A stretch of DNA of 46,224 nt, from NCBI GenBank assembly GCA_044507735.1, contig JBIQJB010000013.1, forward strand, positions 8,507-54,730. The letters are read 5' to 3'. The DNA comes from Nitrosopumilales archaeon (lineage in GTDB: Archaea > Thermoproteota > Nitrososphaeria > Nitrososphaerales > Nitrososphaeraceae). The notes under the pieces are model-generated. The model did not search any database and had not been told where the DNA came from. It saw nothing but the letters and a program-made list of their open reading frames with translations. The translations under genes and the position numbers were made by a program. Every line of letters begins with the position of its first letter. The stretch's first letter is position 1. Positions 1 to 46,224 of this stretch are shown here, piece by piece.

Positions 1-1
1 A

Positions 2-253
2 GAGAGCAAGAGCTCATTTCGCTCCATGATGGAAGTCTTGGCCAAGAAGCTGAAGCATGACGGGACATTCCGGATCCTCACAGACATTGAAAAGGACAGC
101 GAACCATTTCGAGAGCTTATGATGATTGCTCGCCAATCCGGCTTGCAGTGGACCACTAACAACAAGGGGAAGGAATACTTTCCAAAGGAATGGCGCGACC
201 CTGACTTCAAGCCGGGGCGCAAGCCGCAGGTTATTGTGTTTGCACCCAAGTAG
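2..253 (+). CDS. C-terminal part of a protein truncated by the window edge; possibly a SAM-dependent methyltransferase
   Basis: Frame is open from position 2 (ESKSSFRSMMEVLAKKLKHDGTFRILTD...). LKxxGxxxxxTD resembles the late Rossmann strands of class I methyltransferases (weak). Confidence 0.35.
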   Translation, partial: ESKSSFRSMMEVLAKKLKHDGTFRILTDIEKDSEPFRELMMIARQSGLQWTTNNKGKEYFPKEWRDPDFKPGRKPQVIVFAPK

Positions 254-818
254 ACGATTTCGTGGACTATTGCTACCATGAATACATATGGCTAGCTTTT
301 TTCAGCTTCGTGGACCGCAATGCAATCTCCACAAGCGTAACTTCCCATAGTCTGTGTGGTGACGAAAGCAAGTCCTTCTGTTTGGTGGTCAGCCTCGCAT
401 CACACTTCCTGTCTATATCGAGTCGGCATCTGTCAATCACATTTATGATTTCCAACTGTCGATATCTTGGGGACTCTGTTTCCCCACCTTTGAAGTTGGG
501 GACGTTGCCGCATCGTCGATAACCCGTATAAGCAATATCTGCATGAATTGTTTTCGCATGGGAGTCATTGGTGAAAAATGGCGCTGCCCAAAGTGCAACA
601 TCGATGTGGGTGGCAGCATGGGCGAGCTGAAGAATCACATAAAGAAGGTTCACGCGACAAAATCCGAGACAAGAATCGCGACCGCATAATCGATGATAGT
701 TCTGCGGATGGCAAGAAGCATCCATCATTTCCTGACTAGTGATTATGCCGCGGTGTGCGATTAGCGGGGAAGAAATGACGTGTATGCTGATACAAAATAC
801 AAACAAAGAAGTCAAAAG

Positions 819-893
819 CGGGCCCGGAGGGATTCGAACCCTCGACCTAACGCTTAGGAGGCGTTCGCTCTGTCCAAGCTGAGCTACGAGCCC
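819..893 (-). tRNA. tRNA-Arg(CCT), no encoded CCA
   Basis: Reverse complement GGGCTCGTAGCTCAGCTTGGACAGAGCGAACGCCTCCTAAGCGTTAGGTCGAGGGTTCGAATCCCTCCGGGCCCG folds as a cloverleaf. Anticodon arm is AACGC-CT-CCT-AA-GCGTT; T-loop is TTCGAAT. Confidence 0.97.
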
Positions 894-920
894 ACGTAAC
901 TGTTCAACCTTTCAAGCGCC

Positions 921-934
921 AATTTAAGTATATA
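921..934 (-). promoter_or_regulatory. Probable TATA-box region of tRNA-Arg(CCT)
   Basis: AT-rich TATATACTTAAATT on the minus strand, about 30-40 nt upstream of the tRNA 5' end. Confidence 0.4.
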
Positions 935-1435
935 GGGAAAAAATTCTCTGTTGCACAAATGGCCGTCATCTTCTGGCAGCAACTCCTGGCTAGCGTGTGA
1001 TTCCATAGCTGCAAATTCATTTGTACAGTGTCTGCTCACTATCGTACGCACTATCTACCTGTACATGCTTGATATCATATTGCAGATGGAAATAGGCGCG
1101 TATGGATCCTGGGAGCTGGATGAACGATTCTGAATATTGGTACAGTCCGCCTGGGTCTGGCCCCTGCACTATTCTTTTTCTTCGTTCTTCCTGTGCTCCA
1201 TTGATGACATCATCAAAGACAAACATGACCTCACCTGCCTCATGAGTCGCTTGTTGTAGGTACACGCAAGTTTACCACGATATTCTGAGAAGAATACAGC
1301 TGAATACAACTTGATCTGAAAATGCTGAAGAGAAGGGTTAATCGTACAACAATCTACAGAGAAGCTGGATTGAAGAACCACCACATCTTGAATAACTCCA
1401 ACGGAGCGAAGAGATAAAAGTCCTTCCTTTTTGTA

Positions 1436-1927
1436 GTGCCGTATATGGTTGCATACGACAGGATCAAGCTATTCGAGGAAATGGAAAAGCAGTTTGAAAA
1501 TAAAAACGAGCAGTTCTTTAAGGAGCTGTTGACCCATCATGATTCCGTAGTCCGAACTCGCGCAGTTTGTATTCTTGCGGACATTGCTGGCGAAAACGCG
1601 GTTGAGCCTATAGGCAAGGTACTAAAAGAAGACGATAATGCTCTAGTAAGGCATGAAGCGGCGTTCTCGCTGGGCCAGCTTGGCTTTACCAGCGGCATCA
1701 AGCCACTTGAAGATGCCGTTAAATCTGATCCCAGCTTTTTCGTCAGGCATGAAGCAGCAGTGGCACTCGGAGTCATTGGGTCTGAGGACGCAAGAGAAAC
1801 TCTCAAGAATGCTCTCAACGATGAAAGTGAGGAGGTCAAAGAGTCGGCAGTCGTGGCGCTTGCGAATCTGGACTACATCAAGAGCACCAACAGCAACAGC
1901 CGCTTCATAAGGATGACTGGGGGATAA
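1436..1927 (+). CDS. HEAT-repeat (PBS lyase / deoxyhypusine hydroxylase-like) protein
   Basis: Repeated VRHEAAxxLG motifs (VRHEAAFSLG, VRHEAAVALG). Confidence 0.88.
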   Translation: MPYMVAYDRIKLFEEMEKQFENKNEQFFKELLTHHDSVVRTRAVCILADIAGENAVEPIGKVLKEDDNALVRHEAAFSLGQLGFTSGIKPLEDAVKSDPSFFVRHEAAVALGVIGSEDARETLKNALNDESEEVKESAVVALANLDYIKSTNSNSRFIRMTGG

Positions 1928-1958
1928 TAGAATAGAATAATAAAGACGCATAAGGAAC

Positions 1959-2270
1959 GTGGCTCAATTGTCCGAAACTTGGTTGCATAACATTTCTGGG
2001 AGCTGGCGCGATGTCAGTTGCCCGTGCGGCAGTACTTTTCATTTCCGGGGCAAGATCGATGAGCTGTTTTCATGGGAGCGCATCCACCTGCGCCACATGG
2101 CGTCCGACTCTCAGAATCATGAAATGCTCTCATTTTATCCGAGAGATATGGTAATAATCTACCATTCGACAAGCGGTTACGTTCTTGAACGCAGAAAGCA
2201 CAAGCGAGACGAGATAGGTCAGATCCATCATGCCCGACTCTATGGTCAAGTAAAGATTGCCGGCGTCTGA
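1959..2270 (+). CDS. Hypothetical protein with CxC and His motifs
   Basis: 103-aa ORF co-oriented with its neighbours; SCPCG...RIHLRH. Confidence 0.45.
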   Translation: MAQLSETWLHNISGSWRDVSCPCGSTFHFRGKIDELFSWERIHLRHMASDSQNHEMLSFYPRDMVIIYHSTSGYVLERRKHKRDEIGQIHHARLYGQVKIAGV

Positions 2271-2407
2271 TATTAGGATGAACTACTGTAGGCAATCATT
2301 TTTCGTCTAGGAATGAAATAGAGAGTGAGATTTGTTGATTGCCGACCTACTCATACCCCTAAACAATACGCATATTCGCATTCTACAACTTTCTTGAAGG
2401 AGAAGTT

Positions 2408-2917
2408 ATGGTAGTAGCTTATTATAGCGCCCCTGATTACACCGGTCATGTACATATGCGCGTAAGGTACTGGCGTCTTGGCATTACCGACCTTCTAAAT
2501 GCAGCGTATCCTCCTGAGAAAGCCAATCACTGGGACATCAAGTGCTTGCAGGGTGAATACGAGCACTTTGGGGTCTTTTGGTATCGCTACGGCACTCCGT
2601 TTGATAAAGAACCGGTGCACGGAATCTGTTTCTACTTTAATGATGTGCCAAGAAAGACTGTCGACGAGTTGGCGGCCTTTTTGCAAGGCAAGTTCGGGGG
2701 CCAGCTGCTCTATCGTCAGGCGAGAGGTTTTCTACAGGGATCAAAGGAATTTGCAGACGGAAAATCAGTGGCAACACTTGCCAATGAGCTTAGCCTGAGA
2801 TTCAACGCCCCTGTCGAGCTTACCGTAGAGTTTGAGAAGGCTACCAAGGAAGAGATTGACAATGAGGCATGGAAGCTTCCCGCCTCAAAGGCGCTTCCAA
2901 TACCTGGACCTGACTGA
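2408..2917 (+). CDS. Hypothetical protein upstream of tatC
   Basis: 169-aa ORF with protein-like composition, ending 21 bp before tatC. Confidence 0.75.
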   Translation: MVVAYYSAPDYTGHVHMRVRYWRLGITDLLNAAYPPEKANHWDIKCLQGEYEHFGVFWYRYGTPFDKEPVHGICFYFNDVPRKTVDELAAFLQGKFGGQLLYRQARGFLQGSKEFADGKSVATLANELSLRFNAPVELTVEFEKATKEEIDNEAWKLPASKALPIPGPD

Positions 2918-2938
2918 AAATAGCATTATATTTCTCGG

Positions 2939-3751
2939 ATGTCTCTATATTCGGTATTGGCAGCCGAGATGTCCATCCGGGAGCACATCGAGGAGCTCCG
3001 AGTCAGAGTACTCCGGGTGGCGCTGTCGATAATAATCATCACCATTTTTGCAATGACGTTTGACCTCAGACCAATAGAAGTCGCGGGTATTCCTCTTGCC
3101 TATCCATTTCCAGATCCAATAAACAATATCTCCGTAAGATTGACCTTCTATATGCAGGACTCGCTCCTGCCCTCTGGCGTCGATCTTATACAGACCGCTC
3201 CCGGACAAGCGTTCTTCTCGCAGATCTATGTTTCGGCGCTAATTGGGCTCACTGCCTCTATTCCACTAATTGTAAGGGAAATATCGGCGTTCATTGAGCC
3301 TGCGATAAGCAACAAGACAAAGATTGGAGTCTTGAACGTGTTCCTTCCGGCGGTAGGGCTCTTTGTCGCCGGCATTGTATTTTCATATCTTCTGGTCATA
3401 CCGTATACTCTCAACTTTCTTTACCAATATGGAGAGGCGCTCAACGTGGCGACATTTCTGACAATAAATGAATTTATCTCGTTCGTCTTGCAATTTCTGC
3501 TCGGATTCGGCCTGGCGTTCCAGCTCCCGATACTGATGTATGGAATCTCGCTCACAGATACCATTTCACCGGAATTTTGGCGAAACAACTTTCGCTATGC
3601 GGCAATAATCCTAGTTGTATTTGGCGCAGTAATAACACCAGACGGAAGCGGGGTTACAATGTGGTTCATAGCCGGCCCTATGATGGCACTTTATCTCGCA
3701 GGAATGTTGATAATTGAGAGGAGGGCCCGCCTTCTCAAAACTAACACTTAA
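2939..3751 (+). CDS. tatC: Twin-arginine translocase subunit TatC
   Basis: MSIREHIEELRVR N-terminal motif, FGLAFQLP, AVITPDG; about six TM segments. Confidence 0.96.
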   Translation: MSLYSVLAAEMSIREHIEELRVRVLRVALSIIIITIFAMTFDLRPIEVAGIPLAYPFPDPINNISVRLTFYMQDSLLPSGVDLIQTAPGQAFFSQIYVSALIGLTASIPLIVREISAFIEPAISNKTKIGVLNVFLPAVGLFVAGIVFSYLLVIPYTLNFLYQYGEALNVATFLTINEFISFVLQFLLGFGLAFQLPILMYGISLTDTISPEFWRNNFRYAAIILVVFGAVITPDGSGVTMWFIAGPMMALYLAGMLIIERRARLLKTNT

Positions 3752-3757
3752 ATCCTT

Positions 3758-4099
3758 ATGCAAACCATTATGCTATTGCAGAAGATGGTCGTAGAAGGGC
3801 TGTTAATGCAGTTTGTCGGCGGCTGGGAATGGGTCATTATCATTGGCCTCATAGTCGTAGTCTTTTTCGGCGTGAAAAAGATACCCGAGCTTGCCAAGTC
3901 TTTTGGAAAGGCCACTGCCGAGTTTGAGAAAGCGAGGATAGAGGCCAAGAGGGAGCTTCAGCAGATCAAGAGCGGCGAGCGCGTGGGTAGGGAAAAGCTT
4001 GAATCAATAGCCGACTCGCTTGGAATTGATTATACCAACAAGAACGACGATGAGCTCCGAGCTGCAATCGAGCTTGAACTGAACAAGAGCAAGCAGTAG
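3758..4099 (+). CDS. tatA: Twin-arginine translocase TatA/E (true start probably further downstream)
   Basis: GGWEWVII...FFGVKKIPELAKSFGKATAEF signature. Confidence 0.93.
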   Translation: MQTIMLLQKMVVEGLLMQFVGGWEWVIIIGLIVVVFFGVKKIPELAKSFGKATAEFEKARIEAKRELQQIKSGERVGREKLESIADSLGIDYTNKNDDELRAAIELELNKSKQ

Positions 4100-4163
4100 T
4101 AACGATAGTAATAATAGTATAGCTTAAAAGCTTTTTATTATATCAAATTTTCACTGTAAGTCG

Positions 4164-5261
4164 TTGATCGGCCTGCAGCAGATTGCAACCATTGTCGACC
4201 GGTACGACGCTAAGAACATTACCATTGGCACCATAGGCAGCCACTCTGCTCTTGAAATAATGGATGGAGCAAAGGATGAAAACATGAAAACCCTCTGCAT
4301 CTGCCAGAAGGGCAGGGACCTGCCGTACCGCCGGTTCAAGAGGCTAGCCGACGAGATCATTTTGCTCGACAAGTTTTCTGACATTCTGAATCGAGAGAAT
4401 CAGGAAAAATTGCGTGAGCTCAATGTGATAATGGTGGCGCACCGCGCATTTACTGCCTATCTTGGATACGATAACATTGAGAACAACCTTAAGGTTCCCA
4501 TATTTGGCAATCGATCACTTTTGCGCGCAGAAGAACGCACAGCTCCGCGTAACCAATACTATCTGCTGGAGAAGGCCGGTATTATGCATCCGAGGCTTTA
4601 TCGCAAGCCTTCAGACATTGACGGACCCGCGATGATCAAGGTACAGGAGGCTAAGCGCAAGCTGGAGAGGGCATTCTTCATCGTCTCGTCATACGAGGAT
4701 TTTAAGAAAAAGTCAAGACAAAAAATCGAGCAGGGACTGATCAGCAAGCAAGATCTGGACAAGGCGACTATAGAGGAGTACGTGCCAGGTACGTATTTCA
4801 ATTTGAACTATTTTGTGTCTCCGCTCACAGGTGAAGCAGAGTTCCTTGGAATAGAAAGGAGACTGCAGACCAACCTGCACGATTTTGTGGCGATGCCGGC
4901 AAAGCAACAGATGGAAATCGACTTGCAGACTTCAAACATTGAGGTAGGACACACACCGGCCAGCATTCGAGAGTCACTCCTGGAGAAGGTGTTTGAGATG
5001 GGGGACAAGTTTGCAATTGCGGTTAGAAAGGAGTATCCCCCGGGAATTATTGGACCTATTTCGCTCCAGAGCATCGTTACGACCGACCTTGATTTTGTTG
5101 TGTATGACGTTTCATTACGCGTGCCTGGGAATCCGATAATGGCGACGACCAGCCCGTACACCAAATACTACTTTGGTTACACAATGGGCGTAGGGCGACG
5201 AATCGCTATGGAGGTCAAGGCTGCGGCAGCGCAGAGAAAGCTACGCGACATAGTCACCTAA
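4164..5261 (+). CDS. purP: 5-formaminoimidazole-4-carboxamide ribonucleotide synthetase (PurP, ATP-grasp)
   Basis: TIGSHSALEIMDGAKDE, FGNRSLLRAEER, EVGHTPASIRESLLEKVF motifs. Confidence 0.95.
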   Translation: MIGLQQIATIVDRYDAKNITIGTIGSHSALEIMDGAKDENMKTLCICQKGRDLPYRRFKRLADEIILLDKFSDILNRENQEKLRELNVIMVAHRAFTAYLGYDNIENNLKVPIFGNRSLLRAEERTAPRNQYYLLEKAGIMHPRLYRKPSDIDGPAMIKVQEAKRKLERAFFIVSSYEDFKKKSRQKIEQGLISKQDLDKATIEEYVPGTYFNLNYFVSPLTGEAEFLGIERRLQTNLHDFVAMPAKQQMEIDLQTSNIEVGHTPASIRESLLEKVFEMGDKFAIAVRKEYPPGIIGPISLQSIVTTDLDFVVYDVSLRVPGNPIMATTSPYTKYYFGYTMGVGRRIAMEVKAAAAQRKLRDIVT

Positions 5262-5686
5262 CGCTCTATCGCTTCTTCAAACAGGTTCTTACGCACCTTG
5301 ATTGGGATGTCGTAGTATGCTGCTAACGCGATTGAATCGGAAGCGCGGTAGTTCCTAAGCACAAGCTCGCCCTTCTTTGTCTTGAAATACAAGTTTGCTC
5401 GCAGCACGGAGCCGCTCTGGTAGACATGCACTTCGACGAGCAAGAGATCTTGCATCACTGCGATCTCTTCAACCAGATTGTATATCGTGGGGATACTGCC
5501 CTTGTCACCTTCTTGAAAGCGCGAAATATGCCTTGCAACCTCGCCTGAAAAGGCACGCATCGGAAACTCTTTGCCGTCCTCAGACTTGAGCACAACCACT
5601 CCTTCTAGTCCTACTTGATCTACAAACCCGACGTAGCTGATGCGCGCGGGGATGTATTCATCTTCCTCTTCTTGGTTGCCTGGCAT
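5258..5686 (-). CDS. Bifunctional nuclease / DUF151 family protein
   Basis: VVVLKSEDG...; RASDSIALA-like motif (family consensus RPSDAIALA). Confidence 0.8.
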   Translation of the reverse strand: MPGNQEEEDEYIPARISYVGFVDQVGLEGVVVLKSEDGKEFPMRAFSGEVARHISRFQEGDKGSIPTIYNLVEEIAVMQDLLLVEVHVYQSGSVLRANLYFKTKKGELVLRNYRASDSIALAAYYDIPIKVRKNLFEEAIER

Positions 5687-5937
5687 TGTGTCTATTGTAT
5701 GCTTTCTAAGAATTAAGGGTTTACGGTTGTCTCCTGTCGAGACTTCACTGCTTCATCTGCACGCCATAGTAAACAAACTCTGCCAGCCACTTGATAACTG
5801 TGTTCATGGCACGTATACACAATCTCTCTTGTATTTAGCTACCCTCACTCCTTCCATCCTCATTCCCAAGGCATTTGATGTGGGGCGCCGGGACCGGAGT
5901 CTTGCGTACATCCTGCATTTAGAAACGAAAAGGAACT

Positions 5938-6903
5938 TTGAAACGCTGCAAAATAGCAGTATATCACGATCCAATGACTCGTGGTGGGAATGGTCAGCAG
6001 TATCCGATAGGATTTAATTTGAAGTCTGCTCCTTCAATCACAGTCTTCACCGAAATGGATGAGAAGCGCTGGCAGGGATTGAGAGAGAGTGGCTTTAGAC
6101 TCCTGTTCGTAGGGCTGTTCTCGCTCATTATTGCGTTTTTGATATACTCAAGGCTCACCGTACCCTCCCCTGATCCGCCAGCAGTGCAGGCCATGCAGCT
6201 TGGCAATCTCGCCTACGCGGTTCTTGCAATAACCACAGCATCGATGGCTTCGATATTCTATGGTGCATACACCATCTTTCGCTCCGAGCAGTTGCGATCG
6301 GAGGGACGCAACACCTTGTTCTCCTTTATCGCTGGAGCTTTTGTTAGCAGAAGCTACTGGAAGATAATGGCGGTGGCAGCGATAGGCTACGGGATCTTTT
6401 TTGGGTTTTTGTCACAGATTCTCGTCTACAGGACAGATGTATCGTTTTCAGAAGAGGGGATACTGGTGCCCTCGATCGACATGATACCGTGCTGCGCTGC
6501 ACCGGGCTATATGCCCATGATGACTGTCTATATCACAGACCATTTTTTGATACTGATAATCCCAATAAACGTGATCCTTGCAGCTGTAGTGTCTACCTTG
6601 GTCGGATTTAACATTGCACTAAGCGTGTATGCCTACGGACTGAAAAGGTCGCTCCAAGCGAAGACGTCGATCACGGCAGGTATCGGCGCGACGAGCGGTC
6701 TGTTTGTGGGGTGCCCTACATGCGCTGGCAGCCTGTTTTCCAGCCTGATTGGGATTGGCGTGGCAGGAGCAGGGACAAGCGCAAGCGCGCTTGCTCCGTT
6801 CCAGACACTGTTTATTGCGGCAAGCATCCCTGCCTTGGTCATAGCGCCGTTCCTGATAGCTAGAAGCATCCGGTCGCTTTCAAACTGCAGGATTAGTTCT
6901 TGA
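5938..6903 (+). CDS. Multi-pass membrane protein with PCC and CPTC motifs (start probably ATG ~6055)
   Basis: Several hydrophobic helices; GCPTCAG lies in a TM region. Confidence 0.75.
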   Translation: MKRCKIAVYHDPMTRGGNGQQYPIGFNLKSAPSITVFTEMDEKRWQGLRESGFRLLFVGLFSLIIAFLIYSRLTVPSPDPPAVQAMQLGNLAYAVLAITTASMASIFYGAYTIFRSEQLRSEGRNTLFSFIAGAFVSRSYWKIMAVAAIGYGIFFGFLSQILVYRTDVSFSEEGILVPSIDMIPCCAAPGYMPMMTVYITDHFLILIIPINVILAAVVSTLVGFNIALSVYAYGLKRSLQAKTSITAGIGATSGLFVGCPTCAGSLFSSLIGIGVAGAGTSASALAPFQTLFIAASIPALVIAPFLIARSIRSLSNCRISS

Positions 6904-8575
6904 CCTTTGCCACAATCTCAAACTGCGGCAGCTTCCTAGAGATGCTGTCCAGATACATCTGGACGTGCGGCTCTGCTGTCCAGATCTTTTCGTCTCCGAA
7001 AAGGTAGCCATACCTCTGTGAGCTTCCTATCCTTTCGCGCTGACTGAGTGCTTCTAGATAAGTCGCTGGCACTGTCGATTCTTCGAAACCACGCCTTCTG
7101 GCGATCTCTCCTATGACATCATGCATGCCAGAGCCATGCTGGGCTGCTTCTTTGACACGATAAGCCACCTCTTTTGGGATGCCAACCTTCTGTGCAAGCC
7201 TTCTGTGCACGTGTTTGCCAAAAGTATCGTGCCCACCCTTTACGTTTAGACGCAGCTCTATGCCAAGCGCAGTCCTGATCACCTCTGGATCGAGGAATGG
7301 CTCACGCAGCTCTATGCTGTGGGCCATCGTTATCTTGTCTTCGCGCTCCAATGTCTCTTTGTATAGCAAAAGCAGATCTTGTATCATGTGTTTGCGGAGT
7401 TTCTTGTACCCTTCTTTCTCGGCCACCTTGGCGTACCATGGATAGCCTCCAAAGAGCTCATCAGCTCCTTGCCCTGTAAGCATCACCTTTATCCCATCCT
7501 CGTGGGCAAGCTTGACTGCGCCATACACAGGCAATGCGACTTCGACCTGTCCTGCATTTGCGTCCTCAATCACATTGATGACCTCGGGGATCATCTTTTC
7601 GACTGCATCATGGTCAAGCTCTGCCACTTTTAGCTTGAGCCCCAGTTTGTCCGCGATCTGGCGAGCATTTGCGATATCGCTAGATCCTTTCACACCACAG
7701 GTGTAGCAAACTACCTCTGGAACCATCTTGGCCGCGAGGTGTGCCACTAGCACACTGTCGATCCCGCCGGAAAATATTATGCCAATCCTTTGGAAGTCCT
7801 GAGTGCGCTTTTCCATTGATTCCACCAAAGCCTTCTCATAGGCCTCAACAGCTGATCTCATTGTTCTGTGCACAATTCTTACCTTAGGCGGTATTGGGTC
7901 GGCTACTTGGAAGCTCTGAATCTTGCCCTGTGGAGATATGATTATCGCACAGCCTGGCATAATGCGCCTTGTCGGCTCTTGGATCCCGATTTTCCAGAGC
8001 GCCTTGCGCTCGGATGCAAATGCCACGATGCTTCGTGTGTCTGCATAATATAATTGGCGCACGCCAATTCTGTCTCTCACAAGAATAGTCTCGCCTGTTT
8101 GTTTGTCCTGTATTGCAAGTGCATACACACCATCCAGCTCTGCTACGGTCCTCTTTATTGCACCAAGCAGAGTAGTGTTCTTCCTTTGCATGTGATCCTC
8201 CAGCAAGTGGACAATCACCTCACTGTCTGTAGTCGTAGCGAACTTGTGGTGCTTTTCAAGCTTGTTTCTTATCTCTTTGTAGTTATAGATCTCACCGTTG
8301 TGTTCTAGCACGAGCCGGCCGTCGCAGCTGCTAAATGGCTGCGCTCCGCAAGTGCCGCCAACTATCGCAAGCCGTGTGTGCCCGAGGGCAACGGCTCCGC
8401 TCACCTTCTGGAACTGTGGCTGCATGGCTGCAATGGAATTGGACTTAATGATCCTGCCATCTGCCACCAATCCTGCTCCATCAGGCCCGCGTTTTACCAT
8501 GCACGAGAGCATCGACCCCACGAGTGGCACGACGTTCTCGCCATCTTTGCTCAAAATACCTGCTATTCCACACAT
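6893..8575 (-). CDS. asnB: Asparagine synthase (glutamine-hydrolysing)
   Basis: N-terminal MCGIAG (Ntn Cys), RGPD, HNGEIYN, SGGIDS, GQGADELFGGY, ELREPFLD. Confidence 0.95.
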   Translation of the reverse strand: MCGIAGILSKDGENVVPLVGSMLSCMVKRGPDGAGLVADGRIIKSNSIAAMQPQFQKVSGAVALGHTRLAIVGGTCGAQPFSSCDGRLVLEHNGEIYNYKEIRNKLEKHHKFATTTDSEVIVHLLEDHMQRKNTTLLGAIKRTVAELDGVYALAIQDKQTGETILVRDRIGVRQLYYADTRSIVAFASERKALWKIGIQEPTRRIMPGCAIIISPQGKIQSFQVADPIPPKVRIVHRTMRSAVEAYEKALVESMEKRTQDFQRIGIIFSGGIDSVLVAHLAAKMVPEVVCYTCGVKGSSDIANARQIADKLGLKLKVAELDHDAVEKMIPEVINVIEDANAGQVEVALPVYGAVKLAHEDGIKVMLTGQGADELFGGYPWYAKVAEKEGYKKLRKHMIQDLLLLYKETLEREDKITMAHSIELREPFLDPEVIRTALGIELRLNVKGGHDTFGKHVHRRLAQKVGIPKEVAYRVKEAAQHGSGMHDVIGEIARRRGFEESTVPATYLEALSQRERIGSSQRYGYLFGDEKIWTAEPHVQMYLDSISRKLPQFEIVAKVKN

Positions 8576-9081
8576 TTTCTTTTAACCAAATTTCAAAAGC
8601 CAAGCCTGCATGACATGCAGTAAGCTCGACTTACTGCATTTACTTATCAATGATCACTTTTAAACATTTATTTCGTAAATTCTAAAACTTTTGGCAGATC
8701 GTGATCCTATACGATTTTTTCTGCTGCGCTTGATAGTTGTCTCTGCCTTGGGCATATGTGTACTCCATTTCTTACGCGCTGGACAATCCAAATAGTATCT
8801 GATACTGTATCTCCTGCTGCAAGCGCTATTCCAATGATCTGTTGTTATGAGACAAGCACTTAAGTTGATGGCGTTTCCAAACCAAAATCCTGCAAGAGCA
8901 ACTATCTCTTGTCCACCACACCGCATTTCGACTTTGCTAGTTGTTATGGTATCGTTCTCAAACTGCAGCTCGTTTGCAGGTACAAGATCGAATTGGAGAC
9001 TGCTGCTCACCGACACTGCCTTCAAGCGAAAGCACCAGCAGGCCTTCAAGAGTTCCAAGCATGTCAAAGCAAGCTTGTGCG

Positions 9082-10278
9082 TCATTGAGCATATGTGGTG
9101 GCCTTGCTCAGGACTTTTGCAAATTGGCGTATGTCGATATCCTTGAAAGGAGCTATTCTTACAGGCGCAGGTGGTTCCTGCTGCTGTGCCCTGTCCATCA
9201 TGCCCCTGCCGCGCAGAGTTTCAAGTATCTTCTCGCGTAGCTTGGGTGGGCAGATCCTGCTGTGGTATATTGACCCGAGTGATGCCATCATCATCTCCTT
9301 CAGGTGCTCGTCGCCCTTTTCTTCGTGGAAGTGAGGATTGCGGGTCTCCACTTGCATCACTTCGACACCCTTGTCCATTGCGTCTTGGTGCGTTGTCGGG
9401 AGGATGCCACCAAACTCTTCTAGCACGTTGATTATTTCATACGGTTCAATAGAGTAGCCGGAAGAAAACGTCAAGAGCTCGGCGAGCTTGAGGGACATAC
9501 AGTGTTCGCCTGAATTCCCAGTGCGCATGACTTCTGTTTCAAATCCCGTGTAGTATGAAATGAGTGAATTTAGGTGCTGGTTTGTCAGTTCTGACACACG
9601 CCCCCATTTGCTAAAATAGAGACCTGTCTCCGACATCTTTGGCTTGTAGATCCAAGATACCCTCACCATGGTATAATCTGTCTTTGACATTGCGATACCA
9701 GAAGCAAATATCTTGACGTATTCATTGACTGCGCCTGGTACATAGTTATCGGCGTCAATGAAGCCAACGTACTCTTTGCCTGCCATCTTGGCGAGCAGCA
9801 TTCCAAGAATCATGCCTTCGGCTTTGCCATTGCGGACAATGCCATCGGGATCAAGCATGCTTGCATAGCCGACTTGGTTCAGTGCTTCAGAGATTACGGG
9901 GTCGCGCTGGTGCACAATAATCGCATCGCGCCCTACAAACTTATTGAACTGCTGGAGTGCATCCCTCTCAAGCTTGTACCTATCAACGGGCTGCCGAGGG
10001 CTATTCGACACGATTATCACTAGACAGTCGTGTGGTACACCTGCAAGAACTCCTTCCAGGAGCCTCAGGCGCTCCCCCTTGATAGGGATGACAATTGCCA
10101 TCCTTCTCTCAATCTCAGAAATCTGGTCGTTTCCAACTCTGACAAGTGTCTCGGCCATAGACCTTCCATCATCAAAACCAGAATCAAGCTCATAGACACG
10201 CTGCACTCCATGCAGGCTAATAGCTCCGAATCGTTCAGTGTATCTAGGGACATCTAGCTTCATGATATGCTGGCACAA
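9082..10278 (-). CDS. mpgS: Mannosyl-3-phosphoglycerate synthase (GT55)
   Basis: LLEGVLAGVPH, VRNGKAEGMILG, GFIDADNYVPG, KWGRVSE, ETRNPHFHEEKG. Confidence 0.94.
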   Translation of the reverse strand: MCQHIMKLDVPRYTERFGAISLHGVQRVYELDSGFDDGRSMAETLVRVGNDQISEIERRMAIVIPIKGERLRLLEGVLAGVPHDCLVIIVSNSPRQPVDRYKLERDALQQFNKFVGRDAIIVHQRDPVISEALNQVGYASMLDPDGIVRNGKAEGMILGMLLAKMAGKEYVGFIDADNYVPGAVNEYVKIFASGIAMSKTDYTMVRVSWIYKPKMSETGLYFSKWGRVSELTNQHLNSLISYYTGFETEVMRTGNSGEHCMSLKLAELLTFSSGYSIEPYEIINVLEEFGGILPTTHQDAMDKGVEVMQVETRNPHFHEEKGDEHLKEMMMASLGSIYHSRICPPKLREKILETLRGRGMMDRAQQQEPPAPVRIAPFKDIDIRQFAKVLSKATTYAQ

Positions 10279-11016
10279 GAGAAATGCTCTGATTGCTTAT
10301 ATGACAACTAGCAAATTTTACTATACGAATGTACTTGACGGCCATGATTTTTCGGAAGTTACAAGCCATAGCTCTTTAAGGCGTGGTAGTTGACAGGACT
10401 CAACGTGGCTCTGGACCATTTGACATCCAAATGCAGAGTCTGGCAAATTTCCCAATAACGCAGGCATGCGTGGCAAAGTAGTAATCATTGCAAATCTCAT
10501 CCCATTGCGCCGTTGCTTGGACGACTTTTCTTTCAATTGAATATTCTTGATTTGACTACATTTAGCTTCGTGCTTTGATACCCTCACTGTCGATCAACTG
10601 GTATCTGTACAACGATCCCTAACCAAGCACATAGAGTGTTGTTATACGCTTATTTTGACATTATGAATGGCAGCTGGCAGGACGAATTAGAGAGACGATC
10701 GAAAGTAAAGACGGCGTCTATGTATGGTAACAGCGGAAGAAACTTTCAGTTTAAGACCTCTGCACATATATAGATCCAGCAATCAAGGTGAACAAAAATT
10801 CATCGAGCGGGGCTCTCACGGCCGACCGCTGTCAAAAGATGTCTGATGTTCTGCCACAACAACACGATCCCGATTTTTCCAAGCTTCTCCATACAACCAT
10901 GCTTGCCAAGATGAAATCGTAACAGGGAACCGATTATGCACCACGGATTTGGTCAGTTACTCGACAGAACATCCTGCAACAATTGTTTATAATGTCCTCA
11001 AATCAGTCTTCTAATT

Positions 11017-11178
11017 GTGCAGGACAGAAAGTATCAGAAAAAGAAGGTTCTGGTGGAAAAATTCATCAAAAAGTCCGGCAAGACGGATCATTCTCTAATT
11101 CTTAACAATGTTGACATAGACTATGACACGCTGATGCGAATACTTTCAGATCTGCGCAACGAAGGCAGGATCAAGTGA
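11017..11178 (+). CDS. Small (53 aa) basic helical/HTH-like protein, absent from the ORF track
   Basis: Own translation: MQDRKYQKKKVLVEKFIKKSGKTDHSLILNNVDIDYDTLMRILSDLRNEGRIK. TTTATAA box about 25 nt upstream. Confidence 0.7.
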   Translation: MQDRKYQKKKVLVEKFIKKSGKTDHSLILNNVDIDYDTLMRILSDLRNEGRIK

Positions 11179-11833
11179 TAATTTGGAGATACTGCTAAGC
11201 GCAAGTCCAGCAGATGCTTGAGTGGCAAGTTGTCAAATTCCCACTTTCAACGCACGAGGGTACGCCCTCTCCTCATCCAGACTTCTGTACAATGCTCCTT
11301 CTGGTGAATGGCTGCTCCTCCTCCCCTCCCACATCCCAAGTCTCGTTTTCTACGCCACAGTACAGTTCCGTCACAGTTGCTCCTAACACACTTGCACAGT
11401 ATCAATTCGGACAGATACCGGAAGAGAAGAACAAGAAGCTATTATTCTACCCTACAGAGCAGTCGTCGATAGTCTAGAGCCTCTCCTGTTCCGCTACCTG
11501 TGGTGGTCTCTGCCGCTTCTTCGGAGTCTTTCAGCTCGTCCACTCTGCATAGCCTGTCAAATTCCAGGGCCATTTGTATGCCCATCTTCTGGACCTGTTC
11601 AGCTTGTTTTCTCGTACCGTTGCAGAGTTTCCTAGCTGACTCTGTTTATTCCGGCGCATCTTGCAAGACCCTTCCTCTACTGCTCATCCTCTTCTACTGT
11701 ATAGGTGTCGTTCAAATGTTCTGCAGCAATGAACATCGATGTGCCATCAAGCTACTGAGCTAAATGGTTGGTGGGTGAACCATTTGACGATTGCCGGAAC
11801 CCATGTTAGCTAGTCAGTATGAATGTTGCACAA

Positions 11834-12118
11834 TCATTCAGCGACCACCCTTGAATTAGTACTGCCGCTGTAAGTGATACTGGTCAATGTCGATGTCACT
11901 CCATTTATCGTCTTGATCTTCTTGATCAGTTCTTGAAATTTCGCCTCATCTTCTGCCTGCGCCTTCAGGATCAGGTCATAGATGCCTGTAGTTGTATGCG
12001 CTTCCAGCACACCATCAATTTCCCTTACCTCTTTTTCCACAGAAGAAATTTGATCGAATGCACAGTTTACAAATACGAATGCCAGAATCATACTATTCTC
12101 TTTTAATGCCCATCCCAT
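11834..12118 (-). CDS. Stand-alone Lrp/AsnC ligand-binding (RAM) domain protein
   Basis: AFVFVN...GVLEAHTTTGIYDLILK...GVTSTLTSI. Confidence 0.88.
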   Translation of the reverse strand: MGWALKENSMILAFVFVNCAFDQISSVEKEVREIDGVLEAHTTTGIYDLILKAQAEDEAKFQELIKKIKTINGVTSTLTSITYSGSTNSRVVAE

Positions 12119-13026
12119 GCATGTAATTTAAGGAACGCGGGGCCTATGGCAAATGTTGATAGGCGTCTATACCTCTATTGACGAATCTGACCCGGCATAC
12201 AAAAAATGCAATAATGGTGATTACAGTGAGAGAAATTTTATGATATCGTTGACTACCAAGTTGACACTTGGATGTATGGTTCCAATGAAGACGATCTTTT
12301 TGAATTTTTTCCTGATGAATCCGGGCCACGATCTTGAAACTAACATACAAACCGCCAAATGCTATTGCAATCGGGGTGGTAAAGGGAAAGCAAATGCTGC
12401 TTGGTCAGAAATCTGCCTGATGTGCGGACCGGAATCCGGGTTCTTGCTGACGCATGATGGGTGGCAGCAATATTCGCTACGGTGACGGAATATGCTTCTT
12501 CTTATCGAGTTTCTGGTCTATGAGAATATCATCCACAATGCGCCGCCAATTCCCAGCATGCCGACAATGAGATCCCGTTTCTGTAGGATAGCATCATCCA
12601 AGAGTTTGCCCTAGTCTTGGGTTACCCGAGAAACATGTGATTGAGGGTCCTGTGGAGGACATTCAAAAGATCGCCTCGATTATGCCGCACGTCGCCAGCT
12701 AGAGCGGCACCTGGAAGGTCAATGAGAAACTTCTGTAGGCCGAATAATAGGAAACATCTCCTGCCATGCGTATGCCTGAAAAAAGTAATTCGGCCCAAGG
12801 TAACAAGAAGCTCGATATGCTGGCTAGCACAAGCGCGGTTTTTTCACTTCTTCTGACTGTCATGCCTGCATCAAAGAAAAGGATTGTTCGTGACCCAAAG
12901 CTCGCCTTGGTGGCTTATTGCTCTGAAAGTCCAAAACAAAGAAAACGACGGCTGTGGGCTCCGAGATATCGTGTGGTCCTGCTACACAAGGCGTATAGCA
13001 GATCACGCGATATCTTTACTAGATTT

Positions 13027-13524
13027 TTACTCGATGGTTATCGTGCTTACCATGTATGGATGCAGGCTGCAATAATACGCGTGCTCGCCCTTACCAATTT
13101 CGGCTGCTGGTATGCTGTATTCTATATTTGGTCCTAGATAACCTGTGTCAAACAGATCTGCTGATTCCGGATCGCTTGGACCCTTGCCACTTGTCGCTGT
13201 GTGGAGAGTCGTGTCTTCGTTGACCCATTTTATGAGCGAGTCAATGCTTGCAGTAGCAGCATCTGGCTCATAGTCGGGGCTTCCTTGAGTGACTGCTCCC
13301 CTCAAGATCTTTATGGTCACTATACTTGAAAAATCAGACTCATTGACTGCCTCTGTGCTGTTCTCTTCTGTTGTTGCCTCAGCTTCAGGCAACTCCTTCC
13401 TATACGGCGAGTCCACAAAACCTTCCTGCGGAATCGCTGCGAAGAAAAATGTGTACGTCAGATAGCCTGTGATCGCCCCTAATGCAAGAAGTACTGGAAA
13501 AGCAATTGTTCCAGGTTTGCCCAT
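13027..13524 (-). CDS. Membrane-anchored blue copper (cupredoxin/plastocyanin-like) protein
   Basis: N-terminal TM; WVNEDTTLHTATS and YYCSLHPYM supply the type-1 Cu ligands H/C/H/M. Confidence 0.9.
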   Translation of the reverse strand: MGKPGTIAFPVLLALGAITGYLTYTFFFAAIPQEGFVDSPYRKELPEAEATTEENSTEAVNESDFSSIVTIKILRGAVTQGSPDYEPDAATASIDSLIKWVNEDTTLHTATSGKGPSDPESADLFDTGYLGPNIEYSIPAAEIGKGEHAYYCSLHPYMVSTITIE

Positions 13525-13622
13525 CTATTACAATGGTTGACCGTTTCCCCTTAATAATCCATGCTGGATTATGCTACATTATATTTCAGGTTACTCAGTT
13601 AATAGAGGAAGAAGAAGAGGAC

Positions 13623-13793
13623 GTGCAACAAAAATCGGTTAAATGCAAAAACTGCGGCAAGAAGTTCTTGTCACCACCTGTAGACACCGGCAGGCAGGAG
13701 ATATCTGCCGATATTGACGAAGGAGTATCATTTGCGCTCATTTGCCCATTCTGCGTGGCACATGCGCTCTACACAGCAAAAGACTTGGAATAA
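13623..13793 (+). CDS. Small Zn-ribbon protein (ORF extends to 13482; GTG 13623 is the more plausible start)
   Basis: CKNC...CPFC pairs. Confidence 0.6.
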   Translation: MQQKSVKCKNCGKKFLSPPVDTGRQEISADIDEGVSFALICPFCVAHALYTAKDLE

Positions 13794-13833
13794 CTTTTAT
13801 GCCCGATGTTCCCACACGTGTGGAGGTAAGGAG

Positions 13834-14001
13834 ATGGCCGACGAAAGAAGTTGCTCACTCTGCGGAGCCAACCTCGGGGAGTTCCGGTATAGGCCGATGC
13901 CGCAATGGAACATTTCTGGCATGCTATGCGGCCAATGCTACGACAAGAAGCTGCTCGACCACTATATCGCCCCTGACAGACGCGAAATAACAAAGAGGTA
14001 G
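13834..14001 (+). CDS. Small Zn-finger protein
   Basis: MADERSCSLC...LCGQCY; preceded by purine-rich SD-like sequence. Confidence 0.7.
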   Translation: MADERSCSLCGANLGEFRYRPMPQWNISGMLCGQCYDKKLLDHYIAPDRREITKR

Positions 14002-14036
14002 CAAAGACTAAATACTAACTTTCTTATTCATCATAC

Positions 14037-14285
14037 ATGCCAACTGCATACATCCTCGTGAACTGCACGCTCGGCTCCGAGGAAAGGATAATCAACGAGG
14101 TGGCAAAGCTGCCTGATGTGAAAGAAGTGCGTGGCACCTATGGCGTTCACGACATCTTTGTCAAGGTAAAGTCAGAGAACACCGAAGCAATGAACCACAC
14201 GATTACGAACAAGATCCGCAAGGTCCCAGGCATCACTTCGACAGTGACTCTGGTCGTCATCGAAGAGCAGGGCGGCAAAGGTTAG
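14037..14285 (+). CDS. Stand-alone Lrp/AsnC ligand-binding domain protein
   Basis: AYILVNC...EVRGTYGVHDIFVKV...GITSTVTL. Confidence 0.92.
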   Translation: MPTAYILVNCTLGSEERIINEVAKLPDVKEVRGTYGVHDIFVKVKSENTEAMNHTITNKIRKVPGITSTVTLVVIEEQGGKG

Positions 14286-14296
14286 TTCGAGTTGAG

Positions 14297-14500
14297 TTAG
14301 GTCAAGCCTGCTTCCTCTTTTCTTCTATCTTCTGCCCTGATTCTCTTTATTTCATATAATATCAGTCCTGAGCTTGTCACTATGGTTACCCAGCCGATCG
14401 TGCCCACAAATACATAGTCTTCATACTCCGGCAGGAAGATCGCAACTGCCGCGATTGCGACGCCGGCGCACCATATTCCGATAAGGATGTAGATATGCAC
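14297..14500 (-). CDS. Small two-TM membrane protein
   Basis: Two hydrophobic segments and a charged C-terminal tail. Confidence 0.7.
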   Translation of the reverse strand: MHIYILIGIWCAGVAIAAVAIFLPEYEDYVFVGTIGWVTIVTSSGLILYEIKRIRAEDRRKEEAGLT

Positions 14501-14502
14501 TA

Positions 14503-14658
14503 CTAGCCCCTCATGTCCTCGTCAAAGCCTTGGAAGCGCTTTAGCGTCTTGCCGCACTTGGCGCAGTTGCTGAATTCGACAAAGTAAAAGTCGCCGTACT
14601 TGCGGTAAGCAAATGACTCTTTATGCGTGCAGAATAGTTGGCGAAGCGCCCCGAGCAT
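14503..14658 (-). CDS. Small (51 aa) CxH...CxxC protein, absent from the ORF track
   Basis: Own translation: MLGALRQLFCTHKESFAYRKYGDFYFVEFSNCAKCGKTLKRFQGFDEDMRG; ends 2 bp before the next gene. Confidence 0.7.
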   Translation of the reverse strand: MLGALRQLFCTHKESFAYRKYGDFYFVEFSNCAKCGKTLKRFQGFDEDMRG

Positions 14659-14731
14659 TCTACAATTGTGATAGGTAGACGGGGTTCATTACTATTTCGT
14701 TATTATATGACTTCTTTTATTGACTGTATGT

Positions 14732-14806
14732 GGGCCCGTAGCGTAGTCAGGATATCGCGGCGGTCTTCGGAACCGCAGGCCAAGGGATCGAAGCCCTTCG
14801 GGCCCG
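14732..14806 (+). tRNA. tRNA-Arg(TCG); integration target, kept intact after integration
   Basis: GGGCCCG...CGGGCCC acceptor stem; anticodon arm GCGGT-CT-TCG-GA-ACCGC; T-arm AAGGG-ATCGAAG-CCCTT; TATTATAT box about 25 nt upstream. Confidence 0.95.
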
Positions 14807-14810
14807 CTTA
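14763..14810 (+). repeat. att site (48-bp direct repeat, copy inside the tRNA)
   Basis: GTCTTCGGAACCGCAGGCCAAGGGATCGAAGCCCTTCGGGCCCGCTTA, identical to 25537-25584. Confidence 0.97.
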
Positions 14811-15707
14811 TCTCATAGGCATTGTGACCTCGTTTCTACTGCTGTCGATTCCTCACTAATAGGGAAATGTTCTCTACTAATAGAGAATGATCGGGGTCTT
14901 GTAGGATTCGAGAAATATCTTAGGGAGAAGAGGAGGTGGAATACTGCTAGAAGGACATTATCGCTGGCTAGGAAGTATGCTCATGTCTTGACAACTAGGG
15001 ATGCGAGTGAGCTTCTTACCTTGAGTCCTAGGAAGAGGAATCATACTATGTGTGCTCTTTCTTCCCTGTCTAAGTTCTACGGCTGTTATGACCTGTGGAA
15101 GGAGATTATCAGGAAGCATGACCTGAAGTGGTCAGAGGCGAACTCGCTAGAGGCGTTTCATGCTATCTTTAGTGATGAGAAGAACTATAGAGTCATGATA
15201 GAATGGCTTCAGCGGGCTTGTGCTAGTGTCCCTAGGTCGTATGCTAACCTGTTGCTTTTTGATGCTCTTACTGGCCTGCGTGCGGATGAGGCTTGTCAAA
15301 GCATTAGGCTTCTTCATTCGAATAAGGGCGACTATCTAAACAAGGAGCACATGATCCTAGAACATTACAAGATCCCTGAAGTCTTTATTCGCACGACCAA
15401 GAAGGCTTTCATCAGTATCATGACAGAGAAAGTTCTACAGGTAGCTCAGGAGTCTGGAGTTTACAACTATAACACGATGCGACATATGCTCAGAAGGAAA
15501 GGACTTGGTATGAACATGGGATATTGCAGAAAGATCTTTGGAACCTACCTAAGGATGAACGGGATAGAGTCAGAGATCGTTGATCTTCTTGAAGGTAGAA
15601 TTTCGCAGGAGGTTTTCGTCCGTCATTATTTTAGACCTGATTTTCAAAAAGAAATAGGGAGGATTAGGTCAGTTCTAGAGAGGCTTTATGCTGAGATCGT
15701 TGTCTGA
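14811..15707 (+). CDS. int: C-terminal fragment int(C) of an SSV1-type tyrosine integrase
   Basis: Frame is open from the att site to 15707. TGLRADE (Arg I), YCRK (Arg II), LEGR, FVRHY (catalytic Tyr). Confidence 0.92.
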   Translation, partial: SHRHCDLVSTAVDSSLIGKCSLLIENDRGLVGFEKYLREKRRWNTARRTLSLARKYAHVLTTRDASELLTLSPRKRNHTMCALSSLSKFYGCYDLWKEIIRKHDLKWSEANSLEAFHAIFSDEKNYRVMIEWLQRACASVPRSYANLLLFDALTGLRADEACQSIRLLHSNKGDYLNKEHMILEHYKIPEVFIRTTKKAFISIMTEKVLQVAQESGVYNYNTMRHMLRRKGLGMNMGYCRKIFGTYLRMNGIESEIVDLLEGRISQEVFVRHYFRPDFQKEIGRIRSVLERLYAEIVV

Positions 15708-15922
15708 TTCTTAGGGTTGGGTGGTTGGGACTCGAAGACTTGGTACGGGTCATCCGTAAAGATATCTAGAACCATGCGACCTTCTTCTTCCCTGCTCTGA
15801 TATCGTAGAACACCTGAACCTTCATCGCTCAAGACTCTTAGGATCGCTTGACATAGCACTTCATCCCTGATGCTTCCGATTCTTCTTTCAGTCGTCCTTT
15901 GATTCAAAAGTTCGCTGTTCAT
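15686..15922 (-). CDS. Hypothetical element protein (78 aa)
   Basis: ATGA-type overlap with 15919-16104; convergent with int(C). Confidence 0.55.
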   Translation of the reverse strand: MNSELLNQRTTERRIGSIRDEVLCQAILRVLSDEGSGVLRYQSREEEGRMVLDIFTDDPYQVFESQPPNPKNQTTISA

Positions 15923-16104
15923 ATACTTATCACCATGTAGCAGTTAGGACAACAGTGGTCAGTTTTTAGTCGAAGCTGGTCTACGAGTCTACAATTGTTG
16001 CAAAGGAAATCCTCTCCGCAGCAGCAAAGGTCATTTTGCTTTAGGATGTTCATCAGTGCCATTTTTACGTCTTCGATTGACATGAGACTGATTGAAGCGT
16101 TCAT
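15919..16104 (-). CDS. Small Cys-rich element protein (8 Cys)
   Basis: CCC...CNNC...CCPNC. Confidence 0.55.
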   Translation of the reverse strand: MNASISLMSIEDVKMALMNILKQNDLCCCGEDFLCNNCRLVDQLRLKTDHCCPNCYMVISI

Positions 16105-16277
16105 GTTGTCGCCCGCCCAAGTAGGGCTGCGTATTAAAATTTTTCCAATAGCACGATATGGTATTTAATAGAAGTTTAAACTTGGTTTAGACTAATGTGG
16201 ATAAAAATTCACTACAAGAATCAATACTCCGGTCAATAATCTGATCATCTTGATTCTTCAGGAGGCATGAAGCTTGG

Positions 16278-19200
16278 CTAGGAACGCATATTGTATTTTG
16301 TTATGACATCAACATCCTTGTCCGAAAGACCATATAGCTCATAGACAAATTTGTCAAGTTCATTATCAGTTCTGCTAATTGCTATCGAATATTGATTCTC
16401 TATATAACCTACCATCTTATCATGTAGTTTTGTAAGATTAGAAATATGACTAGCGGTCAGATTTGGAACAGGAATAATTTCGACCATGGATGAACTGAAA
16501 TTTACTCCACCCTGTATGCCCGCTGTTCTGAATGCTTCTCTCATGTAGAAGCCAATTAGCTTCGAATTCAGTAGGGCATTTAGAGCTTTCAAGTTCGCTT
16601 TCTTGGGATTCCTGATGATTATCGTAGACTTGCCTGCAACATGCGAACCATCTTCATCTAGAAAAGATTCGAAATATCTAATCCCTGTAATGATTAGCTT
16701 TGGCGAACTTGACTGCTCAAATCGCTTAGGCATGAGCTTCTTAAATTCTGCTTTTCGAACATACGGATACTTGTATTTCCTTTTGATATAGCTAGTTGTC
16801 TTTTTGCCCCATAGGGATTGAAAGCGGTCTATTGTGCCAGTATTTATCAGCTTGAATTCCTTTTCATTGGCTTTTCCGTCGTAGACGAGCTTTGCCAATT
16901 CATACGCTTCTGAAACGGTAAACGGATTTTCAACGTCACAATATTCTGGAGCTAGCTGGTGCTTTTGATTCAATATTATTAGAAGTGTGTTGATATATTT
17001 GCTAATCAGTATCCCCCAATTATCAAGTTCAAGGATCTTGCGTGGTGCGGGACTCATAGCTATCACTTGATAATCTGCTCTGAAATAATCGACCATTACC
17101 TCTGATGAGAGATCTTGCTTCTTGAAGAAAGATATTACTGGAGAATTATCCGCATCTTGAAAAACATCAATTTCATCGCAATTACATAATCGAATCAATT
17201 GCTTAGCAAACATGTGTCTTAGGGACTCGCCATAGCCAATCGATAGCCACTTGTTCGGAGAAATAAAACAGACTATCCCCCCTACAGTTGTAATCTGCAT
17301 AGCTCTTTCAAAGAATGGAACATATAGATCCCAATTGCCAACAGCGCTATCATACGTCTCAGACAGTATGTCTCTGAATTTTTGTTGATTCTTTACCATT
17401 TCTTCCGAGTCAACATATGGGGGATTTCCAATCACGACATCAAATCCCCTCTCAAACTTTGGCAATTCTAAGTCAAATATCTCGTAGAATTCAAAACCAT
17501 AGTGAAACGGCTTTAGACGTAAAAATTCCTGTCTGTTTATGTCTATCCCAAGTTTATGACTAATTTCAATGTAGGCCTCCCTATCTAGCTGTCTTTGGAG
17601 CTTATCTCTGACATCCTCAATTCTTTCTCTTAATTTTCGTGCTTCATTGCCAAATGCAGCACCATAAGTAGATTTCAGGTCTACAAAACGTGATAGCAAC
17701 AGTTTTGCAGATTCTTCTGAGCCTGTGAAATCATCTAGCGTAACCTTTGTCTTTCCAAAGGCTTCCATGTCCACGTATCCTATTAGCGAATTTCCGACCT
17801 CTAGGTTATACTCGATGTTCGGTAGTGGTTCTATGTAGTCGCTTGTATAGGATTCAATTAACCATAACCACAAGCGCAGATGCGCTATCTCTACTGCTCT
17901 TGAGTTGATGTCTACGCCGTAAAGCGATCGTAGTATCTGCTTTTTTAAATAGATGTCTGTAAAGGGCGTACCTAAATTATCATTAACATTTCTAGCAAGC
18001 TCGAATAAGACATTCGCCGCAGCAAGTAGAAAACTACCTGACCCACACGCATTGTCACAGACTGTCAGCTTTAGGATAATGTCATTGAGAATTACTTTTT
18101 GTGAAGTAGCAGGCAAGATGAGAATTTCATCTACACTCGATAACAATTCACTTTTTTTGTAACCTCTGTTCTTTTCTAAGAAATAATTTGACTTTTCAAG
18201 GATTATTGGATAGATGCAATTCTTGGCAATGTATTTGGTTATTTCTCTAGGCGTGTAGTATGCTCCAGTTCCTTTCCTATCCTTCGCAGTCATAGACCTT
18301 TCAAAGATGTAGCCTAGAATTTCAGGGTCAATACTTTCATCTTCACCATCTAACGATTCATATCTAGCAAATCTGAATCTACCCAGAAAATCAATTATCC
18401 GCTTAAGAATTTCTGCCTTTATCCGATACTGTTGATGCTTTCTTTCTACCTCGAGCGGTTCGAAGAGTGAGCCATTGAGGTATGGGATGTCGGCGAAGCG
18501 AGGGTCAATGCTACCTCTATTTTCTTTCTTGGTATTCATTACTTCAAAGAACAATTGAAATAGCTTTAGATTCAGGTTATGCTCTTCTAAATTGCGCAAA
18601 TACTCTAGAACCTCTCCTCTTATGATATTGATAGTTTCAAGGAACTTGATGAAAATGAGTCTGTTTACTGTTATCTGTGCTATTTCTTCTCTGTCATCTT
18701 CATTATCCACGTTCAAGATAGATTGCACCAAAGATTCAGACTTTGGTATGCGATCAATTCCATGTAATAGGTCATTATATTCCTCATAGAATTTCTTGCT
18801 GATTTCCTCAAGCTTCCTCTTTGGTAGTCTCTCATGTCCTATCAGGTACTTTTTTATTCGATCAAACTTTTCCCTGATGTTTAATTCCGCTATTATCTGT
18901 CTTTCCTTATTGATGAATATCCAAAGTAGTCCGTCTGTCGCAATTCCAAAGTCAAATTCCTTTTCGACTTCTACTAGCCTGAAAACGCCCATAATCTGAT
19001 TAACTGCACCGTCTTTAGATTTTGTCTTCAAATCTGCATTCATCGGCTTTGCTTCAACCAGTATTTTCAGGTCTTCATGTTGAAGTGCATAATCGACCTT
19101 CCGTTCACCGTCTGGTGTTTGGAATTTTCTGTTTCTACCTATTAGTTTGAGCTTTAGGATATCAAATAAAATCCCATCAATCAGGAAGCTTCTTGTAAAT

Positions 19201-19340
19201 TCCTCGGGATCCTGTCGCTCATTAATGTCATTGGTCCTCAATTCGCGCTTTTGTTCAAAGACCCTTTTTCTGCCCTCAAGGGTAAGACGAACCTGCACAC
19301 TGCTAATTAGGTCAGAAATTTCAGACGTTTCTACAGGCAC
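16278..19340 (-). CDS. Type IIG restriction-modification enzyme (Eco57I-like fused REase-N6A MTase-TRD)
   Basis: N-terminal VDYAL...LVEAK nuclease motif; GAYYTP (motif X), DNACGSGSFL (motif I), GNPPY (motif IV); TaqI-C-like C-terminus (LNALLNSKL). Confidence 0.92.
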   Translation of the reverse strand: MPVETSEISDLISSVQVRLTLEGRKRVFEQKRELRTNDINERQDPEEFTRSFLIDGILFDILKLKLIGRNRKFQTPDGERKVDYALQHEDLKILVEAKPMNADLKTKSKDGAVNQIMGVFRLVEVEKEFDFGIATDGLLWIFINKERQIIAELNIREKFDRIKKYLIGHERLPKRKLEEISKKFYEEYNDLLHGIDRIPKSESLVQSILNVDNEDDREEIAQITVNRLIFIKFLETINIIRGEVLEYLRNLEEHNLNLKLFQLFFEVMNTKKENRGSIDPRFADIPYLNGSLFEPLEVERKHQQYRIKAEILKRIIDFLGRFRFARYESLDGEDESIDPEILGYIFERSMTAKDRKGTGAYYTPREITKYIAKNCIYPIILEKSNYFLEKNRGYKKSELLSSVDEILILPATSQKVILNDIILKLTVCDNACGSGSFLLAAANVLFELARNVNDNLGTPFTDIYLKKQILRSLYGVDINSRAVEIAHLRLWLWLIESYTSDYIEPLPNIEYNLEVGNSLIGYVDMEAFGKTKVTLDDFTGSEESAKLLLSRFVDLKSTYGAAFGNEARKLRERIEDVRDKLQRQLDREAYIEISHKLGIDINRQEFLRLKPFHYGFEFYEIFDLELPKFERGFDVVIGNPPYVDSEEMVKNQQKFRDILSETYDSAVGNWDLYVPFFERAMQITTVGGIVCFISPNKWLSIGYGESLRHMFAKQLIRLCNCDEIDVFQDADNSPVISFFKKQDLSSEVMVDYFRADYQVIAMSPAPRKILELDNWGILISKYINTLLIILNQKHQLAPEYCDVENPFTVSEAYELAKLVYDGKANEKEFKLINTGTIDRFQSLWGKKTTSYIKRKYKYPYVRKAEFKKLMPKRFEQSSSPKLIITGIRYFESFLDEDGSHVAGKSTIIIRNPKKANLKALNALLNSKLIGFYMREAFRTAGIQGGVNFSSSMVEIIPVPNLTASHISNLTKLHDKMVGYIENQYSIAISRTDNELDKFVYELYGLSDKDVDVITKYNMRS

Positions 19341-19423
19341 TTATTTTAGAAGAAAATTCTGTAGTTATTATACTTTAGGCAATCGAGAATACTATAAGAA
19401 AATCTTCATTTCTGAATCTGATT

Positions 19424-19768
19424 TCATGATTGGTTATTCTTTTCCCTATAGTATTGGTCTATCCTATCGTCTCTACAAATGTCGTATTTGGTCATTCCTT
19501 CACTTTCGCAGAGCTCCTCTTGATTCTTCCTTAGTTCGATATCGCAGGTAGGGTCTCCTTCAGGTAGGCTTTCTAGGCATGAATCTGTGAATTCATTGAG
19601 CATTTGATTGAGTTCAGCTTCGAGTGGTGCCAACTTGGCCTGCCTTTCTGCTTCGATCCTTGATAGCTGGTTATAGGCGTTGAAGGTTGAAATGGCTCCT
19701 AAAATGATGCCAGCGGTCACTATTCCTATGATGATCTTGTTTGAGGTTTTCATTTGGCCCGTTGGCAC
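19424..19768 (-). CDS. Single-TM membrane-anchored element protein
   Basis: N-terminal TM (IIIGIVTAGIILGAI), coiled-coil-like stretch, four Cys. Confidence 0.7.
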   Translation of the reverse strand: MPTGQMKTSNKIIIGIVTAGIILGAISTFNAYNQLSRIEAERQAKLAPLEAELNQMLNEFTDSCLESLPEGDPTCDIELRKNQEELCESEGMTKYDICRDDRIDQYYREKNNQS

Positions 19769-19841
19769 TGATTAGGTCGTAAATAAACGTAGTCGCTGAA
19801 TAACAGACATGACTGACATAAATGAGCACAAACATGTCAGT

Positions 19842-21326
19842 TTAGCTGACATGAGCTGTATGAGAAAAGAATAGTGCTTCCGAGTTGGAAGCAAATTGTC
19901 TTATTGTCTCAATTGAATTGCCCTCTATTTTCCTCTCTATAGTATTATGATCTTCTTGTATGGCTAAATAAGTTGGAGTTTTGTCTAAGACAGCAAGACA
20001 ATCCTTCTTCAGAGCTATCCCAAAGTAACAATAGCGTTTGTCTCTTCCAATCCTCTTCTGCTTGTGGCTGATTCCTAGTGCCTTGAGTTCTTCGCCTAAC
20101 TTTCGTTCATTGATGAATGATGTTCCTTCTTTTTCGCAGTATGCTTTGAAGGCTTCCCTAAGCTTGTCCGATTCTATCCATAGGTTCTCGTTTTCTGGCT
20201 GTAGTATGCACTCTTCTTCTATGAAGGTCTTGATTCTGCTAGCACCTAGCTCATACTGACGTTTGATCTCTTCTACGTCATCATCTTTGAAGCCATGCTC
20301 ATCCCTGAGCTTCTTCAAACCTTTCAGAGCTAAGTTCAATAAGCCAGAGAGCTCTTCTTCTGTTGTCAATTTCTCCTTTAACGTCTCATCTCTGTTTTTT
20401 CCTTCAAATGTCCTGAAGAATGGAATTATTACCCATCGTCTAAAATAGGCATAGCTCTTGTCCGATGTCTCAGGGATCTGATTTGCAGAGAAGATCAGCT
20501 TGGCGTAGGGTTTGAAGGTAAATGGCTGTTGATGTTTCCGTTGCGCTCTGATTCTGTCACCCGAGACTACTACTTTGAAAGTTCCTGCATCAGTGATCTT
20601 GTCTGCTCGGAGATCTGCAAAGATGTTAGCCATCTTGCCATAGAGTTCAGCGGAAGCATAGCGATCCGAAGTCAGGTCGTGAAGTGATACATTGCTCACA
20701 TTTTCTGCGCCTAGGAAGGCCTCTATGAGCCCAAGAAAGACGGATTTTCCATTTGACCCTTCACCGCACAGCATGAATCCTTTTTGGTATCTAGCTGATT
20801 TCAGGAGGAGATAGCCTAGCATCTTCGATACTGTAGCCATGTATTCTGGTTCTATTGTGGAGCGCAGGAACTTGATGATGTTAGGACATTTCGCTTTCTC
20901 GTTGTAGATTATTGGAATCTGGGTCACCGAAAGGTAGTTTGGGTCATGCTCCTTTCTGAATTCTCCTGTTTGTATATTCAAAAGTCCATTCTTCAGATTC
21001 AGAATATTGGGATCCTTGTCGAATTCTTCTCTGGGAGTGTATGTCATCGATTTTATTGTCTCGATAACTTCATTGCGCATGTGGTTGGTAATCTCGTAGC
21101 CGCCTAGGTTTTGGAGCTCTGCTAGGATTTTTTCTCTCCCGCCCGGTACATAGACTCCATCACGATAGTATAGGATCTCTCCTGTATCCTGCAAAGTACG
21201 AATGAAAATCCTATTGAGGATCTCTTCAACTAGAGCTCCTTTCTTGTCCGTTTCTGAAGATTTTCGATCCCTCAGGACTTGCATTATTGCAATTTCTGCT
21301 TCGTCTTGCAAACCGAATGCTATCAT
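19842..21326 (-). CDS. Phage/plasmid P4-family (D5-like) SF3 helicase; no recognisable primase domain
   Basis: YYRDGVY, LNLKNGLLNI (D5_N), Walker A GEGSNGKS, FKVVVSGD, KLIFSANQIP, RRW; wHTH-like C-terminus. Confidence 0.92.
   Translation of the reverse strand: MIAFGLQDEAEIAIMQVLRDRKSSETDKKGALVEEILNRIFIRTLQDTGEILYYRDGVYVPGGREKILAELQNLGGYEITNHMRNEVIETIKSMTYTPREEFDKDPNILNLKNGLLNIQTGEFRKEHDPNYLSVTQIPIIYNEKAKCPNIIKFLRSTIEPEYMATVSKMLGYLLLKSARYQKGFMLCGEGSNGKSVFLGLIEAFLGAENVSNVSLHDLTSDRYASAELYGKMANIFADLRADKITDAGTFKVVVSGDRIRAQRKHQQPFTFKPYAKLIFSANQIPETSDKSYAYFRRWVIIPFFRTFEGKNRDETLKEKLTTEEELSGLLNLALKGLKKLRDEHGFKDDDVEEIKRQYELGASRIKTFIEEECILQPENENLWIESDKLREAFKAYCEKEGTSFINERKLGEELKALGISHKQKRIGRDKRYCYFGIALKKDCLAVLDKTPTYLAIQEDHNTIERKIEGNSIETIRQFASNSEALFFSHTAHVS
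19895..20002. repeat. Inverted iteron pairs flanking an AT-rich spacer (candidate replication origin)
   Basis: ATTGTCTTATTGTCT (19895-19909) versus AGACAGCAAGACAAT (19988-20002): 13/15 inverted match with a 78-bp spacer. Confidence 0.55.
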
Positions 21327-21493
21327 TTCCTGCGCCTCCTTTGGTTGAAGGGATTATCGGGTGAAGGACATCGATGTGGACGCATATCAGCAGGGTCTAG
21401 AGGAATAGCATTACCTCTCTTCGAAACAATCAGGTCACAAAACGTTATAACCCGATTGCAGTATCGACAGCAAACTTCTCTGAATCTAGCCAT
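21323..21493 (-). CDS. Small (56 aa) CxxC...HxC Zn-finger protein, absent from the ORF track
   Basis: Own translation: MARFREVCCRYCNRVITFCDLIVSKRGNAIPLDPADMRPHRCPSPDNPFNQRRRRK; its stop overlaps the helicase ATG (ATGA). Confidence 0.8.
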   Translation of the reverse strand: MARFREVCCRYCNRVITFCDLIVSKRGNAIPLDPADMRPHRCPSPDNPFNQRRRRK

Positions 21494-21506
21494 TTCCCTC
21501 ACTCCT

Positions 21507-21839
21507 TCAATGATAGCGAGTACATCTCTCGCAGACTTGAGGTACTCTCTTCTCTGACCAGACAGTTGTTGAAGCAGGATTTTCTTTACAGTCTGAGCAA
21601 ATAGGAAGGGGCTCTTTAGGTTCTGGAAGCGAAGGTTGAACTCGACTTATTGCGAATTCCTTGTCACAATGTGTACAGTAATGCTTGTATTCTAATCCCC
21701 CGAATCGCTCGCAGGTGATTGGCTTCTCGCAGTCAGGGCAGAGTGGAAGTCTGGAGTCTATAGGTTCATGCCTGATAACTAGGGCTTCTAGTTCTTTTAT
21801 GCGCTTTTCAAGCTGTTCTATCTGCAGTTCTTCGTTCAT
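21507..21839 (-). CDS. Double Zn-finger protein with N-terminal coiled coil
   Basis: CPDC, CTHC, CSDC, CERC. Confidence 0.75.
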   Translation of the reverse strand: MNEELQIEQLEKRIKELEALVIRHEPIDSRLPLCPDCEKPITCERFGGLEYKHYCTHCDKEFAISRVQPSLPEPKEPLPICSDCKENPASTTVWSEKRVPQVCERCTRYH

Positions 21840-21856
21840 CCTTTTTCACCATCTCC

Positions 21857-22015
21857 TCAAGCTTTCTGAACGATCAAACGTTGTTCATCACATTCCATCT
21901 TGACGTAATCTCCTTTGCCCACGTGAAGCTGTGATACGAATTGCTTCGGGATCACCAAAAGATAGCTTCGTTCGTTTGGCAAAGCCTGAATTTTTCTGAA
22001 TTCAACTAATGACAT
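21857..22015 (-). CDS. AbrB/MazE/SpoVT-family DNA-binding protein (52 aa), absent from the ORF track
   Basis: Own translation: MSLVEFRKIQALPNERSYLLVIPKQFVSQLHVGKGDYVKMECDEQRLIVQKA (RKIQ..S..VIPK....L...GD.V pattern). Confidence 0.85.
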   Translation of the reverse strand: MSLVEFRKIQALPNERSYLLVIPKQFVSQLHVGKGDYVKMECDEQRLIVQKA

Positions 22016-22385
22016 CGATACTAGACATGCTAGTCTATAACTAGAGAACTAATGCTCCCTTGGGCATCGATGTTGGTTACGCCTTCGGCCAATTCTTGAA
22101 ATCGGAGATTTGTGCTCACATGGTGTGAGCAGACCTTTATCCTGACCCTTATGCGATGGCCTTCGGTTCTATCTCTCTCTAAAGCTACAACGTTACCCAA
22201 AGACCCGGACTTGTCAGGAAGTTCAGCTGAAATCAGTTCAGCTAGAGAATGTCTAATTCTATGGGCTATTTTTGGCTGTAAACTTTCCAGCAGGAAATTT
22301 AAACATATCACTAGCGAGTTATAATTTTGCTCATATGGAAATGAGCAGTAGTTCTCTACTCTAAGGGACAAGTTTCCTCATTCTT

Positions 22386-22411
22386 GTCATATCGATATGA
22401 CGTGCACGTCA
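22386..22411. promoter_or_regulatory. Two overlapping perfect palindromes upstream of the tape-measure gene (putative operator)
   Basis: GTCATATCGATATGAC (22386-22401) and TGACGTGCACGTCA (22398-22411); SD AGGAGG at 22418-22423; ATG at 22431. Confidence 0.55.
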
Positions 22412-22430
22412 ATTCTTAGGAGGCACTCTA

Positions 22431-23855
22431 ATGGCTTCTGAAGAGGTTCAGCTAGCGTGGAAGCTATCGATTGCTGGAGCTGAAGACGTTAAGAGAAGGT
22501 TATCGGAGCTTCATGAGCAGTTCAATCGTGGGGAGATTTCTGTCGAGCAATATTCGAAAGAGCTCAATAAACAGGGAGGAGTCCTTAGAACTCTTACCAA
22601 TCAACACGCACTTCAAAATAGGCTCTGGCTAGCTCAGCACCCGACAATAAACCAGCTAAGTAGGACTCTTTCAGGGTTCAATCGGGTTTTGTCAGCCACT
22701 ACTACAGCGATGACTGCTATCAATATAGCTCAGCTTCTTATGAGGACAAGCTCTGGTCAGTTGATAGAACTTCAGAATCAGCTAGCAGAAGCAGAGCGCA
22801 ACTATAACGCTGCAATAGATCCTGAGAAGAAAGAAGAATACGCTAGGCAGATCGCTTCAATCAAGGCAGAACTAGAACAAGCAAATGCACAGATGGCAGC
22901 AGATAAAACGCAAGGAATCATATCATTTGCAACGAGCATTGCTCTCATAGGAAGCTCTGCTATCCAGACTGCGACTCAGTTGAAGACTTCGGGAACAGGC
23001 TTCGCTATTTTTAGTGGAGGACTGAGGACTGCGACTGGAGCTCTCAGAAGCATGTGGGCTGCACTTGGCCCCGTAGGATGGGCTATCCTAGCTCTATCTA
23101 TCATAATCCCTCTAGTCATTGAATATTGGGATGAACTAGCAGCAGCCTTCGGAGCCTTTATCGATTTCATTAGACCGGGCTTCGAGTGGCTAGCAGGTCA
23201 GTTCCTCTCAGGATTTCAGGCTCTATGGGAAGGAGCAGGGAAGTTCCTAGAGTCATTCGTCAAGGGAGCTGTTGCTGCATGGGATGGCTTTGTTTCAGGT
23301 CTAGAGGATATATGGCTAGGTCTTCAGGCTGGCTTCGAAGCGATGTGGCTAGGAGTAGTTGCCATGTCGCAGAGCTTTATGGATTTCCTGCAAGGAGCGT
23401 TTACTGCCTTCTGGGATTCAGTGAAAAACCTAACGACTAACGCAGCGAATAGCGTAGTGAATACAGTCTCAGGAATGGTCAATAGCATAATAGCTTCAGT
23501 GAGGAACGCTCTAGACTGGCTAGCTAAACTACCGGGCAATGTCGCTAGCGGAATTTCGAACTTCCTCAGTGGCAATCCTTCTCCTCCGCCATCATCAGGC
23601 TCTAGTGGAATTAAGAAGGGAGCTACAGGGCTTCATACTATAGCCGATAAGCCCATGCTCTTCTTGGCAGGGGAAGCAGGACAACCTGAAGAAGTCACGA
23701 TTCGCCCTATAGGAAGGACAGGCACAAGCACGACTACTACAACACCTACTATCAATATCTACGTAGAAGGGAGCATTCATGCAGAAAGGGATCTCGAACA
23801 GGTTCTAGATAGATATGGAATCCGAGAAGCTAGAAGGAGGGGTTGGAAGGCATGA
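22431..23855 (+). CDS. Tail tape-measure-like protein (474 aa)
   Basis: Helical, Ala/Gly-rich. LGPVGWAILALSIIIPLVIEYWD motif; Trp spacing of 18-11-11-22 residues; C-terminal ATG...KPMLFLAGEAGQPEEVTIRP and INIYVEG typical of TMP C-termini. Confidence 0.8.
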   Translation: MASEEVQLAWKLSIAGAEDVKRRLSELHEQFNRGEISVEQYSKELNKQGGVLRTLTNQHALQNRLWLAQHPTINQLSRTLSGFNRVLSATTTAMTAINIAQLLMRTSSGQLIELQNQLAEAERNYNAAIDPEKKEEYARQIASIKAELEQANAQMAADKTQGIISFATSIALIGSSAIQTATQLKTSGTGFAIFSGGLRTATGALRSMWAALGPVGWAILALSIIIPLVIEYWDELAAAFGAFIDFIRPGFEWLAGQFLSGFQALWEGAGKFLESFVKGAVAAWDGFVSGLEDIWLGLQAGFEAMWLGVVAMSQSFMDFLQGAFTAFWDSVKNLTTNAANSVVNTVSGMVNSIIASVRNALDWLAKLPGNVASGISNFLSGNPSPPPSSGSSGIKKGATGLHTIADKPMLFLAGEAGQPEEVTIRPIGRTGTSTTTTTPTINIYVEGSIHAERDLEQVLDRYGIREARRRGWKA

Positions 23856-24163
23856 CTCTGTATGAAGTGATCTGCAATGGCAAGACCTACATCATGAAGA
23901 AGCCACTGACAGTAGGAGAAGTTCAGGCTATCTGGAAAGGCATGGAAGAACACATGAAACTCTTCATAGAAGGTCAAAAAGATCCTGAAAAATATCTTCA
24001 GTTCGTCACTTCAGAACGTCAACAGTGGCAGATGGTGACCGCGACCCTGAAGAAATGCCTGAATCTGACAGACGAAGAGATCAGCTCAATGTCCTATCTG
24101 GAAGCGAGAAGCCTTTTCAGTGGTATCCTAACATTCAGCGCAAAGATAACCAAGGTGCAATAG
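23852..24163 (+). CDS. Putative tail assembly chaperone
   Basis: ATGA overlap with the TMP stop. NGKTYIMKKPLTVGE...LNLTDEEISSMSYLEARSL resembles TAC patterns (recognised by eye). Confidence 0.5.
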   Translation: MTLYEVICNGKTYIMKKPLTVGEVQAIWKGMEEHMKLFIEGQKDPEKYLQFVTSERQQWQMVTATLKKCLNLTDEEISSMSYLEARSLFSGILTFSAKITKVQ

Positions 24164-24208
24164 CAAAAGAAATAATCTGATGGTTACTTTCCAACAGTTA
24201 GAAGGATA

Positions 24209-25320
24209 TTGAGCAGAGGCGGGGGAAAGAGTAATTCAGAAATAAAAAATTCCTACGAGGAATGGTTGGCGAACCAAGGCGTTGTAGATAAGCTCAAGAT
24301 AGCAATTGAAAAGGTAGGATTTCCGCTGGAAGTCGCAGCAAGGAGAATTATTGACAAAAATGATTACAGCATCTACTCAGATCGATATTACTCCCAAATT
24401 AACCCAACGACAAAAGAAGAATCATGGAGGGAAATAGACATTTACGCAGAGAAAATTTTCCCGAGTCTGAAGATTGGCGAAAGTGAGATCTTATTTTCTG
24501 TGAATCTTATCGCAGAATGCAAGTATTCATCAACAAACGATTTCTTTGCCTTCGAGACCGATTATGTCAATGATTGGGGGTTCCCACCCCTGTTTGGATC
24601 TGGGAATCTGTTTGCGCCACTTCCAGACAAACACGCATTTGCTCATTTCTTTCCTTTTCCAATAACGATTCATAATATAGCAGAGGTCGATGTTGGTAGC
24701 ATGACCTTCCATACCTCAGATCGAACTATTTACGAAGCAGCTAATCAACTTGCTAATGCTGTAGCTTACTTTGCGAACGTAATCGACGACGAACATAGCG
24801 CACTCTACGAACATTATGAAGAAGAAGAGCAAACAATTTCCAAATACAAAACTTATGTTAGGAAATTAAGAGACGAGATGAATCTCGCCTAATCAACAGA
24901 CAACAATATAACGAGAAAGTGAACAAGTTTGCTATGGAGATACTCTCACGAGGATATGTTTACTATGTAACCTTTTGGATTCCTATCATTGTTTTGGGCA
25001 AAAACAATGGTTTGCTAAAAGTTGAGATGCAGGAGGACAAGATTACCGACATCACTGACATAGGATATGGGGTCTATCCGTTCAGACCAAACATTACTCC
25101 GCCTTATTTGAAGAATCTCGTTTATTCGGAAAATGAATTATCGATAGTAATCTGCAACCTCAAGTACTTAGAGGAGGTCTTGTCAAACATTGATAAAGGA
25201 ATGAATAATCTGCTGAAGAGCGTGAAGGAGAAGCTAACTAGACGTCCCTTCCTTGTCATAAGTGAAATAATGAGAGATTTTCATAATTACGAAGCAAGAA
25301 ATCCTAACCTTTGGAAATAG
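24209..25320 (+). pseudogene. PD-(D/E)XK nuclease-family gene split by a frameshift (ORFs 24209-24892 and 24919-25320)
   Basis: GFPLE...REIDIYA...LIAECKYS motifs. The second frame is open from 24862, overlapping the first ORF's end. Confidence 0.65.
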
Positions 25321-25353
25321 TTATTGGGAGATAAGAGCTATTAGCGACTCCCA

Positions 25354-25584
25354 ATGACCTCATCTACAATGACTGAGGACATCAAGCCAGCACTTCTAAC
25401 TAGGACAGAAATAGCTTATCTCTCAGGCAAACTCCCTAACCTTACAAACATTCAGAAGTCAAAACTCAATTACAAGATAAAGAAGAAGCTTGAGGTTTTT
25501 GAAAACGTAGAACTGCCCCTCATAGCGGAGTCAGGAGTCTTCGGAACCGCAGGCCAAGGGATCGAAGCCCTTCGGGCCCGCTTA
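25354..25584 (+). CDS. int: N-terminal fragment int(N) of the split integrase (reads on to 25791 in the integrated state)
   Basis: 77 codons end exactly at the end of the att repeat, in frame with int(C) at 14811. Confidence 0.85.
25537..25584 (+). repeat. att site (48-bp duplicate of the tRNA-Arg 3' half)
   Basis: Identical to 14763-14810. Confidence 0.97.
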
Positions 25585-25590
25585 ACAACA

Positions 25591-28513
<2,923 letters not shown>

Positions 28514-28561
28514 CGAAGGTTCTTTGCACGTCCTTCTTTTAATGCTTTAGAGGTCCAATAA

Positions 28562-28696
28562 TCAGCCGCCTGTCGCGGCATCATAGAGGCAACATTCGCA
28601 AGAATCCTTCTGCCCACAATAAGGGCAGACGCACATGCAGGCGTCAATCTGGTTGCCACAATAATCGCAAGTCGCTTCTTCGGCCGTGCCTGCCAT
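28562..28696 (-). CDS. 44-aa Cys-rich protein (9 Cys) ending in Gly-Gly, absent from the ORF track
   Basis: Own translation: MAGTAEEATCDYCGNQIDACMCVCPYCGQKDSCECCLYDAATGG; lies between glmS and korA on the same strand. Confidence 0.75.
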   Translation of the reverse strand: MAGTAEEATCDYCGNQIDACMCVCPYCGQKDSCECCLYDAATGG

Positions 28697-28739
28697 CTGT
28701 CTCCGCCCTTTGAGATCCGCGCCCGCAAACTATATACTT

Positions 28740-30509
28740 TTACCTGACCGTGACGGATTTTGCCAAGTTACGCGGAAAGTCCGGGTCGGCATTTCGCTGC
28801 AGCGCAAGGTAGTATGAGAACAATTGTAGTGGTATTATCTCTACCAATGGATATAGTAGCTCGTTGTCCAGCTTGGGAATCTCTATGATGGCATCGTACA
28901 CATCGTTCGGAATGTTTGAAATGCCCACTATCTTGGCACCCCTTGCCTTTACCTCATGGGCGCTGGAGAGAGTGTCGCTGTAAGTCTTGTCATCCGGGTT
29001 GATTACAAAAACAACAACATTCTTGTCCATAAGCGCCAGAGGTCCATGCTTCAGTTCGCCTGCTGCTATCCCCTCCGCATGGACGTAGGCAAGCTCTTTC
29101 ATTTTGAGTGCACCTTCAAGCGCTATCGGGAAATGGATCGACCTGCCAAGCAGGTAGATGTCGTTTACTTTGGGCATTGATAAGTTGACCAATCGCTCTA
29201 TGGCCACACTACCTGCAAGAACGGTACTTATCATACCGGACATCAGATCCCTGTCGAATCCTATTTTGCCCCCGCTTATGTGATCCATTATCGAATATAC
29301 AAGTGACAGCTGGCCCGTAAAGCTCTTTGTCGCGGCTACTCCTATCTCTGGACCTGAGTTGATGCTCAGTGAAACATCAGCTGTCCTTGCCAGTGAGGAT
29401 GTGGGCACGTTAACAATGGAGAGTATTTTGGCCCCGGCGACCCTTGCAAGCTTGGTTGCGGACAGCACATCTGCTGTCTCGCCGCTCTGTGAAATTGCGA
29501 CAATGACTGTGTCTTTGTCTATCGAGTCCATGTTGTACTTGAACTCGCTTGCCATAACCGGCTCAAAGCGCTTCTTGAGAAAACGCGACCCCAGCACCGA
29601 TGTAATCAGCGAGGTGTGGTAGCTCGTACCGCTGCCTGTGACGATGACATTGCTGGCACGTGCAATCGTGTCGCAGAATGCCTTTAGCTTGTGCTCCTCT
29701 TGGTACGTGGCGGCCTTGATGCTTGTGACTTGCTCGAATATCTCCTTGATGGTGTAATGAGCAAATTCGCCCTTGTTGACATCGGCCAGCTCCCATGCAA
29801 CCTTGGTGATGTTTCTCTGTACAGTTTCGCCACTGAAATTAAAGATGTTCACGCCAGACATGTCGATTATTGCAATGTCGCGGTTGTCAAGGAACATTGC
29901 TTGGTCAGTGTACTGCAGAAATCCAAGCACATCGCTAGAGGCGTAATAAGCGCTGTCAGACACGCCTACTACCAGTGGTTCGTCAAGCCGGGCACATGCC
30001 AGAGTTCCGCTCGCAAACATGGCTACAAACGCATATGATCCGTCTAGCCGCTTCACCGTTTCTAGCATCGCCGCCTTGACATCATTGTTATTTGTGTTGT
30101 AATAATCCTCCAGCAAATGGGCGATGACCTCTGTGTCCGTCTCACTCTGAAACCTGTGACCCTTTTGCAAAAGCTCCTGCTTTAGCGGCAAATAATTTTC
30201 GATGATGCCGTTGTGCACCACCGCAATGTCGTTTGTACAACAGGGATGTGGGTGGGCATTGTAATCGGTGACTCCTCCATGGGTGGCCCATCGGGTATGA
30301 CCAATGCCAATAGAACCCTCCATCCCAGCAAGGTTCAGAGTGCTATTCACTTGGTTAACCTTGCCAATACCTTTTCTAACCGAAATCTTGTTAGTAGACA
30401 AGGTAGCAACCCCGACGCTGTCATATCCTCTGTATTCCATCCTCTTTAGGCTCTCAACCAATGAAGGCGCTACGCCATTCTTGCCAATTATTCCGATTAT
30501 GGAACACAT
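28740..30509 (-). CDS. glmS: Glutamine--fructose-6-phosphate aminotransferase (isomerising)
   Basis: N-terminal MC, EYRGYDS, GHTRWATHG, SQSGETAD, GELKHGP, PRNLAKSVTV. Confidence 0.96.
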   Translation of the reverse strand: MCSIIGIIGKNGVAPSLVESLKRMEYRGYDSVGVATLSTNKISVRKGIGKVNQVNSTLNLAGMEGSIGIGHTRWATHGGVTDYNAHPHPCCTNDIAVVHNGIIENYLPLKQELLQKGHRFQSETDTEVIAHLLEDYYNTNNNDVKAAMLETVKRLDGSYAFVAMFASGTLACARLDEPLVVGVSDSAYYASSDVLGFLQYTDQAMFLDNRDIAIIDMSGVNIFNFSGETVQRNITKVAWELADVNKGEFAHYTIKEIFEQVTSIKAATYQEEHKLKAFCDTIARASNVIVTGSGTSYHTSLITSVLGSRFLKKRFEPVMASEFKYNMDSIDKDTVIVAISQSGETADVLSATKLARVAGAKILSIVNVPTSSLARTADVSLSINSGPEIGVAATKSFTGQLSLVYSIMDHISGGKIGFDRDLMSGMISTVLAGSVAIERLVNLSMPKVNDIYLLGRSIHFPIALEGALKMKELAYVHAEGIAAGELKHGPLALMDKNVVVFVINPDDKTYSDTLSSAHEVKARGAKIVGISNIPNDVYDAIIEIPKLDNELLYPLVEIIPLQLFSYYLALQRNADPDFPRNLAKSVTVR

Positions 30510-30738
30510 TCACTGTTTGACTGGATGGTGGACATTTATCGATTGGGTATTTGTACTCTGGACTCTAATCACTGAAAAATCAGAAATCACATTCCGCACA
30601 TTGTATCAAATGTAATTTTCTTCCATTCGTAAAATGTAGCGTAACTCCAGAATCAATCCTCCTTAGATTTGAACCTAACATAGAATAATCTGATTTTTTC
30701 TTCCAGGTTATTACTGTCGGATAATTAGTTAGAGTGCA

Positions 30739-31725
30739 TTGACATACCACTCAGAGCAGGACGGGGAACAATGCTTATCTTGTGGAAGCGTGCCGATTAC
30801 CGACAGTTTTGCAGGAGAAATAGTATGCAGTTCGTGCGGAGTGGTGGTCAAAGAGAGGGTTGAAACTTTGTCCCCCGAGTGGAGGTCATTCACTCCTGCG
30901 GACGACAGAGGAAGAGTCGGATTTCCATCATCACTGCTCATACATGACACGGGACTTTCCACCTGCATCGGCAATTCCGCAGCGACGCCTGCAAGTGCTG
31001 CAGAACAGGATCAAGGGCAGGGGACGAAGGAGAAAAGAGAAGGATATTCTTCCTCTCTATATGTGCAAAGGGCATCCCGTCCCATACCGGTTAACCGCCT
31101 CCGTAAGCTCAACGCCATGTCATTCTCGAGTGCCCCGATATCCAGAAACCTCAAGAGGGCCACGTGGGAGATCAACAGAGTCTGCGGAGGCTTGGGGCTT
31201 ACTTGGCAGGCGGCGGAAAGATCGGCTTATTTTTACAGAAAGGCGTTGCAAAGGAATCTGATTAAAGGCAGATCAATTTCAGGCTTTGTAGCCGCCTCCA
31301 TCTATCTTGCATGCAAGGAGAGGATGATACCGCGCACAATGGGCGAAGTGTGTGGAGTGGCAGAAGTCAACAGGACTTTTGCGACCCGCTGCTACAAGAT
31401 CCTGATAGGCGAGATGTGCATCGATCCGCCAATTATGGATCCCTTCAGGAACGTCGCCAAGATTTCTGCAAAGGCGGGGATTGAAGAAAGAGTGTCAAGG
31501 AGGGCAATAGAGATTCTTTCATCCGTTTCTAACCACACTGCAATACCCGGCAAGAACCCTGTTGTACTGGCTGCCGCAGCTCTGTATCTTGCGACAGTGG
31601 AGCACAGGATGGGCGTAGCCAAGAAAGTCATTGCAGATGCAGCCGAAGTCAGCACTATTTCGCTTCGCAAGAGACTTGCAGACATTACGCACGCACTTGA
31701 AGATGTCAGCAGCAGACAGAAATAA
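30739..31725 (+). CDS. tfb: Transcription initiation factor TFB (TFIIB) paralog
   Basis: Zn ribbon CLSC...GEIVCSSCG, PEWRSF, GRSI...AASIYLAC, GKNP..LAAAALY. Confidence 0.92.
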   Translation: MTYHSEQDGEQCLSCGSVPITDSFAGEIVCSSCGVVVKERVETLSPEWRSFTPADDRGRVGFPSSLLIHDTGLSTCIGNSAATPASAAEQDQGQGTKEKREGYSSSLYVQRASRPIPVNRLRKLNAMSFSSAPISRNLKRATWEINRVCGGLGLTWQAAERSAYFYRKALQRNLIKGRSISGFVAASIYLACKERMIPRTMGEVCGVAEVNRTFATRCYKILIGEMCIDPPIMDPFRNVAKISAKAGIEERVSRRAIEILSSVSNHTAIPGKNPVVLAAAALYLATVEHRMGVAKKVIADAAEVSTISLRKRLADITHALEDVSSRQK

Positions 31726-31946
31726 CAAGCCATGCACAAGGGGTGGGGGTGGATGGTACCAACTACTTCCACAGCTGAACAGGAGGTCAAGAAATTTCGC
31801 CGGTGATGTAAATGATGAATGGCTCTTTTTCACAGCTTCCTAAATGAAGAGAGTCTTTGACACAGGCAAGATGACAGGATTTTGATCTATTGTACGGGGG
31901 TGGGACGAATCACCTGCTTTTATTCTCGGTTCGCCATATTACAACA

Positions 31947-32261
31947 TTGAAGGTCTTTAGCTTCAAGTGCCCGTCATGCGGATATAATTCAAGACATTCG
32001 TTAGGAACGCCGGACATGGATCAGACTCTCACAGATGTCAACACAGAATATGCACAGTACACACTTTTTGTGTGTAGAACAGAGAAAAAGTTTGTACACA
32101 TGGACATACTAGATTCGCATTTTGACAGCAAGTGCCCTGCAGATGAAAGCGACCTTGAACTAGTCGACGATCCAAAGAAGGCATCATGCCCTGCGTGTGG
32201 CAGGGAGCTAGAGGTAGAAGAGATTAAGCCGCTTGCAACAGCTGACAGTGCGGCAGAATAA
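31947..32261 (+). CDS. Zn-ribbon hypothetical protein (ORF from 31890; TTG 31947 is the likely start)
   Basis: CPSC...CPAC pairs; directly upstream of aconitase. Confidence 0.7.
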   Translation: MKVFSFKCPSCGYNSRHSLGTPDMDQTLTDVNTEYAQYTLFVCRTEKKFVHMDILDSHFDSKCPADESDLELVDDPKKASCPACGRELEVEEIKPLATADSAAE

Positions 32262-32298
32262 GGTATTAAATATCCAATCCTTGTAGAATCCTCAGGTA

Positions 32299-34236
32299 AT
32301 GGCATTAAATCTCGCTCAAAAGATAATTTCGGCACATCTAGTTGACGGCAAGATGGAGCCAGGACAGGAAATCGGCTTGAAAGTTGATCGCGTGCTTATG
32401 CAGGACGCGACGGGTACTATGGCATGTCTTCAGTTTGAAGCCATGGGCATCCCGCGGGTCAAGGTAGAACATGCCGCGATATATGTCGACCATAACATTC
32501 TACAAACTGGATTTGAAAACGGAGACGATCACCGTTTCTTGCAGACGTTTGCAGCAAAGTACGGCATACACTACAGCAAGCCAGGGAACGGCATCTGTCA
32601 CCAGGTAAACCTCGAACGCTTCTCGATTCCCGGCAAGCTCCTGATAGGCTCTGACAGCCACACCCCGACGGCAGGCGGTGCGGGCATGATGGCAATAGGT
32701 GTAGGCGGACTTGATGTTGCAGTGGCGATGGCTGGCGCCCCATTCTATACAAAGATGCCCAAGATAGTCGGTGTAAAGCTGACCGGCAAGCTCAAGCCGT
32801 GGGTAACAGCCAAGGATGTTATCTTGGAGATGCTCCGAAGGCTCACAGTCAAGGGAGGCGTCGGCAAGATCTTTGAATACTATGGAGAAGGCATCAAGAA
32901 CCTCGGCGTACCTCAAAGGGGAACTATATGCAACATGGGGGCCGAGCTTGGCGCCACTACTTCACTGTTCGAATCTGACGAGGTCACACGGGATTATTTG
33001 ATGCGTCAGAACAGGCCACAGGATTACAAGCGCATTGCTGCAGACCCTGGTTGCTCTTACGACGAAAACATGGAGATCGACCTTTCCGAGCTCGAACCCA
33101 TGATTGCACTTCCGGGTTCACCCGATGCAGTGCGCAAAGTCCGCGAAGTGCAAGGCCAAGACGTGCACCAAGTGCTCATCGGTTCGTGCACGAACTCAAG
33201 CTACGTCGAAATGATGACAGTCGCACACGTCCTGAAAGGTAAAAAGGTACATCCAAATGTCACAATGGCAATAAACCCCGGCTCAAAGCAGGTGCTAGAA
33301 ACGGTTGCCCGCGACGGGTCTATCTATAACATCATTGCGTCAGGCGCACGCCTGCTAGAGAGTGGCTGCCAAGGTTGCATAGGCATGGGCTCTGCACCGG
33401 GAACCGACTGGGTTTCGATCAGGTCGTTCAACCGCAACTGGCCTGGAAGGAGCGGCACAAAGGACGACAAGGTCTTTCTGACATCCCCAGAAGTATGCGT
33501 CGCATGCGCAGTGACAGGCAAGATAACTGACCCACGCGATCTTGGCGAATATCCGAACATATCATGGCCTGACAAGTTTGTAATTGATGACTCTGGAATT
33601 GTGCCTCCGGTAGTTCCAGAATATGCAGATACCGTCGAGATTTCAAGGGGACCCAACATTCGGCCTCTTCCGCTTCGGCAGCCAATGGAAGCCGTGCTGC
33701 AGGGCGAAGTACTCATCAGGGTGGGTGACAACATTAGTACCGATGCAATAATGCCAGCTGGCGCGAGGATCCTACCATTGCGAAGCAACGTCCCAGCAAT
33801 AAGTGAATACGTGTTCTACTGGATCGATCCAGACTTTGCAAAAAGGGCCAAGGAGAAGCATGGAGGCTTTATCGTAGGCGGCGAGAACTATGGGCAAGGC
33901 TCAAGCAGAGAACATGCCGCACTTGCACCAATGTATCTCGGTGTCAAGGGCGTCATTGCAAAGTCGTTTGCAAGGATCCACCGGGCGAACCTGATCAACT
34001 TTGGCATTATCCCATTTGAGTTCCAAAACCCCTCCGACTTTGACTTGCTTGCTCAGGGAACGCCTGTGTTGATAGAGAATGTGGTTGAGAGTCTAAGGCA
34101 GGGTAGCAAGACCCTTGATGCAACCGCCGGAAAGAGCAAGATAACTCTCAAGGTGGACCTGACTCCAAGGCAGAGGGATGTTCTTGTAGCAGGAGGATTG
34201 CTCAACTACATCAGATCAACTCAGAATCGATCCTGA
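32299..34236 (+). CDS. Aconitate hydratase
   Basis: QDATG, DH, GICHQ, GSDSHT, IGSCTN, CQGCIG, RSFNRN, GQGSSREHAA. Confidence 0.95.
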   Translation: MALNLAQKIISAHLVDGKMEPGQEIGLKVDRVLMQDATGTMACLQFEAMGIPRVKVEHAAIYVDHNILQTGFENGDDHRFLQTFAAKYGIHYSKPGNGICHQVNLERFSIPGKLLIGSDSHTPTAGGAGMMAIGVGGLDVAVAMAGAPFYTKMPKIVGVKLTGKLKPWVTAKDVILEMLRRLTVKGGVGKIFEYYGEGIKNLGVPQRGTICNMGAELGATTSLFESDEVTRDYLMRQNRPQDYKRIAADPGCSYDENMEIDLSELEPMIALPGSPDAVRKVREVQGQDVHQVLIGSCTNSSYVEMMTVAHVLKGKKVHPNVTMAINPGSKQVLETVARDGSIYNIIASGARLLESGCQGCIGMGSAPGTDWVSIRSFNRNWPGRSGTKDDKVFLTSPEVCVACAVTGKITDPRDLGEYPNISWPDKFVIDDSGIVPPVVPEYADTVEISRGPNIRPLPLRQPMEAVLQGEVLIRVGDNISTDAIMPAGARILPLRSNVPAISEYVFYWIDPDFAKRAKEKHGGFIVGGENYGQGSSREHAALAPMYLGVKGVIAKSFARIHRANLINFGIIPFEFQNPSDFDLLAQGTPVLIENVVESLRQGSKTLDATAGKSKITLKVDLTPRQRDVLVAGGLLNYIRSTQNRS

Positions 34237-34736
34237 TGGTCAACAAGTTCATCGTCATAATTGCAGGCATTGTCGCAGTCATGGCTGCGCTAATAGCCAT
34301 ACCGGGGATCGGAAGCGAGCAGAATGTCCCAGAAGAAGATCTGAACATTGAATATAGCAGGCAGAATCTGACCCTGCTGGAAGACGGCAGGTTTTATGCA
34401 ACAAGCGTGGATGACCTTGTGATCAGAAATGATCGCTCGGCTACCTATCGCAACTTGACAGGCGGCTCCGACACAAAGCAATTCTCGATAAGTCGTGAAG
34501 ATCTGGCCGGGCTGAAGCGGCTGATATTTGAGACTGGCTTTATGCACTTGCCCGGGGACGACTATTCAGAGAGGAACGACCTCGACGAAGTCACAAGATA
34601 CAGGCTCACGCTCACGTCCGGCGAGAATTCAAAGACAGTCACTTGGGTCAATCTCGAGGCTTCAGAAGAAGCCGTTCCATCTCTAGTGAGGAACATCGGC
34701 GCACAACTGGACGAGATCATTGCAAGGAACACCTAA
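34236..34736 (+). CDS. Secreted or membrane-anchored hypothetical protein
   Basis: N-terminal hydrophobic segment; start overlaps the aconitase stop. Confidence 0.75.
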   Translation: MVNKFIVIIAGIVAVMAALIAIPGIGSEQNVPEEDLNIEYSRQNLTLLEDGRFYATSVDDLVIRNDRSATYRNLTGGSDTKQFSISREDLAGLKRLIFETGFMHLPGDDYSERNDLDEVTRYRLTLTSGENSKTVTWVNLEASEEAVPSLVRNIGAQLDEIIARNT

Positions 34737-34768
34737 CAGAAAATATATAGAGCATTTGACCGCATGGG

Positions 34769-35749
34769 TTGCATACAATGACGATATCTCTCGTGGCCAC
34801 CGAGCCAAAACCCAAGGGCGTCAGGGTTGAGATTGTAGATAACGCCCGCATGGTTCGCGGCACTACCTTGCTCAAGCGCGGGTTTGCTCATATGTGCAAA
34901 CATGGCGTTGTCATGGACGTTACAAACGTAGAGCAAGCTGTAATAGCAGAAGAGGCAGGTGCAGTTGCAGTCATGGTCCTTGACAAACTTCCCTATGATG
35001 TCAGAAAAGCAGGCGGAGTGGCAAGGACTGCAAGCATCAAGGTAATACAGGAGATAATGGATGCTGTCACCATTCCTATAATGGCCAAGTGCAGGATCGG
35101 CCACACTGACGAATCAAGGGTGCTTGAAGCTACAGGCGTCGACATGATTGACGAAAGTGAGGTGCTGACGCCTGCGGATGAAGAGCGCCACATCTGGAAG
35201 TGGGATTTCACCACTCCATTTGTCAATGGTGCCAAGAACCTTGGAGAGGCACTCCGCAGGATCGAGGAAGGCTGCGCCATGATTAGGACAAAGGGCGAGC
35301 CGGGCACTGGCAACGTGGCTGAAGCAGTCACGCACATACGTATGGTCAACAACGAGATCCGCAGGCTCCGATCCTTTTACCAAGATGACGACAAACAAGA
35401 ATTGATGAAGGCTTCACGCGAACTCAAAGTATCGTATGCTATTGTAGAAGAGACAGCGCGCCTTGGGCGCCTGCCGGTGGTCAATTTCGCTGCAGGCGGC
35501 ATTACTACGCCAGCTGACGCAGCGCTATTGATGAACCTTGGATGCGACGGCGTGTTCGTAGGATCGGGAATTTTCAAATCTGATGATCCTGCACAGAGGG
35601 CAAGGGCAGTGGTACTAGCAACTACTTTCCACGATGATCCAAAGATTGTGATGGAGGCGCAAAAGATGGTCGACGAGAAAAAGTCACTCTTGGGCATGGA
35701 CACCAAGAACCTCGAACTTCGCATGCAGGAAAGGGGCCAACACGCTTGA
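34769..35749 (+). CDS. pdxS: Pyridoxal 5'-phosphate synthase lyase subunit
   Basis: [56 protein letters not shown]. Confidence 0.97.
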
Positions 35750-36405
35750 GTAGCAAGAAAAAATCATCATCATCATCCCTCACAATAGGAGTCTTGGGAT
35801 TTCAGGGCGACATTGAGGAGAATGTTGCAGCTACCACTCAAGCGCTCCGTGAAATGCAGATTGTTGATGGAAATGTAGAGCTTGTGCGCTACCCTGAAGA
35901 AATCGAAAAGGTTGACGGCCTCATCATACCCGGTGGCGAAAGCACCGTGCAGAGTACACTTGCTTCCATCCAGCGATCTCTGCCAGTAATCAAAAAGCGC
36001 ATCTCTGAAGGGATGCCTGTGCTGGGAACCTGCGCAGGCATGATAATGCTATCTCGCAGGGCTTTTGACAGGGTGGTGGGAGACACAAAGCAAAAACTGA
36101 TAGGAAATCTCGACATCGTCGTAGAGCGCAACGCCTTTGGCAGGCAAAGCGAGTCCTTCGAAGCGGATCTCGCCATTGACCTGCTCGGCAAGGAAGCATT
36201 CAAGGGCGTGTTCATTAGGGCGCCGGCAGTAAGCGAGGTCGGTAAGGATGTTGAGGTCCTTGCCAAGCTAAACAACAAGGTGGTTGCAGTAAAGCAAAAG
36301 AACATCATTGGCACGGCATTTCACCCAGAGCTTTCGGGAGACTCGCGGATGCACAGGCACCTCGTAAAGATGGCTCTGGACTTCAAGAAGAGAAATGGCG
36401 ACTGA
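35746..36405 (+). CDS. pdxT: PLP synthase glutaminase subunit
   Basis: IPGGEST, GTCAGM, RNAFGRQ, FIRAP, FHPEL. Confidence 0.97.
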
Positions 36406-36552
36406 CTCTGGGACTTTTATGGCCGTTAAGCAGGCGTAGTCCACAAAACCTGATGTTGTGTTGCAGTAACAAGCTCTACACAAAGTGGCAATGATGTCTA
36501 GACAAAGCTGCAATTACTGGCTCAAAATTTCTTGAAGGATAGTGATGAAGGT

Positions 36553-37767
36553 TTAGCCGGAGAAAAAGAACGCTATTGCGATGATGATGTAGACCGCAGT
36601 TAGCATCACACCTTCAAACCAATTGGTTCTGCCATCGTGCACTATGAGGTTCAAAATTATGGCCGCAAGGAACAGCACTGCGACCTCCAGCATCGTGAAC
36701 ACCAGCGTAAATGGCTGACCCAATGCGACTCCAGCAAACACTAGAACAGGGACTGCAAAAAGCGCGATCTGCGTACCAGAGCCGGCGGCAATTCCTATAG
36801 ACAGATCTATCTTGCCCTTTCGCGCAAGCATAATTGCACTGCTATGCTCAGCTGCATTGCCTACAATGCCTACGATAATTGCACCGACAAACAGCTCTCC
36901 GAACCCTAGCTCTTCACCTGTGGCTTCCACAGAGCCAACCAGTATCTCGCTTACTACTATGACGCCCGTCATGCTGACGGCAAGGAGGAGGAAGGACTTT
37001 TTCTTGCTCCAATGGCCTGCGTGAGCGTCATGGTGAACATTGTGGAAAGCGCTGTCATGTATTTCTGTTTTGGGAGTTTTACTGGTCACCGTCGTTGAAG
37101 TGCTCATTGGCTCTGTAGGGATGATGAACAGGTGCTTGTGCGTAAAGAATGTGAACACTATTCCAAGGACATAGACAATAATCAGAATGATTGCAAGTGC
37201 GTCGCTCAGCAGCTGAACCGCGCCTTCGTTACCTTCACCCGTCAGCACTGTGGCGGCAAGTATTGTCGGAACAGCGAGGGCAATTATTGCTATGAGCATC
37301 ATCGACGACTGGATGCTGATGTTCTCTTTGCTAAAGATCTGCTCCTTGAACCTGAAACCACCGGCGATCACACTAAGGCCAAGTATGAGGAGGATGTTAC
37401 CGACGATTGCACCTGTGATCGACGCCTTGACGAGATCAAGCAGCCCTGCGTTGATGGCGGCAATCGCAATAATGATCTCGGCCGCGTTGCCAAAGGTGAC
37501 GTTTAGAAGCGACCCTGTGGTGGCGCCATAGTGGGTGGCAAGGTGCTCGGTAGAATCTCCTATGATCTTTGCCAGTGGAATTAGTGCGATAGCCGCCACC
37601 ATGAATATGACGATATGGTCGGCATGGGCAAACTCTAGCGCGACGGCAATAGGGGCAAATATCATCAGAAAATTGAGAATCGACGATTTTGTTAGCGTGA
37701 TCGACTTCAGCAACTGCGACTTTTCACCATCCATGGCCCAGCATGATTTAATTGCTTTTACAAGCAC
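36553..37767 (-). CDS. cax: Ca2+/H+ antiporter (CaCA/Cax family)
   Basis: TFGNAAE and IVGNAAEH alpha-repeats, GSGTQIALF, TNWFEG. Confidence 0.93.
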   Translation of the reverse strand: MLVKAIKSCWAMDGEKSQLLKSITLTKSSILNFLMIFAPIAVALEFAHADHIVIFMVAAIALIPLAKIIGDSTEHLATHYGATTGSLLNVTFGNAAEIIIAIAAINAGLLDLVKASITGAIVGNILLILGLSVIAGGFRFKEQIFSKENISIQSSMMLIAIIALAVPTILAATVLTGEGNEGAVQLLSDALAIILIIVYVLGIVFTFFTHKHLFIIPTEPMSTSTTVTSKTPKTEIHDSAFHNVHHDAHAGHWSKKKSFLLLAVSMTGVIVVSEILVGSVEATGEELGFGELFVGAIIVGIVGNAAEHSSAIMLARKGKIDLSIGIAAGSGTQIALFAVPVLVFAGVALGQPFTLVFTMLEVAVLFLAAIILNLIVHDGRTNWFEGVMLTAVYIIIAIAFFFSG

Positions 37768-38052
37768 TGCTGAACATGCCCGCGCTTATTGGTAAAAAAG
37801 GTGCGGGATTATAGTTTAGCACTCTTTTTCACACCCAAACTATTGGTTACCTTGTTATTAAAAATTCACTAACCGAGTATTGCAAGTCGTTGGTTGTTCA
37901 AATGTGTGATTATAAATCATCAACCGAAGACTTGATAGTGCCTGCTTCTGCTCTCTGACAGACGCAGAAATTCGAATCCATAGGGGATTAGTTGAGATTT
38001 AAATGTAGATGGATATAGTGCTCCATCACCCAATTTCAATGAGGATTAAAGG

Positions 38053-38355
38053 TCAAACGGTATGCGAATGGGTCTTGTTCTTGCCTAGCTTCATAACCAC
38101 CAGTCCTGCAACTACTAGACAAGTTGAGAACACCATTAGCCCAATGGTAACTAGAATATTACCTTCGGTTAGGCCAGTAGTGCACTGTCCACCTGGATAA
38201 ATTGCGTAGCACATGCCTTTGATTGAATATATAGCATACATACCTCCAGAAAGCAAGGCGGTGAAACCTCCGATGACCAGCATGACAATACCGGCAAACC
38301 GTGATTTGCCAGTCTTTGATACTACACTCATGTCGGCACTATTTAGGGTAAACAC
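38053..38355 (-). CDS. Small two-TM membrane protein
   Basis: Two hydrophobic helices joined by a Cys-containing loop. Confidence 0.55.
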   Translation of the reverse strand: MFTLNSADMSVVSKTGKSRFAGIVMLVIGGFTALLSGGMYAIYSIKGMCYAIYPGGQCTTGLTEGNILVTIGLMVFSTCLVVAGLVVMKLGKNKTHSHTV

Positions 38356-38441
38356 GTATATTAATATTATTCAAAAAAACATCGCAGTAGATTTACTTTC
38401 GGACACACCCTAATGCATTAAAGAAAAAGTGGGAGAAAGGA

Positions 38442-39671
38442 CTAGTTGACCTGCAGGGTTCCTTGATCTCCTTCTATACCGCTCATCGGACTGAAGATGA
38501 ACGAAACGCCGTCGGTTGCCACCAGTGTTCCGTAAAGTGTTACGCTTGAGCCTGTGCCCTTCTTGTATATGGGACCACCGCTATCGCCTTGTTGAGCCGC
38601 GGCAGACACTCTAGCTTGCTGATAGAATATTCTACCATCTTCTCCTACAAAAGTCAAGCCTGTTGCAGTTATCGTGCCGCATCTTTCGTGGTCTTTAGCT
38701 CCGAACTTGCAGACGAATTCGCCCACAGCAGGGAAGCTCTTCTTGCCTGTAATGGTGTATTCTAGTGTTAGTCCGCCTACCCAGATCTTACCAAGTGTTG
38801 ATGAAACCCCTGCATCTGGCCTCCAAAGCAGAGTATCGCTAAACCTTGGGCTAGGAAGATTGGTGTTGGCAACTTCTTGTCCCTTTCTCGATCCTCCAAC
38901 TGGTTGATAGTATACCTGATCCCCTGTCATGTCGATGCCGTTCTCGCAGTGTCCCGCCGTGACAAGTACACGCATGCCATCGCTTACTCTGTTAGCCACA
39001 AATCCCGTTGTACAATATGGCGCAGGATTGCCCGTGGTTAGTGCTATTTGTGCACCGCCCTTCAATGGATTTAGTGGAACTCCGTCACTCGCATATTTTA
39101 TTGGAGTAGTTTGTACGATCCGTACGTCTTCAGCTGGGATACCATGAGCCATAACAAAACTATCTATGTTGGCTTTCGTGGCATCATCTAAAGCAGAAAC
39201 TCCTATAACAATGACCTGATTCTTCTCGTCTATGTCAAGATAGTTGACGCCTGAGCCTTTGATGTCAATGAGCTGATGAAGAATTTCACTCCATCCCAAC
39301 CATTGCTTCCAGTCGCGTTTTGCCTGCAGAATGACAACGCCTTTTTCCAAGTCCTTAGCGTTAACAAAGTTCGCAAGTACAGCTGAGACTTGCGCGTCGG
39401 TGGTGCCACTAGGCTGAGTCAAGTATACGCTCAATTGGCCTTCGTCATTATAGAAATACCCTGCGAACCCGGGGAGCCTGTCCTGTATCCTGCTAAACAA
39501 TTCGTCTATGGATTTTGGAGGTGTCTGTGTGTCTTTCGACGATGTTGTCGCTTGCGCATCGGCTACACCTGTGTTCAAGCCTGCGGCTATCGCAGACGCA
39601 AATAAAAGCAAGCCCAAGGATAGTGCAGCGAATGCATATGCGAGTTTTTCTCTAGATGACTTGTCTGCCAT
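38442..39671 (-). CDS. Secreted chymotrypsin-clan (S1, alpha-lytic/streptogrisin-like) serine protease with signal peptide and pro-region
   Basis: CTTGF, VTAGHC (His), SDTLL (putative Asp), VCKFG, GDSGGP (Ser). Confidence 0.9.
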   Translation of the reverse strand: MADKSSREKLAYAFAALSLGLLLFASAIAAGLNTGVADAQATTSSKDTQTPPKSIDELFSRIQDRLPGFAGYFYNDEGQLSVYLTQPSGTTDAQVSAVLANFVNAKDLEKGVVILQAKRDWKQWLGWSEILHQLIDIKGSGVNYLDIDEKNQVIVIGVSALDDATKANIDSFVMAHGIPAEDVRIVQTTPIKYASDGVPLNPLKGGAQIALTTGNPAPYCTTGFVANRVSDGMRVLVTAGHCENGIDMTGDQVYYQPVGGSRKGQEVANTNLPSPRFSDTLLWRPDAGVSSTLGKIWVGGLTLEYTITGKKSFPAVGEFVCKFGAKDHERCGTITATGLTFVGEDGRIFYQQARVSAAAQQGDSGGPIYKKGTGSSVTLYGTLVATDGVSFIFSPMSGIEGDQGTLQVN

Positions 39672-40289
39672 ACTTTGTCATCATTCCTTCTAATAGGTAC
39701 TTCGATTTAAGATAGCGCTATATAGATAGAATTGACATTTAGTGTCTAAATTCTTTATGAGTTTTAGAGAGTAGCCAAATATTGGTAATATACAATGGAA
39801 TATTCGCTAAAATCTGTTTCGAGTCGTGTATTGTATCGAAGCAGCATTGTGGTTTTTCATTAACCCTTGTAAATACATAAGGTTTTACCAAAACTGCCTG
39901 CAATCGTTTGGATAAAATCTTAAATATAGTACGTCAAATTACGAGACGGTTTGTTAACGTATGTCACGATGTCAAGGGCGGACAAACTTCGGAACACCAC
40001 TGAGATCGCCTAATAATATTTCCATTGGCGGATTCATGTCATTATAATATACACTTAAGCAGAGAGACAGGAAGTCGGATAATGCAATGGAGCAGCTGCT
40101 GGAATGAAAGATTCTGGATGGAAGCTGATGACTATCAGATCGGAGAAGCATTCAGAAGATTCGTAAAAAGAAGTTGTATGACAGACGGACAGTTATTGCC
40201 GGAAAAGAAGGAACGAAAGTAGCCAGATTAATACAAAAGAACCAGCTAAACGCAGGACACGTTCATACGCAACCTGGCTAAAGAAAAAA

Positions 40290-40555
40290 TGATACCAGTG
40301 GTGGTACCAGCAAAAAATACACACACAATACATAGTGCGGGGGAGAATTTTTGGTACCAGCGGCAACATCGCTGCCATATGGCAGCAACACAAGAGCATG
40401 AATCTTACAGTGTTGGCACCACTGGTGCCATTTTTTGATACCAGTGGTACCAAAACAGGATGCAAAAAGCATCATTTTTTGGCACCAGAGCCGGATCTGA
40501 TACCAGTGGTACCACTTTTGGCACCAGTGGTGCCACGAGCTAAAGTCTGGTGCCA
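40290..40555. repeat. Array of 13 octamer boxes related to the palindrome TGGTACCA
   Basis: Copies (TGGTACCA/TGATACCA/TGGCACCA/TGGTGCCA) start at 40290, 40302, 40352, 40414, 40423, 40436, 40445, 40480, 40498, 40507, 40519, 40528 and 40548. Confidence 0.9.
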
Positions 40556-40854
40556 AGAAAAGCGTAGCTAACATGCAGCATAACCGGCGCGCAAGTCAGA
40601 CAGGTTAACAATGACCCCCCCGTTTTATTATCAGCAGTCCCGAGCTCCTTTTTCACCATGTCTATGATCATCAGCGAGCCGGCGCCAAGCAGTGCATTTA
40701 GAGCTGTTTCAACCTCCTCTAAGGAGAAGCACCGCCCGCCGTCCTGTATCGAGATATTGTGTCTTTCTTGCAGGTAGTACAGCAGGGCCTGCTTTGAAGG
40801 CTCTCCAAGCACATCAAGGGAAATGTCAAGTGCTCGCTTGAGCAGGATGGTCAT
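40540..40854 (-). CDS. Small helical protein resembling thaumarchaeal DUF3227/NitrOD-type output domains
   Basis: LDVLGEPSKQALLYYLQERHNI...LEEVETALNALLGAGSLMI pattern. Confidence 0.6.
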   Translation of the reverse strand: MTILLKRALDISLDVLGEPSKQALLYYLQERHNISIQDGGRCFSLEEVETALNALLGAGSLMIIDMVKKELGTADNKTGGSLLTCLTCAPVMLHVSYAFLGTRL

Positions 40855-41012
40855 CCGGCCTGTTTGCGGCCATTACACACGCACTTGTGTACCGTGCTTA
40901 ATAAAATTGCCTTTTGGCCAAACCACCATGATTGTCGCCGGTATCAGCAAAGCACGATAATAATATTTGACATACTTTTGAGGTAGCTGGATTCGTTCCT
41001 ATTCCCAAATTT

Positions 41013-41144
41013 TCAACCGAACCCGAGTTGACCTGCTGCAGTACCGGTCTCTGTATGACTCTGCCAGCACTGCAAGCAAAAATCTCCATCCACTTGAAAG
41101 ATTTCAGCGCTATTGGAACACATGCAGCATCTGATTTCGCACAT
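41013..41144 (-). CDS. Small Zn-finger protein (43 aa; track ORF extends to 41381)
   Basis: MCEIRCCMC...DFCLQCW. Confidence 0.55.
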   Translation of the reverse strand: MCEIRCCMCSNSAEIFQVDGDFCLQCWQSHTETGTAAGQLGFG

Positions 41145-41496
41145 CCTTCGTCCCCTTTCGTTGGCGGAGAAAATATTTCTGTGCCATCTATCTAGTCTTG
41201 GTACAAGACGATAGCGCATGTGTTCTCTATAGGGTACGCTTTTGTTCCTGCCCATTCTTTCTTGTGTCATATGCCTTGTTCGCAGGCTGACTGGAAACCC
41301 CGATAGCAGAGTCATGACGCTGCGGGGCCACACCATCAACCTGCCTGCAAACCCACTGCTCACAAAATGTCTATCGGCCAATTTGCTCTGCGGAAAAGAA
41401 CGTTAGCGGTTCGTTTGTCACCGCAAGTTGGTCCGCAACACCATATGGTTTCCACAGCCAGAAATCTTATATAGTAATATCCAATAGAAGAAACTT

Positions 41497-42366
41497 ATGG
41501 TAGACGTAACACTCGATCCATTCATCAGTTGCGGGCAGACAAGATGGGGCGTCAAAAACTGGCAGAATCAGAGCGGCGTTAACGCTGTTTTTGGCAGGAA
41601 CAACAGCTGCGGCCCAAGTGGCGCCGGGATAATAGTCGATAGGACAAACTACATCAAAGTGACTACTAAGAATAGCACATCGTTCCAAGGCGCATGGCAA
41701 GCAGGTATTCAAGGCACAGACCCTTGGGGCACCAAAGATACCGATGGCACGCAGCCCGCAGTGAACCACAATACAGTGATGCCATTGTCGTCAGGGCTAT
41801 TTTATCAGCTTGAGGTCCAGTACCTCTGGTACAGAAGTGCGACGAGCAAGCCGGCAAGCAGCACAGCCAACGTTATGGCCAACATGCTTGTCAATTTCTG
41901 GTTTGGCGACAAGACAAAGAAGGTGGTTGTAGGTGGAAAAACTAAGTACAAAGACGCGCTTGTGATAGACTTTTGCTTTGCCAATCTAAAGAATGATGCA
42001 GGTGTATGGGTCATAGATCCTTCCCATCCGGAAGGGTCGTTATATTCAACGCCACACAAAAATCCACAAACGGATCCTGACCTGGCAGGCGGTTATACCT
42101 ATCACTACGGACCAGTGTTGGACAATGGCGGTGTCAATGATGGACAGTGGTACGCGCCACCGACATCATCATACTACAAGACTATAACGAATATCATCAC
42201 GGATGCATTCAACTATCCATACCCTGGAGGCAGTCCAATACAGAGCAACTATGAACTTGTAGATGTTGAAGTGGGAGCAGAGATTTGGAGTAACAAGAAT
42301 ACTACCCCGTATGATGTGGGCACGCTGGTTGGAGCATTTTCCTTGTGTAAAGTAACCTACACTTGA
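41497..42366 (+). CDS. Beta-rich hypothetical protein, weakly GH12/concanavalin-like
   Basis: Aromatic- and Gly/Thr-rich. NMLVNFWF and YELVDVEVGAEIW resemble GH12 strands. Confidence 0.6.
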   Translation: MVDVTLDPFISCGQTRWGVKNWQNQSGVNAVFGRNNSCGPSGAGIIVDRTNYIKVTTKNSTSFQGAWQAGIQGTDPWGTKDTDGTQPAVNHNTVMPLSSGLFYQLEVQYLWYRSATSKPASSTANVMANMLVNFWFGDKTKKVVVGGKTKYKDALVIDFCFANLKNDAGVWVIDPSHPEGSLYSTPHKNPQTDPDLAGGYTYHYGPVLDNGGVNDGQWYAPPTSSYYKTITNIITDAFNYPYPGGSPIQSNYELVDVEVGAEIWSNKNTTPYDVGTLVGAFSLCKVTYT

Positions 42367-42453
42367 AATACGCCTTCCCATTCCTTTTATGGTGCAGGTT
42401 GTGTTGCGAGATGAATTCCTGTATACCCGACATGAATCGGAACAAGGAGAAAG

Positions 42454-43953
42454 GTGTCCCGGAAATTGAATAGCAATCATTTCAAGTATTTGGCAGTTAT
42501 TTGTCTAACACTGACCATAGTAGTCTCGTTCAACTATGCAGCAGCCCAATCGGCGCCATCTTACAAATTTGAGATATGGTCTAAACCAGCTGAAGAAGTA
42601 ACAGCCGGCTCGGTTATTCACATTCAAGGAAAGATCTGTCCTCCCCAAGATACAAGCTTGCCGGAGATTGGGAGAACCATCCGCACGTATTCTTACATAA
42701 CAATGCCAAACGGTACTCGGACAGTAGAGCAGTCGTTGCAGAGAACAGGTGAATATTGTAATGTGCCAGTACCCATAGATCTAGCTTCTATCACACCACG
42801 TATGGTTGGGACATGGTCTGTCTATGCAATAGCTAATTGGACGGCGGCTGGTGGCGTAGAAGAGCGACTACAAAGCGACACAGTTAGCTTTAAAGTCAAA
42901 GAAGAAAGCATGTTCCAAAGTTCACAGCATGAAAAGATAGCCGAGGTCAGCGATGGGACAAGGCTGGGGAGCTTTGACTGGAGCCCGGACGGCAAGTTTA
43001 TAGTCTTTACCCTGCTCAGTAGTAATGCAACAAACCAGCTTGGTGAAACAAGCACATTATGGATGATAGATTCAGATGGTAAGGGTTTAAGAAAAATTGA
43101 CCTTCCAATGGAGATGAATAATGTGTACGATCCAAGAGTTTCTCAGTCGAATGAGCAAGTTTTGTTTCTAGGATCCCATGCAGAAGGAGCCTCGACTTTC
43201 TTTGATGTCTTCAGGTATGACATAAAGAAGGGCAGCCTGACTCAGGTTACAAATACCAAGGCTAGCGACACTGGCATAATTGCATTTGATTGGTTGCCAG
43301 ATGGAAATAAAATAGTGTATTCAGAGACAGTTACCCGCAGTAATGACGGACAACATAGGCTATGGCTTGCAGACTTTGATGGAAATAAAATAAAAATGCT
43401 TTATGAAGGAGAATTAGCTTTTGCGAATCTTGATGTAAACCCAGACGGTAAAAAGATAGTAGCTGTAGATTTAACACCGAGAGGTCAGGGTGCGGAACCG
43501 CTCAGCGATATAGTCGTCTTTGACATAGTGAAAGATGAAATACATCAGCATATTGGAGATCCATCCTCATATGGCTGCCGCGTTATCCCGCGATGGAGCC
43601 CAAATAGCGAATTCGTTGTTTACAGTGTTGCCGCGTGTTTTCCCGCACCAGGAGGTCAGATAAGGATCACCCCAGTGGATGGGAGCTTTGACGAGATGAT
43701 TCTTGGTAGTTCCAGTGTCTCAATTGGAGCAGCTGCAGTCAGTCCAGACGGTAGATTCATTGTTTATGGAATTAACGATGCTAACGACAATGGCAAGGAT
43801 AGATCTACAGATAACACAGGGGTCTACAAAACAGAGCTTGGGAAGGTCATCCCGGAATTTCTAATGGCCCAGCTTATGGCAGCAATATCTATTGCAGGAT
43901 TGATTGTTGTATTCTCAATACGAAAAACATTATCGAGAGGGAATGTTATCTGA
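42454..43953 (+). CDS. Secreted TolB-like (PD40) beta-propeller surface protein with PEF-CTERM-like sorting signal
   Basis: Signal peptide; WSPDG, WLPDG, NPDG, WSPN and SPDG repeats; C-terminal VIPEF + TM + RK. Confidence 0.85.
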   Translation: MSRKLNSNHFKYLAVICLTLTIVVSFNYAAAQSAPSYKFEIWSKPAEEVTAGSVIHIQGKICPPQDTSLPEIGRTIRTYSYITMPNGTRTVEQSLQRTGEYCNVPVPIDLASITPRMVGTWSVYAIANWTAAGGVEERLQSDTVSFKVKEESMFQSSQHEKIAEVSDGTRLGSFDWSPDGKFIVFTLLSSNATNQLGETSTLWMIDSDGKGLRKIDLPMEMNNVYDPRVSQSNEQVLFLGSHAEGASTFFDVFRYDIKKGSLTQVTNTKASDTGIIAFDWLPDGNKIVYSETVTRSNDGQHRLWLADFDGNKIKMLYEGELAFANLDVNPDGKKIVAVDLTPRGQGAEPLSDIVVFDIVKDEIHQHIGDPSSYGCRVIPRWSPNSEFVVYSVAACFPAPGGQIRITPVDGSFDEMILGSSSVSIGAAAVSPDGRFIVYGINDANDNGKDRSTDNTGVYKTELGKVIPEFLMAQLMAAISIAGLIVVFSIRKTLSRGNVI

Positions 43954-44112
43954 AGTACTCTCTGTAACCTGATCAGCGCGCGGTATATGGCATTATCATA
44001 GTTATTTCATTGTATCATGCAATAAAATAACCATTCTTTATAACGGTTCATCACAGGTCTGGCACAATTTTCTTTCCTGCCTTAAATTCGTACAGTACCA
44101 TAGTATCTTGAG

Positions 44113-44352
44113 GTGAATGATGCAACAACCACAACAGAAGAAACGCAAATTGCAGACAAGCCACAGACCCGGGTCAGGATCAACACCGAAATAGAAGGTG
44201 AGCCGGCAAAGATACTGCTTGAGCTAAAGAAAAGAGGCCTTGTTTCAGACAACACCGATGCTGTCAACCAAGGCCTGCTTGTGCTGTACGACAGAACGCT
44301 AAGGCGGGACCTGGCTAGACTTCAGCTGCAGCGGTTAAAGGAGGTTCGGTAG
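44113..44352 (+). CDS. Ribbon-helix-helix (CopG-like) DNA-binding protein
   Basis: RVRINTEI beta strand followed by helices (LLELKKRGLVSDNTDAVNQGL). Confidence 0.7.
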   Translation: MNDATTTTEETQIADKPQTRVRINTEIEGEPAKILLELKKRGLVSDNTDAVNQGLLVLYDRTLRRDLARLQLQRLKEVR

Positions 44353-46064
44353 GCGCGGCGCCATCTTCTTTTTCTTTCCCCTTGCTTCCTTCTTTATCAC
44401 CTGCTAATTCTTCTTCAAACTTGTACACACTGCTGTTGGTCTTTATGGCATTGTCCAGAACGTCTTTAGCTCCTCCCGGCTTGTCCCATATTGCATCTAG
44501 CATCCTTCTAACATCTCTCTCATCCCTTGCCGCTTTGCATATCTTTTGAACCGTCACATCTTTTGGCACTCCTCTGTCACGTAATTTCATGTTAAAATCA
44601 GAAGCTCTTAGCAGCTGGACATTCAACCTCTCAGCATATTGAGCCAGCGTGATAGCGCTAGCACCATTGTTGCCACTTGCCATCTTTACGTGGATATCTT
44701 CAAAAGCTCCGCCGGCAAACCCCGACAACACCATTCTTTACCTGCCTTCCCTCCGGAGTATCAACGCCAAAGTCAGTGCTCCACTTCAACACGTTAAAGA
44801 AATCATCCAGGTCCCTCCTGCTCACAATCCCCCACTTGCATTCCAGCACGTATGTTACAGGCTTGGCAAACACCGAAGGTGTTACTGTCCAAACTCTGTC
44901 TACCTCAGCGCTCTGCCTCCTGTCCCCTACGCTTTTTATCAAATGAAGGGTAATGCGCCTTGGGTCCATCCTGCCGCTACCCTTACCGTTCTGTCTGTGG
45001 TTCTGCGTCCGAAATTCAGCACCAACTGTGAACCTGTCGATGAACCATTCAACACAAGCTTCCCAGTTGTGGCCTATTCTGTTTGCCCTTCCCTTGCTTA
45101 TCCTGATGTAGTTCTTTGCCATTTCCAAAGATGCGTTTAGGACTTCAGGGTTCATCGATTCGTGGTAGTAATAGCGATAGGCATCAAAAAGCTTGATCTC
45201 TTTGATAGATGGATAGAGCTGCGTAGCTCTCATAATGGCGGATTCAGCTTCCACCTCTGTTGCTGCCTTGAGCATGTCTTTAATTTGATTCACGCTTGTG
45301 ACTCTTCCAAGCTCTGTTTCACTTACCACCAAGTTTCTTATTGCAAGTACTCGCTGTACCAAAGGATTTGTTGATGCGTTATCCTTCAGAGCTTCGTTTG
45401 TACGAAGGACAGCTTGCTTTAATGCAGCAAGATCATCTCTTTGTTGTTGTTTATCTTCATCATGCTCAATCCATGTTATCAAATAGCCTTCCTGAAACGG
45501 TGACTGTGAATCGTGCGTCTGATATCCTCTCACATAAAGCAGTCCTTTCCTTTCGTACCTTCTGGCAGTTGTCATGATGTCTGGCATTGTTACTCCTTTT
45601 TCTTTCAATGCGTCGAATACCTCAGTGGAATAGAATGCCCTGTTGGAATTTTCTTTGAGGAAATTCAAGACAAGCTGAGCCTTGCTTTTGCTGCCCCTGT
45701 TGCCGCGCTTGTCAGAGTATTCAGGGCTGAATTGAATGAATGTGCGGCCGTCAATGACTATAGGAGTTTCTGCATCTGTTCCTTCTTCCCCTTGCTCCCT
45801 TTTGTCATTGATGATATACAGATGATACATCCTAGTGTTGCTCTTGAATCCAGCTCGACCCTTGAACTGCTTGTTATATTCGAACAGCGGCTTGTCTGTC
45901 CTTAGAATGAGGTGTTTCCTCCACAGGTTTGATAGCAGGTGAGATATTGCCTTTTCATCAATGCCGGTAATACTGACAATTTCTTTAGCTGATTTTGGCT
46001 TGCCATCTGCCAATGCTGTCAGTACTGCTTTTACGCAATAGTCCCTGCCATGTACAGCCATCAT
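44315..46064 (-). pseudogene. Tandem wHTH + PD-(D/E)XK (Mrr-like) protein of about 580 aa, interrupted by a frameshift near 44720
   Basis: Two wHTH-like segments, then RIGHNWE...EVDRVW...VLECKW. ...GVVGV continues as FAGGAF... in the neighbouring frame at GGGGTTT. Confidence 0.65.
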
Positions 46065-46210
46065 ATACTAGACCCTCCCAGATACTTAAGGCGGAAATTT
46101 GAGTTCGAACGGCTGCCTGTATTGTACGGTGCCGCAAAAAATCGATGTCGGTTATTCTTGCCTGTTTGCCCTAAAAGGGCAAGAATATTGCTCCTTTGGA
46201 CAAAGTAAGA

Positions 46211-46224
46211 TGGTGCGGGGGGTG
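46211..46224 (-). tRNA. 3' end of a probable tRNA-Leu cut by the window edge
   Basis: Reverse complement is CAC-CCCCCGC-A-CCA, matching the archaeal tRNA-Leu acceptor 3' strand, discriminator A and CCA. Only 14 nt are visible. Confidence 0.5.

What the first reader, a model, noticed from the sequence alone, without database searches (positions are those of the whole stretch)
14763..25584. Candidate archaeal virus satellite carrying its own tape measure and tail chaperone but no capsid
Seen: a 10.8-kb att-bounded element with an integrase and two divergent gene blocks. The leftward block is AbrB - Zn finger - Zn finger - SF3 helicase, followed by a membrane protein and a Type IIG R-M gene. The rightward block is a TMP-like gene, a coupled TAC-like gene and a nuclease. 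No capsid, portal, terminase, tail tube or baseplate gene is recognisable. Known: size and the int/regulator/helicase/defence layout match bacterial phage satellites (PICI, P4, PLE), which usually remodel the helper capsid; satellite-encoded TMP/TAC giving chimeric tails has been reported for a Vibrio PLE. Inference: a satellite of a thaumarchaeal tailed virus that swaps in its own TMP, to build shorter or satellite-specific tails or to block helper tail assembly. I know of no described archaeal equivalent. Intact att sites and intact core genes argue against a decayed provirus.
Basis: partly seen in the sequence, partly recalled or inferred. Interest (0 to 1): 0.93.

Follow-up and report, generated by a model that had tools for sequence, protein, structure and literature searches.

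The report
Capsid-less archaeal element with tail genes
A 10.8-kb mobile element sitting in a tRNA gene of a soil ammonia-oxidising archaeon carries a genuine virus tail tape-measure gene and its chaperone but no head or tail-tube genes, which makes it a good candidate for the first parasite ("satellite") of a tailed archaeal virus, though this is not proven.

Summary
An exact 48-nt direct repeat (14763-14810 / 25537-25584), whose left copy is the 3' part of tRNA-Arg(TCG), bounds a 10,774-bp element. Its integrase is SSV-type and is split by integration; circularising restores one 375-aa ORF. The element carries small regulators (AbrB-like, two Cys-rich proteins), a superfamily-3 helicase, a membrane protein, a Type IIG R-M enzyme, a real tape measure protein (TMP), an ATGA-coupled tail assembly chaperone (TAC) and a possibly frameshifted putative nuclease. 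No capsid, portal, terminase or tail-tube gene was found.

- The TMP and TAC have homologues in tailed proviruses of the same archaeal family. There the TAC has the canonical -1 G/GT frameshift; the element's TAC is G-only.
- Four other small integrated elements (about 9.8 to 16 kb where bounded) keep the same TMP-then-TAC cassette. Three also carry the helicase and two carry TerL.
- A nearly identical copy (21 substitutions in 9.2 kb, all in TMP or at the TAC start) sits at the same site in another species whose flanks are only 85% identical. That indicates recent horizontal transfer.

Satellite status is the best reading (about 0.5) but is untested. This is a new variant of a known kind, convergent with Vibrio PLE.

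The parts
14732..14807 (+). tRNA-Arg(TCG), the integration target; its 3' part is regenerated by attL
   Evidence: ARAGORN; overlap with the direct repeat
14763..14810 (.). attL, 48-nt exact direct repeat
14811..15707 (+). C-terminal part of the split SSV-type integrase. It is in frame from attL; the listed ORF starts at TTG 14988. It holds TGLR, HMLRR and RHY motifs, read from the sequence.
   Evidence: PF16795 and phrog_5127. In-frame junction. Homology to an intact 367-aa integrase starts at about window 14832.
15686..16104 (-). Two small ORFs (78 and 61 aa) of unknown function. The 61-aa one has a 38%-identical homologue in element L017.
16278..19340 (-). Type IIG restriction-modification enzyme, 1020 aa
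   Evidence: Pfam Eco57I, MmeI_Mtase and TaqI_C; PADLOC REase_MTase_IIG 3.5e-61
19424..19768 (-). 114-aa protein with a hydrophobic N-terminal segment (putative membrane protein)
   Evidence: sequence; no family hit
19842..21326 (-). Superfamily-3 helicase (D5_N + DUF5906), the likely replication protein; no primase domain seen
   Evidence: 57%, 41% and 41% identical homologues in elements L016, L017 and L018
21323..21839 (-). Two Cys-rich (zinc-finger-like) proteins, 59 and 110 aa
   Evidence: CxxC motifs in the sequence; no significant Pfam hit
21857..22015 (-). AbrB/MazE-like 52-aa DNA-binding protein, first gene of the leftward operon
   Evidence: PF04014 5.3e-5, 23.5 bits, below the 24.7-bit cut-off
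22016..22430 (.). Divergent intergenic region, presumed control region. The 113-aa ORF listed here has no hits.
22431..23855 (+). Tape measure protein, 474 aa
   Evidence: 16 of the 22 PHROG families listed are TMP, best 3.4e-17. A family profile hits solved TMP chains. Homologues lie in proviral tail modules.
23852..24163 (+). Tail assembly chaperone of gpG type without a T extension, ATGA-coupled to the TMP gene
   Evidence: AF2 model pLDDT 89. Best solved match is 5ir0_B, the PLE TAC, at Z 6.0. The proviral homologues have a G/GT frameshift. Overlap.
24209..25320 (+). Putative PD-(D/E)xK protein in two frames (227 aa and 133 aa). It is one fused 368-aa ORF in the own-genome contig C20.
   Evidence: no family hit; the model failed
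25354..25584 (+). N-terminal part of the split integrase; reads through attR
25537..25584 (.). attR, 48-nt exact direct repeat. Identity to the second host's contig breaks exactly here.

Best explanation
This is an integrated member of a family of small capsid-less mobile elements of Nitrososphaeraceae, and it most likely lives as a satellite of a tailed (siphovirus-like) thaumarchaeal virus.

Shown:
- It integrates into tRNA-Arg by an SSV-type integrase whose gene contains attP, so the gene is split in the integrated state.
- It has its own S3H replication helicase, small DNA-binding regulators at a divergent control region, and a Type IIG R-M cargo gene.
- It has a translationally coupled cassette of a real tape measure protein plus a G-only tail assembly chaperone.
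- It has moved very recently between two species.

Inferred:
- On infection by a helper virus, the element excises, replicates and is packaged into helper capsids.
- Its TMP, held by its own chaperone, replaces the helper's TMP inside the helper's tail tube, giving chimeric tails as shown for Vibrio PLE11.
- This could secure tails for the element, interfere with helper tail assembly, or both.
- The T-domain function (recruiting tail-tube protein) would have to come from the helper's G/GT protein.
For: TMP identity.
- 16 of the 22 PHROG families listed for the 474-aa protein are TMP families, 14 of them at E <= 1e-3, best 3.4e-17.
- A family profile hits solved chains: 9m8o_M Gp14 (7.3e-12), 8v3w_B TMP CD1366 (1.8e-3), and more weakly 6v8i TMP gp57, 8kea tmp and 9d93 TMP.
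- Homologues lie in the tail modules of provirus loci L014 and L015. These also carry a phrog_290 tail protein, a phrog_5 tail-completion protein (5e-11) and fibre-like proteins. L015 runs on into L019, which carries a TerL (phrog_5909, 7.4e-10).

TAC identity.
- The AF2 model has pLDDT 89.2.
- Rank 1 of 48,161 solved chains is 5ir0_B (Z 6.0, rmsd 3.8, 87 aa). PMC12987554 (passages read) identifies that chain as the PLE1 TAC.
- 12 of the top 50 BFVD rows are named tail assembly chaperone.
- In both proviruses the homologue carries a GAT_TTT_TTA slippery site and a conserved -1 extension of 76-78 codons, the G/GT hallmark.

A conserved family rather than a one-off.
- TMP followed directly by TAC occurs in the window and in four other small elements, L016, L017, L018 and L013.
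- L016 has a 52-nt att in tRNA-Glu, a spacing of 14,157 nt and a split SSV-type integrase that restores to 394 aa.
- The L017 and L018 insertions are about 9.8 and 16.2 kb, and the own genome has the empty sites.
- L016, L017 and L018 carry the S3H at 41-57% identity.
- L018 and L013 also carry TerL that is 45-48% identical to the proviral TerL.
- PHROG scans of 30 ORFs from these loci gave no capsid, portal or tail-tube hit: 10 from L016, 8 from L018, 2 from L013 and the 10 window ORFs.

Recent mobility.
- Contig L023 (identical to G216:C296, a different species representative) carries the element at the same site.
- The two copies differ by 21 substitutions and one indel over 9.2 kb. The two chromosomal flank genes beyond attR (25591-28513) are 85-86% identical with dS about 0.8. 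The break in identity falls at the end of attR.

TMP under selection. All 21 substitutions lie in 23061-23856. Within the TMP gene, 14 are synonymous and 5 non-synonymous, dN/dS 0.11.

Precedent. Satellite-encoded TMP and TAC that build chimeric tails are shown for PLE11 (PMC12987554). A TMP is reported in EPIP satellites (PMC12822802, passages read).
Against: - No direct evidence of packaging, induction or a helper.
- No relative was found in IMG/VR with the TMP, a TMP alignment or an exact 38-mer, or in JGI metagenome contigs.
- The own genome (97% complete) has no hit for PF03237, PF05065 or PF03354. It has no homologue of the proviral head or tail proteins apart from the TMP. So no resident helper is seen.
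- None of its 64 CRISPR spacers matches the element or the related loci.
- This element has no terminase or recognisable pac/cos function.
- The TAC lacks the T extension and lies after the TMP rather than before it.
- The sequence-family evidence for the TAC is thin. The window protein has no significant PHROG or Pfam hit, and only 2 of 63 family members hit phrog_1346.
- The best fold match has only Z 6.0, tied with an unrelated human protein.
- A TAC-family gene also sits alone among metabolic genes in the own genome (contig C7).
- The integrated integrase is split, so excision needs reconstitution or help.
- The nuclease-like gene may be broken.
Confidence: 0.5

Rival explanations
1. Defence reading. 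The element is a cryptic integrative plasmid-like element that is not packaged. Its TMP and G-only TAC act as decoys. The chaperone, lacking the T domain, or the foreign TMP poisons tail assembly of infecting tailed viruses. This protects the host alongside the Type IIG R-M system.
For: - The TAC is G-only, while its proviral homologues are G/GT.
- The element carries another defence gene, the Type IIG R-M.
- All variation between the two near-identical copies lies in the TMP, as expected in an arms race.
- Tail-assembly interference by mobile elements is documented in bacteria (PMC11364771 and PMC10884400, abstracts in the listing; Rta in PMC12987554).
- No packaging gene is present in this element.
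Against: - It does not explain how the element moved between species with almost no sequence change.
- The two relatives with TerL (L018, L013) look equipped for packaging.
- In PLE11 interference and satellite spread coexist, so this reading overlaps with the satellite reading rather than excluding it.
Confidence: 0.2
2. Non-tail function. The element is an integrative plasmid or cryptic integrated element, as defined for Thaumarchaeota. Its TMP-like membrane protein serves something other than a tail, for example membrane-associated DNA transfer or vesicle export. The tail-gene likeness reflects ancient exaptation.
For: - The protein has one strongly hydrophobic segment at about residues 216-228.
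- One source names a homologue 'uncharacterized membrane protein'.
- There is no Pfam hit.
- The majority (48) of the thaumarchaeal integrated elements described are cryptic (PMC6563490, passages read).
- A TAC-family gene also exists outside any virus context (contig C7).
Against: - The TMP always keeps its chaperone gene next to it (5 of 5 small elements).
- TMPs of elements and proviruses are interleaved in the tree. The L018 TMP groups with the proviral TMPs at 89/87 support.
- Two elements add TerL from the same kind of provirus.
- No conjugation or vesicle gene is seen in the element.
Confidence: 0.15
3. Deletion remnant. The element is what is left of a tailed provirus. It keeps only TMP and TAC by chance and is no longer functional.
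For: - Homologous TMP, TAC and TerL occur in full proviruses of the same family.
- The nuclease-like gene is in two frames.
- The integrase is split.
- Krupovic et al. 2019 read a TerS/TerL-only element (NitKor-E1) as a likely relic (PMC6563490, passage read).
Against: - The att sites are exact, and the split integrase restores in frame, both here and in L016.
- The same TMP-then-TAC order differs from the proviral order and lacks the T extension. It is kept in five elements whose TMPs are only 24-31% identical to the window's. A simple deletion cannot produce that.
- TMP dN/dS is 0.11.
- A near-identical copy sits in a second species with 85%-identical flanks.
Confidence: 0.08

Closest known systems
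Vibrio cholerae PLE satellites (PLE11, PLE1; PMC12987554)
   Same: - A small integrated element without capsid genes that encodes its own TMP and TAC.
- The TAC model's best solved match is the PLE ORF19 structure, 5ir0.
- It carries anti-virus cargo.
- Its TMP is the fast-changing gene.
   Different: - The host is an archaeon and the integrase is a split SSV-type.
- There is no baseplate hub homologue, no capsid-remodelling gene and no Rta homologue.
- The helper is unknown, and chimeric tails are only inferred.
- No sequence homology to PLE proteins was shown.
pSSVi and pSSVx, satellites of Saccharolobus fuselloviruses, and haloarchaeal SRCEs (bioRxiv 10.1101/2025.02.15.638363)
   Same: - Archaeal elements that combine a plasmid-like replication module with an incomplete virion module.
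- pSSVi also has an SSV-type integrase (recalled, not checked here).
   Different: - Those elements parasitise spindle-shaped viruses and carry a spindle-virus ATPase or MCP.
- This element carries tailed-virus TMP and TAC genes.
- My searches found no satellite of an archaeal tailed virus (passages).
Thaumarchaeal cryptic integrated elements (Krupovic et al. 2019, PMC6563490), e.g. NitEve-E3 and NitKor-E1
   Same: - Small att-bounded elements with an integrase, S3H-type replication proteins and R-M cargo.
- NitEve-E3 has a split SSV1-like integrase.
- NitKor-E1 has TerS and TerL but no other head-tail gene.
   Different: - In the main text 'tape measure' occurs only for proviruses (2 occurrences), and no cryptic element is described with TMP or TAC.
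- The supplementary tables were not readable, so overlap with elements listed there cannot be excluded.
P4-like and PICI satellites of bacteria
   Same: The layout is alike: integrase, regulators, a D5_N/S3H-type replication protein, defence cargo, a size near 10 kb and a tRNA target.
   Different: - Those satellites remodel capsids or redirect packaging (Sid/Psu, TerS, Cpm; recalled).
- No such gene is present here.
- No sequence relation was tested beyond the shared S3H families.
EPIP satellites of Mycolicibacterium (PMC12822802)
   Same: Satellites reported to encode a TMP, with altered tail lengths.
   Different: They are bacterial, use a serine integrase and also carry TerS, adaptor and scaffold genes. 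I read only passages of the preprint.

Membership tests
Virus satellite (P4 / PICI / PLE kind) | Self-mobile element with its own integrase and att sites | tested here: met
   48-nt att in tRNA-Arg; split SSV-type integrase that restores in frame
Virus satellite (P4 / PICI / PLE kind) | Own replication module | tested here: met
   S3H helicase: DUF5906, D5_N, phrog_864 1.2e-100. Activity not tested.
Virus satellite (P4 / PICI / PLE kind) | Lacks the genes needed to build a virion alone | tested here: met
   No capsid, portal, terminase, tail-tube or baseplate hit among the 10 ORFs scanned in Pfam and PHROGs. The remaining ORFs are 52-78 aa.
Virus satellite (P4 / PICI / PLE kind) | Packaged into particles made by a helper virus, and dependent on it | not testable with these tools
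Nothing was found in IMG/VR.
Tape measure protein | Sequence homology to known TMPs | tested here: met
   16 TMP PHROG families, best 3.4e-17. The profile hits solved TMP chains. No Pfam family reached significance.
Tape measure protein | Encoded in a tail module between the chaperone and distal tail genes | tested here: met
   Met for the homologues in proviruses L014 and L015. In the window itself only the chaperone is adjacent.
Tail assembly chaperone (gpG/gpGT) | Fold like solved TACs | tested here: inconclusive
   Rank 1 is 5ir0_B at Z 6.0, tied with an unrelated chain and below the Z 8 guide. BFVD has 12 TAC-named rows in the top 50 but none at E <= 1e-3. PDB Foldseek found nothing.
Tail assembly chaperone (gpG/gpGT) | Programmed -1 frameshift giving a longer GT product | tested here: not met
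   The window has only 5 codons open in the -1 frame past the stop. The proviral homologues L015 and L014 have GAT_TTT_TTA plus a conserved 76-78-codon extension. The family is therefore a TAC family, but this member is G-only.
Tail assembly chaperone (gpG/gpGT) | Adjacent to and co-expressed with the TMP gene | tested here: met
   ATGA overlap. TMP is followed by TAC in 5 of 5 small elements. The order is reversed relative to phages.
SSV-type (type I) archaeal integrase | attP lies inside the integrase gene, so integration splits it | tested here: met
   The two restored ORFs, 375 and 394 aa, align over nearly their whole length at 43% identity.
SSV-type (type I) archaeal integrase | Archaeal integrase catalytic domain | tested here: met
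   PF16795 at 27.4 bits against a cut-off of 27. R, HxxR and Y motifs were read from the sequence.
Defective provirus | Decayed, non-conserved leftovers of a full virion module | tested here: not met
   The cassette order is conserved across five diverged elements. TMP dN/dS is 0.11. A near-identical copy lies in a second species.
Type IIG restriction-modification enzyme | Fused nuclease, methyltransferase and specificity domains | tested here: met
   Eco57I, MmeI_Mtase, N6_Mtase and TaqI_C; PADLOC 3.5e-61

The most novel reading that the evidence does not exclude
These are the first satellites of tailed archaeal viruses. The family of Nitrososphaeraceae elements spreads between species in hijacked virions. 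It inserts its own tape measure protein, held by a frameshift-less G-only chaperone, into the helper's tail. This strategy evolved independently of the Vibrio PLEs. Richer members also bring their own terminase.
Probability: 0.45. Interest if true: 0.85.

Novelty: new variant of a known kind. Interest (0 to 1): 0.72.

Why it matters
- Satellites shape virus ecology, defence and gene flow in bacteria. In archaea only satellites of spindle-shaped viruses are described.
- A tail-gene-bearing satellite in soil ammonia oxidisers would extend tail piracy to archaea. Tail piracy was shown only in 2025-26 for Vibrio PLE.
- It would give a route for cross-species gene transfer in a lineage with no known transfer mechanism.
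- It would offer a handle for finding the still uncultured tailed viruses of Nitrososphaera, by looking for G/GT-TMP modules related to this one.
- It would give a new reading of 'enigmatic' thaumarchaeal cryptic elements that carry terminase or tail genes.

Tried and rejected
- IMG/VR scans found nothing related. I tried TMP474, alignment A2 and an exact 38-mer of the helicase gene. The S3H query gave only two distant viral contigs, 23-29% identity.
- JGI metagenome scans with A2 and with the 38-mer found nothing.
- Complex prediction on TMP plus TAC gave no verdict, score 0.00. This is no evidence either way.
- The AF2 model of the 227-aa 'nuclease' was unusable, pLDDT 36.5. The protein atlas query was its fused 368-aa homologue from contig C20; the nearest named cluster, PDDEXK_GAPS4, scored only 0.83, a lead at most. 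PADLOC, Pfam and PHROGs gave no hit.
- PDB Foldseek for the TAC model found nothing. A PDB sequence search with the TAC profile gave only chance-level rows.
- A PHROG scan of 63 TAC-family members gave 2 hits to phrog_1346 'tail protein'.
- The own-genome contig C7 homologue of the TAC first looked like part of a provirus. Its neighbours are an ABC transporter, FtsX, a hydrolase and methyltransferases, so I rejected that.
- The 113-aa ORF at 22030-22371 was rejected as the AbrB gene. The AbrB-like gene is the 52-aa ORF.
- None of the 64 CRISPR spacers of the own genome hits the element.
- Repeat scans of the control region gave nothing above chance.
- The look-up of sequencing runs: 10 runs from 4 studies hold at least 0.69 of the element's sampled words. 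All are kept as contigs, and no RNA holder is listed. I could not lay them, so I draw no conclusion on habitat or junctions.
- Supplementary tables of PMC6563490, which may list some of the related elements, were not open.
I added it and changed nothing else.

Full report
**1. The observation**

An exact 48-nt direct repeat lies at 14763-14810 and 25537-25584, spacing 10,774 nt. The left copy overlaps the 3' part of tRNA-Arg(TCG) at 14732-14807. GC falls from about 0.47-0.52 in the flanks to 0.37-0.44 inside.

- On the minus strand: a 52-aa AbrB/MazE-like protein (PF04014, 5.3e-5, just under the cut-off), two Cys-rich proteins (110 and 59 aa, no significant family), an S3H helicase (DUF5906 1.1e-23, D5_N 6.8e-16, phrog_864 1.2e-100), a 114-aa protein with a hydrophobic N-terminus, and a 1020-aa Type IIG R-M enzyme (Eco57I 1.4e-34, PADLOC 3.5e-61).
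- On the plus strand: a 474-aa protein, a coupled 103/106-aa protein (ATGA overlap), and then 227-aa and 133-aa ORFs.

None of the 10 ORFs scanned hit a capsid, portal, terminase, tail-tube or baseplate family.

**2.

The ORF at 25354 runs through attR. Joined, as in the excised circle, to 14811-15707, it gives one 375-aa ORF without a stop. This is the hallmark of SSV-type integrases, where attP lies inside the gene and integration splits it. The catalytic part matches PF16795 and phrog_5127.

The relative L016 shows the same thing. It has a 52-nt att in tRNA-Glu with a spacing of 14,157 nt. Its restored ORF is 394 aa and is 43% identical, over nearly the whole length, to the window's. Krupovic et al. 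2019 reported one thaumarchaeal cryptic element (NitEve-E3) with such a split integrase (PMC6563490, passages read).

**3. Is the 474-aa protein a tape measure protein?**

Yes.

- 16 of the 22 PHROG families listed are TMP families, 14 of them at E <= 1e-3, best 3.4e-17. Pfam gives nothing significant.
- A profile of the window protein and its nine closest homologues used here (38-72% identity; alignment A2) hits solved chains. These are 9m8o_M Gp14 (7.3e-12), 9j1k_J FtbJ (1.9e-4) and 8v3w_B 'Tape measure protein CD1366' (1.8e-3). Hits to 6v8i gp57, 8kea tmp and 9d93 TMP are weaker.
- In 238 genomes of the family, 10 have a match to the family profile, counting the own genome and one unpublished genome that I did not examine.
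- In two loci of G003 (L014, and L015 with L019) the homologue lies in a real tail module. L015 carries a 297-aa phrog_290 tail protein, a phrog_5 tail-completion protein (5e-11), fibre-like proteins and a 591-aa distal protein; L014 carries 58-78%-identical homologues of five of them. L019 carries a 503-aa TerL (phrog_5909, 7.4e-10). L015 and L019 lie between two tRNA genes.
- Two more loci (L039, L040) pair a TMP-like gene with the same tail-protein family.

**4. Is the coupled gene a tail assembly chaperone?**

Most likely yes, of the gpG kind.

- Alone it has no significant family hit.
- Its homologue in provirus L015 hits phrog_1442 TAC weakly, at 1.7e-3.
- The AF2 model is confident: pLDDT 89.2, a beta-hairpin plus four helices.
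- Against 48,161 solved chains the top row is 5ir0_B, ORF19 of a V. cholerae PICI-like element (Z 6.0, rmsd 3.8, 87 residues). The Nature 2026 PLE paper identifies that chain as the PLE1 TAC and compares it with the HK97 TAC 2OB9 (PMC12987554, legend read). This Z is tied with an unrelated human chain and lies below the tool's Z 8 guide. By itself it is only a lead.
- In BFVD no row reaches E <= 1e-3, but 12 of the 50 rows shown are named tail assembly chaperone.
- The strongest evidence is genetic. In both proviruses the homologue ends with GAT_TTT_TTA followed by a -1 frame that stays open for 76-78 codons. That extension is conserved between the two (48% identity), and tblastn at E <= 1 found it nowhere else among the window, the loci then held or the own genome, contig C12 left out. 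That is the G/GT programmed frameshift that marks tail chaperone genes (established knowledge: Xu, Hendrix and Duda 2004, recalled).
- The window's gene has only 5 open codons in that frame. L016 has 3, L018 has 17 and L013 has 44, without similarity. So the small elements carry a G-only chaperone, placed after the TMP rather than before it.

**5. A family of capsid-less elements**

A TAC profile finds the chaperone directly downstream of the TMP in the window and in L016, L017, L018 and L013.

- L016 is att-bounded with the same integrase type and an S3H 57% identical to the window's.
- L017 has a different tyrosine integrase, an S3H and a 333-aa TMP. The insertion is about 9.8 kb, and the own genome has the empty site, with the two flanking genes 13 nt apart on contig C24.
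- L018 has a tyrosine integrase and an S3H. The insertion is about 16.2 kb, with the empty site on contig C3.
- L018 also carries an HTH protein and TerL in two ORFs of 324 and 228 aa (phrog_2 7.2e-10, phrog_5909 9e-5). The first is 48% identical to the N-terminal half of the proviral TerL.
- L013 has the same TerL pair at 59-61% identity to L018's.
- PHROG scans of 10 L016 ORFs, 8 L018 ORFs and 2 L013 ORFs gave no capsid, portal or tail-tube hit. Several ORFs remain unknown, so a very diverged capsid gene in the larger relatives is not excluded. The window's element has no room for one.
- In a TMP tree, element and provirus proteins are interleaved. L018 groups with the G003 proviruses at 89/87 support. 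So tail genes have passed between proviruses and small elements at least once.

**6. Recent mobility**

A genome-collection scan found contig DATLXY010000296.1, titled Nitrososphaera sp. MAG (L023). It is identical to G216:C296, a different species representative of the same genus. It is collinear with window 16363-28557.

- Within the element, 9.2 kb differ by 21 substitutions and one 1-nt indel, at 18871 in the R-M gene.
- The two flanking chromosomal genes are 85-86% identical with dS about 0.8.
- The drop in identity starts at 25583-25584, the last bases of attR.

So the element entered, or was exchanged between, two well-separated hosts very recently, at the same tRNA site. This argues strongly against a decaying relic. 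It also calls for a transfer route that the element does not encode.

All 21 substitutions lie in 23061-23856, the TMP and the TAC start. Thirteen fall in the last 60 nt of the TMP gene. Within the TMP gene, 14 are synonymous and 5 non-synonymous, dN/dS 0.11. The cluster looks like a recombination patch. The TMP is the one variable gene of the element.

**7. What argues against, or is missing**

- No helper is seen. The own genome (97% complete) has no hit for Terminase_6N, TerL_ATPase or Phage_capsid. It has no homologue of the proviral head and tail proteins.
- Nothing related turned up in IMG/VR or JGI contigs.
- No CRISPR spacer of the host matches the element.
- The TMP (474 aa) is no shorter than the proviral ones (452 and 522 aa), so 'shorter tails' has no support.
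- The 227-aa and 133-aa ORFs correspond to one fused 368-aa ORF in contig C20 of the same genome. A 113-nt stretch stands against 38 codons there, which fits a 1-nt frameshift. This gene may be broken. Its nuclease nature rests on a D77...E103-x-K105 motif only.
- A TAC-family gene also stands alone among metabolic genes on contig C7.

**8. Mechanism proposed**

Shown: the anatomy above, and the recent transfer.

Inferred:

- The AbrB-like and Cys-rich proteins control the divergent 415-nt region.
- On helper infection the element excises. This needs the integrase to be reconstituted or supplied; an intact 367-aa relative, 51% identical over the C-terminal part, exists on contig C20.
- The element replicates with its S3H and is packaged by the helper.
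- Its TMP, kept soluble by the G-only chaperone, competes for the helper's baseplate and tail tube. The helper's G/GT protein supplies the T domain that recruits tube protein. In lambda, G binds the TMP and T binds the tube protein (recalled).
- The result would be chimeric tails, interference with the helper, or both. PLE11 shows both experimentally (PMC12987554).
- Relatives with TerL would in addition redirect packaging.

I put the satellite reading at about 0.5, a pure defence or decoy reading at 0.2, a non-tail function in a cryptic plasmid-like element at 0.15, and a dead remnant at 0.08.

**9. Comparison and novelty**

In function the closest known system is the Vibrio PLE: TMP plus TAC on a capsid-less satellite. 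EPIP satellites are also reported to carry a TMP (PMC12822802, passages read). In lineage the closest are the thaumarchaeal cryptic integrated elements. Among these, NitKor-E1 (TerS and TerL only) was called enigmatic and a likely relic (PMC6563490, passage read).

Described archaeal satellites (pSSVx and pSSVi, and the putative SRCEs) all belong to spindle-shaped viruses (bioRxiv 10.1101/2025.02.15.638363, passages read). My literature searches and passages from three surveys of archaeal and AOA viruses found no satellite of an archaeal tailed virus. The library is incomplete and supplements were closed.

I rate this a new variant of a known kind. The G-only, post-TMP chaperone is a feature I did not find described.

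Noticed in passing
own genome contig C20 = L001:1-20000 (outside the window): A second mobile element lies in the same genome. It has an intact 367-aa SSV-type integrase (8576-9679, 51% identical over the C-terminal part to the window's), ParA (10044-10925), DUF499 and DUF1156 genes, and the fused 368-aa homologue of the window's 227-aa and 133-aa ORFs (5691-6797). The contig is 23.7 kb, and the integrase being intact suggests an episome.
   Followed up: partly
L018:11314-12974 and L013:14994-16735: In two small elements TerL is encoded as two ORFs (324+228 aa and 341+244 aa). They are 59-61% identical between the elements, and the first is 45-48% identical to the N-terminal half of an intact 503-aa proviral TerL. 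The split seems conserved, so it could be a functional split or a recoding site rather than decay.
   Followed up: partly
window 23061-23856, compared with L023: All 21 substitutions between two otherwise identical copies of the element fall in the TMP and the TAC start. Thirteen lie within the last 60 nt of the TMP gene, around the ribosome-binding site and ATGA overlap. This suggests a recombination patch or a hotspot.
   Followed up: partly
window 18871, compared with L023: The other copy of the element has a 1-nt insertion in the Type IIG R-M gene. It may be frameshifted there, or this may be an assembly error.
   Followed up: no
own genome contig C7 = L002:11654-11956: An orphan 100-aa member of the TAC family (profile E 6.4e-23) sits among an ABC transporter, FtsX, a dienelactone hydrolase, methyltransferases and a spermidine-synthase-like gene. 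No other virus gene is nearby.
   Followed up: partly
own genome contig C12:53-4294 and C21:2568-2599: A CRISPR array has 65 repeats of 30 nt and 64 spacers. Spacer 2 matches contig C21 of the same genome over 32 of 36 nt. That match lies near a 776-aa P-loop ATPase and near stretches that read N, so C21 may be another mobile element.
   Followed up: no
G107: L016 (contig C21) and L040 (contig C7): One genome carries both a small TMP-TAC element and a provirus-like tail module (662-aa TMP-like, 292-aa tail protein, 532-aa distal protein). This could be a satellite and helper pair, but their TMPs are only distantly alike.
   Followed up: no
window 818-893: A second tRNA gene, tRNA-Arg(CCT), lies on the minus strand. 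I did not examine it for insertions.
   Followed up: no
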